A stretch of 64,000 bases of DNA, taken from positions 53,254 to 117,253 of the forward strand of contig JAKQSI010000070.1 in NCBI GenBank assembly GCA_029570205.1, written 5' to 3'. The translations under genes were made by a program, and so were the position numbers. The number at the start of each line of letters is the position of its first letter. The first letter of the stretch is position 1. The notes under the pieces were generated by a model. That model saw nothing but the letters and a program-made list of their open reading frames with translations. It had not been told where the DNA came from and did no database searches. The DNA comes from Candidatus Omnitrophota bacterium (GTDB lineage: Bacteria; Hinthialibacterota; Hinthialibacteria; Hinthialibacterales; JAKPRU01). Positions 1 through 64,000 of this stretch are shown piece by piece.

Positions 1-1920
1 TGAAATTGCCTTCGGCTTCTCTTCGGTCCGAATCTTTACACCGATCGGCCCGACTTCAGGAATAAAGTCGATGATTCCGTACCGGTCAACATGCGGCGCG
101 TTCGCCACGTTCAACAGATGAACACTCAATCGCCCGTCTCGTGTCCGCCGCAAAGCCACATCAATACACGGCGGCCCATCAATTTCCACAGCCGGATTCT
201 GAAAGAGCGGATCGACTATCTCCCGAACACACTCGCGCAAGTATGGATGATGGCTTCGGAAGAAATCAAGCGCCAGAGGACCATAGACAGCGCCGATTTT
301 CCCCTTGCCGAACGGAACGACTGTTGATGCTACCTCGCCGTCCTTCCGCGTATCCCGGGTCGGATAGCGATACCCGACCGCCACCGCTTCCGTGGGAACT
401 ACTTTCTGCCAAATCCCGTTCGCATTGGCAATCCCCGCAATCCCTCCGATTGCCGCATTACATGCCAATTCCGCGCGGATCTCTTTCGGCTCTCCCTCGA
501 AAGTCACGCCCAAATGCGGCTCAAATAATCTCGCGCATTTTTCGCCCATCAACAGAAGACTCCCCCCATTTTCTACATACCGGAGTAATGTATTCTTGAA
601 ATCCTCCGGGAGCTTGTAGCAATCCGGAACGACTACTAATGGAAACTCGTTTAAACGAGGCTCCAATTGGTACTCCGCCAATACATCAACAGAATAATGC
701 AACTCCAATAGCGCGTGCAGCGCGCCCTCCAATTCGTCATAGCATCCCCACGGCGAAAACACGTTATCCGAACGATCCCATATCGTCTCCGCCGAGAGCA
801 GCACCGCAACTTGTGGGACTGTCCTGCTCTTAAAACCGGCTTCCTTCCTTTCACGGCAGAAGTCCGACACCTGCCCCAGTGTTTCAATCATAGCATCCGG
901 AAGATACCCGGACCGCGTCGGATTATTATAGATTTGAAACCCGCCTCCCTGCATCAACACCACGGCGGATTCCTGCTGTAGATGGACCGGGGTTTTCAGG
1001 CTCCAATCCAACTTTTGTCCTTTATCAAACCCCCACGCCATCAAATCCCAGGGCATTCCTGTACTCGCCAGATATCGCGCCTCAACCCGGGCGCGATCGA
1101 CCGAGAGACCCGGCGAATAATCCCCGGACAAGTAATCTAATCTGGCGCGGACCGGCAGGGGAGCCAGGGTCGAGTACATCCAGTTACTTGTAATCTGCAA
1201 ATTCGGCCGGAACGCATGAAGTGCATCTACCCAACGGCATAGATAGTCTTCATAATGCCGCCGATGAAACATCTTCCACTCCAGCCAATTCGGCTCGGAA
1301 CGGTCTTTGGGAGCGATATCGAGACCCGTTTCTTTTTTCCACGCTTCCAGCGCGGCGGGAGAATAGTCCAGCTTGGTTGCCCAACATTCTCCATCTACCC
1401 ATAATCCGTCGAGATCGTACTTGGATACCACCTCCTTCAGCTGCGGTATCAATAATTCATCAATGTACCGCCCGAAGACACTCGTCGCATTCGGATCGAC
1501 TTTCCCCTCCGCGTCAAGCCGCGCCCATTCAGGATGATGCTCCACCGCCACACTGTCCCACACACCGGAGTAATGGATATAAAGACCGACACCGTGCTCC
1601 TTTGTTACTTTCCGCCAGATGGCCAATGAATCCTTCACGATTCCCGGCGACGGCCAGCCGATCTCCGTCGGATAGCCCGTATATCCCGCGTGTCCCTTGC
1701 AGTCATATTGCACATAGTCCGGCCGAACTCTCGTGAGTAATCGATCTATCATATCTTCCGTGATGTCGGCCCCGAGAGACGTATCATTCTGATTCGGATG
1801 CAAATCGAAATGCAGTCCAAAAAAGGCGTCCCGCCTCGGAACAGGACGCTTCTCCGCCTCGCAAGGAACGGACATGTTCATCACAACAATCAGGCCGATT
1901 GAGGCAATAAACCGAAACAT
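1..1920 (-). CDS. Partial (C-terminus beyond window start) secreted glycoside-hydrolase-like TIM-barrel protein; start ATG at 1918-1920, N-terminal signal peptide MFRFIASIGLIVVMNMSVPC
   Basis: Manual minus-strand translation of 1741-1920 stays open toward the window edge and no long ORF is listed here on either strand. GGAGA RBS lies 7 nt upstream. GH-like motifs (DYVQYDCKGHAGYTGYP, WVDGECW) seen; family not assigned. Confidence 0.5.
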   Translation of the reverse strand, partial: MFRFIASIGLIVVMNMSVPCEAEKRPVPRRDAFFGLHFDLHPNQNDTSLGADITEDMIDRLLTRVRPDYVQYDCKGHAGYTGYPTEIGWPSPGIVKDSLAIWRKVTKEHGVGLYIHYSGVWDSVAVEHHPEWARLDAEGKVDPNATSVFGRYIDELLIPQLKEVVSKYDLDGLWVDGECWATKLDYSPAALEAWKKETGLDIAPKDRSEPNWLEWKMFHRRHYEDYLCRWVDALHAFRPNLQITSNWMYSTLAPLPVRARLDYLSGDYSPGLSVDRARVEARYLASTGMPWDLMAWGFDKGQKLDWSLKTPVHLQQESAVVLMQGGGFQIYNNPTRSGYLPDAMIETLGQVSDFCRERKEAGFKSRTVPQVAVLLSAETIWDRSDNVFSPWGCYDELEGALHALLELHYSVDVLAEYQLEPRLNEFPLVVVPDCYKLPEDFKNTLLRYVENGGSLLLMGEKCARLFEPHLGVTFEGEPKEIRAELACNAAIGGIAGIANANGIWQKVVPTEAVAVGYRYPTRDTRKDGEVASTVVPFGKGKIGAVYGPLALDFFRSHHPYLRECVREIVDPLFQNPAVEIDGPPCIDVALRRTRDGRLSVHLLNVANAPHVDRYGIIDFIPEVGPIGVKIRTEEKPKAIS

Positions 1921-2370
1921 GGTATTCTCCTTTCACTTTGAAGGCTTTATATTCTCCGGACCTTCCTGCCTTTCTGCATTTTCGGAATAGCCGACAAGCC
2001 CGAACAGATCTGGCAACATAGACATGAAACCGCTACACCTTCTATTCGTGCCGATTTCCGAGCGCCCTTGTCATCTCCGCAATCGCCACTTTCACGGACA
2101 TCAATTGAACCGACGCGGTACATTTCGACTCCCCGCCGTCCCTGTTCCGCAGCAACTGCCCATGCGGGTCCAGACAGGTAACCTTACCCGAATGGTCGCC
2201 GCAACGTAACATTCTTCGCCTCTCCGATCGAATACCGGCAGGAACCGCACGCCTCCATGTCGTTTCCGCACCGAGGCCGTTCCCCCATACAATCTTTAAC
2301 TCCGGACTCTGCCCCAGTACACGTGCCGCCAGGAACATTACATTCTTTTCCTCGCGAATATCATATTTTA

Positions 2371-3474
2371 TCACATCCTTATGTCCCTTCGCCGGATTGT
2401 ATAATGTTCCAGTGCATCCATATTCACATTCGGCCTGTCGCGATGTTCCTGCGGAACATTGATGATTCCGTCTACAACCTCGATGGGCGGTGAGATGATA
2501 TCCTCCACGAACCATCGGCTACTGGCCTCCACATCTGTCGGATAAGTACAATTCGGCAATAAGGCCAGATACAGCGCATGAACGGCAGCGATCCCGAGTT
2601 CCGGCATAGTGCCCACCCAGTTTGGAATACCGCGATTCATACAGAGGTCATGGATTCGCTTTGCCCTGCCGATTCCACCGACACGCTGGATTTTGATATT
2701 GACTATCCGACAGGCCTGCCTGTCGATACACTGGCGCACGGCCTCCTCATCACAGGCACTTTCATCAATACAAATCGGCGTTGAAATCCGCGACTGCAAT
2801 TTCGCGAGTCCGTCCCAATTCATTTTCGCGAACGGCTGCTCGATCATTATCAATCCCATTTTGTCGATCTCGTCGAGGATCGGGAAATCCTCCTCTCCGT
2901 ATGCCGCATTAGCATCTACCATCAAAGGAACACCTGCGAATGTCCCATGAACTACTCTCAACGGCTCGATGTCCCAGCCCGGTCGGATTTTAATTTTCAA
3001 CCGTTTATAGCCATCCGCCATGTACCGCCTGCACGCGCTGACGAGTTCAGGGATACTCGAGCAGATCCCCACCGCCAAACCGGACTCAATGGGATGGAAA
3101 TCCACACCCAATACATCGGTAAACGACCTGTTCTCCTCCTGTACCATCAAATCCCACAGGGCGCCCTCCAGTCCGGCCCACGCGAACGGCTCGGACATTC
3201 CCGCTGCGAGCATCTCCGAAACAAAGCCCGGCCGAAAATCGTTTCGTTCCAGAAGAGTCGGGATTGCGTACTCCAGAAGAAAATCCCACGTCGATTCCGG
3301 TGTCTCACCGGAATAAAAACCGCCCGACATCGGCGAAGCCTCCCCAAATGCGATAATACCGTCCCGCTCGATTTGAATTACAATGGACTCTTTCGCATCC
3401 ACCTCGCCTGAACTGATACGGAACGCCTCCGTCATCGGAATAACAACGTGAATAAGACAAATGCGATTCGCCAT
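2371..3474 (-). CDS. Enolase-superfamily enzyme (mandelate racemase/muconate lactonizing family; o-succinylbenzoate synthase or N-acylamino-acid racemase/dipeptide epimerase-like)
   Basis: KIKIRPG, DANAAY, IEQP and IDES metal-ligand motifs typical of MR/MLE enzymes; GAGG RBS 5 nt upstream. Confidence 0.8.
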   Translation of the reverse strand: MANRICLIHVVIPMTEAFRISSGEVDAKESIVIQIERDGIIAFGEASPMSGGFYSGETPESTWDFLLEYAIPTLLERNDFRPGFVSEMLAAGMSEPFAWAGLEGALWDLMVQEENRSFTDVLGVDFHPIESGLAVGICSSIPELVSACRRYMADGYKRLKIKIRPGWDIEPLRVVHGTFAGVPLMVDANAAYGEEDFPILDEIDKMGLIMIEQPFAKMNWDGLAKLQSRISTPICIDESACDEEAVRQCIDRQACRIVNIKIQRVGGIGRAKRIHDLCMNRGIPNWVGTMPELGIAAVHALYLALLPNCTYPTDVEASSRWFVEDIISPPIEVVDGIINVPQEHRDRPNVNMDALEHYTIRRRDIRM

Positions 3475-3509
3475 GATCTACCTCTTTCGGACCCCGCAAC
3501 ACATATCCT

Positions 3510-5540
3510 TTACTCCTCTCTTTGTTTCAGGATGACCGGCCTGCCGTCACGATCCGTAATCCGCAGGCTACCCGCCCATTCCCCGCCCGCATTCAGTACC
3601 TTCATTAGAATAAAATTGTTTCCTTTAACGAGATGAACGGATACCTCGTCCTGGTCCGGCTCCCAAAGCCGCCCTCCCTCGTACTCATGAACCAGGCGAC
3701 CGTTCAGCCGGCAAAATACGTCGTCATTGCTTCCGATTTTAAATAGGACGTCCCTTTCATCGTCGCTTTGAATCTCGGCATACAGGTAACTCCCGACCTC
3801 CCCATTGGTCCCAAGCGTCCGCTGCAAATCCACCATTCCAAGAGGATCCGTCACCGAGATCTTCTTCCAGGATATCTGTGTATCCTTTACCTGAACCGGA
3901 ACAGCAACCCGGATCGGCTTGTCCACAGGAATCAGATCCCCCTGTAGCAATTCGGCCCGGCTCCCCACCGGACCAAGCGCCCACCAGTGTACAATACATC
4001 CGTTCCTCCGGGCCATATCCGAAAGAACTTCCGTCGCACCCAGCGCCGTCAGTCGTTTGACTAATGGGAGCCGCAGCGTGCTGTCTGTCGAAGCCTGAGC
4101 GGCGGCCGCACACAACCGAATCGCTGCCTCTTTCTGCTGATTCTTCTCAAGGTCGAGCGAGACTCGAATCGCCGCTTCCGCGGCGGCATTCCTGATATCT
4201 TGATCCTCTTGTTCAAGCGCGGCCTGTAGAATGTCCTTAGAGGATCCGTTACCGAACGATCCGAGCGCTTTGAGAGCCGCCATTCGCAGGTATTTGTTCT
4301 CGCTTGCCGCCGCTTTGGTGACAGCCGGCAACGCCGCCTCATCCGCACGACTACCTAAAATCCCGACCCACACCGTCTCCATTTCCGCCGATGCGCCATC
4401 CATCGCCCGGATCACGGCCTGTGTCGTATCCTCCCCGGGGATCTGTGCCAGGGTCTCGGAAACGGCTTGTACGAGACGCTCGTCTCTGGTCTGAACGGCT
4501 TCCCTCCCGATCGTAATCAATACCGGCGTCGCCTCGGTGATAGCCGAATCTGTTCGCCCCGCCAGTACCGAGACCAGCGCGGCCCGATCTGCGCCCCTCG
4601 ACCTGTTTAATGAATTGATAAGAATCCGGGTAACCGTCTCGCCCGGCATAAGGGCCAGTTGGTCCCGCGCGGCCCCAGTGAGTACCGGATCGCTGCCTCC
4701 CAGCGCCTCCAACAACTCCGGCATTGCTTTCTCACCACACGCATGCGCGAGGCCGGATAAGGCTGCGCCTTTGACTAGCGAACAGGACACCTCGTTCCAG
4801 AGCCGGTGGTACACGGATTCCGGGCCCCGCCCATTGCCCCGCTCCCTGGCAGTCTCCGCCCACTGCAGAAGCGCATCCGCAGCGGCTTTCTTTTCCGCAT
4901 CCGAGCCGCGTTCCCATATCCGCCATAGGGCTTTTGCAGACCGTGAATCTCCCAGGCGGCCCGCTGCCGCTATCGCCGTCAGCCGAACACTCTCATTCTC
5001 ATCGGAGAGCGCTCGTACCACCGCCGAACTCACAGACGGGTCTTTCCGCGCCCCCAATGTTTTCACCAGAGCCGCCTTCCATTCCGGCTCCCTCGCGTTG
5101 CGTAGTGCATCGGCAACGGCCTTCGTGGCGCTCGGATCGGGAATCCGCTCCAGCGCCCATCGCGCCATCTCGCGCTCCTCCGGAACGTCTAATCGCTCCG
5201 AAAGGACGGCAACCGATTCCTTGCCCCCCACCAGGGAAATCAATCGATATGCGAAATCCTTGACCTCGCGCTTGTGCGCCCCCTTCACGGCGCCCAGAAG
5301 AAACACTTCGGCAGCCGCCTGCTCCTCGCGCGCGCCTGGCCTGGTAGACTGGTAGACAATCCGCTCCGCGGCCTGTTTCGCCTGGAGGCGCGCTGTCGCA
5401 TCGCCGGTCTCCATTCGATCGAATTCCGACACGAGCGGCTCGACTATCCCCGGAGATTTCAATTCGTGTACGGTAGCCGTAGAACAGGAGTATAGGAACA
5501 GGCTGAAAGCAAGAATCGTAATATATCGCCATTTCGTCAT
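3510..5540 (-). CDS. HEAT-repeat (PBS-lyase-like) lipoprotein with a C-terminal beta-sandwich/lectin-like domain
   Basis: Start MTKWRYITILAFSLFLYSC (lipobox-like) with AAGGAGA RBS. Long run of A/L/E/R-rich HEAT-like repeats; C-terminal ~170 aa is not repeat-like. ORF-track start at 5573 is probably too far upstream. Confidence 0.6.
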   Translation of the reverse strand: MTKWRYITILAFSLFLYSCSTATVHELKSPGIVEPLVSEFDRMETGDATARLQAKQAAERIVYQSTRPGAREEQAAAEVFLLGAVKGAHKREVKDFAYRLISLVGGKESVAVLSERLDVPEEREMARWALERIPDPSATKAVADALRNAREPEWKAALVKTLGARKDPSVSSAVVRALSDENESVRLTAIAAAGRLGDSRSAKALWRIWERGSDAEKKAAADALLQWAETARERGNGRGPESVYHRLWNEVSCSLVKGAALSGLAHACGEKAMPELLEALGGSDPVLTGAARDQLALMPGETVTRILINSLNRSRGADRAALVSVLAGRTDSAITEATPVLITIGREAVQTRDERLVQAVSETLAQIPGEDTTQAVIRAMDGASAEMETVWVGILGSRADEAALPAVTKAAASENKYLRMAALKALGSFGNGSSKDILQAALEQEDQDIRNAAAEAAIRVSLDLEKNQQKEAAIRLCAAAAQASTDSTLRLPLVKRLTALGATEVLSDMARRNGCIVHWWALGPVGSRAELLQGDLIPVDKPIRVAVPVQVKDTQISWKKISVTDPLGMVDLQRTLGTNGEVGSYLYAEIQSDDERDVLFKIGSNDDVFCRLNGRLVHEYEGGRLWEPDQDEVSVHLVKGNNFILMKVLNAGGEWAGSLRITDRDGRPVILKQREE

Positions 5541-5560
5541 TAGATTGTCTCCTTCGTCGT

Positions 5561-6838
5561 TCACAGATACCACGGCGCGCGATACGGTTTGACTAACCAG
5601 CGGTTCGCTTCGGGATCATCTACAAACTCCTCCCGATCCGGGTCCCAGTACAGTTTGCGACCAAGCCGCAGCGCGATATTACTCAGATGCGCAACAGAAA
5701 CCGAGCGATGTCCGACCTCCACATCGCATATCGGACGTTTGCGCGCACGAATGCTGTTCAGCCAATCGGCATGATGGTCATTGCTTTCATACAGGTGGAC
5801 ATCTTTCGGACCCAGAATCTCATACATCAGATCCTTCGGTTCGCTGTCCATCCCGCCGCGCCAGACATGTACCCACCCATCTGCGCCCTCGAATCGAGTT
5901 CCGTGCTCCGGATTCGTAGCGATCATCGTAACTCCATTCGCATATTGCAGAGTCACACTGAAGTCGGTATACGTTTCAAAAAGCCCCTCACTCGGAAGTG
6001 TACCGGTCCCCTCAACGGAAATCGGGCCGGTGAGATCCGTGCCAAGGCCCCATTGCGCGATATCGAAATGATGCGCACCCCAGTCTGTCATCTGCCCGCC
6101 GGAATAGTCGAAAAACCAGCGGAAATTCCAGAACGTCCGGTCCTTGTTATAGGGAACCCACGGCGCGGGACCGAGATACATATTCCAATCGAAGCCATCG
6201 GGCGGATCGCTGTCGGGCGCCTCGCCCCCGGCCGAACCATTCGGCAAGAACACCTTTACCGTATGAACCCTGCCGATCCTGCCGCTTCGGACCAGTTCGC
6301 AGGTAAATCGGAAACGCCAATCGGAGCGCTGCTGGCTTCCGACCTGGAAAATACGATTATACCGGCGAACGGCTTTCACTAGTGCTTTGCCTTCGCCGAT
6401 AGTCAGCGTCAACGGCTTTTCGCAGTAGATATCTTTGCCGGCCTCACATGCCGAGACGGCAATTCGGGTATGCCAGTGATCCGGCGTAGCAATGACTACC
6501 GCATCGATATCGTCGCGGTCCAGCAGCTCGCGGAAGTCGTTGTAGGAAGCGCAGTTCTGATTCCCGTACTTTTCATTGGCTCTCCGCCGGGCTTTTTCCC
6601 GATGTTCCTGGAACACGTCGCAAACCGCGAGAATCTGTGCCTCTGAGTTGTCCAGGAACTTGCGGAAATGGTAATTGCCCTGGCCGCCGAGACCGATAAA
6701 CCCAAGGGTGATCCGGTCGTTCGGCGCGGTACCAGCCTGGGGTCGTGAGGGCCGTGTAAGGCAGGCCGACGCCAGGGCTCCCGCCATTCCTTTCCCTGCC
6801 CGATTAAGAAAACTTCGGCGTGTAATTCGGTTTGGCAT
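5561..6838 (-). CDS. TAT-exported Gfo/Idh/MocA family NAD(P)-dependent oxidoreductase
   Basis: Twin-arginine signal MPNRITRRSFLNRAGKGMAGALASA; GFIGLGGQG Rossmann motif; EKP motif; GGAGGAA RBS. Confidence 0.85.
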   Translation of the reverse strand: MPNRITRRSFLNRAGKGMAGALASACLTRPSRPQAGTAPNDRITLGFIGLGGQGNYHFRKFLDNSEAQILAVCDVFQEHREKARRRANEKYGNQNCASYNDFRELLDRDDIDAVVIATPDHWHTRIAVSACEAGKDIYCEKPLTLTIGEGKALVKAVRRYNRIFQVGSQQRSDWRFRFTCELVRSGRIGRVHTVKVFLPNGSAGGEAPDSDPPDGFDWNMYLGPAPWVPYNKDRTFWNFRWFFDYSGGQMTDWGAHHFDIAQWGLGTDLTGPISVEGTGTLPSEGLFETYTDFSVTLQYANGVTMIATNPEHGTRFEGADGWVHVWRGGMDSEPKDLMYEILGPKDVHLYESNDHHADWLNSIRARKRPICDVEVGHRSVSVAHLSNIALRLGRKLYWDPDREEFVDDPEANRWLVKPYRAPWYL

Positions 6839-6999
6839 TCTATTCCTCCATCGCCCGTATCGGTCTGTCCCGAAACGGAACATTTACCTGTAGCGATTTC
6901 ATTACCTTACGGAGAACATCAATCCGGGATTCCTGAGGTTCTGCCCGACTATTGTTACTCGAATCTCAACCACCGCGACAACCGTGGGCCGTTACCGGA

Positions 7000-9513
7000 T
7001 CACATCGGCGGTTTGTCGAGATACTCAAATGAATACCCGAACGTGAACACCTGACCCGTTTTCAGTTCGACAGGTTTCGTGGTCAATTCCAGGTTCGCCT
7101 GCCGACAGGGCGGCGCCCACCAGAAACCCGTTTTGACGATCTGTTCCGGCTTGTATTTCAACAGGATCCCACACTTCGCCTCGTGATTGAACAGGGCGCA
7201 TTGCCCCGTTCCCTTCTGCAACAAATCCTCCAACGGTCCTTTATTTCCTTGCCAGTCCTTATTGAACGGCATCCACTTGTCGGTCTTGACATAAGCGGTA
7301 AAGACCGCGCTATCCTCGCTCCTGGTGAAGGTACAGAAATGCGGAATCAGCTTGAATTGATACGCCTGCGGTTCAGCGCCTTCTTGAATCACAAAGGTCT
7401 CGAATCGGACTTTCTCCGGCTCATCGGCCCTGAAGCCGATTCGTCTAATCAGAACCGATCCGTCGGGAAAATCGCCGGCGAGCTGTAACCCGTTCGCATC
7501 GGCTACCGCATGGAACGGTCCGGGGGATTTCCAGCCGTCGCCGGTCAATCGGACTTCCCGAATGGTTCCGATCCAGAACGGGTCGCCGAGACGTCCGCCA
7601 CCTTCTCTCGGGGCGAGCATGTTCCTGCCGGATGGCTTGTGGATCATTTCGACTACTTTGCCGCTGTCCTCGGGAATAATGGTCAGCTGCCAGACGGCAT
7701 TCTCGATCCGCTGGGCGGCATACCTTCGCCCGACCGCCTCTGTGATCTCCTTGAAGTAGTCGGCGGCGGGGCGGGTCTCGGCGGCCATGGACATGTTGTA
7801 GCGTTTGCAGAGGTCAATGTATCGGTCCATCACGTGCCGCTGCGGCTTCGGTAATCCCACAATGTATTCCCCGTCCTTGTACTCTAATGTCGCACAGGTT
7901 TCCAGCACGGCCTTGTGAGCGCAAATCGAGGCTTTTTCCACACGTGCGCGGACCGCTTTGTCTTTCGTCGAGTGGAGCGCCCGGTCGAAATACGCGAGGG
8001 ACTTCAACGAGATTTCCGGGGTCAGCCCGACCTCTGCGGTGGAGGGGAAACAACCCGGATGCATCCCGCAGGCATTCGCGTTATCATGCAGCATTGTGAG
8101 ATAATCCATGATCGGCTGGGCGGCGTCCGCATAGTGTAATCGACAGAACTCCTGCACAAGGTCCCAGCTGTTCCGCGAGGGATCCCAGATGCACCGGGAA
8201 ATCACGTAGTTGCGAAGGTCGCACATCTCCCCGGTGTTGCCGTTCCCGTTGGCCTGCATAAAAAGACCTTTGACATGATTCTGCAAAAAGTACTGCACAT
8301 TCGGACCGATGCTGCGCAGATTGGGGAATGGGAGATCGTAGCAACGGAAATTCGTGTTGTAATTCCACACCCAGATGTCGTCACAGATTTTCCCCCAGTC
8401 TTCCATATCTTTACAGAACTCGCGGTTCCGCGAGCAGTCGGGATCGTTGATCGGGTGAAGCGTACAGCATTCAATACTGCATAATTGAATCTGTACATTC
8501 TTTCGGGGTTGGATCGTTTTCGGCGCTTTGCGTGTGTACCAGTAAGCCAGCGTGCCGATTTTTACATCGGGATATTTCTTCTCGACCCGTTCGGCAACCG
8601 CGTTCACAAAGGCCAGGTGAGATCCCATCGGCGTGCCTTCCCGCCGGTTGATTTCCTCGCAACGCTCGCAGCGGCAGTAGGCATCGTTGTCGTTCTGGCT
8701 TACACTGATGTTCTTCTGGCCGGGATTCTGATCGAGTTCTTTAATTACGTTTTGAGCGACGATCTCGATCACCTCCGGATTCGTTACACAGACCTCCGGT
8801 CCGCCGCCGCCTATCTCCAGGACTCGTTTCCCATCCACGAGCGCAAAATACTCGGGATGGTCTTTTCCGAATTGCTCCACCGGGAGCAAGCGGTAAAGCG
8901 AATGATTAATCAGGTTCTGCCGGGTAATGCCGCCGAGTTTTTCATCTGTAGTCGTTGTGTTGACACGCAACTTCGCGGCAAATTCGGGATGGTCTGCGTT
9001 CTCTTTGTAGTAGCTCCATCGAAACGAAAACGGTGGGATATACTGATAGTCTCCGCAGGGGATGCTCCATGAGGTCTTTTGTGGAATATAGGTGTGATCG
9101 AAAGTCAGGAATCGAATACCGAGATACTTTTCCATGAATTCATAGACACCATAGAGGGTCCCGCGCGGGCGACCGCCCGCGATAGCGATATGGTCCGCCT
9201 GAATGCGGATACGGAGACCTTCTTCACCCAGATCGTCAACCTGCAATGCCACGGGACTGGCGGCCAACTCCGCTCCGGGGCCGATAAAAATGTTGCCCGT
9301 GCTTTTCGGCGCGGCATTACGAATCGGCAGATCAAGACCGACGGCCTGGCGGAACAGGCCTTGAAACTCCTCAGCGGCATATTGCTCGCTGGGAATCGCG
9401 TCTTTCGCCACCACAATGGTCCAGTTGTGCATTTGGGCAAGATCAAGATTCTGCTGCCCGACTGCCGCTCCACAGGCGGCCAGGACAATCGAAACGAAAA
9501 GGAATGTGCGCAT
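7000..9513 (-). CDS. Secreted DUF4838-domain protein (glycoside-hydrolase-like, GH20/alpha-glucuronidase-N-like fold)
   Basis: Signal peptide MRTFLFVSIVLAACGAAVG. Cys-rich central region typical of DUF4838 proteins of PUL-type loci. Confidence 0.55.
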   Translation of the reverse strand: MRTFLFVSIVLAACGAAVGQQNLDLAQMHNWTIVVAKDAIPSEQYAAEEFQGLFRQAVGLDLPIRNAAPKSTGNIFIGPGAELAASPVALQVDDLGEEGLRIRIQADHIAIAGGRPRGTLYGVYEFMEKYLGIRFLTFDHTYIPQKTSWSIPCGDYQYIPPFSFRWSYYKENADHPEFAAKLRVNTTTTDEKLGGITRQNLINHSLYRLLPVEQFGKDHPEYFALVDGKRVLEIGGGGPEVCVTNPEVIEIVAQNVIKELDQNPGQKNISVSQNDNDAYCRCERCEEINRREGTPMGSHLAFVNAVAERVEKKYPDVKIGTLAYWYTRKAPKTIQPRKNVQIQLCSIECCTLHPINDPDCSRNREFCKDMEDWGKICDDIWVWNYNTNFRCYDLPFPNLRSIGPNVQYFLQNHVKGLFMQANGNGNTGEMCDLRNYVISRCIWDPSRNSWDLVQEFCRLHYADAAQPIMDYLTMLHDNANACGMHPGCFPSTAEVGLTPEISLKSLAYFDRALHSTKDKAVRARVEKASICAHKAVLETCATLEYKDGEYIVGLPKPQRHVMDRYIDLCKRYNMSMAAETRPAADYFKEITEAVGRRYAAQRIENAVWQLTIIPEDSGKVVEMIHKPSGRNMLAPREGGGRLGDPFWIGTIREVRLTGDGWKSPGPFHAVADANGLQLAGDFPDGSVLIRRIGFRADEPEKVRFETFVIQEGAEPQAYQFKLIPHFCTFTRSEDSAVFTAYVKTDKWMPFNKDWQGNKGPLEDLLQKGTGQCALFNHEAKCGILLKYKPEQIVKTGFWWAPPCRQANLELTTKPVELKTGQVFTFGYSFEYLDKPPM

Positions 9514-9697
9514 GATTCCAGGTCCTCTCTCATCAGGTTTTCCCAAACGCTAACACACTCGCCATGGCCCGTAAAGACGGTGCAATGGCTTGAGGACAGG
9601 AAGAGGGGACTTGGCGACACTTTTCAACCCTTCTGCACGTTTCCCCAGTCGGTATACTCTGTTCAACTCCAGACTCACAGAGAGATTGAGAATAACC

Positions 9698-11542
9698 ATG
9701 AGAATGCCATTCCGTGAAATCCTTCGGGAACGGGTCCTCCTGGCCGATGGAGCGATGGGCACAGAGCTTTACGCCCGGGGCTTCTTTGTCAATCGTTCGT
9801 ATGATGAGTTAAACCTGACCTCGCCGGAAACCATCCTTGGGATTCATGAGCAATATGTTGAGGCGGGAGCGGAGATTCTCACAACCAACACATTCGGGGC
9901 TAATCGAATCCTCCTGAGCGGCTTCGGCCTTGCGGATCGAACCGTGGAGATCAACCGGCGCGGTGTGGAGCTGGCAAAACAAGCCGCCGGGGATGCCGCG
10001 TATATCGCCGGAAGCATAGGGCCGATTCTGGAGAAATTCTACCGTGAAAATGATGAACAAGGCATCCGGGATGCCGTTCAGGAACAATCTTCCGCATTGA
10101 TTGAAAACGGGGTGGATCTCATCCTTCTGGAGACATTTACCTCACCGGAACAGTTGGAGCAAGTTTATCGAGCTGTTCGAGCGACAAACGATGAGATTCC
10201 CATTATTCCGTCCGTTTCCCTGCGCATATTCGATGAATCCCAAAGTGTTTCGCCGGCACAGCTGGTGAAACGAGTCCGGGGGTGGGGATCACAGTTCCTG
10301 GGATTGAACTGCGGCGGTGGCCCGCCGGAAATGCTGGAAATCCTGCCTCTGGTGATCGGTGAAGCGGGGACCGATTTAAGAGTGTCGGTCATGCCGAACG
10401 CGGGCCTGCCCAAAAGCGTGGAGGGCCGGACCCTGTATCTCGCCTCGCCGGAATACATGGCGGAGTACACGCGCCGATTTGTGCAGATCGGCGCGGCGAT
10501 TGTCGGCGGATGCTGCGGAACCACGCCCCGTATGATTAAGGAAATGCGCTCGTTCCTGCGATCCGTCCAGCCCGGCAAGACGGTCTCCATCACCATGTTG
10601 GAGACCAGGGACTCGGACCAATCCATGCCGGCGATTCCCCTGGAGGAACGGACGGCGTTCGGGAAGATCCTCGGGAAGAAATTTGCGGTTTCCGTGGAGC
10701 TCGATCCCCCGAAAGGCATCGAGGCGGAAAAAGCGGTTCAGGGCGCAAAATTTCTTTATGAGCACGGAATCGACGCCGTGAATATCGCCGATGGTCCTCG
10801 CGCAACCGGACGAATGTCGCCGACTGCGCTGGCGACTTTGGTGAAGCGCGAGGTCCCCATTGAAACCATTATTCATGTCTGCTGTCGGGATCGGAACCTG
10901 CTCGCATTGCAGATGGATTTGATCAGCGCAAATGCCCTGGGACTCAAGAACCTGATGCTTATCACCGGCGATCCGCCGAAAATGGGCATATATCCCGATT
11001 CGACTGCCGTGTTCGATCTCGATTCTATCGGCCTGGTTACCTGCACAAATCTATTAAATCACGGGCTGGATTTCGCTCGGCGACCGTTGAACGGTCAAAC
11101 GTCGTTCGTCCTGGGGGTGGGGTGTAATCCGGGCGCGACAGACCTGGAGCGGGAGGTCCGCCGATATGAGCAGAAAGTGGAGGCCGGTGCGGAGTTTGTG
11201 TTCTCGCAACCGGTATATGACAATGCTCTTCTGGAGAATTTCCTCAGAAGGACTGCTCACGTTCGCGCTATTCCGTTTTTCGTTGGGATTCTTCCTTTGG
11301 CAAGCTATAAGAACGCGGAGTTTTTACACAATGAGGTCCCCGGGATGCAGGTCCCGGAGGAAATTCGCGAGCGGATGCGGCTGGCACAAACCAAAGAGGC
11401 CCAGCGCAACGAGGGTCTCCAGATTGCCGCCGAGGTTCTCCGTGAGGCCCGTCGCCTTCCGCAGGTCCGGGGCGCGTACATTTTCCCCCCATTCGGCAAG
11501 TACGAACGCATCCTGGATGTCCTCGAAATGGCCGGGGTGTAA
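9698..11542 (+). CDS. Bifunctional homocysteine S-methyltransferase domain / 5,10-methylenetetrahydrofolate reductase (YitJ-like)
   Basis: N-terminal Hcy-binding pterin-MT fold with GGCCGTTP motif; C-terminal MTHFR domain. Start chosen at MRMPFREIL, so the ORF-track N-terminal 36 aa are probably non-coding. Confidence 0.8.
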   Translation: MRMPFREILRERVLLADGAMGTELYARGFFVNRSYDELNLTSPETILGIHEQYVEAGAEILTTNTFGANRILLSGFGLADRTVEINRRGVELAKQAAGDAAYIAGSIGPILEKFYRENDEQGIRDAVQEQSSALIENGVDLILLETFTSPEQLEQVYRAVRATNDEIPIIPSVSLRIFDESQSVSPAQLVKRVRGWGSQFLGLNCGGGPPEMLEILPLVIGEAGTDLRVSVMPNAGLPKSVEGRTLYLASPEYMAEYTRRFVQIGAAIVGGCCGTTPRMIKEMRSFLRSVQPGKTVSITMLETRDSDQSMPAIPLEERTAFGKILGKKFAVSVELDPPKGIEAEKAVQGAKFLYEHGIDAVNIADGPRATGRMSPTALATLVKREVPIETIIHVCCRDRNLLALQMDLISANALGLKNLMLITGDPPKMGIYPDSTAVFDLDSIGLVTCTNLLNHGLDFARRPLNGQTSFVLGVGCNPGATDLEREVRRYEQKVEAGAEFVFSQPVYDNALLENFLRRTAHVRAIPFFVGILPLASYKNAEFLHNEVPGMQVPEEIRERMRLAQTKEAQRNEGLQIAAEVLREARRLPQVRGAYIFPPFGKYERILDVLEMAGV

Positions 11543-11619
11543 CAGCCCTGAAGGTCTATCTCAGAAGTCTCTGAATCTCCCTCCTCCGAAGATCGAGGGA
11601 GGCCAGATGGGGGTTGAAT

Positions 11620-12585
11620 CTATTCCACCATCCCCAACAGCCACTCCCGGTAGTTCGCAAACATCTCAAAAGGAATATCGACCCGAACCGTATCATCCAG
11701 GCCGGGAATATACCGTCCGGACTCCAGCAGTGGCGGAACCTTGCGCTGCAATTCCCGGATCATCGCCTGCTCACCCTGACGCAGGGTGCGGTTATCAATC
11801 CCGCCCTGCAAAGCAAGATCAGGCCCATATTCTCTGCGGACTTGCAGGTAATCCACTCCCGCCGCACACGCCTGATCTATAAACATGCCGTTGATCCCGC
11901 AATCCATCCACAGTGGAATCAGCGGCAGAATATGGCCGCATGACCATGCAAATCGACGATGAATCCCATGTCTCTCCAATCGCGCGCAAATCCGTCGATA
12001 ACGCGGCTCCAGAAATCGGCGTGCCATTTCGGGCGAAATCACGAGACCGGAGTTGGAGGCAATCGGCTCATAGAGAATCGCATAGTCCGGTTTCACACCC
12101 GCACAAACCCGGTCGATCAGTTCCTCGAGGTATTCCGTATAGAAATCCAGAATGTACCGGACTCGTTCCGGTTCATCCATCAGGAAAAGAATGACCGGCA
12201 CAAAACTGCGGTAGTTGCGAATCCCCAGGATCTGAAACATTCCCTCCGGCCACGGCTCGAAACTGATCAGATGGTCCCGTTTCGCCGCTTCCTTGCACCA
12301 TACAGACCAATTTTCCGGGAACCGGCGTGGGTCGGCGGCATCGTACCAGGTTTCCGGCGAGGGCCAGATTGTGCGGGGATCCTCAGGAGCATCGAATTTC
12401 CGAACCTGGATGGGCACAGATTCATGCCGATCCAGGTCAAAAAACTCCTCCGGCGGACGCTTGTCGAGATATCCTTCGGCGCGCCACAACTCCACCGTAT
12501 CATCCGCAAACTTCGACTCAATCCGGGGCGGGCGATCCACCGGACGACCTTCAAGATATGCGGTAAATCTTTCGCGGGCGTTCAT
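11620..12585 (-). CDS. Uroporphyrinogen-decarboxylase (URO-D) family protein, MtaA/CmuA-like methyltransferase type (not HemE)
   Basis: URO-D fold motifs. Start chosen at MNARERFTAYLEGRPVDRPP by analogy with the paralog at 40236; the upstream 73 aa of the ORF-track call look non-coding. Confidence 0.7.
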   Translation of the reverse strand: MNARERFTAYLEGRPVDRPPRIESKFADDTVELWRAEGYLDKRPPEEFFDLDRHESVPIQVRKFDAPEDPRTIWPSPETWYDAADPRRFPENWSVWCKEAAKRDHLISFEPWPEGMFQILGIRNYRSFVPVILFLMDEPERVRYILDFYTEYLEELIDRVCAGVKPDYAILYEPIASNSGLVISPEMARRFLEPRYRRICARLERHGIHRRFAWSCGHILPLIPLWMDCGINGMFIDQACAAGVDYLQVRREYGPDLALQGGIDNRTLRQGEQAMIRELQRKVPPLLESGRYIPGLDDTVRVDIPFEMFANYREWLLGMVE

Positions 12586-12996
12586 ATTCTTCGCTATCTG
12601 TCTACCCCCCTTCAGCCCCTTTTCTTCGATTTTTAATTTTTTGATCCGGTTCACTCTGTCCGCTATTTTCGTGAAACATCCTTGACCCTGAAGATCGAAT
12701 GTGAGTAGATTGAGCTCGGTCATTCTATCGGAAAGAATCGCCCTTGAGGAGATGATCGTATGAACGAGTCCCTGTCCGCTTCTCCCGGGAGAGCGTCCTC
12801 GCATCCGTCATTCCGGGGAGCGAAGCGACGTGGGAATCTCGCAGTTGCAGCGCACAACATGAGATCGCCACGTCGCGGCCCTTCGCAGACTCAGGAGCCG
12901 CTCCTCGCAATGACGGAACAGGCATTGCTCCCAGGGGAAACCACGGTTCCTTCATCAAATCATCGGCATCGCCGGTCTGCCGCTCGCCATGATTCG

Positions 12997-14379
12997 ATGC
13001 GGTATCCATGGATCTTCGCGACATGTTGCCTGCTGATGGTTTGCGGCGTCTGCCGCGCCGAAAACTGGCCCACCTATCAGCATGATAACCGGAGAACCGC
13101 CATCACATCCGAACGTCTCCAGCCGCCGCTGATACACGCATGGACCTACACCCCCAATCAGGAACCGTGCCCCGCCTGGGATCAATCTCCCGCCAAGCAG
13201 GATTTCTGGCAGGAATTTTTTGACCTGCCTCCCAGGGTGACTTTCGACCGGGCTTATTATGTGGTTTCTGTAGAAGACGGCGTTTATTTCGGCTCATCCG
13301 CGGATGACCGGATTTATTGCCTGGATGCTTCCACGGGCAACGAACGCTGGTCCTATTGCACCGATGCGCCCGTGCGCCTGCCGCCGACTGTGGTGAACGG
13401 CAAACTCTATGCCGGTTCGGATGATGGAAATCTGTATTGCCTCCATGCGCAGGATGGCACGTTGATTTGGAAATACAGGCCTGCGGGAACAGATCGAAGA
13501 ATTATCGGGAATAAAAGAATGATCTCCCTCTGGCCGATCCGCTCCGGCGTTCTTGTGGAGGGAGATACCGCATACTGTGCCGCCGGGCTGTTTCCGCAAG
13601 AGGGCGCGTATCTGTGTGCGGTGGATGCAGCGCAAGGCATGGAAAAATGGAAACGGTCGATGGATGTTTCCCCGCAGGGCTGCCTTCTCGCCTCGACCTC
13701 ACGCCTCTATGTCCCCACCGGCAGGACCAACCCTGCCGCATTCGACCGCGCAACGGGGCAGGCGTTGGGAACCATAGAAGGGAACCGAACCGGCGGAACC
13801 TACGCGCTTATCAGCGAGGAGGCCCTGATCTTCGGTCCTGGAAGTACACGGCAGCTCGAGGCGCACGACCTGGAAACGAAAGACCACATTGCCTCATTCA
13901 ACGGCAATCATGTCCTTATCGCCGCCGATAGAGCCTACCTCCAATCCTCCGGTGAACTCCTGACCATCGACCGAAAAGGGTATTTCGATCGATCGAGAGA
14001 AAAAAGCAAATTGGCAGCCCGCAAGGAGGCCGTTCGAAAACTGATTAGAGAAAAGGGCGAAGACGCCAAAAATGAAAATGGAATCACCTTCAAAGAGGAA
14101 ACACAAATCCTGGACAAAAAAATCGCCGAGAAAAACGAAGAACTTCTTGCCTGTATCCTGTGGCGAAAGCCCTGTCCATACCCGTACAGCCTGATTCTTG
14201 CAGGGGATGTGCTTTATTCCGGCGGTGCGGGAAAAGTCGCCGCGTTCGGAACCACGGATGGAGAGGAAAGCTGGAGCGCTCCCGTCACCGGCAAGGCGTA
14301 TGGTTTGGCCGTGGCAAACGGGCGTCTGCTGGTCAGCACAGATCGCGGCGCCGTTCACTGCTTCACCCCGGCCCGATAA
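12997..14379 (+). CDS. Secreted PQQ-like beta-propeller repeat protein (BamB/YVTN-like) with a coiled-coil, K/E-rich insertion
   Basis: Signal peptide MRYPWIFATCCLLMVCGVCRA. Repeated motifs (DxxIYCLDAxTGxxxW; DGNLYCLHAQDGTLIW). The alternative ATG at 12760 has a GAGGAG RBS, but its 79-aa extension is low-complexity. Confidence 0.6.
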   Translation: MRYPWIFATCCLLMVCGVCRAENWPTYQHDNRRTAITSERLQPPLIHAWTYTPNQEPCPAWDQSPAKQDFWQEFFDLPPRVTFDRAYYVVSVEDGVYFGSSADDRIYCLDASTGNERWSYCTDAPVRLPPTVVNGKLYAGSDDGNLYCLHAQDGTLIWKYRPAGTDRRIIGNKRMISLWPIRSGVLVEGDTAYCAAGLFPQEGAYLCAVDAAQGMEKWKRSMDVSPQGCLLASTSRLYVPTGRTNPAAFDRATGQALGTIEGNRTGGTYALISEEALIFGPGSTRQLEAHDLETKDHIASFNGNHVLIAADRAYLQSSGELLTIDRKGYFDRSREKSKLAARKEAVRKLIREKGEDAKNENGITFKEETQILDKKIAEKNEELLACILWRKPCPYPYSLILAGDVLYSGGAGKVAAFGTTDGEESWSAPVTGKAYGLAVANGRLLVSTDRGAVHCFTPAR

Positions 14380-14497
14380 ACCAAGAAGGAGACATGCCCC
14401 CGTGATAAAAACGACACATTCAATATCCCGCGAAGGCGCTCCAGGGCGCTCCCTCTCCTTCCGGGAGAGGCTCGGGGCAACGGAATCTTGTCCTCCG

Positions 14498-16720
14498 ATG
14501 GTTGGAGTAAGGGTCTTTTCCGTCTTCCTTCTCACCCTCATTGTCTCAGCATCCCCGCTCTCTGCCCCCGACTCCCTCATTTCTGCAGGGCCATACATTC
14601 ATTTTGATCCTGACGGCGCTGTTTCCGTTCTATGGAAAACAACCCAGCCCGCCGACTCCATTGTAGAATTCGGAACCACGCAGGACCTCGGCACAAGGGT
14701 AGCCGATTCCCAACTGACCCGTGACCATACCATCCTCTTGCCGGAACTCCTGCCGGAGACGGATTACTTTTTCCGCGTTCGCAGCCACGCCGGAGAAACT
14801 GAATCGGTCAGCGACATCGAACCGTTCGATTCCACTTTCGAGCGCGTTCCATCCATTTCATGGGAGGAGCGTTCTCCATATCCGAAAGACGCCATGACCG
14901 CTGCGTGCATAGAGACGGCACAAAAGATCCTCCAGCAGACAGGCATCCGAAACGGGTATTGCCTGGTCCTTGGATTCGGCGATGGCCGACTGGCATATCA
15001 ACTTGCGGCACGTTCCAACCTTCGAATCATCGGGATAGACGACAATCCCAAAGCGGTCGCCGACGCGAGGGAGATATTGAAAAACACTGGGGCGTACGGG
15101 TCTCGGATCAGCGTCCATGAAGGCAATCTCAGTTCCCTTCCCTACAGCGACTATTTCGCAAACCTGATCGTCTCGGAAAGAATACTCGCCACAGGAAAGA
15201 TTTGTGGTTCTGCATCGGAATTGTTTCGCCTCCTTCGACCGGATGGCGGAACAGCGTATCTGGGCGCTCCTTCCGCGTCGGGCAAGACTCTGACCTCGTC
15301 GGCATTGAAAGCCTGGGCCGAACAGGGAGGTATTCAGGACTACTCCATCCAGGAAAAGGATGGACTCTGGCTGACTTTTCAACGCCCTGAACTGAACGGC
15401 GCAGGAGAGTGGACCCATACGTATGCCGAGCCGGGCAATACTGCATGTAGTAAAGACACCCGTATCAAACAGCCGACCGAAATCCTCTGGTTTGGCGGGC
15501 CGGGGCCGCGCCTGATGGTGGACCGCCATCACCGCCCCATGTCGTCGTTATATAAGAACGGATGTTCGTTCATACCGGCAAACAATCGGGTGATCGCCAT
15601 TGATGCCTATAACGGCGCACGGCTGTGGGACCTGGATGTTCCGCGATCTCGGCGAATCGGTATCATGCGAGACTGGGGCCAGATGTTCGTGACCGATGAG
15701 TACCTGTACATCGCCGCGAAAGACCGATGCACTGCTGTCGATGTTGCCACCGGCAAACCGTCTCTGTTCTTCGACACGCCTCAGCTGATCGATGGCGAAA
15801 GGCGGCTGTGGGGATATATCGCGGGTGTTGACAATCAGATATTCGGAAGCGGCAAAAAGGAAGGCGCATCACTGTACGAGCTCGCCAAGAGTACCATAGA
15901 AAACCTGATTGAAGGCGATTTCCGCCCCGGGATCACCAGCGATTATCTGTTCTCCCTGGATCGGTTCACCGGTCAAACGCTCTGGACATATCGAAACGGG
16001 GTCATTCTGAACAGCTGTCTGGCAATCGGCGATGGACAGCTGCATTTTGTCGAAAATCGCGGGGCCGCCGCGCTCAGCGACACGGACGGACGAATGAGCA
16101 TTCGAGAGTTCTGCACCGGAGACACATACGTGGTCGCTCTGGACGTAAAAACCGGCGAGAAAGTCTGGGAAAAACGGTTTGAGTTCCCGTTCGAGCAGGT
16201 CCTCTATCTCAGTTTCGCGGATCATATTCTGCTTTCGGTAGGATCGTTCAATGTGGGCAACCATGTGCATTACGGTCTGTTCACATTCGATGCCAAGACG
16301 GGAAAACCGATATGGAATCAGGAATTCGATTCCGGGGATGGTATTGGCGGTTCGCATGGGGAGCAATGGCAGCATCCGGTCATTATCGGCGACAGGATCT
16401 ATTCCAAGCCATACGCCTACAATCTGCATACCGGGGAGAAGAACTCCTTCTACCTCGACCGGGGGGGCAACGGTTGCGGCACAATATCCGGCTGCAATGC
16501 CTATCTCTTTGCGCGGGGAAGAAATCCGCGAATCTATCCTGCGGGAAACGAGAGAACCAGCGGGGAACCTCTGACCACCGTTACCCGTCCCGGGTGTTTC
16601 ATTAACATCATTCCGGCGGGTGGAATGGTGCTGATCCCGGAATCCAGTTCCGGCTGCACATGCGCATTCTCACTTCAGACCTCTGTGGCTCTGATTTCTA
16701 AAAACCGTGCCATAAACTGA
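14498..16720 (+). CDS. Secreted multidomain protein: purple-acid-phosphatase-N/FN3-like domain, then class I SAM-dependent methyltransferase domain, then PQQ-like beta-propeller
   Basis: Signal peptide MVGVRVFSVFLLTLIVSASPLSA; MTase motif LVLGFGDGRLAYQLA...IIGIDDN; C-terminal propeller repeats paralogous to 12997-14379. The ORF-track start at 14198 overlaps the upstream gene. Confidence 0.6.
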   Translation: MVGVRVFSVFLLTLIVSASPLSAPDSLISAGPYIHFDPDGAVSVLWKTTQPADSIVEFGTTQDLGTRVADSQLTRDHTILLPELLPETDYFFRVRSHAGETESVSDIEPFDSTFERVPSISWEERSPYPKDAMTAACIETAQKILQQTGIRNGYCLVLGFGDGRLAYQLAARSNLRIIGIDDNPKAVADAREILKNTGAYGSRISVHEGNLSSLPYSDYFANLIVSERILATGKICGSASELFRLLRPDGGTAYLGAPSASGKTLTSSALKAWAEQGGIQDYSIQEKDGLWLTFQRPELNGAGEWTHTYAEPGNTACSKDTRIKQPTEILWFGGPGPRLMVDRHHRPMSSLYKNGCSFIPANNRVIAIDAYNGARLWDLDVPRSRRIGIMRDWGQMFVTDEYLYIAAKDRCTAVDVATGKPSLFFDTPQLIDGERRLWGYIAGVDNQIFGSGKKEGASLYELAKSTIENLIEGDFRPGITSDYLFSLDRFTGQTLWTYRNGVILNSCLAIGDGQLHFVENRGAAALSDTDGRMSIREFCTGDTYVVALDVKTGEKVWEKRFEFPFEQVLYLSFADHILLSVGSFNVGNHVHYGLFTFDAKTGKPIWNQEFDSGDGIGGSHGEQWQHPVIIGDRIYSKPYAYNLHTGEKNSFYLDRGGNGCGTISGCNAYLFARGRNPRIYPAGNERTSGEPLTTVTRPGCFINIIPAGGMVLIPESSSGCTCAFSLQTSVALISKNRAIN

Positions 16721-16778
16721 TCCGCCCTTCTTTCTTTTTCTCCAATTTTTAATCCTCACAAAACACACGCAAAAAGGA

Positions 16779-16807
16779 TTGACAATTCATCCGATTCAAA
16801 GTACAAG
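16779..16807 (+). promoter_or_regulatory. Candidate promoter TTGACA-N17-TACAAG upstream of the DegT gene
   Basis: Perfect -35 hexamer, 17-nt spacer and a TACAAG -10-like box in an AT-richer intergenic region. The identical architecture recurs at 40078-40106. Confidence 0.35.
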
Positions 16808-16859
16808 TATATAGGAGATCAATTTGGTTTAATACATGTTTTTTAAGGAAGGTTTCGAC

Positions 16860-18134
16860 ATGACTGAGCGACTGGCGATTGAAGGTGGTCCGAAATGTCT
16901 GGAAGGCCCCCTGCCCCATTGGCCCTCCTTTGACGAAAAAACCCTGCAAGCGGTTCTGGAGCCTCTTAAGACGGGAAAAGTGAACTACTGGACCGGACCG
17001 AAAGGGATGGAATTCGAGAAGCGGTTCGCAGAGTGGAACGGCGTAAAATACGCGATCAGCACCACGAACGGAACCAGCGCCCTCCATACAGCGCTGTCTG
17101 GGCTTGGTATCGGGCCGGGAGATGAAGTTATCGTACCCAGTTATACATTCATTGCGTCTTCTTTTTCCATTGTCCAGGCAGGCGCAATCCCGCGTTTCGC
17201 AGATGTCAACCGGGAGGATCACTGCATCAGCGTGGAATCGGCAAAAAAACTGATTAACGAACGCACCAAAGCCATTATGGTGGTTCATCTTTATGGAAAT
17301 GTGGCGGATATGGACCCCATTCTGGCGCTGGCGAACAAGCACAACCTGTTCGTGATCGAGGACAATGCGGAAGCTTACGGCGGGGAATACAAAGGCAAGA
17401 AAACCGGCAGCTTGGGACATGTCGGCGCGTGCAGCTTCTGCCAGAACAAAACCTTCACAACGGGCGGCGAGGGCGGAATGGTTACCACGGATGATGAGGA
17501 AGTTGCCTGGCGTTGCCGCAGCTTCCGGGACCATGGATACGATGTCAAAGAGCGCCTGCGGCTGCTGGAACTGGAGCAGAAACTTCCGTACATCCATACC
17601 CGGCTCGGTTGGAACTACCGGATGACTGAAATGCAGTCTGTCATCGGCCTGTGCGAGCTGGACCGCATCGACTCGTGGAATATGCCGCGACGGCGGCGGA
17701 ACGCGCAGATTCTCATGGATGCCCTCCACGATGTTCCGCAAATCCTTTATTTGCCGGTGGATACACCCGAACGACGGAACGGCTGGTATGTGTTCCCGAT
17801 CACGCTCAAAATGGAGCGCATGAAATGCGATATCCAGGAGTTCCTGGAAGCGTTGGGGGCGGAAGGCGCTCCCTGCTGGAGGGTGTTCTGGCCTCAGTGC
17901 CACACCGAGCAGGCGTTTCGTCAACACAACGGATTCGGCAACACCGGATTCCCGTTTAGAAGCAAGGAATACACTAATCCCGCTTCGGTGGATTACGCCA
18001 CTGTGGAAGTCCCGAACGCGGAATGGCATCAGGATCGAACGTTCATCACCTTTATTTTCCCGACTTACGAAGAGTCACATATACAGGGAATCGCGAAAGC
18101 GATTCGCAAAGTGATCGCTGCTTATGCGAAATAG
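16860..18134 (+). CDS. DegT/DnrJ/EryC1/StrS-family PLP-dependent sugar/aminocyclitol aminotransferase
   Basis: Fold-type I aminotransferase motifs (NGTSALHTAL...PSYTF, EDNAEAYG); AAGGAAGG RBS 8 nt upstream of MTERLAIEGG. Confidence 0.85.
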   Translation: MTERLAIEGGPKCLEGPLPHWPSFDEKTLQAVLEPLKTGKVNYWTGPKGMEFEKRFAEWNGVKYAISTTNGTSALHTALSGLGIGPGDEVIVPSYTFIASSFSIVQAGAIPRFADVNREDHCISVESAKKLINERTKAIMVVHLYGNVADMDPILALANKHNLFVIEDNAEAYGGEYKGKKTGSLGHVGACSFCQNKTFTTGGEGGMVTTDDEEVAWRCRSFRDHGYDVKERLRLLELEQKLPYIHTRLGWNYRMTEMQSVIGLCELDRIDSWNMPRRRRNAQILMDALHDVPQILYLPVDTPERRNGWYVFPITLKMERMKCDIQEFLEALGAEGAPCWRVFWPQCHTEQAFRQHNGFGNTGFPFRSKEYTNPASVDYATVEVPNAEWHQDRTFITFIFPTYEESHIQGIAKAIRKVIAAYAK

Positions 18135-18164
18135 GTGATGGACAAGCCGCATGGATGAAGTGAA

Positions 18165-19559
18165 ATGAGTCAATATGAAGTCGGTTTTTCTGTGATCGAA
18201 TTCACTCCGCCGGTCGGCACACCGATCGGGGGGAATTTCCGCGCGGATTACGCCTCTCGTGGGGTGATTGAGCCTCTGCTGGCAAATGCCATGGTGGTGC
18301 GCGATGAAAACAGCGCCGTTGCCATGGTTTCCGCCGACCTGCTGACCGTCCCGGAAAGTATGATTGAGAAGATCCGGCAAAGGGTTTCCCAGCGATGTCC
18401 TTTGCCAAGTGAGAATATCCTCATCGCGGCGACCCACACCCACAGCGGACCGGCTACGCTGGAACTGACAGACGGCCATCTTGCTTCGGAAGAAATTCTT
18501 CAGAGTATTACCCAGTCCATCGCCGATGCCGTTGTGAAAGCCTACCGGGCAATGGAACCCTCCATTATTCGCCTCTCGCGATTTACGGAAGATTCCCTCG
18601 TATTCAATCGCCGATTACGGATGAAAGACGGCTCGGTGCGCATGAACTGGGAGAAGCTGAACCCGTCCGACATCGACGCTCCCCTCGGCCCGACCGACCC
18701 GGAAGGATTTATGGTTTCCGTATCGAATAACGGGCGGTTGCGGGGCTTGCTGATTAACTATGCCCTCCATCCGGCGGTCCTGGCCGGAGAGAACTGGAAC
18801 CTGGGACCGGACTGGCCGGGATTCCTCCGTGAAGCTCTCGCGCGATACGTCGGCGGAGATATCCCTATACTTTACTTCAACGGAACGCAGGGAAATATCA
18901 ATCACGTGGATGCCTGGGATCCGCTGCAGGGTCGCGGACTGAAAGAGGCTCAGCGAATCGGGTATGTGCTGGCAACTGCGGCGGTTTCTTCCTCATTTCA
19001 CATGCAGAGAATTGACGGTCCGGTGGAGGTTTCCGGTGAGGATCTTCTTATGAATCGTCGCCGGATTTCCACCCAGGCGGTCGCCGAGGCGGAAAAACAA
19101 CTGGCCGCTTTGGGAACCCTGACGGTGCAGGGACAGGAGGATGGAATGCCGGCCTGGTTTTTTGATAAAGAGCTCGTGGAACACGCGAAACGGCAGAACG
19201 AACCGGTTTCCCTGGAGGTGCAGACAATCCGAATCGGTGATATTGGTTTTGTCGGGTTCCCCGGTGAGTTCTTCGTGGAATACGGACTCGAACTGAAACG
19301 GCATTCCCCGGCTGAATTCACCATTCCCCTGGGGCTTGCCAATGGTGAGGTCGGATATGTCCCCACTCCCGAAGCCCTGGAACAGGGCGGGTATGAAGGG
19401 ATGACTTGGCGATACAACCAGTTGGAAGCAGATGCCGGTGAGAAAGTGGTCCATTCGGCGATTCGACAAATGGAAAGACTTTTCGAGAGAGGACGAGTTG
19501 TTCCGAGAGTTGCCGAAATCATGGACATCCCGCGACACGAATACAAAGTCGGCGCATAA
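18165..19559 (+). CDS. Neutral/alkaline ceramidase-like amidohydrolase (catalytic domain only; no signal peptide)
   Basis: IAATHTHSGP motif resembling the ceramidase zinc-site HTHSGP; ~460 aa, lacks the C-terminal tail domain of eukaryotic-type neutral ceramidases. Confidence 0.7.
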   Translation: MSQYEVGFSVIEFTPPVGTPIGGNFRADYASRGVIEPLLANAMVVRDENSAVAMVSADLLTVPESMIEKIRQRVSQRCPLPSENILIAATHTHSGPATLELTDGHLASEEILQSITQSIADAVVKAYRAMEPSIIRLSRFTEDSLVFNRRLRMKDGSVRMNWEKLNPSDIDAPLGPTDPEGFMVSVSNNGRLRGLLINYALHPAVLAGENWNLGPDWPGFLREALARYVGGDIPILYFNGTQGNINHVDAWDPLQGRGLKEAQRIGYVLATAAVSSSFHMQRIDGPVEVSGEDLLMNRRRISTQAVAEAEKQLAALGTLTVQGQEDGMPAWFFDKELVEHAKRQNEPVSLEVQTIRIGDIGFVGFPGEFFVEYGLELKRHSPAEFTIPLGLANGEVGYVPTPEALEQGGYEGMTWRYNQLEADAGEKVVHSAIRQMERLFERGRVVPRVAEIMDIPRHEYKVGA

Positions 19560-19641
19560 GTCCGTCTGATTCTTCTGTCCTTTTCGTTCTTGCGGTATCA
19601 TCTTTCAAGAATCCAACGACAAATTCCAGGAGTCGTTCACT

Positions 19642-20682
19642 ATGAAAACAAAATGGGGCGTTTTGGGGGCGGGCGGTATTGCACGTCGAAGAACAATCCC
19701 CGAAGGGATCCTGCGTGCATCGAACGCCGAGCTCGTAGCGGTGTATGACATCAACCCGGCGGCAAACCGGGCCGTGGCAAAAGAATTCGGCGCAACAGCC
19801 TGTGCCGGCGAAGAGGAATTGCTCAAAAGCGATTGCGATATTGTCTATGTTGCAACACCCGCCGATCAACATTATGCGCAGGTCGAACGCGCTGCGAAAG
19901 CGGGCAAACATATCCTCTGCGAAAAGCCCCTGGGAATGACCGTCGAGGAAGCCGAACAGATGGTTCTCCTGTGTCGTGATTGCGGCGTCAAACTGGGCGT
20001 CGGCTTCATGATGCGCTTTCATGCTTACCACCAAGCCGCGCTGAAGATGATCCGGGAGGGAGAACTGGGAACGCCGGTTCTGGGTCGCGCTCAACTTTCG
20101 TGCTGGTATCCACCGATTGAGGGAGCCTGGCGTCAGGACCCGGCGAAAGGTGGCGGCGGAAGCCTCATGGACATGGGCGGCCATTGCATTGACCTGCTGG
20201 AAATGTTCCTTGGACCCGCACGAAAAGTATCCTGCCTTACCGACAATCTGGTCCATGGATACGCAAGTGAGGATACGGCGGTCGTTCTGCTTGAGTTCGA
20301 ATCCGGCGCGAAAGGAATCGTCGATAACCTGTTCAATGTGCCCGATGCCGCTTCCCGCAATCGCCTTGAACTGTATGGCTCTCGCGGAAGCATTCTCGCT
20401 GAGGGAACCATCGGCCAGGGCGAGGCGGGCGATATGGTCGCTTACATCGAAGGGGAAGACAAAGGCTATGAGGCCCAACAGGAACGCGCGCAAAGCGGCG
20501 CGCAGCGCATCGCTCCGCCTCCGGTCAACATGTACCGGGCCGAGGTCGAGGCATTTGCGCAGGCTGTCCTGGACAATACCGATCCACCCGTGGACGGCGA
20601 AATCGGCCTATGGAGCCAGCGCGTCCTGTTTGCTTGCTACCGGTCTGCCGGAACAGGAAAGACTATCTCTCTCGGCGGATAG
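19642..20682 (+). CDS. Gfo/Idh/MocA family NAD(P)-dependent oxidoreductase (cytoplasmic)
   Basis: VLGAGGIARR Rossmann motif, CEKP motif; the large antisense ORF 19519-20493 is an artefact. Confidence 0.85.
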   Translation: MKTKWGVLGAGGIARRRTIPEGILRASNAELVAVYDINPAANRAVAKEFGATACAGEEELLKSDCDIVYVATPADQHYAQVERAAKAGKHILCEKPLGMTVEEAEQMVLLCRDCGVKLGVGFMMRFHAYHQAALKMIREGELGTPVLGRAQLSCWYPPIEGAWRQDPAKGGGGSLMDMGGHCIDLLEMFLGPARKVSCLTDNLVHGYASEDTAVVLLEFESGAKGIVDNLFNVPDAASRNRLELYGSRGSILAEGTIGQGEAGDMVAYIEGEDKGYEAQQERAQSGAQRIAPPPVNMYRAEVEAFAQAVLDNTDPPVDGEIGLWSQRVLFACYRSAGTGKTISLGG

Positions 20683-20974
20683 AGCCATTTAGCGAAACGG
20701 GCAGAGTCACCCCATGCACAACACTCCGCTCAGGTATTGCCCCGCCTGCCGCTTTGAAACTGACCCACCTTTTGATGAAGATTTGGGGATCCCAACCGGG
20801 GACGCTCGGAGGAAAGGATGCGGCGGAGATGAACCAAGTTCACGTGATACCGCATAAGGCGCTGAATCAGGGAGCGAGCATTTCTCAGGGACATTCCTTT
20901 ACCCGAGGTAAGCCCGGGGGAGCATACGTCGCCCGTCCGCGATATGGCCACGGTTCAGGATGTGATTGAAGAGG

Positions 20975-21982
20975 TTACAGGGGACAATATCCGCGCGCGG
21001 CTTTTACAGTATTTTCAGAAAGAATCGCCGCCGCCAGCAGTTCGATAAAAGCCGGATTGTCGTTAAGACAGGGGAGATAACAGACATTCGAAATGCGGAA
21101 TCGCGAGAACAGTCGTCTTGCGAAGAGTAACGTCTCTTCATTATCCGCGAAAAAACCGAACGGGAAGTAGATGAAATCCTTTATGCCTTTCTCCCGCATT
21201 TCGCGTACCGCTGTCTCCAGGGAGGGTGAAGTCCACTCACCGCCACGGCGGTGATTCAGCCAGCCGATGGAACTGCAATCGAAATGGGGGTGCAGTCTCG
21301 CAAGCAGTAGTTTCCCCAACGCATTCATGTCCGCAAATCCGCTATCTCGAATTCCCGGCGCCGGTGAGACCACCGTTCCATGTGCGCCCAGCAGCAAGCC
21401 CCGCCCTGTCGTACCGGTGAGATCCCAACCACGCCGTGTCATTGAACCTGTTACATATTCCACCATGACATCCGCGAGTTTGTCTATGTAAAGAATCGGA
21501 TCAATCCGTTTCACACAGTCGGGTACTCCCCCGCATTTCTCACGAAATGTCTCAAGGTCTTCGTCGCAAAGGCCGGAGGTGAAATCGGAATGCGGAACAT
21601 ACATGGGAACGACTATAACTCGATCCGCACCGGCCCCGAGAACGATGTGCAGCATCTCCGGAAGGGACAACGCAATGAATTGCCGCGCAACATGAACATG
21701 CCATTCCACCGAGGGGCATTTCTCCTTCAGGGATAACTGAAGAGATTTTCCCTGCCTTATGGTGATTTCATTTAAAGCCGATCGGTAGCCGTGCCTGCGC
21801 CACGACAGATATCGCGTAACAGCGCGCCATGCGGCAATCAGCGGAACAACGCGATCCGGAATCGGCGCGACTTTCCGGGTGATTCGCTTCAGAATTCTTT
21901 TGGAATAGTCATAGTGGACTCCAAGGGAGTTCTCCTCCGGCTCGCCATAGGTAACCAATATGACCGCGACTTGTCCGGACAT
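20975..21982 (-). CDS. hemH: Ferrochelatase (class II chelatase family)
   Basis: VILVTYGEP N-terminal motif and FPFGFFADNEETL C-terminal motif match the HemH family; last gene of the hemE-hemN-hemY-hemH array. Confidence 0.75.
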   Translation of the reverse strand: MSGQVAVILVTYGEPEENSLGVHYDYSKRILKRITRKVAPIPDRVVPLIAAWRAVTRYLSWRRHGYRSALNEITIRQGKSLQLSLKEKCPSVEWHVHVARQFIALSLPEMLHIVLGAGADRVIVVPMYVPHSDFTSGLCDEDLETFREKCGGVPDCVKRIDPILYIDKLADVMVEYVTGSMTRRGWDLTGTTGRGLLLGAHGTVVSPAPGIRDSGFADMNALGKLLLARLHPHFDCSSIGWLNHRRGGEWTSPSLETAVREMREKGIKDFIYFPFGFFADNEETLLFARRLFSRFRISNVCYLPCLNDNPAFIELLAAAILSENTVKAARGYCPL

Positions 21983-21985
21983 GAT

Positions 21986-23368
21986 TCAACTCAGATAGGA
22001 TAGTACCTTCAGGGCGGTTTTTTTGCCGTTGCGGATACAGTCGTTCACCGATACGCCATCAATATAATTTCCGGTAAGGAACAACCCCGGAATCTGCGCG
22101 CAAGCGTCAAACAGATTCCGCGTATTGTTGACATGGCCCAGGGGATACTGTGGGATGGCGCGGGGGTAACGAAATATCTTCTCTGATGTAAATGGGGCTT
22201 GCGCGCCGACTATCGTATGCAGGTCGGCTATCACCTGCGCGCGAAGATCGGTATCGGAAAGATCATACGCTCCGGGATCAAGGCCGCCGCCGACATAAAT
22301 AATAAAACAGTGGTAGTCAACCGGCGCGCGATGACTGAAAATACTCGAACTCCAGATTGTGCCCAATATCCGCGGGCCTTGCTTACGCGGAACCAGGTAG
22401 CCGAATCCGTCACAGGGGTGTTGGACCCGGCTCTTCGGAGTCCCCAGGCCGTAAACGGATAATCGGTTATAGGGCAGCGCCTCCAGAGCGCCACAGACTT
22501 GTGGGAGATATGGGCGAAGCAATTCGGGCAATGCGTAGCCGGGGACCGCAAGGACTAAAGCGTCGAATCGAGCGGGGATTTCCCCGGATTCCGCCGTCCG
22601 AACTCCGAATACTTTGTCGCCGAAAAAGAATTCCTTTACGGTTGCACCAAAATGGAGGCGATTGGGAAAGCGTTCGGTGATTTTCTCAGGCAGGGATCCC
22701 AGTCCGTCACGGAAGGAGCAGAGATTTCTGGAGCGTTGCTTTTCGCTCTGTTGCGAAGGACCTTTCTTCTTGTTCCCGCCCACAATCCTGCGAACACCGC
22801 CGACCAGGATACTGCCGTACTGACGTTCGAGGTCGTACAGCGCTGGAAAAATTGCCTGCAAACTGAGCTGTTCGGGGTCTCCCGCATACACGCCGGAGAC
22901 AAACGGCGTGACAACATGATCCAATAATTCCTCGCCGAATCGGCGTCGAATAAATGCAGCAATGCTCTCATCCTCCGGCGAGCGATTGCCTTGAATGAAC
23001 GGCTCTTTCAGGATACGCCATTTAGCGGATTGAGAAAGAATGCTCGTACTAATCAACCCGATGGGACCTGTCGGGACCTCATGGAGACGCCCGTTCAGAA
23101 ATATGTAACGGGACTTTGTGCGAAGCGGCTGTTTTTCGAGTTCCCCGGTTATCCCAAGCGAGTCACATAATTCAAGGGTCGCCGGGGTATTGTCCAATAA
23201 AGAGTTCGGCCCGGCTTCAAACAGAAATTCGTTTTCACGGACGCTGTGAATCGAGCCTCCAACGCGGTCGGATTGTTCGAATATCGTCACATCATGCCCG
23301 GCCTGTGCGATCCAGTGGGCCGCGCCAAGTCCTGAAATACCGGCTCCAATGACAGCGATGCGTTTCAT
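21986..23368 (-). CDS. hemY: Protoporphyrinogen/coproporphyrinogen oxidase, HemY/PgoX-type FAD amine oxidase
   Basis: [18 protein letters not shown] dinucleotide-binding start; start ATG overlaps the hemN stop (ATGA). The ORF-track N-terminal 91 aa are read-through of hemN sequence. Confidence 0.8.
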
Positions 23369-24774
23369 AGTGTTTGCGAGTACGTGGGCCTTTCTTTTCT
23401 TTCGGGGCGTGTCCGGGTCAAGTATGTGTCGAATGTCATGGCGATCGGACGGACAAGAATCTGACCCAGCGCGGTTACTCGAATGTCGTTCCCGTAATCG
23501 CGCTCCAGCAGTCCATCTTGAATATAGGGAGCGAGAAGGGGAATTTCCTTGTGAAAATAAGTCAGGAAGTCCTGATTCCAGGTTTGGCGGAATCGCGTAA
23601 AATCGACATGCAGATTGCACATCAGTTCCATGATAACCCAACGACGGATGCGATCATCGATTGTAAGTTCGATTCCGCGCTCAACGGGAAGAATCCGCTC
23701 GTTTAATCGTTGTTCGTATTGTTTCAGATTCTTTGTATTTTGCACATAGAGGGCGGGAAGGCTGCTGATGGCGGAAACGCCGAACGCATAGAGGTCCGTA
23801 CCGGCTCGTGTAGTGAATCCCATAAAATTGCGCTGCAAGGTTCCCTGACGCTGAGCCGTCGCGAGCTCGTCGTTTTCTTTTGAAAAATGATCCAGGCCGA
23901 TATAGACATAGCCATTCTGCGTAAATCGTTCGATCGCGGAACGAAGGATCGCGAAGCGTTCCTCGCTGGACGGAAGAGTACCGGGATCGATCCGCCGCTG
24001 ATAGGGCATTGTGGAGGGCAGATAACCGTAGGTGTAACACGCAATGCGATCCGGCGCAATGCGGATGATCTCGGAAAGTGTGGGGTCAAATGACTGTGCG
24101 GTCTGGTGAGGCAGGCCGCAAACAAGGTCGATATTGATGCTGTCGAAGCCGATTTGTCGGCAGAGACGGACAAAGTCGGCTGTCTGCTCCACAGTCTGGA
24201 TGCGTCCGATGGCTTCCTGTACCTGTAGCGAGAAATCCTGGACGCCGAAGGAAATTCGGTTGAAACCGAATTCGCGCAGGACGTGGAGATGTTCCTCCGT
24301 AGTAACTCTTACATCTACCTCAATGGATCGTTCGGCATCGGGCGCAATGGAAAATCGTTTTCCAATGTCAACAAATAATTTCTGTAGCTGTGACGGTGTC
24401 AAATGTGTGGGAGTCCCGCCGCCGAGATGTAACTGAATGACCGTGCGGTCGGGACGGAAGAGGGGGGCAATCAAATCCATTTCCATGGCGAGGAGATCGA
24501 CATAGCGTCCCGTTACTTCGTGCCTCGGTGTGACAATAACATTGCAGCCGCAGTAGTAGCAGCGTTTCGGACAGAATGGGAGATGAAAGTACAGGGAAAG
24601 AGGAGCCGGGGACCGGACGCGGTTCGTTTCGGCTATCTGTCGCCGATAGATCTCCGGGCCGACGGATTCGGTCCATTCGGGAGCCGTGGGATAGCTGGTA
24701 TATCGTGGCCCGCGCAATGTGTATTTGCGGATGAGATCGGTATGGACATCGGAGAATGTAACAGGATCAGCCAT
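23365..24774 (-). CDS. hemN: Oxygen-independent coproporphyrinogen III oxidase (radical SAM)
   Basis: [10 protein letters not shown] radical-SAM cysteine motif, HLGGGTPT; start MADPVTF, overlapping the hemE 3' end by 8 nt. Confidence 0.85.
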
Positions 24775-25807
24775 ATCTGTAGTTTCGAACCGTTTCGACA
24801 AATGCGTGGACACTCTCAACGCGGGTGTTCGGGAGAATCCCGTGTCCCAGGTTCGCGATGTGGCCGGTGCATCGGCTAAACTCGACAATCATCCTTCGGG
24901 TAAGATCGGCTACCGTTTCCGGGGGCGCAAACAGAGCGCAGGGATCAAGATTGCCCTGTACGGCACACCGGCCGCGCAGGGCGTCGTACGCATCGCGAAG
25001 GTTCGTGCGCCAATCCACGCTCAGAACGTCAATGTGGGACTCGGCTATAACCGGAAGGTACGGGGCGCAGCCGTTTACATACAGGATGACCGGTCGGCCT
25101 TCTTTCCGAACAGCCTCCGCGATAAGTTTCTGATAAGGCAGGGCGAATTCGCGGTAGTCGGAGAAGGTCAATATCCCGGCCCAGGTATCAAACACCTGAA
25201 CGATATCCGCACCCGCGTCGATTTGAATCCGGATATAACCGAGGACGGTTTCCGTGATGATTTCCAGGACGCGTTTGAGCAGATTCGGGTTTTGAAAGCG
25301 GAGGTCCTTAATCCGGATAAAGTTCTTGCTCATGCTTCCTTCCACCGCGTAGGCAGCCATGGTGAAGGGCGCGCCGATGAAACCCAGGATGGGAACATCG
25401 GGACCGGCCTGCGCCCGGATTCGCCGGATGGTGTCAAATACGGGCGGGGCCTCGTCGAATGTGGCCTTGTGGATGTCGGCGAGAATCTCCTCGGAGCGTA
25501 ACGGCGGTTGGACCTCGGGTCCGGTCTCGGTAAACAGCACGGAGAATCCCATGTTTTCCAGCGGGATCAGAATATCATTGAACACGATGATCCCGTCCAC
25601 ATCGAAAATCCTGCAAGGTTGAAGGGAGACCTCTGCGGCGAGATCCGGTGTTCTGCAGAGGTCGCTGAATGAATGATGCTGTTTGATCGCCCGGTACTCC
25701 GGAAGATACCGTCCGGCCTGGCGCATGAGCCATACAGGGGGACGGTCTACCGGCTCTCGGCGAATCGCCCGCAGAAAACGTTCTCGTTTGGTCAGGGATG
25801 TCAGCAC
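24767..25807 (-). CDS. hemE: Uroporphyrinogen decarboxylase
   Basis: RFLRAIRREPVDRPPVWLMRQAGRYLPEY N-terminal signature. Probable GTG start at 25805-25807 gives an E. coli-like N-terminus; the ORF-track start at 25903 is also GTG. Start uncertain. Confidence 0.85.
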   Translation of the reverse strand: MLTSLTKRERFLRAIRREPVDRPPVWLMRQAGRYLPEYRAIKQHHSFSDLCRTPDLAAEVSLQPCRIFDVDGIIVFNDILIPLENMGFSVLFTETGPEVQPPLRSEEILADIHKATFDEAPPVFDTIRRIRAQAGPDVPILGFIGAPFTMAAYAVEGSMSKNFIRIKDLRFQNPNLLKRVLEIITETVLGYIRIQIDAGADIVQVFDTWAGILTFSDYREFALPYQKLIAEAVRKEGRPVILYVNGCAPYLPVIAESHIDVLSVDWRTNLRDAYDALRGRCAVQGNLDPCALFAPPETVADLTRRMIVEFSRCTGHIANLGHGILPNTRVESVHAFVETVRNYRYG

Positions 25808-26309
25808 AGGAACGACTCTCTTGTTCTCCCTCTCCAGTCGGCAGAGAGGATCGGGGTGATGGGGGATGGACCCTCCGAATTCACATTTCCAGCCTATTGA
25901 CACAGGTTACCATTTTCGCGGCCTTTTCAACAGATTTCCGCAATCCGGGGGCGACGGAAGAAATGTCCCGCCCTCCCCTGGCGAAATGCACGGGAGGCTA
26001 CCGGGGTTCCGAGACGCGGCAGAATACGACGAAGCGCGGCGCCGGGCGCTGAAAGTTACTCCGTGGAGTGATCGAAGCCGCATGGACAACAACGAGAAAA
26101 ACCGGTGGACCGATTCGCCGGTATATCGCGACCACGACGTGGTTGGGGATTGCAAAGGACGTTTCTGGCAACCACACCGGGTTGCACTTACACGGGGATA
26201 TCTCCCTGGCCTGCTTCTACGGGACAGACCCACGTGCCTGCCTTCATCGCCTTCTCCCTCTCCTCCCGTTGCAGTCAGAGCAAGAAAAGGGGCCGGCGAT
26301 GCGAGGAAA

Positions 26310-27374
26310 TCAGGGGACCGGCTGCCCCTGACCGGCCTGAACGCGCTGACGCATGGCGTTGTGCTCCTCAAGGGTCCTCGAAAACTCCGTCTTTCCGTCG
26401 CCCGTCGCCATGAAGTATAAATAATCGGTTTTCGCGGGAGCCATCGCCGCGGACAGTGAGGCCCGACCGGGATTGCAGATCGGCCCCGGAGGCAACCCCT
26501 TATTCAGGAATGTGTTGTAAGGGTCTTCGATCAGTTTGTCTTCCGGCGTGAGAGGACGAGTCCAGTCACCGAGGATATAGTGAATGGTCGCGTCCGATTG
26601 AAGCGGCATTCCCTGTTTAAGCCGATTGCGAAACACGGACGCCACGAGGGGCCGATCCTCATCGCGTTTAGCCTCCCGTTCCACCAGGGAAGCCAACGTA
26701 ACCATGGCGGGAACGCTGCCATCCTCTTCCAGAAGCCACCACCGTTCCGTCTCCGGAACTTGTTCGAGCAGTTCGTTATATACCTGGTTGAACCGTCGCA
26801 TCAATCGGTCGCGGACCCGCTCCGGTTCGGCATTCTTTTCCATGAAATAGGTGTCGGGGAACAGAAATCCCTCGGAACCGGGAGCGGTAGCCCGCCTGCC
26901 GGATTTCAATCCGGTATCCTGGTAAACCTCACCGTAACCGGCTACCCGAAGGAAATCCGCTGCCTTGCAAATCTGGTTTTCTTCCAGGATCTGCGCGACC
27001 TGGTTGATGGTGATTCCTTCGGGCAATACAAAACGATGTAGATAAATATCCCCTCGGCCGATCATTTCCACGATCTCAAGCGGACTGGATGCGCCGCTGA
27101 TCCGGTATTCCCCGGCCTTGAGCGATCCCCCGAATCCCTGTAAATCGGCCATAATCAGAAAGAATGTCGTGTCTTTCAAAACCCCCTTGTCTTTGAGGAG
27201 ATCGGCAATCTGCTCGGCAGACATGCCTTTCTCGATGTCGATCAGGAATTCCTGCTCCGCCGTGCCCCAGGGGCGGTTCCACTCGCTCCAATAACTATAA
27301 ATGACTGTACCGACGATTCCGATCACGACAAGTCCGATCACTAAGCACAGGATCAAAATGGTCTTTCCGGACAT
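26310..27374 (-). CDS. mltG: Endolytic murein transglycosylase MltG (YceG-like)
   Basis: N-terminal TM anchor, YceG-family motifs; AAAGGGGG RBS. Confidence 0.85.
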   Translation of the reverse strand: MSGKTILILCLVIGLVVIGIVGTVIYSYWSEWNRPWGTAEQEFLIDIEKGMSAEQIADLLKDKGVLKDTTFFLIMADLQGFGGSLKAGEYRISGASSPLEIVEMIGRGDIYLHRFVLPEGITINQVAQILEENQICKAADFLRVAGYGEVYQDTGLKSGRRATAPGSEGFLFPDTYFMEKNAEPERVRDRLMRRFNQVYNELLEQVPETERWWLLEEDGSVPAMVTLASLVEREAKRDEDRPLVASVFRNRLKQGMPLQSDATIHYILGDWTRPLTPEDKLIEDPYNTFLNKGLPPGPICNPGRASLSAAMAPAKTDYLYFMATGDGKTEFSRTLEEHNAMRQRVQAGQGQPVP

Positions 27375-27544
27375 AACGACCCCCTTTTCCGTTGGGAATT
27401 GTCCTTTTGAGGAGAGCAGAACGATTCTCGCGGGGAGATGGTATCGGTCTGTCTCGCCTGCTCTCGATTTGTGGTCAAGATTCTACCATACATTATCCCC
27501 GTAGTGGAGCGAAATGGAACCGGATTCTCGATTCCTCCAGACAA

Positions 27545-29098
27545 TCATTCAAATCGATACACAGCATATCGGTCGCCGAAGGCCCGGTCCGTCTCGAACA
27601 GGAATCGGAATCCGCTGTCCGGTTCGTCCGGGCGGATGTGCAGATATAAATCGTCCCAGGTCGGATGGACAACCAGAAACCCGCTCCCTTTGTTGTGAAT
27701 CCAATCCCGGATATCTATTCCGCCGGTCTGACGAAGTCTCGACATGGCGGGATCGGTTAATCCCACCAGGTCTGCAACCGGCATCTCCGTGAAATATCCG
27801 AGGACGCCGACATCATGCGCCGCGACAATGTCGCCGGGTTTCGAGAGGCTGTTAAGCCGTTTCGCCAGCGGGATCAGGACGTTTCCGACGGATCGCACAC
27901 AGTCTGCATAAACCGTCCGGCTTCCGATGTAAGTCATAACGGACCCGAACAACAGGGAGATCATCAAGAGGGTCAGCGCGGCCCGGCGCATCCGGAGACT
28001 GTGCATTCCGAAACGGATCGAGTCGATTCCCCACGCAACAGCCAGAAAAATCCACGGAAGCAGAATGTGCTGATACCGAAAATCCAAATGCGCCGTCGAT
28101 GACGGCAGGCAGGCAATGTACGCACCATAATAAAGCAAGAAAAACGCTGTGAGCGACATAAAAAAACCTTGAGGAAGCCGTGCTTTCCGCACGGCACATT
28201 CCGGACCCCGACAGGCAGTGAACCGCAGAATCATCGCAACAAACGGAATCGCCAGGTACCATCGGAGGAAGTAAGCGAACAATGCCACCCCGTCAAAACC
28301 AACTTGCAGTTTCTCCCACACCGGCCACTGATATTCACCGTAAAACATCATCTTGACACGCCAGGAGGGGATTTCCTGTGACAGGAGGTCCCCCGCCAGG
28401 ATCCGGAGAGGCGCCAGTATCAACGCTGCCGGGATGAGAGAATCCTTCCAGCCAAAAGGCTCTTGCTTCTTCCATGAAAACAAAAGCGCCGGGAACAAAG
28501 CGACGACAAGCAAGACCCCCTCCGGGCGGCAGAAACAGAGAAGCCATGCTGTGAGAACAATCCACAGCTTGTTGCGCAGATCAGGGACCTGTATGGCAAT
28601 TCGGAGAAATGCCACCGAAAGAAAATGAAACAAGCTGGTTTCCAGACCGTTCAGGCTGTCCTCGACGAGAAATCCACAGGTTGCCGCAGCGGACACGGAG
28701 GCCACAGTGAACATCAGCCCGAAGCCCAAGTCCCTCAATAGAAAGAAAAGGAAAACAAGAAAAAGGCTGTGAAAAAGACACCCCAGGAAGCGTGCCGATG
28801 TCACCGGATCGGGAAGGACCTGCCGAACTGAGGCCAGCAGAAAGACATGCAGCGGGCTGGTTGCGCCCTGTGAGGGAGTCTCACCGTTGTATGTGAACAT
28901 GCCGGTGCGGAACAGGTTTCGGGCATATTGCTGGGCGATGTAGGAATCATCGAACGGGAGTTGCGGGTACGGCAGCGCCGTAGCATATCCCCACCAGGCC
29001 AGACAGAACAGCGCCAGGGGCGCCGCCGCCCAGAACAACGACGCGCGATTCTTCCCCTCTGCTGAGAAGGGTTCCTGTGCAGGATCTGCTGTCATCAT
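27545..29098 (-). CDS. Polytopic integral membrane protein, GT-C-fold glycosyltransferase-like (ArnT/PMT/arabinofuranosyltransferase-like)
   Basis: Many predicted TM helices; first periplasmic loop carries an LPFDDSYI DD motif; no SD sequence. Confidence 0.45.
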   Translation of the reverse strand: MMTADPAQEPFSAEGKNRASLFWAAAPLALFCLAWWGYATALPYPQLPFDDSYIAQQYARNLFRTGMFTYNGETPSQGATSPLHVFLLASVRQVLPDPVTSARFLGCLFHSLFLVFLFFLLRDLGFGLMFTVASVSAAATCGFLVEDSLNGLETSLFHFLSVAFLRIAIQVPDLRNKLWIVLTAWLLCFCRPEGVLLVVALFPALLFSWKKQEPFGWKDSLIPAALILAPLRILAGDLLSQEIPSWRVKMMFYGEYQWPVWEKLQVGFDGVALFAYFLRWYLAIPFVAMILRFTACRGPECAVRKARLPQGFFMSLTAFFLLYYGAYIACLPSSTAHLDFRYQHILLPWIFLAVAWGIDSIRFGMHSLRMRRAALTLLMISLLFGSVMTYIGSRTVYADCVRSVGNVLIPLAKRLNSLSKPGDIVAAHDVGVLGYFTEMPVADLVGLTDPAMSRLRQTGGIDIRDWIHNKGSGFLVVHPTWDDLYLHIRPDEPDSGFRFLFETDRAFGDRYAVYRFE

Positions 29099-29388
29099 GA
29101 TCGAAAGCAGTATGTCACAAAATCATAAGTCTCCTAAGAATGCTTGCCCTTCGACAGGCAGAAACGCCTGTCCCACCAGTAGGTCAGGCGTCTCTGCCTG
29201 ACAAAGAAAGGCTTTCTTCACCCCATCACCGGCCCTGCCGGAGCGAGGCTCGCGATGACGGGATGGGCACGGGGCTCGGTAGCCTCTGCTTTTCTTCAAT
29301 CCCCAATCCGCAGTTCTTTCGTGACTTTTCACACGGTAGAACGTAGACTTTTCTGTTCACCACCCATCCTCGTTCGGGGGGAAATCGA

Positions 29389-29988
29389 ATGGATATCAGC
29401 CTATTGGCCGGGCCGATCATTGGAGCGTTTATCGGCTGGGTGACCAACCGGATTGCGCTGTGGATGCTGTTTCATCCGTACCATGCGTGGGGACCTTCGT
29501 GGTTCTCATGGCAGGGGCTTATTCCAAGCCGGAAAAGCGATCTGGCACAGGCCATTGCACGCACTATAACCGAGAAGATTCTTACCAAAGAGGACCTGAA
29601 CGGCATGTTGAAAGACATCAACTTGCGAGCGTATCTGCGGGAGATCACGGATGCCATGGTGGAACGCCATTTGACCGGAACGATTCGGGGCTATTCGTTG
29701 ATCCCGGCGCCCGTGCGTGAGCGTCTGGTGGGGATAGTTCAGGAGCTTGTGGCAGAACGTCTGCCGGAGCGGATCGATGATCTTTCGCCGGGCCTTGCCG
29801 ATCGGCTGATCCATGACATGGCAATCGGCGAGCATTTGCGGAATCGGATTGCAAATTGGCCGGTGGAGGATGTTGAGCATGTGACCCGATCCGTCGCGGG
29901 GCGCGAAATGCGCGGCATTGAGATGGCCGGCGCGGTTCTGGGATTCCTGGTGGGGATTATTCAAACCGTGGCGCTTTTCTTTCAATGA
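29389..29988 (+). CDS. DUF445-family membrane protein (YheB-like)
   Basis: N-terminus LLAGPIIGAFIGWVTNRIALWMLFHP matches the DUF445 signature; 3' end overlaps rph convergently. Confidence 0.65.
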   Translation: MDISLLAGPIIGAFIGWVTNRIALWMLFHPYHAWGPSWFSWQGLIPSRKSDLAQAIARTITEKILTKEDLNGMLKDINLRAYLREITDAMVERHLTGTIRGYSLIPAPVRERLVGIVQELVAERLPERIDDLSPGLADRLIHDMAIGEHLRNRIANWPVEDVEHVTRSVAGREMRGIEMAGAVLGFLVGIIQTVALFFQ

Positions 29989-30706
29989 CTACCTCCGCAA
30001 GTGCGGCACGCTGAATCTCGAATAAACGCCGGATCCCCTGCTTCCCCAGTGCAAGAACCTGGTCGATCTGTCCCTGGTCGAAAGCCCCATGCTCGGCGGT
30101 TCCCTGGAACTCGACAAAGGAACCGTTTTCTTTCATGACAATATTGAAATCCGCCGCAGCAAGATGATCCTCACTGTAATCCAGGTCCAGCAGAAGCCCC
30201 TCCGGGGTCAGTCCGATGCTGATGGCAGCAACGAGTTCGCGCAACGGCATGACCTTCAGAACATCCTTTCGCTGCATGGTAAGAAAAGCATCGTGCAGGG
30301 CAATCACGCCGCCGGTGATCGCAGCGGTGTGTGTGCCGCCATCCGCCTGAATGACATCGCAATCCACGGTGACCGTGCGTTCCCCAAGCGCGGAGAGATC
30401 GGTTACGCTGCGCAGGGATCGACCGATCAGGCGCTGAATCTCCTTGCTGCGCCCGCCCTGAATATGATCGCGCGATACGCGGGACGGAGTGGAGTTCGGC
30501 ATCATGCAGTATTCGGCGGTAACCCAGCCTTTCCCTGAACCGGCAAGAAACAACGGGACCTCATCCGAAACCGAAGCGCTACACAAAACTCTGGTTCGCC
30601 CCATCTGGATGAGGCACGACCCCGCCGCAAAATCCAGGTAATTCCGTCGGATCGATACTTGCCGAAGTTCATCCCATTTCCGACCGCTCTCTCGCTGTGG
30701 CCTCAT
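29957..30706 (-). CDS. rph: Ribonuclease PH
   Basis: MRPQRESGRKWDELRQVSIRRNY start and exoribonuclease PH domain motifs; GGAGGA RBS. The ORF-track start at 30733 is 9 codons upstream. Confidence 0.9.
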   Translation of the reverse strand: MRPQRESGRKWDELRQVSIRRNYLDFAAGSCLIQMGRTRVLCSASVSDEVPLFLAGSGKGWVTAEYCMMPNSTPSRVSRDHIQGGRSKEIQRLIGRSLRSVTDLSALGERTVTVDCDVIQADGGTHTAAITGGVIALHDAFLTMQRKDVLKVMPLRELVAAISIGLTPEGLLLDLDYSEDHLAAADFNIVMKENGSFVEFQGTAEHGAFDQGQIDQVLALGKQGIRRLFEIQRAALAEVVIERKAPRFE

Positions 30707-30874
30707 GGCGCTCCTCCATGAATGAATCTGCAATGCCTTATCTTACATTGCCCCCTTGGCGCTAAAGAGTGTCGCATAGGGCGGCACGGACAATCTTGCC
30801 GGGAAATTCCCGCCATTTTGCTTGTGCTTTTAATGGAATGAAATAAACTGTTTCCGGTTAATGAAAGCACGATC

Positions 30875-33472
30875 ATGACCGGACAAGACTTCACTCAACC
30901 TCGTATTCTGGTGACGGGCGATACGCCATCGGCGTGGGATACCTACCGGTCTGCCCTGAATCCGGGCACAAATGTGCCGGAGGGTCCGCCGTTCGTTTTT
31001 AACCTCGCTTTCTGCCATTCACGGGAAGAAACCTGTGACAGGTTGCGTTCGGCCAGGTTGGAGAACCGCCCGTACGCCGTTGTTTTTATTGAAATTATGG
31101 ATTTGTCTCAGCCGGACTGGGGCAATTTGGCACGAGGAATCCGCGCCATCGACTCCGATGTCGAGATTGTGCTTGCGACAACACATTCCGATCATCATTT
31201 AGACGACATAATCCGCGGAGTGCTTCCGTTCGACAAGATTCTGGTTCTTCGTAAACCGTGTCATCCGGTTGAAATCCGCCAGTTGGCCATCTCCCTGTGG
31301 GGGAAATGGCGAGCCGAGAGACAATTGCGTTGGATTGAGCGCGAGACACAGCAGGAGTCTGCCGGCCCATTCGAATCTCCCGGCTCTGATGTCCCGGAAC
31401 AAGACACACAACAAAGGAACCAGCAGGCTGTGGAGGATCACCTTCAGGCCGTACTGGACGCCATTCCGGGATGCGTTTCCTGGATTACATCCGATTTACG
31501 ATATGTGGGGATCAATCGATACCTGGCCAGGTTACTGGGAATTCCTGCCGAGCAGGCCATCGGTCAACCCGTGGGATTCAAGCACACCGACTCGGACTTC
31601 TGCCGGTTCGTAGAGCGTTTTTTTGCATCGAATGTTCAGTGGGACAGCACACAGACCAGTGGGACCATGCAAGGCGAACAACACGATTTCTTTGTGGTGG
31701 GTCAAAAATACCGGAACAGCAAAGAAGCGGTTTTTGTGGGATTGGACGTAACCGAACAGAAGCGGGCAGAACGGGCGTTGCGCGAAAGTGAAGAGGACTT
31801 TCGCCAACTCGCAGAGAACATCGGCGAAGTATTCTGGCTCGCCGACAAGGAGTTACGAAAGGTTGTTTATGTCAGTCCGGGGTATCAAGAGCTCTGGGGA
31901 CGCCGTTGTGAGGATGCGTATCGCGAACCTTCGTCGTGGCTTGAGACCGTCCATCCCGAAGACCGAGAGCGTGTGTTGCAGGCGCTTTCAACAGTTCGGG
32001 CGACAGGCGCGCTCAGCGAAGTATTCCGAATTATCCGTCCGGGTGGCTCGGTCCGGTGGGTTCGAGACCGCGCGTTTCCGATTCGCGACGAGTCCGGCGA
32101 GGTTTACCGTTATGCGGGGATTGTGGAGGACATTACCGATTCCAGGCGGGCGGAAGAGGAACGGGCAATGCTCGAAGAGCATCTGCTCAATACGGTTCTG
32201 GATGGGATTGTAACGGTCAATCGCGAGGGGGTCATTCTGGCGCTGAACAGCACGGCGGCCACATTGCTCAATGTTCCGCCCGGCAAGGCTGTCGGGATGT
32301 ACCTTTCGACGGTGTGCGGCTCGGACCGTGAGGTGATTGCGGACCTGGTCGAAAAGTCCATTGTTGCGGGGAACGTTGTGCGGGAGCTCCCGGTGACCTT
32401 TGAGTCGGCGGGACGGGTGTGGACGTTCACAGTCAGTGTGACGCCGCTGACCAGCGGGCGGGAGGATGGCGCGCTTTTGGTGATCCGCGATGTCAGCCGA
32501 CTGCGGGACCTGGAGCGCGAAATCTCGGATCGATTTTCATTTAAGAACATTGTCGGCAAAAGCCCGCAAATGCGACGTGTTTTTGAGATGATCCGCAACC
32601 TGGCCGATACCGACATTACGGTATTGATCCGGGGACCGAGCGGGACCGGCAAGGAACTGGTGGCGGAAGCCCTGCATTATCACGGTTCCGGTCGGATGGG
32701 ACCGCTTGTGAAAGTGAATTGCTCGGCTTTGCCGGAGACACTTCTGGAGAGTGAACTGTTCGGCCATGTGCGTGGAGCGTTTACCGGCGCGACCCGCGAC
32801 AAGGTTGGGCGGTTCGAACAGGCGGATGGCGGGACGATTTTCCTCGACGAAATCGGGGACATGTCTCCGGCCCTGCAACAGCGATTGTTGCGGGTTTTAC
32901 AGGAGCGTGAAATCGAACGGGTCGGGTCCACACAGACCATCAAAATCGACATCCGTGTTCTTGCGGCAACCAACCGAGATCTGTACGAGCTGGTTTCTAT
33001 CGGCAAGTTCCGGGAGGATCTTTATTATCGGTTGAACGTGGTGACCATTCAGCTGCCTCCGTTGCGGGAGCGACGTGACGATATTCCGCTTCTGATCCAG
33101 CATTTTCTGCGCCGATCTCAAGCGCACTTGGGACGAGTCATCAAGGGGATTGCTCCCGATGCCATGGAAATACTCCTTCATTACGATTGGCCCGGCAATG
33201 TGCGCCAGTTGGAGAATGCCATCGACCATGCCGTGGTGTTGAGCAGCGATGGATTTATCCGCACCGAGTGTCTTCCTCCGGAACTCCTGCGTGCCGTTCG
33301 GACTCCCCTTGAGCCGCGTCCTGTTGTGCAACCCACGATAGACAGGGAAACTCTTCAGGAAACGCTGAACGCGGTTGGCTGGAATCGGATGCGCGCCGCC
33401 CGAAGGCTTGGAATCAGCCGAACAACCCTCTGGAAAAAGATCAAGGAATACGAACTTATTCCGCCCGAATAA
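30875..33472 (+). CDS. Sigma-54-dependent Fis-family transcriptional activator with N-terminal receiver-like domain and three PAS domains
   Basis: AAA+ sigma-54 interaction motifs (GPSGTGKELVAEALH, GAFTGA); C-terminal Fis-type HTH (AARRLGISRTTLWKKIKE). Confidence 0.85.
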   Translation: MTGQDFTQPRILVTGDTPSAWDTYRSALNPGTNVPEGPPFVFNLAFCHSREETCDRLRSARLENRPYAVVFIEIMDLSQPDWGNLARGIRAIDSDVEIVLATTHSDHHLDDIIRGVLPFDKILVLRKPCHPVEIRQLAISLWGKWRAERQLRWIERETQQESAGPFESPGSDVPEQDTQQRNQQAVEDHLQAVLDAIPGCVSWITSDLRYVGINRYLARLLGIPAEQAIGQPVGFKHTDSDFCRFVERFFASNVQWDSTQTSGTMQGEQHDFFVVGQKYRNSKEAVFVGLDVTEQKRAERALRESEEDFRQLAENIGEVFWLADKELRKVVYVSPGYQELWGRRCEDAYREPSSWLETVHPEDRERVLQALSTVRATGALSEVFRIIRPGGSVRWVRDRAFPIRDESGEVYRYAGIVEDITDSRRAEEERAMLEEHLLNTVLDGIVTVNREGVILALNSTAATLLNVPPGKAVGMYLSTVCGSDREVIADLVEKSIVAGNVVRELPVTFESAGRVWTFTVSVTPLTSGREDGALLVIRDVSRLRDLEREISDRFSFKNIVGKSPQMRRVFEMIRNLADTDITVLIRGPSGTGKELVAEALHYHGSGRMGPLVKVNCSALPETLLESELFGHVRGAFTGATRDKVGRFEQADGGTIFLDEIGDMSPALQQRLLRVLQEREIERVGSTQTIKIDIRVLAATNRDLYELVSIGKFREDLYYRLNVVTIQLPPLRERRDDIPLLIQHFLRRSQAHLGRVIKGIAPDAMEILLHYDWPGNVRQLENAIDHAVVLSSDGFIRTECLPPELLRAVRTPLEPRPVVQPTIDRETLQETLNAVGWNRMRAARRLGISRTTLWKKIKEYELIPPE

Positions 33473-33565
33473 TTGGCAATCTTGGCTTGTAGTTTGATAG
33501 CGCGCAGGGGTGCATGACTGCGTGCCTGCGTCATCTTGATTGCTCAACTGCCACATTCTCTCTGG

Positions 33566-33585
33566 ATTCCGGCTTTCGCCGGAAT
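33566..33585. repeat. Family-A hairpin ATTCCGGC-TTTC-GCCGGAAT followed by GACGGCT
   Basis: Perfect inverted repeat with a 4-nt loop. Related copies at 41346-41365 (opposite orientation), 47932-47993 (tandem) and 51924-51943. Confidence 0.7.
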
Positions 33586-33625
33586 GACGGCTCTTGTCTC
33601 CTCTTGCATTGGAGGAACCTCTTTT

Positions 33626-33662
33626 CTCCCTCTCCCACCGGGAGAGGGTTGGGGTGAGGGGA
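33626..33662. repeat. Family-B element: hairpin CCCTCTCCC-acc-GGGAGAGGG followed by TTGGGGTGAGGG
   Basis: Copies with compensatory stem changes at 42870-42915, 48034-48073, 49141-49172 and 58366-58403. Confidence 0.7.
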
Positions 33663-33733
33663 TGTTCACCGTGTTCACTCTGTCCACCCTTCTCCCACGG
33701 TCTGAGTGCGATGAGAATTTCTTCCTCCCCCAT

Positions 33734-33777
33734 AAAAAATCCTCCGGTCGGAACAATTTCCAACCGGAGGATTTTGG
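33734..33777. terminator. Bidirectional rho-independent terminator between convergent genes
   Basis: AAAAAA then ATCCTCCGGTCGG (loop aacaattt) CCAACCGGAGGAT then TTTTGG: 12 bp paired stem flanked by an A-run and a T-run. Confidence 0.6.
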
Positions 33778-33814
33778 TCACCGCAAGAACCGATTACTCA
33801 CATCGGCATCTGGC

Positions 33815-35269
33815 TCAGTGGAGCTCCCAATCGGAGACCCCTGTGCCCTTAGCGGGATTCGGGAACACACTTACCACGCAATCGCTATTGCCGAAGGCTT
33901 GGGTTCCCCACGCGAACGCAACGAACTCATTGTTCATACCCGGCATGAGCTGGCCCGGCTTTCCACCTTTATCCGGGGGGAATTCCGGCAGATTGTGCGG
34001 AATGAAAGCATCCGTGGCCGGTGTACCATCGGCATTGAATACGCGAGCGACCGTGCACTCCATAAAGGTCACATCGTCCGCATAGCCATCTTGCCAGGAG
34101 ACAGCAAAGGAACCGTTGGGAGCCATCGCCACACGGTTGCGGCCCAAGCCACGTGTTTCGCTATGTTGAGAAACCAGGATCGGCGGGCCGATCGGGTCCC
34201 CGCTGGCGTTCCACAGCTGTGCCAGAACCACCCCGACTCCAGCCAGTTCCGGAAGCGGTGCGAATCCATCGGGGATTGTGGCTCCCTCGTGAACGGTCAC
34301 CCATAAGTCGCCACCGCAGGCTTCCATCCAGGTAGCCCCGGCATTCAACATTGAATCCCGAATCGGGAATTTACTACCCAACAGGCTGCCGTTGTTGTCA
34401 TAGAACTCGGCTGTGACACCGTTGTCCGAATCGCTGAACATTACGACGAAACCGTTGGCCAGCGCTCCGCAACGAATCCCCTCCTGTTTTCCGGTCACAT
34501 CATTGGTGAAAAACTCATCTTTGAATCGAGACCCATCGGAGTTGAAGATATTGATGGTTGCGACCTTGTTATTATTTGATGAGTAGTCGGGATCGCCCTC
34601 ATATCGGTGATTCTGGCAGTTGGTGACAATGACGAATTTTCCGTCATTGAGCCAGCAACAATCCCAATCCCGGTGCCCGGCGCTGAACTGAGAAATCGAA
34701 ATCGGTCCGGTGATCGGCTGAAGATTTCCATCGAACAACATGAAGAATCCATGCCCCTGGCCGTCGTCTTCTACAATTCCGTCCGCGTCGATCACGGTCT
34801 CCGGAATTATGACGTTTGAGTTGGTCAAACTGCTGGCTGTCCAAGTTGCCGCGGCCAGGAACACATTCTCACCACGCTTGTTCTTGCACAGTGTCCAGTT
34901 TGTATTCGCGCCTGTGTTGACTCCAACAATTATATCCGCCGCACCGCCATCTGTGAAGACGGGGAAGATACGGTTGCCGTTTCGATCCATTCCACTTACA
35001 TGGTGACTGCCGCCACGGTTTACCCAGAACACGACCGTAGTTCCGTTGTCCAGGACGCACAGTTTCTGCTCCCGGTCATCGTTGGAGGTCTGGCCCAGCA
35101 TCATCGGAACTTCAGTGTGAATCGGCGCCAATGGGGGTGTCAACTCCGCATACGTGGGAGTATCGTCCTTGTAAGTGATCGGCGAACCGATCGGTTGACT
35201 GAACGCCACGGGAACCGCAAACGCGCAGATCCCAACAATGAAAAACGTAAAACTCTTCTTCATGTTCAT
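33815..35269 (-). CDS. Secreted hypothetical protein (Sec signal peptide; repeated DG/NG beta-strand-like segments, possibly propeller or beta-sandwich)
   Basis: Start MNMKKSFTFFIVGICAFAVPVAFSQ with AAGGAG RBS; the upstream 63 aa of the ORF-track call are probably non-coding. Confidence 0.55.
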   Translation of the reverse strand: MNMKKSFTFFIVGICAFAVPVAFSQPIGSPITYKDDTPTYAELTPPLAPIHTEVPMMLGQTSNDDREQKLCVLDNGTTVVFWVNRGGSHHVSGMDRNGNRIFPVFTDGGAADIIVGVNTGANTNWTLCKNKRGENVFLAAATWTASSLTNSNVIIPETVIDADGIVEDDGQGHGFFMLFDGNLQPITGPISISQFSAGHRDWDCCWLNDGKFVIVTNCQNHRYEGDPDYSSNNNKVATINIFNSDGSRFKDEFFTNDVTGKQEGIRCGALANGFVVMFSDSDNGVTAEFYDNNGSLLGSKFPIRDSMLNAGATWMEACGGDLWVTVHEGATIPDGFAPLPELAGVGVVLAQLWNASGDPIGPPILVSQHSETRGLGRNRVAMAPNGSFAVSWQDGYADDVTFMECTVARVFNADGTPATDAFIPHNLPEFPPDKGGKPGQLMPGMNNEFVAFAWGTQAFGNSDCVVSVFPNPAKGTGVSDWELH

Positions 35270-35709
35270 AGTCTCCTTACCTATTTTTGTTTTTTCGTGA
35301 GTGTGCCGAATTTCCTCGCACGGTGGTCTTTTTTCACCTCCTCTCCGTCCCCAAACGGGAACAGGACCTCCTTCCGGAAACAGCAGCACAGTCGAATCAT
35401 AGCACATTTCGATACCCGATACTACCATGAACGATAAAATTATTACTTTTATTTCCATTTTTTCCGGAACAGAAGGGAAAATTACGTATTAGGAATTGGA
35501 AAAAAGGGACGGGCACGGATGGGGACAGGAGCGGACTGAATCACGAAAACGCGAAGAAAACGTGGGAATATGAAAAAAAAAGAAGAAATGGAGGACAAAA
35601 GGATCTGTTGCAAGCAGAATACTGACCGGGAAATACCCTCGCGCCGAAGAAAAGCAATGGGGACCGGGATGCGGCCCCTGATGCCGGGTTTCGCAGGAAT
35701 ATCCCTGAA

Positions 35710-37011
35710 TTATGCGCAGACAGCCTTGCGTTCTTCCGCTGTCATTTCATGGATTTTGCGTAACAGCGCCTCTTCTTCAGGCCCCATTTCCATATCCCGT
35801 CTGGACACAACCCTCCTGGCCACCTCGATGAACTTGTCCACGCGATACTCCATCACGCGCTTGGCCACCTGGATGAACTTGTCTGCTCGATACTCAACAA
35901 ATCCATCCGGACCGCCCCAGCAGAAAGACGGCACATACGTGGGCGGCAAACCGGAGCCATAGATGTTGCATCCGATCCCGATGACGGTTCCAGTGTTCAA
36001 CATGGTGTTGATTCCGGTTTTGGAATGATCGCCGATGGTGCATCCGACAAAAAGGCTGCCGGTGTCGATCCGTTCGCCGTTGATTGTGACTTTCACAGTT
36101 CCATATTCATTCTTCAGGTCGCTGTTATTCGTGTTTGCCCCGAGGTTGACCCATAAGCCCAGGTAAGCATGTCCGAGAAAGCCATCATGCTGCTTGTTTG
36201 AATAGCTGTGAATAATGGATTCCTCGACCTCGCCGCCCACTTTGCAGACCGGACCGATGCTGGTCCCTTCGTAAATCTTCGCGCCGATTTTGATCGCGCT
36301 TTTTTTGCCGACATAAGTCGGCCCTTCAATTACGGCGTTCGGGAAGATTTTCGCATCTTTGTCGATAAAAACCGGTCCCTCTTCCGCATCGATCACCGTG
36401 CCAGGCGTCACTTTCGCGCCCGCCGCGATATAGACATGCTCTCTCCCCAGAATGTGAACACCTTCGTAAACTGTACCTTCAATCTCTCCCGGCCTGGCCA
36501 GGGTCCTGAATTCCCGAACGATCTCTTTCGAGTTGTTTTGAACCAGATTCCACGGATACTTAAGAACCGGATAGTCGACCTCGATTTTCTCTACTTGCGG
36601 CAGGCGATCCAATGTGATCGGTTGGGTCCAATCGACCGCAGCCAGGTTCGCGCCGGACAGACGTGCCGCAATGACCGTATCATCCCTCACGAAAATCTTG
36701 TCGGGTCCCTCGATCCGTATGTTCTGGCCGAACTCTTCATACCACAAGGCGCGACCATTAACCAGAAGTGCGTTCTCCGCCTTGCATTCGTTGACCGGAC
36801 AGTTGATCTTTCTGTAGCCGAGATATTCTTTCAGAAACGGCTCCAGAAGTTTCCGGACATGATACACAAAAGCGGCTCTCGGATAGGCGGCCTGAATCTT
36901 TTCTCCCAGCATCCTGATTCCGCACCGAAGTGAGTACACAGGATTATTCAACGTAAGCGGGTAGAAATTTCGATACCCCTCGTCTTCGAAAAGTACGACG
37001 TGCCCAGCCAT
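35710..37011 (-). CDS. Left-handed beta-helix (hexapeptide-repeat) protein, GlmU-C-terminal/sugar-nucleotidyltransferase-like
   Basis: Multiple [LIV]-G-x-x-x-x hexapeptide repeats in the C-terminal half; internal 15-aa tandem duplication near the C-terminus. Confidence 0.55.
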   Translation of the reverse strand: MAGHVVLFEDEGYRNFYPLTLNNPVYSLRCGIRMLGEKIQAAYPRAAFVYHVRKLLEPFLKEYLGYRKINCPVNECKAENALLVNGRALWYEEFGQNIRIEGPDKIFVRDDTVIAARLSGANLAAVDWTQPITLDRLPQVEKIEVDYPVLKYPWNLVQNNSKEIVREFRTLARPGEIEGTVYEGVHILGREHVYIAAGAKVTPGTVIDAEEGPVFIDKDAKIFPNAVIEGPTYVGKKSAIKIGAKIYEGTSIGPVCKVGGEVEESIIHSYSNKQHDGFLGHAYLGLWVNLGANTNNSDLKNEYGTVKVTINGERIDTGSLFVGCTIGDHSKTGINTMLNTGTVIGIGCNIYGSGLPPTYVPSFCWGGPDGFVEYRADKFIQVAKRVMEYRVDKFIEVARRVVSRRDMEMGPEEEALLRKIHEMTAEERKAVCA

Positions 37012-37157
37012 CTATGTTTTCCTCCTGTGGGACGGATTTTGATCGTTTTTCAAACTTCCCCGCAATCTGTCGTTCCCATCCTGCAGGGGTTCCCATCCTG
37101 CAGGGGCAAGGCATGCCTTCCCCCTGCCAAATGCCTTCCTCTATGCGTTACAACCTC

Positions 37158-37928
37158 TTATTCCGGTTTGTTGTTATAGACCCATTTATAGTAATCCTTC
37201 AGTTCGAGTTGGGAGGCGGCAGCCTCATCGAGGACGAAGATAGCTCTGGGATGAGTTTGCAGGACGGAGGCAGTCACCATGGCGGTGACAGGTCCTTCGA
37301 TGGCCTTCTTGATGGTCGCGGCCTTTTTACTGCCGTTGCAGAGCAGCAGGCAGATTCGCGCTTCCATGATCGTTCCGACACCCATGGTGAGGGCATACCG
37401 GGGGACATCCTCTATCTTTTCGAAGAATCGCGAATTGTCGTTGATGGTTTCCTGCGTCAATGTTTTCATGCGTGTGCGCGAAGCCAGGGAAGAGCCCGGC
37501 TCATTGAATGCGATATGACCGTCTCCGCCGATGCCGAGAACCTGCAAGTCGATCCCGCCTGCCTCGTCGATCTGTTCCTCGTACCATTCACAGTGCGCCT
37601 CCGGATCTTCCGCCATGCCGTCGGGGACGTGGACATTCTGCGGCGACAAATTGATATGATTGAACAGATTATCGTGCATGAAATAGTGATAGGACTGGTC
37701 GTGGGTCCGCGGGAGGCCGATGTATTCGTCCAGGTTGAACGTGATGACCTTGGAGAAATCCAGCCCCTCTTCCTTGTACATGCGAATGAGTTCTTTGTAG
37801 AGACCGATAGGGGTGCTGCCGGTGGCCAATCCCAACACGCAGTTGGGCTTTCTGCGTACGAGAGAGGCGACGATTTTCGCCGCTTCTCTACTCATTTCGT
37901 CATAATCGGCCTTGATGATGACTTCCAT
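37158..37928 (-). CDS. nagB: Glucosamine-6-phosphate deaminase
   Basis: Start MEVIIKADYDEM with GGAG RBS; NagB motifs (LGLATGSTP, GIGGDGHIAFNEPGSS). Confidence 0.9.
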   Translation of the reverse strand: MEVIIKADYDEMSREAAKIVASLVRRKPNCVLGLATGSTPIGLYKELIRMYKEEGLDFSKVITFNLDEYIGLPRTHDQSYHYFMHDNLFNHINLSPQNVHVPDGMAEDPEAHCEWYEEQIDEAGGIDLQVLGIGGDGHIAFNEPGSSLASRTRMKTLTQETINDNSRFFEKIEDVPRYALTMGVGTIMEARICLLLCNGSKKAATIKKAIEGPVTAMVTASVLQTHPRAIFVLDEAAASQLELKDYYKWVYNNKPE

Positions 37929-38472
37929 TCTGATGCTCCGTTTCTTCTGTGGGAATTGCGTGATACCTCTGAGTTTGATTCGCGACAAATCGGAAGTATA
38001 ATCGGCTTTTTCTCCTGTTCGCTAGGGAAGAATATCGGACAACGGATTGCAGTCGGCAGAGTTTAAAAAAAAGAAGACTGGCCCCAAGCTCCGCTTCGGT
38101 ACCAGCCTCAAAAGCTTCAGAAGGTTTTTGGTTAGCTCCGCTAACGTTCGTTCCTTCGAAACTCTCGAAGGTTTGAACGATCTCGGGCGTTCACTCGTTG
38201 TCCGTCCGAGACCACTCCAACCTTCATATCTACAGCACCCAACCCTTTTTTAGCAACTGCAATGCCAAAAAGCGGAATGGTCGATTCCGCGAGGCTTCTA
38301 TGGTTCATAACATGCAGAGTATTAAGGAGTTAGAATCAGGTATCCCCATGGAAATCCCGAATGGGTTTCCGTAATGACAGGTGGAATGAAGACAGGAATT
38401 TCTTGCCGTTCGATATGGGGCAGATGAGACGTTTGCCGGAACAATACCCGGCCTTTGGAACTATCGAAGCGC

Positions 38473-38964
38473 CTATTCCGCCAGGGCCTTCATAATTCTG
38501 GGTGGGAGAAGCCAGACCAATTCCATTTCCCCCTCGGATAGCTGAACCCGCGCAACGCCTCCCTTTTTCATCCACACTCCGCCTCGGTGGTGACCACAGG
38601 TGGCGAAGGAGACAAAGCGCGAGAACGCCGGATCATGCCCCACAAGCACGACACAGTCCTTTTTTGTTTTCTGCGCGACCTCCAGAAGGTCCTGAGGGCT
38701 TGCGTCCGGTCCGAGGCGCTCATCCTCCATCAATCCCTCCGAGGGGATCCCAAAGGCTTCCGCGACGATCTCAGCGGTCTGCCTGGCCCGTACCAGCGGA
38801 CTACTGATGATCGCCCCCGGTTTTTCCAGAATCCGCTGCAACCCTGTCGCGATTCTTTCCATGTCTCTGATCCCCTCGGATGTCAGTGCGCGCTCGGCAT
38901 CGAATCGAACGCCCGGACTGCCGAGCGGTTCGGCGGCTGCATGACGGATCAGCACGATATCCAT
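38473..38964 (-). CDS. sixA: Phosphohistidine phosphatase SixA (histidine-phosphatase superfamily)
   Basis: MDIVLIRHAAAE with RHA catalytic-motif start; ~160 aa. Confidence 0.75.
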   Translation of the reverse strand: MDIVLIRHAAAEPLGSPGVRFDAERALTSEGIRDMERIATGLQRILEKPGAIISSPLVRARQTAEIVAEAFGIPSEGLMEDERLGPDASPQDLLEVAQKTKKDCVVLVGHDPAFSRFVSFATCGHHRGGVWMKKGGVARVQLSEGEMELVWLLPPRIMKALAE

Positions 38965-38967
38965 GGT

Positions 38968-39615
38968 TTACTCCTTTGTGCTTGTGGCGCCCGGCGGTGT
39001 TTCTCCCATCCGTTTGAGAGCCTCTTCGGCGGCTTTCCGAACCTCTTCATAGTGGTCCAGAGTGGCCTCTTGGATCATTTCGAGCGCCCTGGGATCACCG
39101 ATTTCCCCCAGGGCCTTGATCGCGGCGGCACGAAGAGCGGATTCCCGGGGGCCGCGGCGACCCGCCATCAGCAGAAGATCCTCCACCGCTTCCCTTGCTC
39201 CGAGTCTCCCCAGCATCATGGCAGCCATCATGTAATAAGGGGTCTCTTTCCGTTCCCAAATCTGTTCCATGGAATGACGATTTCCCATACGGACGATTTC
39301 CAGCAGGGGATCAACCGCTGTGAATCCATACTCCAGAATCTTTTCCATGCGGGGAAAGACCTCGCGGGATGGCGGCGGCTGGCCTTCCTGGGACCGTGCC
39401 AGGTACCAGGCGAACATCTTGTCGATTGCATCCAACGCCTCTTTTTCCTCGGTAGAGAATTTTTTCGCGTCGATCTCATTGAGCAGCGGGTGCTTGCAGT
39501 CCCCGTGAGATTCTTTCCAACTTTTCTTTTCATCCGTGAGTGTGCATGAGATGGCCAGGATTGTTATCAGCGCAAGACGCCATCCGAACGGAATTGCATC
39601 AGGAAGACTTTTCAT
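38968..39615 (-). CDS. HEAT-repeat lipoprotein
   Basis: Signal/lipobox LALITILAISCT; C-terminal HEAT repeats (ALGEIGDPRALEMIQEATLDHYEEVRKAAEEAL); 4-nt gap to sixA. Confidence 0.6.
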   Translation of the reverse strand: MKSLPDAIPFGWRLALITILAISCTLTDEKKSWKESHGDCKHPLLNEIDAKKFSTEEKEALDAIDKMFAWYLARSQEGQPPPSREVFPRMEKILEYGFTAVDPLLEIVRMGNRHSMEQIWERKETPYYMMAAMMLGRLGAREAVEDLLLMAGRRGPRESALRAAAIKALGEIGDPRALEMIQEATLDHYEEVRKAAEEALKRMGETPPGATSTKE

Positions 39616-39998
39616 CGGTTTGGTATCCTATCTATTCCCCCTCGGTTCCCGTATTTGGGATTGTACCGGCCCTGCTCTCGGAATCTATCGCGCATGTCAC
39701 GCCTATTCCCGAAGCGGAGATAGCTTTCAAAAATATCCCCCGTTCCCGAGACACGCAGGTCCTTTTGTTCCTGCAGCAGAGTGTTCAGTTTACCTTGGTG
39801 TTCCCGGCGCCGGACTCGCGCGTGTACTTCTTCCCTGGGATTCTCGAATTTTCCCGACGCCAAGAGGATATTCGGGCGCTCTCTGTCTTTCTCTGCCTGT
39901 ACGGAGATTGAGAAAGGACGTCGAGCAAAGGCGGTCATCAGTCCCGCTCCTGCGCAGACTGTGCCTTTCAGGAACCGGCGTCTTTTTATTATGCCCAT
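39612..39998 (-). CDS. Small (128 aa) TAT-signal protein, R/E/K-rich, function unknown
   Basis: MGIIKRRRFLKGTVCAGAGLMTAFA twin-arginine signal; AAGGAGA RBS 6 nt upstream; stop overlaps the start of the HEAT lipoprotein (ATGA). The 298-aa ORF-track call starting at 40508 is not supported. Confidence 0.45.
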   Translation of the reverse strand: MGIIKRRRFLKGTVCAGAGLMTAFARRPFSISVQAEKDRERPNILLASGKFENPREEVHARVRRREHQGKLNTLLQEQKDLRVSGTGDIFESYLRFGNRRDMRDRFREQGRYNPKYGNRGGIDRIPNR

Positions 39999-40077
39999 CG
40001 GAATCTCTCCTTCGGCTGATGGGACCAATTTTAGGCTGCACTTGTACAATGTCAATAACGATGGAGAAACGCGGCGC

Positions 40078-40106
40078 TTGACAGATCTGCGGATAAAAGT
40101 TACAAG
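40078..40106 (+). promoter_or_regulatory. Candidate promoter TTGACA-N17-TACAAG upstream of the URO-D-family gene
   Basis: Same hexamers and spacing as at 16779-16807. Confidence 0.35.
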
Positions 40107-40235
40107 AAGAGGTCCTGGTGGCGAATTGGCCATGTTACAACCCTCACCCCAACATTTTCTTCCGGTGGGAGAGGGACGCATCCGGGTGGGTGTCGGACTC
40201 GCCCGTACTTTTGACACAGCAGAGTGTGCGCCGCC

Positions 40236-41327
40236 ATGAATTCCAAGGAACGTGTACATCGTGCGCTGCGACGGGAACCGGTGGACCGGGTTCCTGTGTT
40301 TATGTGGTTTCATCCGGAGACCGCGAAACGGTTCGCGGCTCGGCTCGATATTCCGGTCAGTCGCCTGCCGGAGGCCATGGGGGATGATATCCGGCAGACT
40401 TGGGTGAATAACAACTACGCCATGGAGGGCATTGTTCATCAATACAACGGTGAGTCGCATGTCGATGAATGGGGAGTTCGGTGGGTAAAGGACGGTCCGT
40501 TTAACCAAGCCGTTGAATTTCCCCTGGCGAACCTGAGCGCGGATGAGGTTCGGGCGTATCGCTTCCCGGTGGATCGCCTGGAGTACCTCCTGTCGCTAAT
40601 GAACCCCATTCTTGCGCAGCGCGAGGACTATTTCATCGGCTGCGATGTTTCGCCGTGCGTGTTTGAGATGTACTGGCGTCTGCGCGGCATGGAGCAGACG
40701 CTGTTGGATATTGCGCTGGAACCGGAACTCACACGGGACATGTTCAACCGATGCGCCGAGTTTGCACGGCTTCTCTCTAAAGAGGCCTGCAAGCGGTTCC
40801 CGCTGGACTGGCTGTGGACGGGCGACGACGTGGCCGGGCAGGAGGGCCTCCTGTTCAGCCGTAACCGGTGGCGCGACCTTGTTATGCCGGGCCTCGCGCG
40901 GATATTCGCCGTCGGCAAGGAACACCACTTGTGGGTCGCCTGCCATTGCTGCGGCGCGCTCTACCCGATTATCGCCGACCTGATCGAGATCGGCCTGGAT
41001 GTTCTCAATCCCATCCAGTGTAACTGTAGAGGAATGAACCCGTTCGACTTGAAGCGTGAATTCGGCGACCGCCTCGCATTTATGGGCGGCGTGGATACAC
41101 AACAACTCCTGCCGTTCGGAACAGCGAAAGAAGTTCGGATGGAAACCGAGCGGTTGATGGATGGAATGACTACAGACGGTGGCGGCTACATTTTAGCCGC
41201 ATCCCACACCATCCCTCCGGAAACGCCGGATGAGAATATCTTTGCGCTCTACCAGGCTGCGGGAATCGGTCGGGAGGAGATCCTGGACCGCGCGGCAGAG
41301 ATACGGAAGTCCTGTGGCGCCGATTAG
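40236..41327 (+). CDS. Uroporphyrinogen-decarboxylase (URO-D) family protein, MtaA/CmuA-like methyltransferase type (paralog of 11620-12585)
   Basis: MNSKERVHRALRREPVDRVPVFMW start and URO-D fold motifs. Confidence 0.75.
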   Translation: MNSKERVHRALRREPVDRVPVFMWFHPETAKRFAARLDIPVSRLPEAMGDDIRQTWVNNNYAMEGIVHQYNGESHVDEWGVRWVKDGPFNQAVEFPLANLSADEVRAYRFPVDRLEYLLSLMNPILAQREDYFIGCDVSPCVFEMYWRLRGMEQTLLDIALEPELTRDMFNRCAEFARLLSKEACKRFPLDWLWTGDDVAGQEGLLFSRNRWRDLVMPGLARIFAVGKEHHLWVACHCCGALYPIIADLIEIGLDVLNPIQCNCRGMNPFDLKREFGDRLAFMGGVDTQQLLPFGTAKEVRMETERLMDGMTTDGGGYILAASHTIPPETPDENIFALYQAAGIGREEILDRAAEIRKSCGAD

Positions 41328-41390
41328 CAACGTGTCTCAGCCGTCATTCCGGTGAAAGCCGGAATCCTCGCAGCGCGGCAGGGCGTATAT

Positions 41391-41419
41391 GTAGATCGCA
41401 GGGCGCCCCTGCGATCTAC
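41391..41419. repeat. 13-bp-stem hairpin GTAGATCGCAGGG-cgc-CCCTGCGATCTAC between convergent genes
   Basis: Perfect inverted repeat, extendable by AT pairs to 15 bp. Shares the GTAG...CTAC termini and upstream TATATGT with the 47271-47298 palindrome. Confidence 0.6.
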
Positions 41420-41462
41420 ATGTACGATCTTGGCCGCCCCTCCTCTCTACCCATTCTCTACC

Positions 41463-42728
41463 TCATTGCTTGATTCCCGCCGGGACCGGGCAACTGTCTA
41501 CAAACGCGAGCGCCTTTTCGATATAGATTTCCCCCGTCATCTCCCCGAGACTTGTGCGCGAAATGTACTCATAACGTTTAAAACTGTTAAAATCGACCTT
41601 TGTCAATATGTAGCCAAATGCGTCATTCGTCAAGCCAAAAAGGAAGTTGCACTCCCCGTGCATCTTTCGTTTCAAATAGTAGCCGATATTCGGCAGGGCT
41701 TCCCCCGGAATGGTCAGTATTTGCGCATGGCCCAGGTTGATCACATTCACCTGGGTAGACACCGTTGCATCCTGACCCAGTTCGTACCCCAGAGGAGAAT
41801 TGCGTACAATTGCGCGCATCATGGGCGAGTCGATCGGAAAGACAATCTGTGTTGCGGCACAAAAGAGATCCGGGTCTTTTTGTACAGGAGCATCGGCGAT
41901 AATCCGAAGGCTCTCATCCGCGAGCAAGTTCCCGATACGGACACATTCCTCCCACGTCTGCACATCCTTCCCGTTTGCTCCTCGGCAGTCTGCCGTCACC
42001 ATCCCGCCCTGAGCGCTGTTCATAAATATCCCAATTCCACCGCCCCTTTCGGCGATTCGATCATATAACGGCCCGACCAGGTCCGGACTGAGAATCTTGC
42101 GGTCCGGTCCCAGGACTTCGGGATGGATTGCATAGTTCACCAACGTGGCGACAGGCGTTCCGTCCTCCCGAAGACACTGGAGAACATTACAACGCCGGTC
42201 GTATAATTGCTCCGCATAGTAGTTGTATGCAATTTTGCCCCTGGCCTCGCCTGTCGCGATTTTAATAGAAACCGGCTGCATCCGGCTTAAGGCGTCTTCG
42301 ATGGCCCCTGCGGTCTCTTTGCATACCCGCTCCAGGTAGTTCACATCTGCGCCACAATTGCCTTTTTCATCTGCGAATCCATAGCAATCCGGAGCGCTGT
42401 GCGTGTGCGTTGCGCCGATCAAGATATTCTCCGGCGGTATGTCCTTTACCATCGCGCGTACCCGATTTCCCAAAACAGCCGGGAAACCGAGGAAATCGGT
42501 GGCGACAATCGCGACGGTTGTATGGTCGTTTTTCAGGACCAATGCCCGCACCGTTAATTCGCCTATCTTTGTTTCAACAGGCTCGGACGGGCCGACACCG
42601 CCGGAAATCGGTAATAACGGGTCTGGGGTAACAATACGAAATGCGATACCGGCCTGGAAATCTGCGAAGGCGGATAGACACGAGAATAGAACGACAATCA
42701 CAGCGGAGACAATGATGTATTTCTTCAT
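41463..42728 (-). CDS. Secreted neutral/alkaline ceramidase-like amidohydrolase (paralog of 18165-19559)
   Basis: Signal peptide MKKYIIVSAVIVVLFSCLSAFA; IGATHTHSAPD motif. Confidence 0.7.
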   Translation of the reverse strand: MKKYIIVSAVIVVLFSCLSAFADFQAGIAFRIVTPDPLLPISGGVGPSEPVETKIGELTVRALVLKNDHTTVAIVATDFLGFPAVLGNRVRAMVKDIPPENILIGATHTHSAPDCYGFADEKGNCGADVNYLERVCKETAGAIEDALSRMQPVSIKIATGEARGKIAYNYYAEQLYDRRCNVLQCLREDGTPVATLVNYAIHPEVLGPDRKILSPDLVGPLYDRIAERGGGIGIFMNSAQGGMVTADCRGANGKDVQTWEECVRIGNLLADESLRIIADAPVQKDPDLFCAATQIVFPIDSPMMRAIVRNSPLGYELGQDATVSTQVNVINLGHAQILTIPGEALPNIGYYLKRKMHGECNFLFGLTNDAFGYILTKVDFNSFKRYEYISRTSLGEMTGEIYIEKALAFVDSCPVPAGIKQ

Positions 42729-42967
42729 TTTTTTGAACACCTCGATATTCGCGTAGAGGCAATTCGTGAATTGTGCCAACACATTCGTGAATTGTCCCTA
42801 CATATATGTCTTCCGGTTTCTGCCACCGGCAAGATGCCTGTGCCACCCTCTTTTTCCTCCCCTCTCTCCTACTCTCTCCCCCTCTCCATACTTGGAGAGG
42901 GGGCCGGGGGGTGAGGATTTGGGGGCAGGATTTCCCCAAGGGCCGGGATCAAGGACCTCTGTAATCA

Positions 42968-43861
42968 TTACGTCAAAAACCGCGATGCCGTGTCAATCGC
43001 TTTCTGCGCCGTCAGTAACGGATCGGCGTCCTGGATTTCCTTGTTGAATAACTCGACGGAAAAATAGCCGTTGTATTTTTTTCCCCTTAATCCACGAAGA
43101 ATGTCTGTTATGGGGATGACCCCCTCCCCGGGAAAGACGCGATCCTTATCGGCAAGAATCTCGCGGGGACCGCCGGGGGCATCGTGGAAATGGACATGTT
43201 CCAGTTCGCCCTCACGAAGGAGATCCAAATCCTCCATTTTGCTCTGTCCGATCCAGAAATGGAAAAAGTCGAACAGGGGACGCACATTGGGATGGTCTGC
43301 GCCCCGCGTTAAAGACAGCGCGGTCGGTAAAGTTCCCATAAACCGCTGCATTCGGATAAACTCGATAACAATAATTACACCGAATTCCCGGCCGATTTCG
43401 CCCAGCTGCCGCACGTTCTCGACGCCGCGCTTGTAATCATCCAGCGTGTATTGTTCCTGCGTAAAGGAATGGACAACAAAGCGTTCAATGCCGAGCGCGC
43501 CGACCAGTTCCAGATTCGCTTTTAGTTGCTCGACCCGCTGATCGTGATCCTCGCGAGGCTCGATCAGTTCCCCCATGCAGCAGGAGCAGGGAGCATGAAG
43601 TCCCAGATCCGAAAGGAGCTGCTTTGCCGTGGAGACCGACTCTTTCTCCACATAAGGACGGATTTTGTGAATCCAGGGTTCGACATGGCGAATTCCCGCC
43701 TTGGAGTATGCCTTCATGCACACATCGAAATCGTGCGACATGGAGGAAGATTCGTTCAAGCAGAGCCTCTCGGCATACGCGGGGGATTGTGAATCCGCCA
43801 GGGAGTCTGTCATAGCAAGTCCTGCCATGCCGGTGTATTTCAAAAAATTACGTCTGTCCAT
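42968..43861 (-). CDS. TAT-exported sugar phosphate isomerase/epimerase (xylose-isomerase-like TIM barrel)
   Basis: MDRRNFLKYTGMAGLAMT twin-arginine signal; AP-endonuclease-2/xylose-isomerase-like fold motifs. Confidence 0.8.
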   Translation of the reverse strand: MDRRNFLKYTGMAGLAMTDSLADSQSPAYAERLCLNESSSMSHDFDVCMKAYSKAGIRHVEPWIHKIRPYVEKESVSTAKQLLSDLGLHAPCSCCMGELIEPREDHDQRVEQLKANLELVGALGIERFVVHSFTQEQYTLDDYKRGVENVRQLGEIGREFGVIIVIEFIRMQRFMGTLPTALSLTRGADHPNVRPLFDFFHFWIGQSKMEDLDLLREGELEHVHFHDAPGGPREILADKDRVFPGEGVIPITDILRGLRGKKYNGYFSVELFNKEIQDADPLLTAQKAIDTASRFLT

Positions 43862-43891
43862 TGTGTCCTGTTCCTTTAATTGAAATCAGAA

Positions 43892-46117
43892 TTATAGAAG
43901 TAATTGAATCAATCGCCAGGTGTGGGTTACAAAAAAACAAACGATAATTCCAATGGCGACGGGCAGGAGAGCCGACACGGCGGCCCATTTCCCGCTGCCG
44001 GTTTCCTTATAGATTGTATAGATAGCTGTCGAGCAGGGATTGTGAAGAAGGCAGAACAGCAGAAGATTGATCGCTGTAAGCATGGTCCATCCGCCCTGGC
44101 GCAGAATATCCGCGATGGCCTCGTGGGATTGCATCTCAAACAACACTCCCGAGCCTTCCCCGACACCGTGAATTCCCCCGACCAGAACGGTCAACATGAG
44201 AATAGTCGGAATGACAATCTCATTAGCCGGAATGGCGATGATGTACGCGAGAAGGATCACGCCGTTCAGGCCGATGAGAAAACCGAACGGATCGAGGAAT
44301 CGAATAAGATGCTCACCAAGGGAAATCCCGCCGATTGTTACATTAGCAGTCAGCCAGATTACCGCGCCGGCCGGGAAAGCAAACACGATCGCGCGCCAGA
44401 GAACGTAAACGGTCCGGTCGATCAGCGACGTGTATAGCGTCTCAAGAATCTTCGGAGGACGATATGGGGGCAGTTCAAGGCTATAAATGGAAGCCTGGCC
44501 GCGTAGAACCGTATTCGACAGAACCCAGGAAGTGAGAAATGTGAATCCTATCCCGATCAAAACAATCACCATGACCACGGCTGAAGAGACAACGGAAGCA
44601 ATAACAGGGGATGCGAAAGCACTGCCGAAGAAAATTGTAGCGATCAGGAACAATGTGGGCCAGCGACCGTTACAGACGGCGAAATTGTTGGTAATGATTG
44701 CGAGGAGTCGTTCGCGGGGGCTGTCGATAATGCGGCACGCGACCGCTCCGGCGGCGTTACATCCGTATCCCATGCTCATGGTCAGCGCCTGCTTTCCGTG
44801 CGCGCCGACCTTCTTGAACAGATTATCCAGATTAAATGCGACACGGGGAAGGTAACCGAAATCCTCACACAGCGTGAATAACGGAAAGAAGATCGCCATC
44901 GGGGGCAGCATCACACTCACTACCCACGCCGTCGCCAGGTAACAACCGTCGATCAACACTCCCGACAACCACCAGGGCAAGGCGAGCACAGAGGCAAGTG
45001 TATTTAGTAGAGGATGAATTGTGTCAATCAGAACATAAGAAAGCATGGAGGAGGGGACATTCGCGCCAGAAATGGTGATCCAGAAGACAAGCGCCAGAAG
45101 AAGAAACATGATGGGGAATCCGGTGAGGCGGCTTGTAACAAGACGATCAAGGAGTCGATCCCAATCCCGGCCGGGTTTCTTTTCGGAGACATGGACAGCC
45201 CGGCCGGCGATCCGGGCGGCTTCTTCGTAAATGGACTCCATGAGCGAATCGTGAAAGTTGTCTCCGAGTGTCCAGCGCAATCGGGTTGCTGTTGTAAGGA
45301 TATCGTCACAATGGCCTGTTCGCTCAGAAGGCAGTCTTTCTGCCGTCCGTACCAGTTCGCCGGTTCGCACGGCGTCGATCATGCGTGTGTCGTGTTCCAA
45401 CAGGCGAAGGGCTACCCATCTGGCATTGGCCAGATCCGGGTAAGCAATCTGTAATTTCTCTACTAATGTATTTAATGCCTGTTTCAGGGCCGGGGATTCG
45501 TTCTGAATACGGTGAGGTGTGCAACAGCGTCGGCCGGACGCCACCTCGGTAATTCGTTGTTGGAGAAGATCGAGTCCTTCTTTTCGCCGCGCGGCCGCGC
45601 CGACCACCGGTATCCCCAAGTCATGTTCGAGTCTGGCGACATCTACCGTCATACCATTGCGACGTGCCTCATCCATCAGATTAACGCAGAGCACGGCGCG
45701 GTCCGTGATTTCGAGTACCTGCAAAACCAGGTTCAGGTTGCGTTCAAGGCGGGTGGCGTCGACGACAATTGCGGTGACATCGGGGCGTCCAAACAAAATA
45801 AAATCACGCGCGATTTCCTCATCGGTACTCGCGGAGAGGAGAGAATAGGTTCCGGGCAGATCGACGATCTTATATTTCTTGCCATTGTATTGAAATACGC
45901 CTTCGGCCCGGCCCACTGTTTTGCCCGGCCAGTTTCCGGTATGCTGCCGCAAACCGGTAAGGCTGTTGAATACGGTACTCTTTCCGGTGTTCGGGTTACC
46001 GGCCAGAGCGACAACATAATCACAGTCCGTTGTGTCCATTTCCAGTCGGCGGATGTCGGGAGCGCTGCACAGCCCGCAGGAGGCATCCGTTGCGGCGGGG
46101 TTCGGCAGGGTAGTCAT
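43892..46117 (-). CDS. feoB: Ferrous iron transporter FeoB (G-domain plus membrane domain)
   Basis: GNPNTGKST P-loop; start overlaps the stop of the upstream DtxR-FeoA gene (ATGA). Confidence 0.9.
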   Translation of the reverse strand: MTTLPNPAATDASCGLCSAPDIRRLEMDTTDCDYVVALAGNPNTGKSTVFNSLTGLRQHTGNWPGKTVGRAEGVFQYNGKKYKIVDLPGTYSLLSASTDEEIARDFILFGRPDVTAIVVDATRLERNLNLVLQVLEITDRAVLCVNLMDEARRNGMTVDVARLEHDLGIPVVGAAARRKEGLDLLQQRITEVASGRRCCTPHRIQNESPALKQALNTLVEKLQIAYPDLANARWVALRLLEHDTRMIDAVRTGELVRTAERLPSERTGHCDDILTTATRLRWTLGDNFHDSLMESIYEEAARIAGRAVHVSEKKPGRDWDRLLDRLVTSRLTGFPIMFLLLALVFWITISGANVPSSMLSYVLIDTIHPLLNTLASVLALPWWLSGVLIDGCYLATAWVVSVMLPPMAIFFPLFTLCEDFGYLPRVAFNLDNLFKKVGAHGKQALTMSMGYGCNAAGAVACRIIDSPRERLLAIITNNFAVCNGRWPTLFLIATIFFGSAFASPVIASVVSSAVVMVIVLIGIGFTFLTSWVLSNTVLRGQASIYSLELPPYRPPKILETLYTSLIDRTVYVLWRAIVFAFPAGAVIWLTANVTIGGISLGEHLIRFLDPFGFLIGLNGVILLAYIIAIPANEIVIPTILMLTVLVGGIHGVGEGSGVLFEMQSHEAIADILRQGGWTMLTAINLLLFCLLHNPCSTAIYTIYKETGSGKWAAVSALLPVAIGIIVCFFVTHTWRLIQLLL

Positions 46118-47142
46118 AATGCCGTCTCCCGGACTGTTTCGACGGCGATCTGTTCGGCTAATTCCTCACGGAGTGCGATAAGAGTCCCGCGAACACGGTA
46201 TGCGATCGGAGTTCCGAGCGGGTTCTCCAGTTCGGCCCGGAGGACGGTTCCGGGGACGATCCCCAGATCCATGAGGCGACGACGTTCCAGCCCCCGGCAC
46301 TTGGGGGACAGGGAGAGGACACGGGCCGCCTCGCCGATGCGGAGCGAGGCGAGCGTGGCCTGCGAACGCTCCGGCTTGTCTTCTTTGGGCAGTTGCCGCA
46401 CGGTAATGAGCGCGGCGACCTCCGGGGATAGGACATGCTCGTCTTCCTGGGAAACAAAGCGAAGCCGTTTATCTGTCTTTTCAAGAATGCGCATCTGCAT
46501 TCCGGGGTAGATCCCTTCAGCGACCAGCTGGGAATACAGTTCCGGCGGTTCATCCTCGATATGTGTTACAGCGACAGCATCGCCGACGGAAAATGTGACA
46601 ATGGCAGAACCGACGGGAGGCGAAATCTCGCCGTTCTCGGTGGGAATGGGGTCGCCGTGAGGATCATACAGGGGATTGCCGAGGCGATACGCCAGGTCCG
46701 CAATCTCCTCGGGCGTGGCGGTATGTTCGCGGGCATGGGCCATGGTGTGCCATTCAGAGTTGGGGAAACCGGTCTGGTCCGCGAGAAATCGTTCCCAGAG
46801 ACGGTGCGCGCGGACAATGCGGGAGGCGTAAGCGTTTCCCTCGGCGGTCAGGCGGGGAAGGCCCTTCTCAAGGGTAAGAAGACCGCGCAATTCCATGCGT
46901 TTCAGTAAGTCCTCTACAGCGCCGTGTGATAGAGGAAGATCCTCGGTAAGGCTGTCAATCGTTGCGGTTTGAGAGGCGCATTCTTTGTTATAGAGGTGTT
47001 TTAGCGCGTCCTCGATGTGGATACGCTCGGATTCTCTCTGCAACCGGGAGAGACGGCTCAGGAGGCCGCTTTTCGGCCAGAGAATCCAGGCCAGAACAGC
47101 GAGGAACCCGATACCGATCAGCAAGAGCGCGCCAGGATGCAT
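46114..47142 (-). CDS. Membrane-anchored DtxR/MntR-like metalloregulator domain fused to two FeoA (SH3-like) domains
   Basis: N-terminal TM helix MHPGALLLIGIGFLAVLAWILWP, DtxR-like HTH and dimerisation region, two FeoA-like repeats. The ORF-track start 36 codons upstream is less likely. Confidence 0.7.
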   Translation of the reverse strand: MHPGALLLIGIGFLAVLAWILWPKSGLLSRLSRLQRESERIHIEDALKHLYNKECASQTATIDSLTEDLPLSHGAVEDLLKRMELRGLLTLEKGLPRLTAEGNAYASRIVRAHRLWERFLADQTGFPNSEWHTMAHAREHTATPEEIADLAYRLGNPLYDPHGDPIPTENGEISPPVGSAIVTFSVGDAVAVTHIEDEPPELYSQLVAEGIYPGMQMRILEKTDKRLRFVSQEDEHVLSPEVAALITVRQLPKEDKPERSQATLASLRIGEAARVLSLSPKCRGLERRRLMDLGIVPGTVLRAELENPLGTPIAYRVRGTLIALREELAEQIAVETVRETAL

Positions 47143-47270
47143 GAATCCTGCCTTTCCGAGAGTATGCGGAAAAACAATTTGCGCACAGCTTATGAGATTT
47201 GATGAGGAGGATTCAAGGGGAAATCGCCTGTTCCCCCCTATATGTGGCACGGGCGTTCCGCCTGTGATTT

Positions 47271-47298
47271 GTAGGGGCGCACGGCCGTGCGCCCCTAC
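47271..47298. repeat. 28-bp perfect palindrome GTAGGGGCGCACGGCCGTGCGCCCCTAC upstream of the DtxR-FeoA-feoB operon
   Basis: Read directly from the sequence; candidate terminator of the upstream gene and/or operator. Confidence 0.6.
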
Positions 47299-47334
47299 GC
47301 CCTGTCATTTCCGATTCCGCAATCCACAATCGGA

Positions 47335-47859
47335 TTACTCAATCTCAAACAACTCTTCCGCCTTCATTTTGAAAATCCGGAGGCCGCCTTCTTCCACGTC
47401 AACCCCTTCATCCGTCCATTTCTTCAGCAATTCTTTGGTGGAGGACTTGAGGGTGTAAGTGACTTTGTTATCCGTACCGTTTTGCGAAATGGTCACTTTG
47501 AACTCATCGGCCTGGACATGCCGAATGTTCTTCTTGCCCATGGTTGCGCCGGTTGCTGCCTGAAGGCCATCGATGATGCAAGATCCGGGTGGCTCCGCCG
47601 GGCATTCCACCACCACGGTCAAACCGAAATACTTCGGGATTTTATGCACAGTCACCGCATGTTCGCCCATGCGTGCCCCCATTGCCACATTCGGTCCCAG
47701 ATGTCCATGGAATCTTTCCAGTTCCTCTACGGTGACGGGGTGAAACTCCACTTTGGAGTGCATCTCCGTGTGGGAATGCGTTTCCGTTTTTGATGCGGGA
47801 ATGGTCATGGTGAGTAATCCTAACGCTGTGATCGGAATGAATAACGCCCAGGTTTTCAT
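47335..47859 (-). CDS. Secreted FmdE-family protein (formylmethanofuran dehydrogenase subunit E-like domain)
   Basis: Signal peptide MKTWALFIPITALGLLTMT; FHGHLGPNVAMGARMG resembles the FmdE HGH motif; GGAGG RBS. Confidence 0.5.
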   Translation of the reverse strand: MKTWALFIPITALGLLTMTIPASKTETHSHTEMHSKVEFHPVTVEELERFHGHLGPNVAMGARMGEHAVTVHKIPKYFGLTVVVECPAEPPGSCIIDGLQAATGATMGKKNIRHVQADEFKVTISQNGTDNKVTYTLKSSTKELLKKWTDEGVDVEEGGLRIFKMKAEELFEIE

Positions 47860-47931
47860 TTTTGCCTCCGAACGATTGGTTTCATTTGTGTTCCACAGGC
47901 TGGAAACCTGTGCCATCCACTTTATGGACGC

Positions 47932-47993
47932 TGAATGACGGCTTTCGCCGGAATGACGGCTTTCGCCGGAATGACGGCTTTCGCCCGGATGAC
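47932..47993. repeat. Three tandem 18-nt units GAATGACGGCTTTCGCCG (family-A half-hairpin units)
   Basis: Contiguous direct repeats; each GCCGGAAT...ATTCCGGC junction can refold as the family-A hairpin. Confidence 0.7.
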
Positions 47994-48033
47994 CGTAGGG
48001 GCAGCCTGTGCAACCTTCCGGAGATCGCCTCTT

Positions 48034-48073
48034 CCCCCCTCTCCATGCCTGGAGACAGGGCCGGGGGGTGAGG
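48034..48073. repeat. Family-B element (CCCCTCTCCA-tgcc-TGGAGA, then CAGGGCCGGGGGGTGAGG)
   Basis: Same architecture as 33626-33662 and 42870-42915. Confidence 0.65.
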
Positions 48074-48081
48074 AAATAATC

Positions 48082-49068
48082 CTACCTCACAATCCGCAAT
48101 CCCCCTCCGCCGACAAGACGTTTGACCTCATCCGGGGTGCACCAGTTCACATCCCCCGGCACGGAATGTTTAAGAGCGGAAAACGCAACACCCCAATCGA
48201 TGCCTTTCTGAACATCCCCATCTTGCAGATACCCATACAGGAATCCTGCCGAGCAGGAATCTCCGCCACCCACACGATCCACAATCTCCACCTCGTAAGT
48301 CCTGGTCTTGTAAACCTTGCCGTCATGCAGGGCGATAGCCGTCCACTTGTTTCGCCAGACGCTCAGGTCTTCGCGAAGGGTAATCAGGACCAATTCAAAA
48401 CCGAATCGATCGTGGAGTTTCCGGGCCACTTCCTCGTAATCTTTTCCCTCGATCTTGAACACCCGCATGGTGTCCTCCTCGGTGGTGATGAGGATATCGG
48501 TATACTTCATAGCCATGGTCATGCACTCCTGCGCTTCCGCCTCGGTCCATAACTTCGCGCGATAGTTCAGGTCGATGCTGACCTTGACCTTGTTCTGTTT
48601 GGCCTTTTCGAGGGATTCCAGGAACGCCTCACGGGCGGTGGGGGAGAGCGCTGCCGTGATGCCGCTTGTGTGGAACAATTTGGCGCCCGAAAGCGCGGCG
48701 TCCCAATTCACTTCGCCCTTTTTGATCCGCGAAATAGCCGAATCTTTGCGGTCATATATGACATTGGACGGTCGCGGGCTGGCTCCGAACTCCAGGAAAT
48801 ACAATCCGGCGCGGTCTTCTTTCGTCCATACGACATGGGAGCAATCCACACCATGCTCGCGCGTTTTGTTGACGATCATCCGTCCCAGGGGATTCGTCGG
48901 TACCCGGGTGACAAACGCCGACGACATTCCCAAGCGGGCGACCCCAATAGCCACATTGAACTCCGCGCCCCCGACTCTAACATCCAGGGTTGCAGTCTGT
49001 TCCAGCCGGTTGAAATCCGGCGGCGACAAACGAACCATTGCCTCACCAAACGTAACTACATCAGCCAT
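48082..49068 (-). CDS. kdgK: PfkB-family sugar kinase, 2-dehydro-3-deoxygluconokinase-like
   Basis: PfkB motifs (GGAEFNVAIG, GGGDSCSAGFLYG); AAGGAG RBS. Confidence 0.8.
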   Translation of the reverse strand: MADVVTFGEAMVRLSPPDFNRLEQTATLDVRVGGAEFNVAIGVARLGMSSAFVTRVPTNPLGRMIVNKTREHGVDCSHVVWTKEDRAGLYFLEFGASPRPSNVIYDRKDSAISRIKKGEVNWDAALSGAKLFHTSGITAALSPTAREAFLESLEKAKQNKVKVSIDLNYRAKLWTEAEAQECMTMAMKYTDILITTEEDTMRVFKIEGKDYEEVARKLHDRFGFELVLITLREDLSVWRNKWTAIALHDGKVYKTRTYEVEIVDRVGGGDSCSAGFLYGYLQDGDVQKGIDWGVAFSALKHSVPGDVNWCTPDEVKRLVGGGGLRIVR

Positions 49069-49257
49069 GAAACCTCGCTCCTTTCTATCTATTTCAAAGG
49101 ACTATCCAGCATTCCATACCTGAACAATGTGACTTCTTCTCCCTCTCCCGCCGGAAAGGGTCGGGGTGAGGGTGTCTCCGGGCGCCACCGGCATCTTGCC
49201 GGTGGACAAGTCTCCCTCTCTCATCCCCATCGGTCCTATTCATCCTGCCCGGTTCTC

Positions 49258-49905
49258 CTACGACCGCGCCTTCCTGACCTCTTCAATAAACCGCCGCGCA
49301 TTCTCTGTAATGGTGGCCCAGTCCCGGTCGGCGATGGCCTTTTTGGGAACCAGATTGCCGCCGACTGCGATGCAGCACGCGCCGCAGCGGATAAACTCGC
49401 CCGCGTTCGACAGGTCTACTCCGCCGGTCGGCGAAAGGCGAATGTGCGGCAGCGGCCCCTTGATATCCTTGAGATATTTCGGCCCGACCGCCGTCGCCGG
49501 AAAGACTTTCACGATATCCGAGCCGCACTCCCAGGCGGTCAGAATCTCCGTTGGAGTGAATGCGCCGGAGATCATCACCTTGCCGTATCGTTTCGCCATT
49601 TCGATAGTCGCCGGATTGAGAGTCGGTGTGACAATATACTCCGCACCTGCCAGGATCACCGCGCGCGCCGTTTCGGGGTCCAGCACAGTCCCAGCGCCCA
49701 TAATGACTTTGCTCCCCATTTCCGCGGCCACCGCCTTGATGACATCCATCGCGCCGGGAGTGGTCATGGTGACTTCGAGCGCCACCAGCCCTCCCTGAAC
49801 CAGCGCGTCGGCCACCTCCGTCAGTTCCTCGCTTCGGTCCGCTCGGATCACGGCGATCACACCGGACTCAATAATGGTATCCAACACCTGTTGCTTTCGA
49901 TCCAT
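49258..49905 (-). CDS. eda: 2-dehydro-3-deoxyphosphogluconate/4-hydroxy-2-oxoglutarate aldolase
   Basis: KDPG aldolase motifs (GVIAVIR, EVTMTTPGA, KVFPA); AAGGGAGA RBS. Confidence 0.85.
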   Translation of the reverse strand: MDRKQQVLDTIIESGVIAVIRADRSEELTEVADALVQGGLVALEVTMTTPGAMDVIKAVAAEMGSKVIMGAGTVLDPETARAVILAGAEYIVTPTLNPATIEMAKRYGKVMISGAFTPTEILTAWECGSDIVKVFPATAVGPKYLKDIKGPLPHIRLSPTGGVDLSNAGEFIRCGACCIAVGGNLVPKKAIADRDWATITENARRFIEEVRKARS

Positions 49906-50050
49906 GAATTTCTCCCTTCGTCGGGTCAAAATGCCTGGACTGATCTTCCCGCTCTCCTGCTATGTTGTGAAGGATACGGCATATAGAGGATGGCGGTTTT
50001 TGCGAGGAAAGGGTACAGTGGAAACTGGTCATACCGGAGAGGCAGGCCCC

Positions 50051-50779
50051 ATGTCCAAACCGAATATCCTTGGCGCGTGGAGAATTGTTCAGGGTTCCGG
50101 GTCTATCCAGGAAGACCCGACGACCGGAGAGTACCGCATTCGGGCCGGTGGTTCTCTTGTTGTTCGCAGTTTCGATCATCCACCCTTTGAGGCGGAGCGG
50201 TATGCGGTTGCGGAGGTAGCGATTCAGGCCGACACGGATGGAGTACTCCATCTTGCCTGGGAGCGCTCCGGCGGCAAGATCGACGGTTCCCTGTCACAGG
50301 CGATTCGCGGCGGTCATCGCCATGTCGCACGATTTCCGGTTTACGTGGACCCCGGATGGACCCATGAAATCCTTGCCGTTCGTCTGCGGTTGCCGGAGGG
50401 ATTATCGAAGGGTGTCCTGGGACCGTTCTATCTTTATGCGTTCTCCGATTTAGATCCAAAAGAGCTTCAAAAATTCGCGACGCTTTCCGCGAGGGTCTCT
50501 CTCGTGGAGAACAAAGGATTGAAAGTCTCTGTCCAATATACTGGTGTTTACCTTGCGCCGGTGGAGTCGGAGAAATGGATTCAGGTGAGTCTGTTGGATG
50601 ATACGGGCCATGAGAATATCTCTGTGGCCAGGGCGACCCACGGTAATTATGATGCTCGGTATATCCATACGGAGTTCTTCTTTCCTGAAATGGACCGTGT
50701 CTGGGATGCGAATGTGTATCTGCTCGACAACGGCACCGGTTACAGTCTTGTCTGCCGTGCCCGCCCCGAACCGAAATAA
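50051..50779 (+). CDS. Hypothetical protein (243 aa), divergent from eda
   Basis: Start MSKPNILGAWRIV with GGAGAGG RBS. The ORF-track N-terminal extension and the antisense ORF 50103-50852 are discounted. Confidence 0.4.
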   Translation: MSKPNILGAWRIVQGSGSIQEDPTTGEYRIRAGGSLVVRSFDHPPFEAERYAVAEVAIQADTDGVLHLAWERSGGKIDGSLSQAIRGGHRHVARFPVYVDPGWTHEILAVRLRLPEGLSKGVLGPFYLYAFSDLDPKELQKFATLSARVSLVENKGLKVSVQYTGVYLAPVESEKWIQVSLLDDTGHENISVARATHGNYDARYIHTEFFFPEMDRVWDANVYLLDNGTGYSLVCRARPEPK

Positions 50780-50854
50780 GGGCGTTGGTTCCCGCAAAAA
50801 AACAAATCATGGTAGATTTCGCGCTGAGCTTCATCAAAGAAGGGAGTCCCATTC

Positions 50855-51859
50855 ATGACATTACGGATTGGAATTATTGCTTTAGGCAAAATCAGTGAAC
50901 GAACGCATCTGCCTCTGTATAAAGAGGTGAGGGGAGTGCAAGTTGTGGCCGCATGTGACCCCGACGAAGAACGCGCCCTGCTCATGCAGGATCAATTCAA
51001 AATCCCGCGCATTTACAAGTCCTATCAGGAGATGTTTGCCCACGAGGAACTGGATGCGGTTTCGGTCAACAGCCCGCACCGGTTTCACGCGGAACAGGCC
51101 GTCGCCGCCGCAAAGCACGGGCTTCATGTTCTTGTCGAAAAACCCATGGCGCTTTCTGTGAAAGATATTCGCGCCATGATCGCCGCCTCCAGGAAGGCGG
51201 GAAAAGTTCTGATGGTCGAACAGTTCATGCGTTTTCATCCGGCGGTGTATAAGGCCCGCGAAGTGATCCAGTCCGGGAAACTCGGCAAAGTCCTCACGAT
51301 TCGCGGGCATTTCGGTCATGCCGGGCCGGAATACTGGTCGCCGGAGGGCAAGTGGTTCCTGCAGAAAAAAGAAGCGCAGGGTGGAACGATGCTGGATATC
51401 GGTGTGCATGAGATTGACCTGATGCGCTATATCTCCGGCAAGCAGGTGGCTCAGGTTGCCGCTTTCCTGGGGACTCTGAAGAAGAAAATCGATGTGGAGG
51501 ACAACGCGGTTGCGATCCTGCGGTTCGATGACGGAACCCTTGGGACGCTGGAATCCTCCTGGACAAATGATCCGGGCAACTGCCGCACGGAGTTCTATTG
51601 CGAGAAAGGGAACCTGGAGATGAATCTTTCCGGGAAAGATCCCCTGGTGATTTATCGTCCCAACAAAACACCTCAGCCGGTCTCTCTGGCAAAAAAACAT
51701 CCCGAAAAAAGCCCGATGGCCTATTTTGTGAAATGTATCCGAGAGGGTCTGGTTCCACATTGCGATGGTGTAGAGGGTGGCAAAAGTTGCGCCGTGGTCC
51801 TCATGGCCGCCATCTCCGACAAGGAGAAAAGAATCGTCAAAGTCCCGGAAATCGGGTGA
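50855..51859 (+). CDS. Gfo/Idh/MocA family NAD(P)-dependent oxidoreductase
   Basis: IGIIALGKIS Rossmann motif, VEKP motif; AAGGGAG RBS. Confidence 0.85.
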   Translation: MTLRIGIIALGKISERTHLPLYKEVRGVQVVAACDPDEERALLMQDQFKIPRIYKSYQEMFAHEELDAVSVNSPHRFHAEQAVAAAKHGLHVLVEKPMALSVKDIRAMIAASRKAGKVLMVEQFMRFHPAVYKAREVIQSGKLGKVLTIRGHFGHAGPEYWSPEGKWFLQKKEAQGGTMLDIGVHEIDLMRYISGKQVAQVAAFLGTLKKKIDVEDNAVAILRFDDGTLGTLESSWTNDPGNCRTEFYCEKGNLEMNLSGKDPLVIYRPNKTPQPVSLAKKHPEKSPMAYFVKCIREGLVPHCDGVEGGKSCAVVLMAAISDKEKRIVKVPEIG

Positions 51860-51863
51860 TTCG

Positions 51864-51898
51864 ATTGTGGATTGCGGATTGCGGATTGCGGATTGCAG
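51864..51898. repeat. Five tandem heptads GATTG(T/C)G immediately after the oxidoreductase stop
   Basis: The reverse complement CGCAATCC(A/G)CAATC recurs at 47306-47322, 48087-48100 and 29286-29300. Confidence 0.6.
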
Positions 51899-52071
51899 GA
51901 TAACAGGGAGGGGCGCAACCGTCATTCCGGCGAAAGCCGGAATCCAGCGTCCACACGCATAACGCTCGTGATAGCCTTTCTACTTCGAATAGCAGGACGG
52001 TTCCATTCCGTCCGCTATGTCCACTCTCCGACTCCTCCAAAAAATAAAAATCAAAAATTTCGAAAAAAAGC

Positions 52072-52099
52072 TAAAGGTTTTGCTAAGGTTTGCCGATAA
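52072..52099 (+). promoter_or_regulatory. Sigma-28 (FliA)-like promoter TAAAGGTT-N12-GCCGATAA, 1.1 kb upstream of flagellin 1
   Basis: 8/8 match to the -10 GCCGATAA and 7/8 to the -35 TAAAGTTT; spacer one nt longer than the E. coli consensus. Confidence 0.4.
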
Positions 52100-52362
52100 A
52101 GGAACCGACAAGGCAGTAAACCCTTTATGAGGTGTCTGTCGAGGACATCTCCGGGGTTGGCGTTTTCCGTCTGTGGGCATACGGCGAGGCGATACGTCAA
52201 TCGGCCCACAGGGAGCTCTCGGCCCTCTGCGATGGATATCGCGGAGAGGATTCAGAGGAGGATAGTAGCAAGGCCTGGGTGACGCTCATCGGGGCGTTCC
52301 TCCGGCAGGTAAGAATGCGGGTGCCTCGGAAGTATTCTTACCTGTCTGACAAAAGGCGAAAA

Positions 52363-52512
52363 TACATCGAGTCATTGCTGGCATCCCGGCCAAGAGCATG
52401 GGTCCGGTGAACGTGACCACCCTCCCGCGCTCTCATGTGAGTAATGGCTTGATCGACCGCCGCAGCCACTGTAGCCGGATTTCGATCCTGCAGGCGGCTA
52501 CGCCTTTTCAGT
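52363..52512 (+). repeat. Copy 1 of a ~110-nt structured element (conserved blocks AGCATCCCGGCCAAGAG, TGGCTTGATCGACCGCCGCAGC, CTGCAGGCGGCTACGC)
   Basis: Direct repeat of copy 2 at 52953-53060 with a 41-nt insertion; inner GGAT-ttcg-ATCC tetraloop hairpin. Confidence 0.5.
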
Positions 52513-52952
52513 CTCAACGGACCCACCCCTTCGCAGGCTGACGGATTCAACCTGTACTCGCTCAAGGCCAACCGATTGATTCACAACAGAAGGAACCGAG
52601 CCGGGGGCCGGTGTAATCCGGCCTTCCCGGAAGGCATCAACAGATCGGCCCGCCGGTATTCTCAACACGTATCCCGATCGTCCCGGCGCCCGAACGGTTG
52701 ATCCGCCTTCCGCCGGGTACCGGCTGACAACCGGCCTCCACCTCGGTTACAGAAACAGTGGAAGGGCGAGGTCCCAAAGCTGTCTCAGAACGTGATCACT
52801 GACCTGGAGCCCTCTCCCCCAAAGATTGGGGGAGACACAGAGGGGGTTGAGTCAGTCGGACATTAAGGAGCAACATAGACGCGAAAACAGGAGGAATTGC
52901 GCGGACAGAGGAGAACAGGACCGATGATCGCGTGGCCCGGTTAAAATAATTA

Positions 52953-53060
52953 AGCCATAACCAGCATCCCGGCCAAGAGAGTGGGTTATGGCTTAATCGA
53001 CCGCCGCAGCACACCGCAGCCCTATTTGGGTCTGCAGGCGGCTACGCTTTATCGTCTTGC
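52953..53060 (+). repeat. Copy 2 of the ~110-nt structured element, with a 13-bp outer stem TTAAGCCATAACC/GGTTATGGCTTAA
   Basis: Same conserved blocks as copy 1. The 22-nt variable segment between CCGCCGCAG and CTGCAGGCGG has the same length in both copies. Confidence 0.5.
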
Positions 53061-53115
53061 CAGGAAAGGTCGTATTCGGTTGTCTCTCCGAAGTTCCGAT
53101 CTTTCGTATCATCTG

Positions 53116-53145
53116 TTATCGGCAGTTCCTCCCAAACATTAAGCG
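53116..53145 (-). promoter_or_regulatory. Sigma-28-like promoter on the minus strand (TAATGTTT-N10-GCCGATAA), pointing leftwards into the repeat region
   Basis: Reverse complement of 53116-53145 gives TAATGTTTgggaggaactGCCGATAA. Confidence 0.35.
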
Positions 53146-53218
53146 ATTCTACACATTTTTTTCAATTTTTTGCGGGCACGGATGATTTTCCCGCAGGAGA
53201 TTCACGGAGGAAACTGTC

Positions 53219-55624
53219 ATGGTCATCTCCAGCCTGACCCGAAATATCCCTGCTTTGGATGTTATTCTGCGGATGCACCGCACGGAAAGCAACCTCAGCG
53301 CCAACATCACCCGTCTGTCTTCCGGCCTTCGAATCAATACTCCCGCCGATAGTCCGGGCGACTTTGTCACCCTGAGTCGCCTGGGCAGTCGTATTCGGGG
53401 GATCGACCAGGCAAGCCTTAATTCCCAAACTGCGTCCAACATGGCGGCCACCGCGTCAAACGGGATCAGCGAAATGATCTCTCGCCTCCAGTCGATCCGG
53501 ACGAAAGCGGTCGCTGCAGCATCCACCGGAACCTCCGATCGTATTACGCGAGCCGGATACCAGGCCGAGATCAACCAGCTGATCGACGACATGGACCGCA
53601 TCGCCTCCGGGACCTCGTTTAACGGAAAGAATCTGCTTGACGGAAGCTATGCCAGTAGCACCGAGTTCGTCGAACCGAACCGGTTCAACGGGTCTATTTC
53701 CTTTGGGGCAACTTCCTCTACCCTTCGGTCCGGAACCAGCATCCTCAACATCGTGCAATTGGATCCCGGATCCGAACGATTTGTGATCGGCGACACTGGC
53801 GGGATCAGTCTGGGAATTCAAAACCGAACCGACATCGCCGTCTCCATCGGCCAACTCATCGACATGGGAACGGGGCTGACCGCCAATGTGACGGACGACT
53901 TGGACACGCTCAATTTCGGAAAAGTCTCCCTCATCAACAATGGGACGATTCAATTCACCGGTAACCTTGCGGATGGGGTGACTGCATTTGCAGGCCAGGT
54001 TTCTATCGGCGGCGGCCAGGATATCAATGACCTGGTTACGGCCATCCAGGCCGCGATTGACGCAGCGGAAACCGGTATCGGCGTCAACGGTGCGGGCACG
54101 GGACCTTACGAAACCGTGGTCTCCTACGACAACACCACCGGACGGCTGGAGTTCACCAACGGGCAGGGAAATACCATTTCCCAGTTCTCAATCGCATTTA
54201 CGGTCAAGGACAACACCGGAACCACGCAGACCACCACGGGAAGCACACGCACCGCCAATATCTACAACCCGCAAGGGGGAATCGGAACGGTCTCCGGCGC
54301 TCAAATCGGGAACTCTCTGTCTTCCATCACCGGCTCCACCTTCGACCCCGGCACATTTGAAATCACGGTCAGCGACCGGATTGCCGCGCAACAGCGCACC
54401 ATTTCGACGACTTATGCCTTTACGGATTTTGGGGGCGCTCCCGTCGGTGCAGGTACGAACATTAACAATACCGCGTTGTTCAACGGTTCGATCACGCTCT
54501 CTCTCAACAACGGCGACACGATTGACTTTACCGGAACCAATCCCGATGGAACGACGTTCACGGGTACGATCACCATCGCGGCAGGGGACCCGGCTGTCGG
54601 AAACGGCATTGCACGGAGATACAGCGACCTGATCGCCGAGTTGAACTACCGCGATCAGCGCGGAACATTCTACGGGTGGAACCAGGCCACCGCGACGCTT
54701 TCCGCCGGGAAAATCCAACTGATCGATGATGTTGCCGCCACCTCCAGCACAGCCATGCAGATGGTGGTTAATACGGCGGGCGGGGATGCAGTGGATGACG
54801 GTGTTGTAGTGTATTCCGGCAACGCGGAACGGGCGACGATTTCCATTGCAGGCGGCGCAAGTCAGACGGTGGAAAGCGGGCAGGTGGTAACCCTGGAAGG
54901 CGCGGACTTGAATGCCTCCGGACAGGATTCCCAAGTTACGTTTCGTGTCGGACGGAATCTCTTCGATGGCAGCGATGACCTGGAGATTACCGCCCAGGAA
55001 TACATTGCCAGGTTAAACAATGGACCGGCGGTCACATTCCGCAACGGCGACCAGGGGGTATTCATTTCCGATGGGAACAATCCCACCGGCGATATCGCCG
55101 GAGCACAACAGGTCCAACTTAACTTCGACACGGTTTTGGGGATTACTTCCAATGCCTCTTCCGGTGGCGAGAACTTCGTCCTTACAACCGTAGCCGACCG
55201 GCTGAATTACCATATCGGCCCCGATGCCTGGGAGGACCGCATGTTCTCCTATTTCAATGTGCAGTCCTCCAACCTGGGGATCTCCGAAACCCGAAATCTC
55301 GGCAATATCAGTGTGACGACTCTCACGGGCGCAAATGATGCCATCGAGGTCATAGACGCTGCGCTGGACCAGCTGAACGTTGTTGCGGGTGTTGTCGGCA
55401 GCCTGGAAACCCGTATGCAGGACACCTCCAGTCAACTCGATCTCTACTCTCTCAATCTGGACACCGCCTTTTCGACAATCGCCGATGCGGACATGGCGAA
55501 AGAGACAACCAAACTTGCAATGAACTCACTCCTGATGACTTCGCAGACGGCGGCGTTGCTCCAATCGACAATGTTGCCGACCGAAATTATCCCGCTTCTG
55601 CTTGGAATCGACTTGAAGTCATAA
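53219..55624 (+). CDS. Giant flagellin (801 aa): conserved N- and C-terminal flagellin domains with a ~500-aa T/G/N-rich central domain
   Basis: N-terminus NLSANITRLSSGLRINTPADSPGDF; C-terminus LETRMQDTSSQLDLYSLNL...MAKETTKLAMNSLLMTSQTAALLQ; GGAGG RBS. Confidence 0.85.
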   Translation: MVISSLTRNIPALDVILRMHRTESNLSANITRLSSGLRINTPADSPGDFVTLSRLGSRIRGIDQASLNSQTASNMAATASNGISEMISRLQSIRTKAVAAASTGTSDRITRAGYQAEINQLIDDMDRIASGTSFNGKNLLDGSYASSTEFVEPNRFNGSISFGATSSTLRSGTSILNIVQLDPGSERFVIGDTGGISLGIQNRTDIAVSIGQLIDMGTGLTANVTDDLDTLNFGKVSLINNGTIQFTGNLADGVTAFAGQVSIGGGQDINDLVTAIQAAIDAAETGIGVNGAGTGPYETVVSYDNTTGRLEFTNGQGNTISQFSIAFTVKDNTGTTQTTTGSTRTANIYNPQGGIGTVSGAQIGNSLSSITGSTFDPGTFEITVSDRIAAQQRTISTTYAFTDFGGAPVGAGTNINNTALFNGSITLSLNNGDTIDFTGTNPDGTTFTGTITIAAGDPAVGNGIARRYSDLIAELNYRDQRGTFYGWNQATATLSAGKIQLIDDVAATSSTAMQMVVNTAGGDAVDDGVVVYSGNAERATISIAGGASQTVESGQVVTLEGADLNASGQDSQVTFRVGRNLFDGSDDLEITAQEYIARLNNGPAVTFRNGDQGVFISDGNNPTGDIAGAQQVQLNFDTVLGITSNASSGGENFVLTTVADRLNYHIGPDAWEDRMFSYFNVQSSNLGISETRNLGNISVTTLTGANDAIEVIDAALDQLNVVAGVVGSLETRMQDTSSQLDLYSLNLDTAFSTIADADMAKETTKLAMNSLLMTSQTAALLQSTMLPTEIIPLLLGIDLKS

Positions 55625-55768
55625 AAACCAACCGATCGCAGGATCGGAAAAGGAGGTTGAAAATTCGCGAAATGACGTAGTTGTAAGTCCTGGAAATTCC
55701 GAGTACAATAGCCGTCGGGGTCGGAGGAAAGGACTCCTTCGGCTGGGGTCGAGGGTGTTACCCGTGCT

Positions 55769-55776
55769 ATCCGATA
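55769..55776 (+). promoter_or_regulatory. Possible sigma-28 -10 element TCCGATAA, 133 nt upstream of flagellin 2
   Basis: 7/8 match to GCCGATAA; the context CCGATAAAGG is identical to 52093-52102. No convincing -35. Confidence 0.25.
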
Positions 55777-55901
55777 AAGGTGTCATTCGGCAAGGGCGAC
55801 GCGTGCGTCGCCCCTACCGGACGATACCAGGCATCGCTCCCGGAACAGGGGGCATGGTCGGAAGTGGAATAATCAACACAAACACAGCATCACGGAGGAA
55901 G

Positions 55902-58313
55902 ATGGTCATGGATTCCCAACGGATTGGCAGACAATTATTCAATTATTCTCAATACCAGGCGCTTTACTCGAACAAATTACAGAAGGTTCTCGAATCGCTC
56001 TCGTCGGGGTTGCGGATCAACCGGGCGGGGGATGATGCGGCGGGGCTGTCCATCGCCAAGCGGCTTCAGGCACAGTTCAGTTCCCTCAATCAGGCCATGT
56101 CGGATGCCCAGTCCAGTCTGAATGTCGCGGCTGTCGCGGACCAGGCGTTGGGCGAGACCTCGGATCGCTTGGGGCAAATGCGTGAACTTGCGATCCAGGC
56201 GGCAAACACCGGCGTATATGACAAGCAATCTCGGCAGGCGCTCCAGGCAGAACTCAGCCAGTATGTGGATGAAATCAACCGCATCGCCGGTGCAACGCAG
56301 TTCGGAACCAACAGGCTTCTGAACGGTGATCTTTCGGCACAGGCCGGTCTCCGTGCGGGTCAACCGAACATCGGAGCAACGGTGGATACCGGGCCGTTTG
56401 CATCCACGCTGTCCACGGAAACGAATTACCTCACGATCACCCAGACCCGTCAGGGATCGGCCCAGATCCGCGCGGGAGAAGCCTACGGCCGCACACAAAC
56501 AATCAACCTGGGGGTGCAGAATGCGACGGATATCGCGGTCACCACGGGGACCATGTTCAATTCCGCCGCTGCTGCTCCCTCAGCGGCGGGCGACAATCTG
56601 ACCGATACCACGTTCAATTCGGTCACCCTGCAGGCAGGTGGCACAATCACATTCCAGGGCCAATTGGCCGACGGAACCACGGGCTTCTCCGGAACGCTCA
56701 GCATCGGGGCCGGAACGACGATCCATGATCTGGTCAACACGGTCCAGGCTGCCATCGACCAGGCCGAAACCGGGCAGGGAATCAATACCGCAAGCGGAAC
56801 GGGCGCTCGCGAAACCAATGTCCGATTCAATGCCACGACAGGCCGGATAGAATTTGTCAACAGCGCCGGGAATGCAGTCTCGGAGTTTGATATCAACTTC
56901 ACGGTCGAAAATGCCGCCGGAGTTCAGCAGACCCGGGTTGGTGTGACCCGGCAGGCCCAGATGAACGGTGTCGCGACCGGCGCGCAAGTCGGCAATAATG
57001 TGACCGCCATTACCGGCAACACATTCGACACCGGCCGGCTGAATATCACCGTGACCGATGTCCAGGCTGCGACCAACCGGCGAGTGGAAAGCAATATCGC
57101 GTTTCGCGACCAGGGTGGCGCGGCGCTTGCCGCCGGGGGACAACTGGTGGGAGCAGTCTATAACGGTGTTACCCTCGCGGCGGGAGACACTATTCAACTC
57201 CAGGGAACCAATTCTGACGGCACGACGTTTACCAACACGATCACAATTACCGCCGCCGGAGTGGATACCGGGGCAGGGAACGGGACAGCCTCGACATTCC
57301 AGGACCTGGTTGACGAAATGAATGTCCGCGACAATGCCATGGCAGCGGGCGGAGCGGGCAACCAAAGCGGATTCACCTCCGCGCGGGCGACACTCACCGG
57401 CAACGGGACCATCCAGGTCGTGGACGATCTCGCCGGGACTTCTCAAACCAACTTCACGCTCACCGTCAACGACCGTACCCCCGTCGGTGGTCAGACAGCC
57501 GGAACGATGGTGGATCGCGCGCGCGTTGTTGCCGCCGGAAACGCCGAGTCGGCCACGGTGCGCATAAACGGCGGACCGGCGCAGCGAGTCGAGGCCGGGC
57601 AGATGGCAACGCTCTATGGACAGAGAGACGCGACTGGAAATAGATCGCAGCTCACCATGCGGATCGGAACCGGCCTTACCGCCGGAACGGATGTGATGGA
57701 TGTCCGCGCCGATGAATATGTGGGCCGGCTGAACAACGGCACGGCGGTCACATTCCAGGCCGGCGACCAGAATGTCACGTTCACCAGCGGCGCGGCCACA
57801 GGTGTCGCCGAGACGCTCACCATGGATTTCGGGGCTGTTCTGGATATCCCCGGTGTCGGAGCGGCGAACGCCCAGACTGTGATTATTTCCGCCACGAATC
57901 GAAATGCCAATTTTCAGGTTGGAGCGTATGCGGACCGGAACATGCCGCTCTTTTTGGGCGATGTTCGGGCGAACCGGTTGGGCCTCGGTGCAGGACAGAC
58001 CCTTGAGGATATCGATATTACCACCCTCTCCGGCGCGGAGCAGGCCATCGGGATCATTGATGCCGCGCTGGAGGATGTCAATACCAGTCGAAGCCGGATC
58101 GGGGCGTTTTCGAACCGAATGGAGAGTTCGACGCGGGATATGGGGGTCGCAATCGAGAACCTCACAGCGGCCTATTCCCGCATGGCCGATACGGATATGG
58201 CCCGCAGTTCAACCCGTCTCGCGACAGAGAATCTCCTGATGCGGTACAACCTCGCTGTGCTGACACAGACCAATCAGTTGCAAAACCAGATGTTCACCGG
58301 GCTGTTGCCGTAG
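55902..58313 (+). CDS. Giant flagellin paralog (804 aa from MVMDSQ; the ORF-track call is 852 aa)
   Basis: N-terminus LESLSSGLRINRAGDDAAGLSIAKRL; C-terminus RIGAFSNRMESSTRDMGVAIENLTAAYSRMADTDMARSSTRLATENLLMRYNLAVLTQTNQLQ; GGAGGAA RBS. Confidence 0.85.
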   Translation: MVMDSQRIGRQLFNYSQYQALYSNKLQKVLESLSSGLRINRAGDDAAGLSIAKRLQAQFSSLNQAMSDAQSSLNVAAVADQALGETSDRLGQMRELAIQAANTGVYDKQSRQALQAELSQYVDEINRIAGATQFGTNRLLNGDLSAQAGLRAGQPNIGATVDTGPFASTLSTETNYLTITQTRQGSAQIRAGEAYGRTQTINLGVQNATDIAVTTGTMFNSAAAAPSAAGDNLTDTTFNSVTLQAGGTITFQGQLADGTTGFSGTLSIGAGTTIHDLVNTVQAAIDQAETGQGINTASGTGARETNVRFNATTGRIEFVNSAGNAVSEFDINFTVENAAGVQQTRVGVTRQAQMNGVATGAQVGNNVTAITGNTFDTGRLNITVTDVQAATNRRVESNIAFRDQGGAALAAGGQLVGAVYNGVTLAAGDTIQLQGTNSDGTTFTNTITITAAGVDTGAGNGTASTFQDLVDEMNVRDNAMAAGGAGNQSGFTSARATLTGNGTIQVVDDLAGTSQTNFTLTVNDRTPVGGQTAGTMVDRARVVAAGNAESATVRINGGPAQRVEAGQMATLYGQRDATGNRSQLTMRIGTGLTAGTDVMDVRADEYVGRLNNGTAVTFQAGDQNVTFTSGAATGVAETLTMDFGAVLDIPGVGAANAQTVIISATNRNANFQVGAYADRNMPLFLGDVRANRLGLGAGQTLEDIDITTLSGAEQAIGIIDAALEDVNTSRSRIGAFSNRMESSTRDMGVAIENLTAAYSRMADTDMARSSTRLATENLLMRYNLAVLTQTNQLQNQMFTGLLP

Positions 58314-58365
58314 TTGGTTTATGTCCCCCCTCAATCCCCCGTGAACGGGGAAAAGTATTCTCGTC

Positions 58366-58403
58366 TCCCTCCCCCGTTTACGGGGGAGGGTTGGGGGTCA
58401 GGG
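58366..58403. repeat. Family-B element (TCCCTCCCCCG-ttta-CGGGGGAGGG, then TTGGGGGTCAGGG) downstream of flagellin 2
   Basis: 11-bp stem; preceded by a second hairpin CCCCG-tgaa-CGGGG at 58336-58349. Confidence 0.6.
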
Positions 58404-58588
58404 TTCCCAGGGTGTCGCCGGCATCCTGCCGATGATTCGCCCGTAACAGGGGCATCTCGCCCATGACAACAAAATTGGACAGCCATCCATCCTTGTATTC
58501 CCCCAATCCCGCAATTCTCTTGCCTCTTTTTCTTTAATTTTCAATTCTTATCACTCCACACTCTAAATAGTAGACAAAACAATGCTGT

Positions 58589-58798
58589 TTACTCCACCGC
58601 GTAATGGACCGACGGTGCATGAAAGAACTTGCGGACGACATCAGGTTGTTTCTGGATACTCCACAGGTAGTCACGCACATTGGCTACCATGTCCTCTCGG
58701 CTGGAAGCGCGCCGGCGGCCCACCGCGTTCTGTTTCACATCGGGATTAAGGAACTCGTCGGGATTCAGGTCGGGCCTGTACGAGGGAAAGATGCTCAC
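58589..58798 (-). pseudogene. C-terminal remnant of an IS630/Tc1-mariner-family DDE transposase
   Basis: PSYRPDLNPDEFLNPDVKQ...VRKFFHAP matches the conserved C-terminus (PPYSP-LNPIE ... FF) of IS630 transposases; no intact N-terminal part upstream. Confidence 0.55.
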
Positions 58799-58926
58799 AC
58801 GAATCCGGTTCGAAGGTCCTTTGGCTCTCTTGACTCAGGGAACACGCATCCGGTTTTGTCATAATCGGGCAGTCTACCCTGGTCAATTCGATAGACAAGC
58901 CACTTGCCTGCTATTGATTATTCGGA

Positions 58927-60366
58927 TTAGTAATTTTCTTTCCCCATCAGGTATCGGTCCACATCCGCCGCCGCTTCCCTTCCCTGCATAATGGCGCGAA
59001 CCACCAGCGATGCGCCGAGGACACAATCCCCGGCGGCAAAGATACCCGGGACGGATGTCCGGTGCCCCTCCTGTACGGCAAGATTTCCTGCGTTGTCAGC
59101 GCTTATTTTCAGCCCTTCGACTAATGGCCCGTGCTCGGTGTGCAGAAATCCCAGCGAGAGTAGAACGAGATCGGCATTCAGTTCAAAATCCGAGCCGGGG
59201 ATTTCACGGAATGCCGGTTTTCCGGATTGGCCCGTATCGGTCCATTCCAGTTTGACACAATGCAGTTTTTTGACTTGGCCCCCTTCTCCCAGAAATTCTC
59301 TAGTCAGGATGCTCCACAGTCGTGTACATCCTTCCTCGTGTGAGGTAGAGGTTTTTAACACTTTCGGCCAAACGGGCCAAGGATTGTCTGCCGGACGTAC
59401 ATCCGCCGGTTTCGGCAGGATCTCAATCTGACAGATGTCGATTGCGCCCTGACGTCGACTGGTTCCGACGCAATCGGAGCCGGTATCGCCACCGCCGATG
59501 ACGACTACTTTTTTTCCGGAAGCGAGGATTTCCTGTTCTTTCGGTATACGATCCCCGGCATTGCGCTTGTTCTGCTGAACCAGGAAATCCATGGCGAAAT
59601 GAATGCCTCCCAGATCCCGTCCGGGGATGTTCAGGTCCCGTGGTCTCGAAGCGCCCGCTGTTATCAGGATGGCATCAAAGGTGCGCTGTAGGTAGCGGGG
59701 CGAAAGATCCGTCCCGGCGTCGACGCCGGTTTCAAAACGGACCCCTTCTTCCCGCATCTGATTCAGGCGTCGGTCGAGTATCCACTTTTCCAGTTTGAAA
59801 TCAGGGATTCCGTATCGAAGGATACCGCCGATCCGGTCGGCCTTTTCAAAGACAACAACCTCGTGGCCGTTCCGGCCCAATTGCTGCGCGGCGGCCAGGC
59901 CGGCGGGGCCGGAGCCGACAATGGCTACTTTCTTTCCAGTCCTTTCCTCCGCCGGCTGTGGTTGAATCCAGCCCTCTCGCCATCCGCGCTCGACGATTTC
60001 CAGTTCGATCAGCCGGATGGCAACCGGCGGCTGGTGGATCGACAGGGTACAGGCGGCCTCGCATGGGGCCGGGCAAATCCGCCCGGTAATTTCCGGAAAA
60101 TTATTCGTTGAGTGCAGGATATCCAGCGCCCGACGCCATTGTCTTCTGTACACTAACTCGTTGAAATCCGGCATACGGTTCTTTACCGGGCAGCCGTAAA
60201 CGTGGCAGAATGGAATCCCGCAATCCATGCAACGCGCAGCCTGTCTTTCCACGCGGTCCCACGGCAGAAACTCTTCGATTTCGCGGAAATCCCGTACGCG
60301 GACCTCGACCGGCCGTTTGGGCGCGTCTTCACGGGTATACTCAAGAAATCCTGTAGGTTTAGGCAC
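58927..60366 (-). CDS. gltD: Glutamate synthase small subunit (NADPH-dependent, beta chain)
   Basis: Probable GTG start giving MPKPTGFLEYTRED; this lies 2 nt after the gltB stop with a GAGG RBS. The ORF-track start at 60450 overlaps gltB by 90 nt. Confidence 0.85.
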   Translation of the reverse strand: MPKPTGFLEYTREDAPKRPVEVRVRDFREIEEFLPWDRVERQAARCMDCGIPFCHVYGCPVKNRMPDFNELVYRRQWRRALDILHSTNNFPEITGRICPAPCEAACTLSIHQPPVAIRLIELEIVERGWREGWIQPQPAEERTGKKVAIVGSGPAGLAAAQQLGRNGHEVVVFEKADRIGGILRYGIPDFKLEKWILDRRLNQMREEGVRFETGVDAGTDLSPRYLQRTFDAILITAGASRPRDLNIPGRDLGGIHFAMDFLVQQNKRNAGDRIPKEQEILASGKKVVVIGGGDTGSDCVGTSRRQGAIDICQIEILPKPADVRPADNPWPVWPKVLKTSTSHEEGCTRLWSILTREFLGEGGQVKKLHCVKLEWTDTGQSGKPAFREIPGSDFELNADLVLLSLGFLHTEHGPLVEGLKISADNAGNLAVQEGHRTSVPGIFAAGDCVLGASLVVRAIMQGREAAADVDRYLMGKENY

Positions 60367-63300
60367 GGTACACCTCTTCGGTAGCCGAAACGGTCTCATC
60401 ATCCAAATGCTGTTGCAAACGCATCCGTTCCAGGACTTTCCGGTACTCAATCGGCATTACTTTTACAAATAGCGGGAGTTGCGACTCCCAATTGTCCAGG
60501 ATCATTTTGCCTCGGATGCTGCCCGTATACCGGACATGTTGCTCGATCATGGTTCGCAATTGCTGTTTGTCCTCAACGGTCCACACACTTTCCAGATCGA
60601 CCATATCGAGATTACACCGCGTGTCGAACAGTTGCGTTTCATCGTAGACATAGGCGATTCCCCCGCTCATTCCGGCCGCGAAATTGGACCCGGTCGGACC
60701 GAGAATGACCACCACGCCGCCGGTCATATACTCGCATCCGTGGTCACCGACGCCCTCTACAACGGCCGATGCGCCACTATTCCGAATCGCAAAACGTTCT
60801 CCGACAATGCCGTAAACATACAACTCACCTCCCGTTGCACCGTACAGGAAGACATTGCCGCCGATCACATTCTCGTGCGGCAAATAGGTCACATTGGCGG
60901 GCGGAACCAGTACAATCCGACCGCCGGACATGCTCTTACCCAGGTAGTCATTCGCGTCCCCCACGATGCAGGCGGTGATCCCCGGGGCAAGAGCCATACC
61001 GAAACTCTGACCGGCAGATCCTTCGAACCGGATTTGAATGGTGTTGTCCGGTAACCCTTTTGCGCCGTATCTCCTCGCAATCTCACCGCTGAGCATTCCG
61101 CAAACCGTGCGGTGAACATTTCGGATGGGCATTTCCAGTTGCACCGGTTCACCGTTTTCCAGAGCGGGCGTGCAGAGTCGAATCAATTGACAATCGAGCG
61201 CTTTGTTCAATTCGTGTTCCTGCCTGCGAATGCAGCGCAACGGCCCTCCATTTGTGTTTCTCGGTGGCGCAAGGATCGCGCTGAAGTCCAAGCCTCGCGC
61301 TTTCCAATGGTCGATAGCCGGTTCGACTTCCAGGAGGTCCACGCGCCCGATCATTCCATCGAGCGTCCGAAATCCGAGTTGAGCCATGTACTCGCGCAGT
61401 TCCTGCGCCAGGAACCGGAAGTAACGTTCGACATATTCGGGTGTTCCGCCGAATCGCCGTCGCAATTCGGGGTCCTGTGTCGCGACACCGACAGGACAGG
61501 TATTCAGATGACACTTGCGCATCATGACGCATCCCAACGTTACCAGAACGACCGTGCCGAACCCGAATTCCTCCGCGCCCATGAGAGCCGCAATCGCCAC
61601 ATCACGGCCGGTGCGGAGTTGACCGTCCACCTGCACACGAATTCGGTCACGCAGGCGGTTGTTTACGAGAGTTTGCTGTGTTTCCGCAAGTCCGAGTTCC
61701 CAGGGCAGACCGGCGTGCTTGATCGAAGTGAGCGGAGACGCGCCCGTTCCGCCATCATAACCGGAAATGAGTACCATATCGGCCTTCGCCTTGGCCACAG
61801 CCGCCGCCACTGTGCCGACACCCGCCTCGGAAACCAACTTAACCGAAATTCGGGCATTGGGATTGACCGCTTTCAAATCGAAAATCAGCTGCGAAAGATC
61901 CTCAATAGAGTAAATATCATGATGCGGGGGCGGCGAAATGAGGGTCACCCCCGGAATGGTGTGACGTACGCGGGCGATGTCCTCATTTACTTTATGGCCC
62001 GGCAGTTGGCCGCCTTCACCGGGTTTCGCGCCCTGGGCTATCTTAATCTGTAATTCTTTACTTTGAACAATGTACTCGGTGGTAACACCGAAGCGAGCCG
62101 ATGCGACCTGTTTGATATTGGACCGCTTGCTGTCGCCGTTCGGTAACGGGTAATACCGCGCAGGGTCTTCGCCCCCTTCGCCGGAGTTGCTGTTGGCGCC
62201 CAGGCGGTTCATGGCGATGGCGATGGTTTCGTGCGCCTCCCTGCTGATGGATCCGAACGACATCGCGGCGGATACGAATCGCGGAAAGATCGCCTCGACA
62301 GGTTCTACTTCCTCAACAGGAATCGGCTCCGTTTTCTTGAACCGAAACAGGCTGCGGAGAGTGGCACACCCGTGGGACTGCTCATTTACCAACCGCGAGA
62401 ACTCCCTGTAAGCCTTTTCGCAATTCGCCCGTACAGCATACTGGAGATGATAGACAACCTCCGGCGACATGAGGTGTTTCTCGCCGCCGTTGCGAATGTG
62501 GTAGTCGCCGCCCGGATCGAGAAGCGGCGCCGGTTTTCCGCGGAGAGGGAATCCCCTTCGATGCCGAGCGCGGGTTTCCGCAGCAATTTCATTCAGGCTG
62601 ATTCCGCCGATTCGGGAGGCCGTGCCGCAGAAGTAGCGATCGACAACGCTTCGATTCAGACCGACGGCTTCAAACATCTGCGCGCCCAGGTAACTGCGTA
62701 CGGTAGAGATTCCCAGGCGGCTGAAGGTTTTCAGTAGACCCTTCTTTATCGCGGTAATGTATGCGTCCACAGCCTGATCGGCTTTGATTTCCTCTTCCAG
62801 CAACCCCAAGTCCGCCATTTCGCGGATGCTCGACAAAGCGACATACGGGCAGATCGCGTTCGTGCCATATCCGAGAAGCAGTGCGAAGTGCATGATTTCG
62901 CGTGCCTCGCCCGTTTCGACAACCAGGCTGGCGGAGGTGCGCAACCCTTTACGGATGAGATGGTGATGCAATCCCGCTGCCGCCAGCAGGGCCGGAATCG
63001 GCGCGTGTTCACGATCCGAGCGGCGGTCCGTAAGGATCAGGATCGTTGCATCGTTCCGGATATGTCGTTCCGCACGGCGAAAGATCGTATCGAGCGCCTC
63101 GGCCAGGGCCTCACCGTTGCCGTCCGCAGGGAACAGGGTGTCGATCTCCGCCGGGATGATATCCGGATGCGTGGTCTGGCGAAGGCGCATCATGTCCTGC
63201 GGCGTCAAAAGGGGATGAGGCAATTTGAGACGCGCGCAATGTTCCGGTGTTTCGCCGAGTAGATTTTTCTCCCGTCCCACAAAACCGGTCAACGACATGA

Positions 63301-64000
63301 CTAATTCTTCCCGAAGAGGGTCGATGGGCGGATTCGTCACTTGCGCAAAAAGTTGTTTGAAATAGGAAAACAGCAATTGTGGGCGATTGGACAGAACCGC
63401 CGGTGCCGCGTCGTTCCCCATGGACCCGACCGCCTCCTGCCCGCGCGAGGCCATCGGCGAAAGAACCCTTTTCAGCTCTTCATCCGTATAGCCGAATGCG
63501 TGTTGTTTCCGACGAAGAATATCGGGGTCCTCTTTCGGGATTTGAGGGGGAACAAACAGCCCGCGCAATCCGATGACATGATCTTTCAGCCAGTGGCGAT
63601 ATGGGCGATGGCGAGAGATCTTCGCTTTGACTTCGTTATCCGGGACGATTCGGTGTTGGGCAAGATCGACCAGGAACATCCTGCCCGGTTGTAGCCGTCC
63701 ACACCGAAGAATCCGGTCCCCGGCGATCTCCAGCACGCCGGTCTCCGATGCCATGACAACCATGCCGTCACGGGTAACGGTATACCGAGCCGGACGAAGA
63801 CCGTTGCGGTCCAATGTTCCACCGATGTAACGCCCGTCGGTAAAGATCAACGCCGCCGGGCCATCCCATGGTTCCATAATGGCCGCGTGGTATTCGTAAA
63901 AGGCCCGCTTATCCTCGCTGATATGGAATTTCGACCCCCACGCTTCCGGAATCATCATCATCACGGCGTGCGGAAGCGAACGTCCGGCCGCTACGAGCAG
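60359..64000 (-). CDS. gltB: Glutamate synthase large subunit, 5'-partial (N-terminus beyond window end)
   Basis: The frame stays open upstream of the listed start (..LLVAAGRSLPHA-MMMIPEAW); GATase-2, FMN and GXGXG-beta-helix domain motifs present. Confidence 0.9.
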   Translation of the reverse strand: MLVAAGRSLPHAVMMMIPEAWGSKFHISEDKRAFYEYHAAIMEPWDGPAALIFTDGRYIGGTLDRNGLRPARYTVTRDGMVVMASETGVLEIAGDRILRCGRLQPGRMFLVDLAQHRIVPDNEVKAKISRHRPYRHWLKDHVIGLRGLFVPPQIPKEDPDILRRKQHAFGYTDEELKRVLSPMASRGQEAVGSMGNDAAPAVLSNRPQLLFSYFKQLFAQVTNPPIDPLREELVMSLTGFVGREKNLLGETPEHCARLKLPHPLLTPQDMMRLRQTTHPDIIPAEIDTLFPADGNGEALAEALDTIFRRAERHIRNDATILILTDRRSDREHAPIPALLAAAGLHHHLIRKGLRTSASLVVETGEAREIMHFALLLGYGTNAICPYVALSSIREMADLGLLEEEIKADQAVDAYITAIKKGLLKTFSRLGISTVRSYLGAQMFEAVGLNRSVVDRYFCGTASRIGGISLNEIAAETRARHRRGFPLRGKPAPLLDPGGDYHIRNGGEKHLMSPEVVYHLQYAVRANCEKAYREFSRLVNEQSHGCATLRSLFRFKKTEPIPVEEVEPVEAIFPRFVSAAMSFGSISREAHETIAIAMNRLGANSNSGEGGEDPARYYPLPNGDSKRSNIKQVASARFGVTTEYIVQSKELQIKIAQGAKPGEGGQLPGHKVNEDIARVRHTIPGVTLISPPPHHDIYSIEDLSQLIFDLKAVNPNARISVKLVSEAGVGTVAAAVAKAKADMVLISGYDGGTGASPLTSIKHAGLPWELGLAETQQTLVNNRLRDRIRVQVDGQLRTGRDVAIAALMGAEEFGFGTVVLVTLGCVMMRKCHLNTCPVGVATQDPELRRRFGGTPEYVERYFRFLAQELREYMAQLGFRTLDGMIGRVDLLEVEPAIDHWKARGLDFSAILAPPRNTNGGPLRCIRRQEHELNKALDCQLIRLCTPALENGEPVQLEMPIRNVHRTVCGMLSGEIARRYGAKGLPDNTIQIRFEGSAGQSFGMALAPGITACIVGDANDYLGKSMSGGRIVLVPPANVTYLPHENVIGGNVFLYGATGGELYVYGIVGERFAIRNSGASAVVEGVGDHGCEYMTGGVVVILGPTGSNFAAGMSGGIAYVYDETQLFDTRCNLDMVDLESVWTVEDKQQLRTMIEQHVRYTGSIRGKMILDNWESQLPLFVKVMPIEYRKVLERMRLQQHLDDETVSATEEVYRA

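Follow-up and report, generated by a model that had tools for sequence, protein, structure and literature searches.

A candidate two-RNA regulatory locus with facing sigma-28-type promoters upstream of flagellin in uncultured bacteria

Introduction

Leaders can be controlled by antisense RNA, as in systems of the pT181/pIP501 type, and riboswitches are known to stand in tandem in leaders. Flagellin is the costliest flagellar product and is usually very highly expressed, and its post-sigma-28 control is understood in few model bacteria. The sigma-28 (FliA/SigD) consensus consists of a -35 box TAAAGTTT, a spacer of about 11 and a -10 box GCCGATAA. The B. subtilis hag leader is under CsrA/FliW control, and flagellar phase variation in Salmonella occurs through promoter inversion.

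Countertranscript control of leader elongation has been described for RnaG/icsA of Shigella (PMC2879508) and for Anti-Q/prgQ-prgX of plasmid pCF10 (PMC3181467). Sigma-28-dependent flagellar sRNAs include FliX, MotR, UhpU and FlgO in E. coli (PMC10578931) and CJnc170 in Campylobacter jejuni (PMC11187230); CjNC1 and CjNC4 are paralogues (PMC4626219). In the CJnc190/CJnc180 pair of C. jejuni, a trans-acting sRNA meets a cis-encoded antisense antagonist (PMC8687705), and the C. jejuni flaA leader is controlled by CsrA/FliW (PMC4894983).

Here we analyze the 1.36-kb gap 5' of flagellin 1 (positions 51860-53218) in a 64-kb stretch of DNA, the window. This gap is non-coding and holds two facing sigma-28-type promoters and two direct copies of an element. 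As in RnaG/icsA and Anti-Q/prgQ, a convergent promoter in or near the leader would give rise to a small structured antisense RNA, the complementary hairpin loops are suited to kissing, and terminator-like hairpins stand in the sense leader 5' of the gene. Unlike in those systems, both promoters belong to a single class (sigma-28 type), the target is present in one or two further, diverged paralogous copies in the sense leader, on which, although imperfect, the antisense RNA would also act in trans, and the locus is chromosomal, tied to flagellin and found in an uncultured clade. The known countertranscript cases cause termination, whereas the anatomy here, judged from sequence, fits antitermination better.

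With FliX, MotR, UhpU, FlgO, CJnc170 and CjNC1/CjNC4 the locus has in common FliA-type promoters, the flagellar link, sRNA paralogues and possibly opposing roles. It has no sequence or structure relationship to them (no Rfam match); those sRNAs, in contrast, are mostly UTR-derived and act on distant mRNAs, and none is described as antisense to repeated flagellin-leader elements. Like CJnc190/CJnc180, the predicted RNAs come from opposite strands of one locus and are extensively complementary, with titration or processing possible. CJnc190 and CJnc180 overlap at a single copy and are processed by RNase III, whereas at this locus the partner sites lie in distinct paralogous copies, 0.3-1 kb off on the sense RNA, and both RNAs have flagellar promoters. 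Finally, as in the hag and flaA leaders, this lineage has a GGA-loop hairpin and a GGA-containing Shine-Dalgarno region at 53171-53211, but the GGA feature is confined to the final ~50 nt; a conserved GGA loop motif is missing from the repeated element, which is no CsrB-type sponge.

Results

Coding content and spread of the locus

The preliminary description took the gap to be a non-coding leader whose only ORF (52132-52410) is weak, and the relatives bear this out. The ORF is frameshifted in lineage L007 and carries multiple stops in L011 and L012, its substitutions are spread evenly over the codon positions (5/4/6 and 8/9/8), and a Pfam search with it gave no match. A small protein gene was rejected on these grounds. 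Flagellin 1 itself (53219-55624, plus strand) encodes 801 aa with matches to Pfam Flagellin_N (2.8e-29) and Flagellin_C (4.2e-09).

Thirteen lineages of uncultured bacteria, with flagellin identities of 35-90%, repeat this layout 5' of their first flagellin gene, which is where the element had been expected to reappear in relatives. The order common to these lineages is a far-upstream plus promoter, two to three copies in the same orientation, and a minus promoter 55-105 nt before the ATG. One sense element is present here and two are present in most relatives, and the copies share the orientation of flagellin throughout. The locus always lies directly 5' of the first flagellin gene, although the upstream neighbour gene turns over completely.

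Two conserved-block patterns were used to search for further loci. In genome contigs, TCGACCGCCGCAGC-N20-40-GGCTACGC retrieved 34 loci (4 real), and in metagenomes, GCATCCCGRCC-N18-48-GACCGCCGCAG retrieved 108 stretches (about 6 real), the others in both scans being chance matches in GC-rich DNA. All non-chance matches, in 185,579 species genomes and the JGI metagenomes, were of this locus type, with flagellin adjoining in every match whose contig reached that far. The comparative set comprises 13 lineages and about 35 element copies. The host organisms occur in digesters and sludge.

A comparison with Rfam, as the preliminary description had suggested, matched no known RNA family: Rfam 15 at the gathering threshold gave no matches in the whole window or in 12 related loci, and at E<=10 the best matches in 51700-53400 were at chance level (20 bits vs a threshold of 75). 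Comparative evidence indicates that the element is a structured RNA outside the known Rfam families. The arrangement probably controls flagellin expression.

Sigma-28-type promoters and the flagellin 5' UTR

Judged by sequence, both sets of boxes match the sigma-28 (FliA/SigD) type and appear to be promoters of that class. The plus match, TAAAGGTT-N12-GCCGATAA at 52072-52099, had been recognized as FliA-type from the outset, an assignment upheld by its sequence and by conservation in relatives. UP-like A-tracts precede it at 52040-52070 (full span 52040-52099), and the transcription start is predicted at ~52106-52108. The -10 box is directly followed by a conserved CCGACAAGG (52105-52113, plus strand), where the sense RNA is predicted to begin; in most lineages it reads CCGACA(A/C)GG or CGACAC. 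The minus match, TAATGTTT-N10-GCCGATAA, is likewise present and conserved; its correct position is 53141-53116, the range of 53116-53145 first given for it having four bases too many. This promoter faces away from flagellin, and its upstream A-tract is seen as a plus-strand T-run at 53156-53176 (full span 53116-53176). Allowing no more than two mismatches in the -35 box and requiring an exact -10 box, the 64-kb window contains exactly two promoter matches, vs 0.015 in shuffles.

In relatives, the plus promoter reads aaaaaaaGCTAAAG(G/T)TTT-N-GCCGATA(A/T) and stands 665-1640 nt 5' of the flagellin ATG; it is kept in 10 of the 13 lineages, namely those with a contig reaching far enough. The minus promoter is kept in position and orientation in all 13, and in distant lineages it reads GCTAAAGTTTTT-N11-GCCTATAA, and 55-78 nt separate its -35 box from the ATG. 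At best, the boxes of relatives read TAAAGTTT-N11-GCCGATA(C/T) for the plus promoter and TAAAGTTT-N11-GCCTATAA for the minus promoter. The A-tract UP-like elements are conserved at both promoters.

Between the minus promoter and the ATG, a sigma-70 scan of the window detected no plus-strand promoter, and reading the sequences of the window and its relatives revealed no conserved sigma-54 or sigma-28 boxes. A flagellin-proximal promoter may have escaped recognition, which counts against read-through from upstream. Flagellin 2 of distant lineages has sigma-70-like TGnTATAAT boxes, and sigma-28 is therefore not the sole route in the clade. A weak CCGATAA box 5' of flagellin 2 is deleted in L007 and so is not conserved.

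The flagellin 5' UTR (53171-53211, plus strand) contains a hairpin UGCGGG-CACGGAUGAUUUU-CCCGCA (53171-53195) and a Shine-Dalgarno region CACGGAGGA (53203-53211), both kept in the window group, L011 and L012; CACGGAGGA is also found 5' of flagellin 2. The two GGA sites of this UTR resemble the CsrA-binding kind, and by analogy with the known hag/flaA leaders they may bind CsrA. The many GGA hairpin loops of a CsrB/RsmZ-type CsrA-sequestering RNA were not found in the element, whose loop GCAUCCCGGCCAAGAG is without GGA in most lineages, and neither L011 nor L012 conserves the GGA clusters at 52240-52265 and 52880-52920.

Copies and structure of the element

Two diverged direct copies with three conserved blocks had been reported, and the repeat comparison agrees, with identities of 79% (52370-52403 / 52953-52986), 90% (52437-52466 / 52981-53010) and 91% (52488-52509 / 53032-53053). 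The covariance model scores copy 1, the sense copy (52365-52512, plus strand), at 70.5 bits (E 6e-15) and copy 2, the last copy and the template of the predicted antisense sRNA (52948-53056, plus strand), at 112.3 bits. No copies beyond these two were found in the 64-kb window by block searches or by the covariance model with filters off. Copy 1 has P1 arms at about 52369-52379 / 52439-52450, the conserved loop GCAUCCCGGCCAAGAG at 52381-52396 together with a 44-nt insertion specific to the lineage, the linker AUCGACCGC, a P2 at 52461-52502 closed by CGCAGC/GCUACG, and the tail CCUUUUC. In copy 2, block A is at 52964-52979 and block B at 52996-53009. Copy 2 is nearly invariant in lineages whose flanks no longer align, and it is better conserved than the flagellin protein gene.

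The earlier argument for selection on structure is strengthened by the covariation of P1, in which 11 of 12 pairs have compensatory double changes; 86% of its alignment cells are paired, vs 75% in shuffles (0/500) and 23-42% with the partners slid. The differing apical hairpins, GGAT-ttcg-ATCC vs CCC-tattt-GGG, are present as reported. A 9-bp stem CCGCCGCAG/CTGCAGGCGG with a bulged A, which was part of the same proposal, proved specific to the window lineage and is not conserved outside it; what the lineages share is a long irregular hairpin with CGCAGC/GCUACG as its closing pairs. P2 and a U tract are present after each sense copy. A conserved alternative (antiterminator) fold was not found in the sense element, the only alternative pairing seen being a lineage-specific register shift, CCGCCGCAG/CUGCAGGCGG.

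A conserved hairpin module lies at 52293-52344 (plus strand; stem 52306-52316 / 52334-52344, loop GCGGGUGCCUCGGAAGU, with GGCGUUCC on the 5' side). In distant lineages its reverse complement, a UUCCGAGGC(C)-loop hairpin with GGAACGCC, occupies the plus strand in the interval from the middle to the last copy. The 52306-52344 stem has a compensatory change in L011 (TAAGAAT/ATTCTTA to TGAGAAT/ATTCTCA), and the module has G-U pairs on the plus strand in L007, L011 and L012. Pairing of the UUCCGAGGC module loop with the 5' region of the antisense RNA was considered by inspection and rejected (5+3 bp here, none in distant lineages).

Strand assignment of the copies

Copy 1 has three G-U pairs and no A-C in P1 when read on the plus strand, and its fold z is -2.95 on plus vs -0.83 on minus. 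The upstream copies in general show many P1 G-U pairs on plus and U4-9 tracts after P2. The P2 of the first copies is also more stable on the minus strand and is only moderate as a plus-strand terminator (-6 to -15 kcal/mol), points that count against the two-RNA explanation. On balance, these signatures mark the upstream copies as predicted plus-strand RNAs with a hairpin followed by a U tract at the 3' end.

In the last copy, P1 on plus has no G-U pairs and has A-C in four lineages, and a conserved C-A mismatch at the P2 base becomes U-G on the minus strand. The mean P2 energy is -23.6 kcal/mol on minus vs -15.1 on plus, with minus better in all 13 lineages. The whole last-copy unit folds at -44.6 to -52.5 kcal/mol on minus (z -4.7 to -6.8) vs -28.4 to -42.6 on plus, a minus advantage of 9-17 kcal/mol seen in 8/8 lineages; for the antisense unit of the window, the values are -52.3 kcal/mol (z -4.98) on minus vs -42.6 (z -3.55) on plus. 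Fold energies and mismatches indicate that the copy nearest flagellin is clearly built for the minus strand.

Fold, promoter and terminator together predict a sigma-28-dependent antisense sRNA of ~165-170 nt (52940-53108, minus strand; ends predicted). It would begin with a variable 5' part (53108-53048) and a P2' hairpin, the complement of 53005-53046, and its 3' half would consist of the single-stranded linker GCGGUCGAUUA, a P1' hairpin (arms 52949-52962 / 52984-52997, loop CUCUUGGCCGGGAUGC) and a UUAUUUU tract. The architecture and length of this unit (133-201 nt, mostly 160-177) are common to the 13 lineages. P1' has the form of a Rho-independent terminator, a 14-17 bp stem followed by UUAUUUU here and by U5-8 in most relatives; a simple terminator scanner misses it at a loop limit of 8 nt. 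The strand signatures of both copies support the proposal of the preliminary description that the plus promoter would transcribe copy 1 in sense and the minus promoter copy 2 in antisense.

Complementarity between the two RNAs

Complementarity of the predicted antisense RNA is exact with the last copy and 79-91% with the copy 1 blocks. Together with the convergent boxes in 13 lineages, this is the anatomy of a countertranscript. When the last copy was compared with the first upstream copy, identity in the loop, linker and P2-base columns was 0.871 within a genome vs 0.812 between genomes (0/20000 permutations), whereas the P1 stems had no within-genome excess (0.606 vs 0.598, p 0.27). Shared lineage-specific changes include CCCGACC in all three L047 copies, where the loop segment GCAUCCCGGCC has a differing version, and GACCAAC in L049 copies 1 and 3. 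A pseudoknot accounting for the L047 loop G-to-A change through the linker UC-to-CU change was rejected on inspection, its geometry being unfit.

That precisely the loop and linker segments co-evolve within genomes supports mutual complementarity and, with it, the suggested ability of the two RNAs to pair; these segments are the predicted intermolecular pairing sites. Short-tract gene conversion favouring the most similar blocks could also produce such co-evolution. Direct antisense pairing at the flagellin translation initiation region was rejected, as RNAduplex energies against the ribosome-binding region were no better than with shuffled targets (z -2.9 to +1.0) and no consistent site emerged.

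Discussion

We consider it probable on balance that this is a two-RNA regulatory locus in the full sense, including sense/antisense pairing and a feed-forward gate on flagellin. The putative RNA genes, the strand of each and their complementarity follow from sequence and from comparison of the lineages; that they are expressed, that transcription reads through into flagellin and which sign the effect has (antitermination, attenuation or processing) we infer. The flagellin upstream region would comprise two convergent transcription units, both under the flagellar sigma factor (sigma-28/FliA type). From the plus promoter (52072-52099) would come a sense RNA carrying one or more structured elements, each composed of a covarying P1 whose 16-nt loop GCAUCCCGGCCAAGAG is invariant, a single-stranded linker AAUCGACCGC that is likewise invariant, and P2 with a U-rich tract as a terminator-like 3' end. 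From the minus promoter (53141-53116), the last copy read backwards would yield a ~165-nt sRNA. Its 5' part would be variable; a strong P2' and a linker complementary to that of the sense RNA would follow, and the P1' terminator would carry a loop exactly complementary to the sense loop. This sRNA would pair in trans with the upstream sense copies, loop to loop and linker to linker, and perfectly with plus transcripts reading through the last copy. Because the linker runs straight into the 5' arm of P2, such pairing would most likely block formation of the P2 terminators while the leader is being transcribed. RNA polymerase from the sole recognizable plus promoter would then proceed into flagellin, constituting a sigma-28 feed-forward gate.

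As no conserved antiterminator fold emerged for the sense element, any sign given to the regulation is conjecture. We suggest tentatively, as a possible rather than a probable mode of action, that the antisense sRNA works in trans as an antiterminator (or attenuator) at two to three paralogous terminator modules in series, with flagellin needing both sigma-28 and accumulated sRNA. It counts against the two-RNA explanation that a highly expressed flagellin gene read through two to three terminator-like hairpins, and head-on into a strong convergent promoter, would be unusual.

It is fairly unlikely that the plus and minus RNAs are instead independent trans-acting sigma-28-dependent sRNA paralogues with targets elsewhere, their complementarity reflecting ancestry or a sponge and having no cis effect on flagellin. 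Both units do resemble complete sRNA genes (promoter, structured body, terminator), sigma-28-dependent sRNAs and sRNA/antagonist pairs are known elsewhere (PMC10578931, PMC11187230, PMC8687705), and direct antisense pairing with the flagellin translation initiation region was not detected. However, the locus stays directly 5' of the first flagellin through the turnover of the neighbouring gene, with the minus promoter at a fixed distance from the ATG; moreover, a separate flagellin promoter was not recognized, and the seed-like blocks have no other match in the 64-kb window.

We regard as unlikely a purely cis-acting arrangement of plus-strand leader modules, such as tandem riboswitch-like or protein-dependent attenuators, in which the minus promoter would serve only for transcriptional interference or be irrelevant. 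An invariant loop/junction and covarying stems followed by a hairpin and U tract have the usual look of an aptamer with its expression platform, all copies lie in the flagellin orientation, and tandem arrangement in leaders has its parallel among riboswitches. Yet the last copy is clearly optimized for the minus strand, where a promoter and a terminator of its own are conserved, and no known riboswitch class was matched by Rfam in the window or the 12 related loci. The loop and linker changes common to the copies of one genome also fit RNA-RNA complementarity, and less so a universal ligand pocket.

A near-consensus sigma-28 promoter 55-105 nt before the ATG, pointing in the wrong direction, might suggest the flagellin promoter in the OFF orientation of an invertible (phase-variable) switch, for which Salmonella offers a precedent. 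This is very improbable. All 13 independent lineages have the one orientation, as do several assemblies of a single species, the sole surrounding inverted repeat consists of the low-complexity A/T tracts of the two promoters, there is no adjoining recombinase gene, and a conserved structured RNA with a terminator stands in the promoter's own direction; an invertible promoter was rejected on the constant orientation and the absence of real flanking inverted repeats. The scarcely credible reading of the copies as degenerate remnants of duplicated sequence or of a small protein gene, without RNA function, can point to the 92-aa ORF at 52132-52410 and to its counterpart in L008, annotated by one gene caller, but is already contradicted by the frameshifts and interruptions of that ORF in relatives, its lack of codon-position bias, the different frames in which the window and L047 ORFs read the conserved block, a conservation of copy 2 exceeding that of the flagellin protein gene, and the strong P1 covariation.

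As a structured RNA family, the element would be new. The co-evolution seen here among the paralogous RNA copies of one genome is usable as evidence of RNA-RNA pairing. The locus comes with a comparative set and clear predictions of RNA ends, so it is directly testable by digester or sludge metatranscriptomes or in vitro. If the two-RNA explanation is true, the locus represents an unusual circuit design, in which two convergent flagellar promoters of the same class are combined with an antisense sRNA whose target site is multiplied in the sense leader. If the copies also act as serial terminators, a candidate phylum without cultured members would possess a feed-forward timer or threshold device made of RNA alone and equipped with its own decoy copies.

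Genomic setting of the flagellin leader

A gap of 1,359 nt separates the gene for a GFO/IDH/MocA oxidoreductase (50855-51859, + strand) from flagellin 1 (53219-55624, + strand), the first of two tandem flagellin genes of ~800 aa each, and independent gene callers placed no gene in this gap in six copies of the contig. The 92-aa ORF that the preliminary description had judged weak is not coding: it is broken by a frameshift in L007 and by many stops in L011 and L012 (L numbers denote related flagellin loci in other genomes), its substitutions are spread evenly across codon positions, and a Pfam match is absent. An ORF called at a comparable place in L047 runs through the conserved block in another frame. 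The window belongs to an uncultured bacterium, an identical locus is carried by MAG GCA_035417385.1, and the flagellin relatives are labeled 'bacterium', Candidatus Omnitrophota or Ca. Hinthialibacter. Hinthialibacterota (OLB16), whose type MAG has genes for flagella, was once classed inside Omnitrophota (PMC9324843).

Gene callers start flagellin 2 at ATG 55908 (801 aa), in agreement with the conserved Shine-Dalgarno region, and the GTG start at 55755 (852 aa) from a mechanical ORF list was set aside in favor of that ATG. A conserved sigma-28 box is absent from the 283-nt gap between the two flagellin genes; in distant lineages, sigma-70-like TGnTATAAT boxes precede flagellin 2. Immediately 3' of the oxidoreductase stop codon, GATTGCG is repeated in tandem (5.4 copies of 7 nt, 51863-51901); by comparison of the loci this is a microsatellite of variable copy number, with more copies in L008, L009 and L026 and none in L011 and L012. 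Another feature 3' of the oxidoreductase gene, a perfect hairpin of 10 bp around a GAAA loop (region CATTCCGGCG-AAAG-CCGGAATC, 51924-51947), is kept in L008 and may be the terminator or a stability element of that gene.

A structured element conserved upstream of flagellin

Sequence comparison confirmed the direct repeat in the leader as real, and a covariance model found exactly two copies in the window, copy 1 at 52365-52512 and copy 2 at 52948-53056. All copies have two hairpins in common. The first, P1, has the invariant loop GCAUCCCG(G/A)CCAAGAG, and the second, P2, is long and irregular, with the base CGCAGC/GCUACG containing a C-A mismatch; the linker between them, (U)AAUCGACCGC, is likewise invariant, and a U-rich tail comes after P2. 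The 9-bp stem noted earlier proved to be a register variant found in the window's lineage only. The proposed selection on structure is borne out by P1, in which 11 of 12 pairs show double compensatory changes among 30 copies aligned to the model; in these copies 86% of P1 cells are paired, compared to 75% when columns are shuffled (0/500) and 23-42% with the partners slid. The P2 base yields no covariation because it never varies, and the P2 interior is wholly different between lineages, yet folds every time. An Rfam scan gave 0 matches at gathering thresholds and none at E<=10 in the region around the leader, and neither the window's locus nor its relatives could be assigned to an RNA family described in Rfam.

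Related loci, syntenic or analogous, were gathered via the flagellin protein, and genome and metagenome collections were scanned with patterns of the conserved blocks. All true matches fell in the same kind of locus, upstream of a flagellin gene wherever the contig was long enough, the rest being chance matches in GC-rich DNA. The element and its layout are kept 5' of flagellin as one architecture in 13 distinct lineages, namely the window group (counted as one, and including L007, L008, L026, L044, L085 and L102), L011, L012, L017, L047, L049, L051, L113, L119, L141, L161, L163 and L165, among which the neighboring gene on the upstream side varies. Each locus has 2-3 element copies, every one oriented as flagellin, and the last copy lies at about -250 to -145 with an A-tract before it. 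When the closest loci are aligned, copy 2 is near-invariant despite unalignable flanks and flagellin proteins merely 63-70% identical. The element is absent from the flagellin locus L052 (34% identity).

Promoters and strand of each copy

Alongside this structured, covarying element family, the comparisons identify two conserved convergent promoters predicted to be of the sigma-28 type. Both sites described earlier, at 52072-52099 (+) and 53141-53116 (-), were recovered on checking the sequence. When no more than 2 mismatches are allowed in the -35 box and none in the -10 box, GCCGATAA, they are the only 2 matches in the 64-kb window, against 0.015 expected from shuffles. In the shared architecture, the plus-strand box has A/T-rich DNA alongside and its -10 box lies 665-1640 nt 5' of the ATG, while the minus-strand box, with its -35 at 55-78 nt from the ATG, is directed away from flagellin and in distant lineages is the textbook TAAAGTTT-N11-GCCTATAA with an A-tract upstream. 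No minus promoter adjoins the upstream element copies. Between the ATG and the minus promoter, neither a sigma-70 scan nor reading of the relatives' sequences recognized a promoter on the plus strand, although one of an unrecognized kind may lie there. L049 has two minus-strand boxes (4772-4800 and 4918-4945) with ~110 extra nt between them, TCAACTTA-N12-GCCGATAA adjoining the last copy and TAAAGTTT-N11-GCCTATAA close to the ATG.

The copies form two classes, the last being built for the minus strand and the upstream ones looking like plus-strand RNAs. The reading of copy 2 as antisense from the minus promoter agrees with pairing, stability and sRNA plan alike. On the plus strand, P1 of the last copies has zero G-U pairs and, in four lineages, A-C mismatches that are G-U on the minus strand. 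The last-copy P2 is stabler on the minus strand in 13/13 lineages (means of -23.6 vs -15.1 kcal/mol on the plus strand), and the whole unit reaches -44.6 to -52.5 kcal/mol on the minus strand (z -4.7 to -6.8, better than plus in 8/8 lineages), compared to -28.4 to -42.6 kcal/mol on the plus strand in 8 lineages. The predicted minus RNA, ~160-175 nt long, follows the same plan in all lineages: a variable 5' part of ~55-65 nt, P2', single-stranded GCGGUCGAUUA, and a 3' end made of P1' (14-17 bp, loop CUCUUGGCCGGGAUGC) and U5-8, where P1' and P2' are the minus-strand counterparts of P1 and P2. Together, promoter, P2', linker, P1' and U-tract have the makeup of a complete sRNA gene. Sequence and comparison thus show such a gene on the minus strand, templated by the last copy, and terminator-like ends on the plus-strand copies.

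The earlier reading of copy 1 as sense from the plus promoter accords with its plus-strand fold (z -2.95 vs -0.83 on the minus strand) and with G-U signatures, G-U pairs being numerous in the plus-strand P1 of the upstream copies; U4-9 tracts follow these copies. The first-copy P2 is also somewhat stabler on the minus strand, which weakens the case for first copies as efficient plus-strand terminators; we read it as retained complementarity to the antisense RNA. The spacer also contains a minus-strand terminator-like hairpin, ACCGGCCCCCGGCUCGGU then UCCUUCUGUU (52595-52612), whose GGGGGCCGG core is kept in L011 and L012, and which could halt minus-strand read-through beyond the sRNA terminator.

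Complementarity and co-evolution of the copies

As the complement of the last copy, the antisense RNA necessarily complements the upstream copies in their conserved loop, linker and P2 base, with perfect runs of 16, 7+15 and 16 nt against copy 1; pairing with the flagellin ribosome-binding region was not predicted. The complementary loops and linkers of the sense copies and the predicted antisense RNA co-evolve, lineage-specific substitutions in otherwise invariant segments being common to copies within one genome: CCCGACC in L047 and CCAG in L049 occur in all three copies, and GACCAAC in L049, GACCAC in L163 and L165, and AACUGACC in L047 in copies 1 and 3. Last- vs first-copy identity, computed on 41 columns from the loop, linker and P2 base, is 0.871 within and 0.812 between genomes (0/20,000 permutations), whereas 24 P1 stem columns show no within-genome excess (0.606 vs 0.598, p 0.27), so co-evolution is limited to the predicted intermolecular contact segments. 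This pattern fits selection for RNA-RNA complementarity. An alternative is gene conversion over short tracts that starts in the blocks of highest similarity, which could also produce within-genome co-evolution.

Other features of the leader and spacer

Another conserved module combines a hairpin, its loop being UUCCGAGGC(C), with GGAACGCC ~20-30 nt further on (window 52293-52344; L163 ~960-1000; L165 ~1000-1040; L119 ~75-125; L113, as reverse complement, ~815-860). Distant lineages have it on the plus strand, between their middle and last copies. The window group, L011 and L012 have the entire module reverse-complemented and 5' of copy 1. In both arrangements the G-U pairs favor the plus strand, and thus the loop read in RNA is complementary between the two groups. 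The loop of a minus-strand terminator-like hairpin at 1820-1860, after the gene 2042-2515 (-), contains UUCCGAGGC, exactly complementary to the loop GCCUCGGAA at 52323-52331; this 9-mer match is possibly coincidence, being near chance level.

The flagellin 1 leader (53171-53211) has a hairpin with CACGGAUGA in its loop and a Shine-Dalgarno region, CACGGAGGA, found also 5' of flagellin 2 (55893-55901). The leaders of hag/flaA have two CsrA sites, which this hairpin and Shine-Dalgarno region resemble. Both are kept in L011 and L012 and not in distant lineages, where the Shine-Dalgarno region is (A/G)UGGGAGAAG.

The G/C palindrome CTCCCCC-N-GGGGGAG, often then GGGGGTTGA, is repeated in intergenic DNA of these genomes (window 52814-52834 and 58369-58388; L011 ~4160-4200 and ~5560-5600; L113, as reverse complement, 40-130), with 2 copies in the window vs 0.01 expected. 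It has the look of a dispersed repeat of the REP or MITE kind, and it is inserted in the spacer that separates the element copies. CACGUAUCCCGAUCG (52669-52682), kept in L011 and L012, resembles a degenerate block A (GCAUCCCGGCC) and may be a remnant of the middle copy still present in distant lineages; the covariance model did not score it.

Proposed mechanism and relation to known systems

The earlier interpretation of possible antisense regulation is supported to the limit of sequence analysis, function being a prediction. The sRNA would contact the sense copies loop to loop and linker to linker. The linker continues directly into the P2 5' arm, so binding to the nascent leader would block P2 formation. 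Polymerase from the sole recognizable plus promoter could then proceed towards flagellin, which would make the leader a sigma-28 feed-forward gate that has two or three checkpoints. The sequence fits the opposite sign equally well, whether through attenuation as in RnaG/icsA (PMC2879508) or Anti-Q/prgQ (PMC3181467), RNase III processing or plain mutual titration.

By its anatomy, the locus would work like plasmid countertranscript systems and RnaG/icsA (PMC2879508), and it has conceptual kinship with the sRNAs that depend on sigma-28 in E. coli (PMC10578931) and Campylobacter (PMC11187230, PMC4626219), as well as with sRNA/cis-antagonist pairs (PMC8687705). In three respects it departs from known systems: a single flagellar promoter class serves the two strands, the sense RNA has the antisense target multiplied into diverged paralogous copies, and the link with flagellin, in an uncultured clade, is tight. 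We know of no description of such a circuit layout, and the locus is a new RNA family within a familiar regulatory idiom.

Follow-up and report, generated by a model that had tools for sequence, protein, structure and literature searches.

Flagellin genes commonly lie apart from the genes of the basal body. In Campylobacter and Helicobacter, flaA and flaB are adjacent paralogous flagellin genes away from the basal-body genes, one of them behind a sigma-28 promoter; the two Campylobacter paralogues are very similar to each other, and flaB uses sigma-54. The CsrA-FliW-controlled flagellin leaders of Bacillus subtilis and Campylobacter jejuni are short, and an example of tandem elements in a flagellar leader is provided by the c-di-GMP riboswitch and the switch upstream of flgB in Clostridioides difficile. 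Both Salmonella and C. difficile are known to possess invertible flagellar switches.

Flagellins of more than 800 aa have been termed large, and those of more than 1000 aa giant (Thomson et al., 2018; PMC6248924). The flagellin of Geovibrio thiophilus forms a filament 240 Å wide (Fields et al., 2024; PMC11532411), for which adhesion to minerals has been proposed (PMC11532411). A Candidatus Hinthialibacter MAG has been reported to encode flagella (PMC9324843). Here we describe a tandem pair of flagellin genes, and the long leader that precedes it, in a stretch of 64,000 nucleotides (the window) from a Candidatus Omnitrophota bacterium.

Results

Two large flagellins encoded in tandem

The pair consists of the following genes:

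53219..55624, + strand: flagellin A (gene 1), 801 aa, 83 kDa, pI 4.3
55908..58313, + strand: flagellin B (gene 2), 801 aa from the ATG at 55908, about 83 kDa, pI 4.7

The ATG of flagellin A is preceded by GGAGG 8 nt upstream. For gene 2, the list of open reading frames gave a GTG start at 55755, and the real start is the ATG at either 55902 or 55908. We favor 55908 as the more likely, because it yields 801 aa and a spacing between the Shine-Dalgarno sequence and the ATG equal to that of gene 1, and because the orthologue in the related locus L009 has no ATG at the position of 55902; flagellin B would have 803 aa if the latter were taken. Of the lengths given in a preliminary description of the locus, 801 and about 804 aa, the first is correct and the second becomes 801 (or 803) aa. 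The term "giant" used there does not apply to proteins of 801 aa, given the published threshold of more than 1000 aa (PMC6248924), and we call them large instead.

Both proteins carry the canonical flagellin N- and C-terminal domains. Flagellin_N (PF00669) was matched with 102.4 bits by gene 1 and 102.1 bits by gene 2 (Pfam cut-off 26.6), and Flagellin_C (PF00700) with 37.1 and 56.2 bits, respectively (cut-off 23). The best NCBIfam flagellin models gave 124 bits for gene 1 and 168 bits for gene 2, and none of these models reached its curated cut-off with either protein; the FlgL model TIGR02550 gave 66 and 71 bits, under its cut-off of 127. The sequence of flagellin A is identical to that of HQL63368.1, named flagellin by NCBI. 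Judged by sequence, both proteins are flagellins and not the hook-filament junction protein FlgL, which has the same Pfam domains.

In flagellin A, the N-terminal D0/D1 part spans aa 1-144, the outer region aa 145-708 and the C-terminal D1/D0 part aa 709-801. The full-length AlphaFold model (mean pLDDT 84) shows long helices at the two ends (10-131 and 702-794) and a beta-rich insert at 145-700, that is, a D0/D1 fold with the outer domains placed between ND1 and CD1. Solved flagellar filaments head the Foldseek list for this model, the first being the flagellin of G. thiophilus (9au6, 792 aa, E 1e-23). We conclude that these are large but otherwise ordinary structural flagellins, which add a well-modelled family, restricted to one lineage, to a known kind.

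The flagellin family and its paralogue clades

The family comprises 94 clusters, nearly all of 780-870 aa, and its relatives include Candidatus Hinthialibacter. Among 1.84 billion representative proteins only 39 relatives were matched, and the full-length ones examined among those 39, including the five most distant (614-661 aa), have both flagellin ends. In one relative, FlaG and a Maf-like (MptE-like) protein are encoded beside such flagellins; this Maf-like gene, with a Ser+Thr content of 19-21% in the flagellins, makes O-glycosylation a candidate modification.

In the family tree gene 1 falls in clade A and gene 2 in a separate clade B, and the A-then-B tandem order recurs on contigs of about ten related MAG species (tandem pairs at L006, L009, L010, L019, L020, L022 and L040). 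Flagellins A and B are 40% identical over their whole length (E 2e-145); the alignment runs end to end through the N-terminal, central and C-terminal regions, and the central segments quoted as shared in the preliminary description are present. Homology along the entire length and the two clades in tandem across these species bear out its proposal, and the pair is best explained, on these comparisons, as an old whole-gene duplication followed by divergence. Synonymous substitutions in the flagellin genes have reached saturation (dS about 2.5), and dN/dS lies between 0.09 and 0.12 whichever region of either gene is taken (0.11 for flagellin A, 0.09 for flagellin B).

The D0/D1 core of clade A is unusually divergent, its identity being 0.37 with clade B and 0.38 with clade C, against 0.55 between B and C, and for this reason gene 1 may have a specialised role. 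In the fuller form of this idea, gene 1 would encode a minor, hook-proximal or conditional flagellin, as with FlaA/FlaB of Campylobacter and Helicobacter, and gene 2 would build most of the filament. We regard this as possible, if somewhat doubtful. The fast-evolving core, an NCBIfam flagellin score under that of gene 2, the conserved RINRAGDDAAG segment that reads RINTPADSPGD in gene 1, and the elaborate leader (see below), which is found before clade A genes only, all speak for it. However, gene 1 has retained its complete outer region, on which purifying selection acts, its flagellin score is still above its FlgL score, and it heads the presumed operon, with the sole sigma-28 promoter detected on the + strand in front of it.

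Fold and composition of the outer region

The outer region of each flagellin is about 560 aa long. Searches of the whole proteins against Pfam returned nothing beyond Flagellin_N and Flagellin_C at E<=0.1, including any inserted enzymatic or adhesin domain in the centre, and the central region had no match among PDB sequences (phmmer). The AlphaFold model of the outer region is confident (pLDDT 90.6, pTM 0.83) and almost all beta. Its best-ranked structural matches were FliD D2-D3 domains, other flagellar axial proteins and Ig-like sandwiches, with no enzyme or adhesin fold among them; the central model run against the PDB with Foldseek gave weak antibody-type Ig matches only. Neither >=30% identity nor rigid-structure similarity was found to the representative of the Geovibrio-type D2-D5 outer-domain cluster. 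Comparison of the family profile with itself (hhalign) revealed an internal repeat of about 150 aa (probability 93%, E 3.8e-7), which in flagellin A corresponds to:

53843..54307, + strand: internal repeat module 1, aa 209-363
54407..54865, + strand: internal repeat module 2, aa 397-549

Sequence and modelled structure together show an outer region built of predicted flagellar-type beta domains, FliD D2-D3-like domains and Ig-like sandwiches with a duplicated module of about 150 aa. The centre had been described before as unusual, in its repeat architecture and as a possible site of enzymatic or adhesive insertions. What we found is essentially the ordinary case, flagellar-type beta domains and no extra fold, and internal domain duplication has already been described for large flagellins (PMC6248924).

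The outer region is acidic (56 D+E against 23 K+R), which implies an acidic surface; it is also cysteine-free and lysine-poor, that of flagellin B has no lysine, and one whole paralogue clade is lysine-free there. Between A and B it is 44.5% identical, as against 33-35% for the ends, and it carries many invariant residues. That the outer region is better conserved than the core between paralogues, together with the lysine-free clade, hints at a constrained surface lattice. This pattern of conservation also recommends the family for cryo-EM once a representative has been enriched. No solved flagellin comes close to the outer region in architecture.

The same features could be read as signs of a function other than motility, the large centre serving as an enzyme (compare the flagellinolysins) or as an adhesin for polysaccharides or minerals: conservation of the outer region is unusual for a flagellin, and the acidic surface recalls the G. 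thiophilus filament. We consider this unlikely. Lattice contacts between outer domains explain the conservation equally well, no Pfam domain was matched, and the HExxH motif is absent from both proteins, which have 1-2 histidines in total. Flagellinolysins have an HExxH zinc-metalloprotease domain in the central region, which is lacking here, and the flagellinolysin model NF033876 scored 39-43 bits, far under its cut-off of 205, over short stretches beside the D1 helices only (aa 115-149 in gene 1; in gene 2, the roughly 70 aa that lead up to and enter the C-terminal helices).

A long leader with a conserved two-copy motif

The region upstream of flagellin A contains the following features:

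52072..52099, + strand: putative sigma-28 (FliA)-type promoter, TAAAGGTT-N12-GCCGATAA, 1.15 kb 5' of the flagellin A ATG
52100..53218, + strand: long non-coding leader, presumed 5' UTR of the flagellin operon, about 1.1 kb, gene-free
52301..52349, + strand: conserved hairpin, inverted repeat with 16 nt arms
52362..52509, + strand: leader RNA motif copy 1, diverged, with an insertion of about 39 nt in the P1 hairpin; direct repeat of copy 2
52945..53053, + strand: leader RNA motif copy 2; covariance model 106.8 bits, fold z -3.8
53116..53142, - strand: opposite-strand sigma-28-type element, TTAATGTT-N11-GCCGATAA, with its -10 element at 53116-53123, pointing into the leader, about 100 nt before the flagellin A start codon
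53172..53212, + strand: predicted hairpin GCGGG-[CACGGAUGAUUUU]-CCCGC with GGA in the loop, plus CACGGAGGAA overlapping the Shine-Dalgarno sequence

The element at 52072..52099 agrees with the pattern of sigma-28 class III promoters, TAAA(GTTT)-N11-12-GCCGATAA lying 5' of a gene on its coding strand, and is the sole match to TAAA-N14-17-GCCGATAA in the 64 kb, where 0.01 would be expected by chance. It is kept at the equivalent site in L009, L010, L011, L006, L033, L022 and L020, and we infer that it is active as a promoter. The opposite-strand element has an equivalent in 12/12 loci examined, 77-103 nt before the flagellin A ATG, with the form TAAAGTTT-N11-GCCTATAA in 8/12; antisense transcription may start there. 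Gene 2 yielded no promoter of its own, and conservation of the spacer between A and B is poor. A CCGATAA at 55771, considered as a second sigma-28 -10 element for gene 2, was set aside: L010, the 88% relative, lacks the stretch that contains it, and it is not accompanied by a TAAA at -35. Inspection by eye of the roughly 100 nt before the gene 1 ATG showed no sigma-54 site (GG-N10-GC).

Gene callers placed no gene in the leader on five assemblies. We do not take the open reading frame at 52132-52410 (92 aa) for a gene, as its frame is broken by indels relative to L009 and it has no Pfam match. Blocks of the leader are nearly invariant, in contrast to the saturated synonymous sites of the two flagellin genes. 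In L009 the hairpin at 52301..52349 shows one compensatory change, from GTAAGAAT/ATTCTTAC to GTGAGAAT/ATTCTCAC.

Copy 2 of the motif consists of a 14-bp P1 hairpin with the invariant 16-nt loop GCAUCCCGGCCAAGAG, a linker AAUCGACCGCCGCAGC, a variable hairpin, the segment GGCG-GCUA-CGC and a U-rich tail; the asymmetric flanks are invariant as well. Copy 1 was recognised by the covariance model with 52.3 bits (E 1e-8) and folds with -57 kcal/mol (z -2.5). In P1, double changes occur in 12/14 pairs and 94% of the cells are paired; the covariation score, counted on an alignment that had been fitted to the covariance model, is 0.303, compared with 0.143 in shuffles (0/500 reach it) and <=0.097 in slid controls. 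Pairing in the 3' half of the motif is ambiguous, because different registers fit different species, and the short GGCG/CGCC hairpin (4-6 bp) is weak for an intrinsic terminator. A scan of 51000-59200 against Rfam 15 at E<=1 returned no leader family, the c-di-GMP classes included, and only a chance-level match to Pab91 outside the leader. Of the pattern matches in genomes and metagenomes, about three quarters proved on inspection to have arisen by chance in GC-rich coding DNA and were removed. The sequence signature of the leader is clean enough for the element to be found in metagenomes.

It could be argued that these blocks act as DNA, as palindromic operators for a regulator or as the ends of an invertible promoter switch for flagellar phase variation. 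P1 is indeed a near-perfect palindrome that scores 25 bits on the reverse strand too, a promoter-like element is directed away from the gene, and such switches have precedent. Yet P1 shows covariation, with no variation in the 16-nt loop or in the asymmetric flanks, and its cells hold 24 G-U against 5 A-C pairs, an excess that favors RNA from the + strand. Moreover, the arrangement has a single orientation in 12/12 assemblies, and the antisense element has no flanking inverted repeats. We give the DNA reading little credence. The leader may be a new regulatory RNA. More specifically, the tandem copies could represent an undescribed class of structured RNA, in which a covarying 14-bp hairpin displays the invariant loop ahead of an invariant junction and of a short hairpin with a U-tract. 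Such an RNA would sense a ligand or a protein and, by attenuation, control how much flagellin is made. As the motif lies between putative convergent sigma-28 promoters, a FliA-dependent antisense RNA would then oppose the FliA-dependent sense transcript. We put this forward tentatively; if true, it would add a new regulatory layer for late flagellar genes that is so far confined to one uncultivated lineage.

The GGA sites at 53172..53212 are candidate CsrA-type sites by resemblance only. For gene 1, the hairpin stem and the GGA are kept in L009 and the hairpin is not kept in the more distant L006; before gene 2, L010 no longer has the GGA in the loop. We found no enrichment that would make the leader a CsrA sponge, with 29 GGA against 26.7 +/- 3.8 in shuffles. 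Pairing of the P1 loop with the GGAUG near the ribosome-binding site was likewise dropped, because L009 alters GGAUG to GGACG while the loop is unchanged. The conserved structured leader and its promoters are absent from the preliminary description, and the leader is a more surprising feature than the flagellins.

Genomic neighborhood

The surroundings of the pair include:

50855-51859: GFO/IDH/MocA gene, upstream of the pair
58367..58390, + strand: 10-bp GC-rich stem-loop, CCCTCCCCCG-TTTA-CGGGGGAGGG, 54 nt past the flagellin B stop, read directly from the sequence
58589..58798, - strand: fragment like the C-terminus of an IS630-type DDE transposase, 69-aa open reading frame, Pfam DDE_3

No other flagellar gene was found among the open reading frames of at least 200 aa in the window, in line with the preliminary description, which reported none flanking the pair. 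The neighbors at 43892-49929 are covered by Pfam records, and the 1.36 kb between the GFO/IDH/MocA gene and gene 1 is not an empty spacer. The minus strand carries gltD and gltB downstream of the pair. While the oxidoreductase and gltBD on the two sides are as first reported, the IS remnant also named there is weakly supported: the DDE_3 match (E 0.0011) scores 19.3 bits, below the cut-off of 28.6, and covers profile positions 112-145 of 146 only. Synteny breaks at this fragment; in L010 a DUF6259 gene directly follows flagellin B, without gltBD. The stem-loop was missed by the terminator scan because its tail is not T-rich, and with low confidence we suggest that it may mark the end of the transcript.

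One could see in the pair an island, gained by horizontal transfer or in decay, with silent or accessory genes, and cite for this the lack of flagellar neighbors in the window, the transposase fragment 276 nt 3' of flagellin B and a slightly raised GC over gene 2 (0.60-0.62 vs about 0.55). This is highly improbable and the earlier term "island" not supported, since GC content is unremarkable, the reading frames are intact with dN/dS about 0.1, the upstream aldolase, PfkB kinase and GFO/IDH/MocA genes are the same in relatives with 86% and only 64% flagellin identity, the A-B pair and leader are kept in about ten species, and the transposase fragment is peculiar to the gltBD junction of this genome.

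Discussion

The whole picture, in which we have considerable confidence, is that of ancient tandem large structural flagellins with an all-beta outer region, preceded by a probable sigma-28 start and a long leader with a two-copy RNA motif. The helical D0/D1 core of each protein would polymerise into the filament, and the outer region of about 560 residues would coat it with an acidic, cysteine-free and lysine-poor surface, giving a thick filament, with an expected width of about 24 nm or more. Since the outer regions are better conserved between A and B than the cores, the two proteins probably co-assemble in one filament. Transcription would start at the sigma-28 promoter 1.15 kb upstream and run through the long leader, where the two motif copies, both of which close with a short hairpin plus U-rich tail, could serve as tandem checkpoints for read-through or termination. 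The opposite-strand sigma-28 element may add antisense control, and the GGA sites at the ribosome-binding site may add CsrA-like translational control. The leader matters more than the proteins. With it, control of flagellin production by RNA, and possibly by antisense transcription, would become testable outside the model organisms.

Among described proteins, the best structural match to the full model is the flagellin of G. thiophilus (PDB 9au6, PMC11532411). It is of similar size (792 vs 801 aa), with a canonical D0/D1 core and, like the present pair, a multi-domain, beta-rich and acidic outer region and several similar paralogues in one genome. The giant and large flagellins of the Oceanospirillales (Bermanella marisrubri, Oleibacter marinus; PMC6248924) likewise have a centre enlarged by internal domain duplication and an expected thick filament. 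In contrast to the present pair, those proteins exceed 1000 aa, are single-copy and carry DE/DX regions also present in Pseudomonas and Campylobacter flagellins (PMC6248924), whereas here the proteins have 801 aa, are tandem paralogues and possess an outer region for which a search of 1.84 billion representative proteins detected only 39 relatives. The likeness of the outer region to D2-D3 of the FliD (HAP2) cap (PDB 5h5w, 6kty, 5fhy) is at the level of the fold only, with 8-13% identity, and FliD, unlike the present proteins, lacks the flagellin D0/D1 termini. Solved flagellin filaments of Campylobacter and Helicobacter are among the top structural matches of the present flagellins. In comparison with flaA/flaB of Campylobacter, however, the present paralogues are only 40% identical, and a structured leader of 1.1 kb precedes the first of the two genes.

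To CsrA-FliW control, as of hag in B. subtilis and flaA in C. jejuni (PMC6529632, PMC4894983), the locus bears a resemblance in its candidate sites, a loop GGA and a Shine-Dalgarno GGA directly 5' of a presumably sigma-28-dependent flagellin gene; it differs in having a large covarying motif without GGA in the conserved loop. It is also unlike the c-di-GMP riboswitches, in that no Rfam match was obtained at E<=1 and the terminator-like hairpin has only 4-6 bp. In its general plan, a long leader in which conserved folds stand in tandem and a hairpin with a U-rich tract comes after each of them, it nevertheless resembles the flagellar leaders that contain riboswitches or attenuators.

A tandem pair of flagellin genes

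Two long open reading frames lie on the plus strand of the window, at 53219-55624 and 55755-58313. Gene 1 starts at an ATG with GGAGG 8 nt before it. The gene 2 frame is listed from an upstream GTG, and CACGGAGGAAG stands ahead of two ATGs, at 55902 and 55908. Because the ATG at 55908 has the same Shine-Dalgarno spacing as gene 1 and is the only one of the two kept in the orthologue at a related locus, L009, gene 2 most likely corresponds to 55908-58313, and hence both proteins to 801 aa. The term 'giant' used in the preliminary description is therefore too strong, as it is kept for flagellins over 1000 aa (PMC6248924). Both products matched Flagellin_N (102 bits each) and Flagellin_C (37 bits for gene 1, 56 bits for gene 2), in agreement with the canonical terminal domains first described, and no other Pfam domain was found in either at E<=0.1. 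The NCBIfam flagellin models scored 124 and 168 bits for genes 1 and 2, and the FlgL model 66 and 71 bits, under its cut-off of 127. An identical gene 1 product, named 'flagellin' by NCBI, is present in several assemblies, including GCA_035417385.1. The pair is genuine and looks functional.

The paralogues derive from an old duplication

The alignment of the two proteins spans both from end to end (40% identity, E 2e-145) and contains the shared segments quoted earlier. Neighbour joining of 85 members of the family gave three clades: clade A (777-805 aa), which holds gene 1, clade B (791-812 aa), which holds gene 2, and a larger clade C (820-874 aa). The tandem A-then-B order recurs on contigs of many species, indicating that the duplication is older than these species and that both copies have been retained. 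Full-length homology, separate clades and recurrent tandem pairs all support the proposed whole-gene duplication followed by divergence. For both genes, central regions included, dN/dS was 0.09-0.12 (Nei-Gojobori), a sign of purifying selection.

Between the paralogues, identity is 44.5% in the outer region (the centre, residues 145-708 of flagellin A) versus 32.6% and 35.2% in the N- and C-terminal core. The usual flagellin pattern is thus inverted, with the outer region above the D0/D1 core, because the clade A core is divergent and fast-evolving; core identity is 0.37 for A-B, 0.38 for A-C and 0.55 for B-C. No lysine occurs in the outer region of clade B (about 570 aa; roughly aa 147-715 of gene 2) in 9 of 9 members, and clade B members, including proteins P0022-P0029, average 19 arginines per protein; the mean count of outer-region lysines is 5.6 for clade A and 10.5 for clade C. 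The outer regions of both flagellins are acidic and without cysteine. We infer that A and B would share one filament with a structurally constrained outer layer, and that gene 1 may be specialised in position or role.

The pair is not an imported island

Pfam scans of the window's open reading frames of at least 200 aa returned sugar and heme metabolism genes and no other flagellar genes. Upstream of the pair are a KDPG aldolase, a PfkB kinase, a hypothetical gene and a GFO/IDH/MocA oxidoreductase, and downstream, on the minus strand, gltD and gltB; the oxidoreductase and gltBD were already in the preliminary description. Elsewhere lie a sigma-54 activator with PAS domains (30875-33472, plus strand) and three URO-D-like genes (11620-12804, 24767-25903 and 40224-41327), one of which, a full-length hemE, belongs to a cluster for heme biosynthesis (ferrochelatase, oxidase, HemN-like; 20975-25903), and its two paralogues are divergent.

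The 'IS remnant' reported downstream is a 69-aa minus-strand frame (58589-58798) with a plausible DDE_3 match (E 0.0011) that is sub-threshold and covers only the last 35 profile positions. The notion of an island did not hold. GC over the pair (0.55-0.62) is near that of the neighbouring genes, and relatives with flagellin A 86% and 64% identical have the same genes upstream of their orthologous pair. In an 88% relative (L010, 6376-8825), DUF6259 directly follows flagellin B and gltBD is absent there; in the window, gltD and gltB, with the transposase fragment at the edge, sit between flagellin B and DUF6259 (58589-63964). The kept upstream synteny and the missing gltBD argue that the fragment marks a local rearrangement.

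About five heptamer repeats (GATTGCG/GATTGTG; 51863-51900) begin about 4 nt after the oxidoreductase stop codon, and the run is longer at a related locus, L011. GC-rich stem-loops, CCCTCCCCC...GGGGGAGGG, occur between genes at 52810-52850 and 58325-58393 and in the L009 leader, and look like a dispersed repeat family.

At a clade C locus (L007, 1-13113), a Maf-like (MptE-like) gene stands among three genes for large flagellins (863, 823 and 830 aa), with flaG after them. This gene content links the family with canonical accessory genes of the flagellum, and the Maf-like gene possibly points to flagellin glycosylation. A Ca. Hinthialibacter MAG has been reported as encoding flagella (PMC9324843).

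The outer region is of flagellar type

A single-sequence search with residues 145-708 gave 94 protein clusters, nearly all of 780-870 aa with both flagellin ends, from uncultivated bacteria (labelled 'bacterium', 'Ca. Omnitrophota' or Ca. Hinthialibacter antarcticus). Exhaustive phmmer over 1.84 billion representatives found only 39 matches to the centre. The five most distant full-length matches (614-661 aa) each have both flagellin ends, and two truncated matches have Flagellin_C; thus every match tested reads as a flagellin, in a family that is small by these searches. The centre had no match among PDB sequences.

AlphaFold with the family alignment was confident, with a pLDDT of 84 for the full length, and of 90.6 (pTM 0.83) for the centre by itself, which was modelled as beta strands almost throughout plus two short helices. 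Comparison of the profile against itself revealed a duplicated module of about 150 aa (aa 209-363 and aa 397-549; probability 93%, E 3.8e-7); enlargement of flagellins through internal domain duplication is already known (PMC6248924). Among solved structures, the full model best matched 9au6, a Geovibrio thiophilus flagellin (E 1e-23, 16% identity), and other filaments came next. HExxH is absent from both flagellins, which have one or two histidines each, and nothing in the pair points to an inserted enzyme. We essentially found ordinary flagellin-type domains and no extra fold, which goes against the preliminary description's reading of the centres as unusual. At the level of sequence and model, these are two flagellin paralogues of an old duplication; each combines a canonical core with a large beta-rich outer region of flagellar type.

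A conserved, predicted leader RNA precedes gene 1

Over the 1.36 kb that separate gene 1 from the oxidoreductase gene, no gene is called in five assemblies. The features of this presumed leader are as follows.

52072-52099, plus strand: predicted sigma-28-type promoter, TAAAGGTT-N12-GCCGATAA, close to consensus
52362-52509, plus strand: RNA motif copy 1, a diverged copy of 52945-53053
52945-53053, plus strand: RNA motif copy 2, the best-conserved leader block
53116-53142, minus strand: sigma-28-type element aimed into the leader; converges with the distal sense promoter

The sense promoter is the sole match in the window, with 0.01 expected by chance, and is kept in relatives 730-1190 nt ahead of the start codon. 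Stretches of the leader, the RNA motif among them, are nearly invariant in a four-species alignment, over which synonymous sites in the adjacent genes are saturated (dS about 2.5). The sole sizeable leader frame is broken by indels.

Pattern scans over one genome per species and metagenomes recovered the conserved block in this lineage only, always on the same strand as a clade A flagellin and 190-630 nt upstream of it, with a clade B gene next wherever the contig reaches far enough (L006, L009, L019, L020, L022, L033, L034, L044, L064, L066 and L069, besides the window). By a covariance model, most loci have two motif copies in the leader and one possibly has three; the model found no further copy in the rest of the window and none in clade C loci. 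The 14-bp hairpin stem, P1, has double changes in 12 pairs, with 94% of cells paired; its covariation score, computed on the alignment fitted to the covariance model itself, was 0.303, versus 0.143 for shuffles (0/500 reached the observed value) and at most 0.097 for slid controls. G-U cells number 24 versus 5 A-C cells, which fits a plus-strand RNA. Hardly any variation is seen in a 16-nt loop, GCAUCCCGGCCAAGAG, a linker, AAUCGACCGCCGCAGC, and CUACGCC, and pairing in the 3' half is ambiguous. Strong copies mostly close with a short hairpin, GGYG-CUA-CGCC, and a U-rich tract usually comes next, suggesting a choice between termination and read-through. No Rfam family matched the motif at E<=1.

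The opposite-strand element is present in 12 of 12 loci, 77-103 nt ahead of the flagellin A start codon, and reads TAAAGTTT-N11-GCCTATAA in eight of them. Our reading is that of a conserved predicted antisense promoter, which suggests a putative FliA-dependent antisense RNA. Immediately ahead of the gene 1 Shine-Dalgarno lies a hairpin whose loop contains GGA; the Shine-Dalgarno itself overlaps another GGA. The hairpin is missing in the more distant L006, and the leader as a whole shows no GGA enrichment.

A model for the locus and its known counterparts

Transcription would begin at the distal sigma-28 promoter and then have to pass two RNA checkpoints, with antisense transcription and CsrA-like binding modulating its output. 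Gene 2 would be co-transcribed with gene 1, since the A-B spacer showed neither a plus-strand terminator nor a conserved promoter, and the two paralogues would jointly form a thick filament. As first stated, the flagellin pair was of modest interest; the locus gains from a strongly conserved, covarying leader RNA, unmatched in Rfam and bracketed by convergent sigma-28-type elements.

The GGA arrangement before gene 1 bears a resemblance to that of CsrA-controlled flagellin leaders (PMC4894983, PMC6529632). The pair itself belongs to an already known kind, that of large multi-domain flagellins in tandem paralogues. The Geovibrio thiophilus flagellin, of 792 aa as against 801 aa here, builds a filament 240 A wide, with four outer domains rich in beta structure (PMC11532411), and the outer part modelled here is likewise beta-rich.
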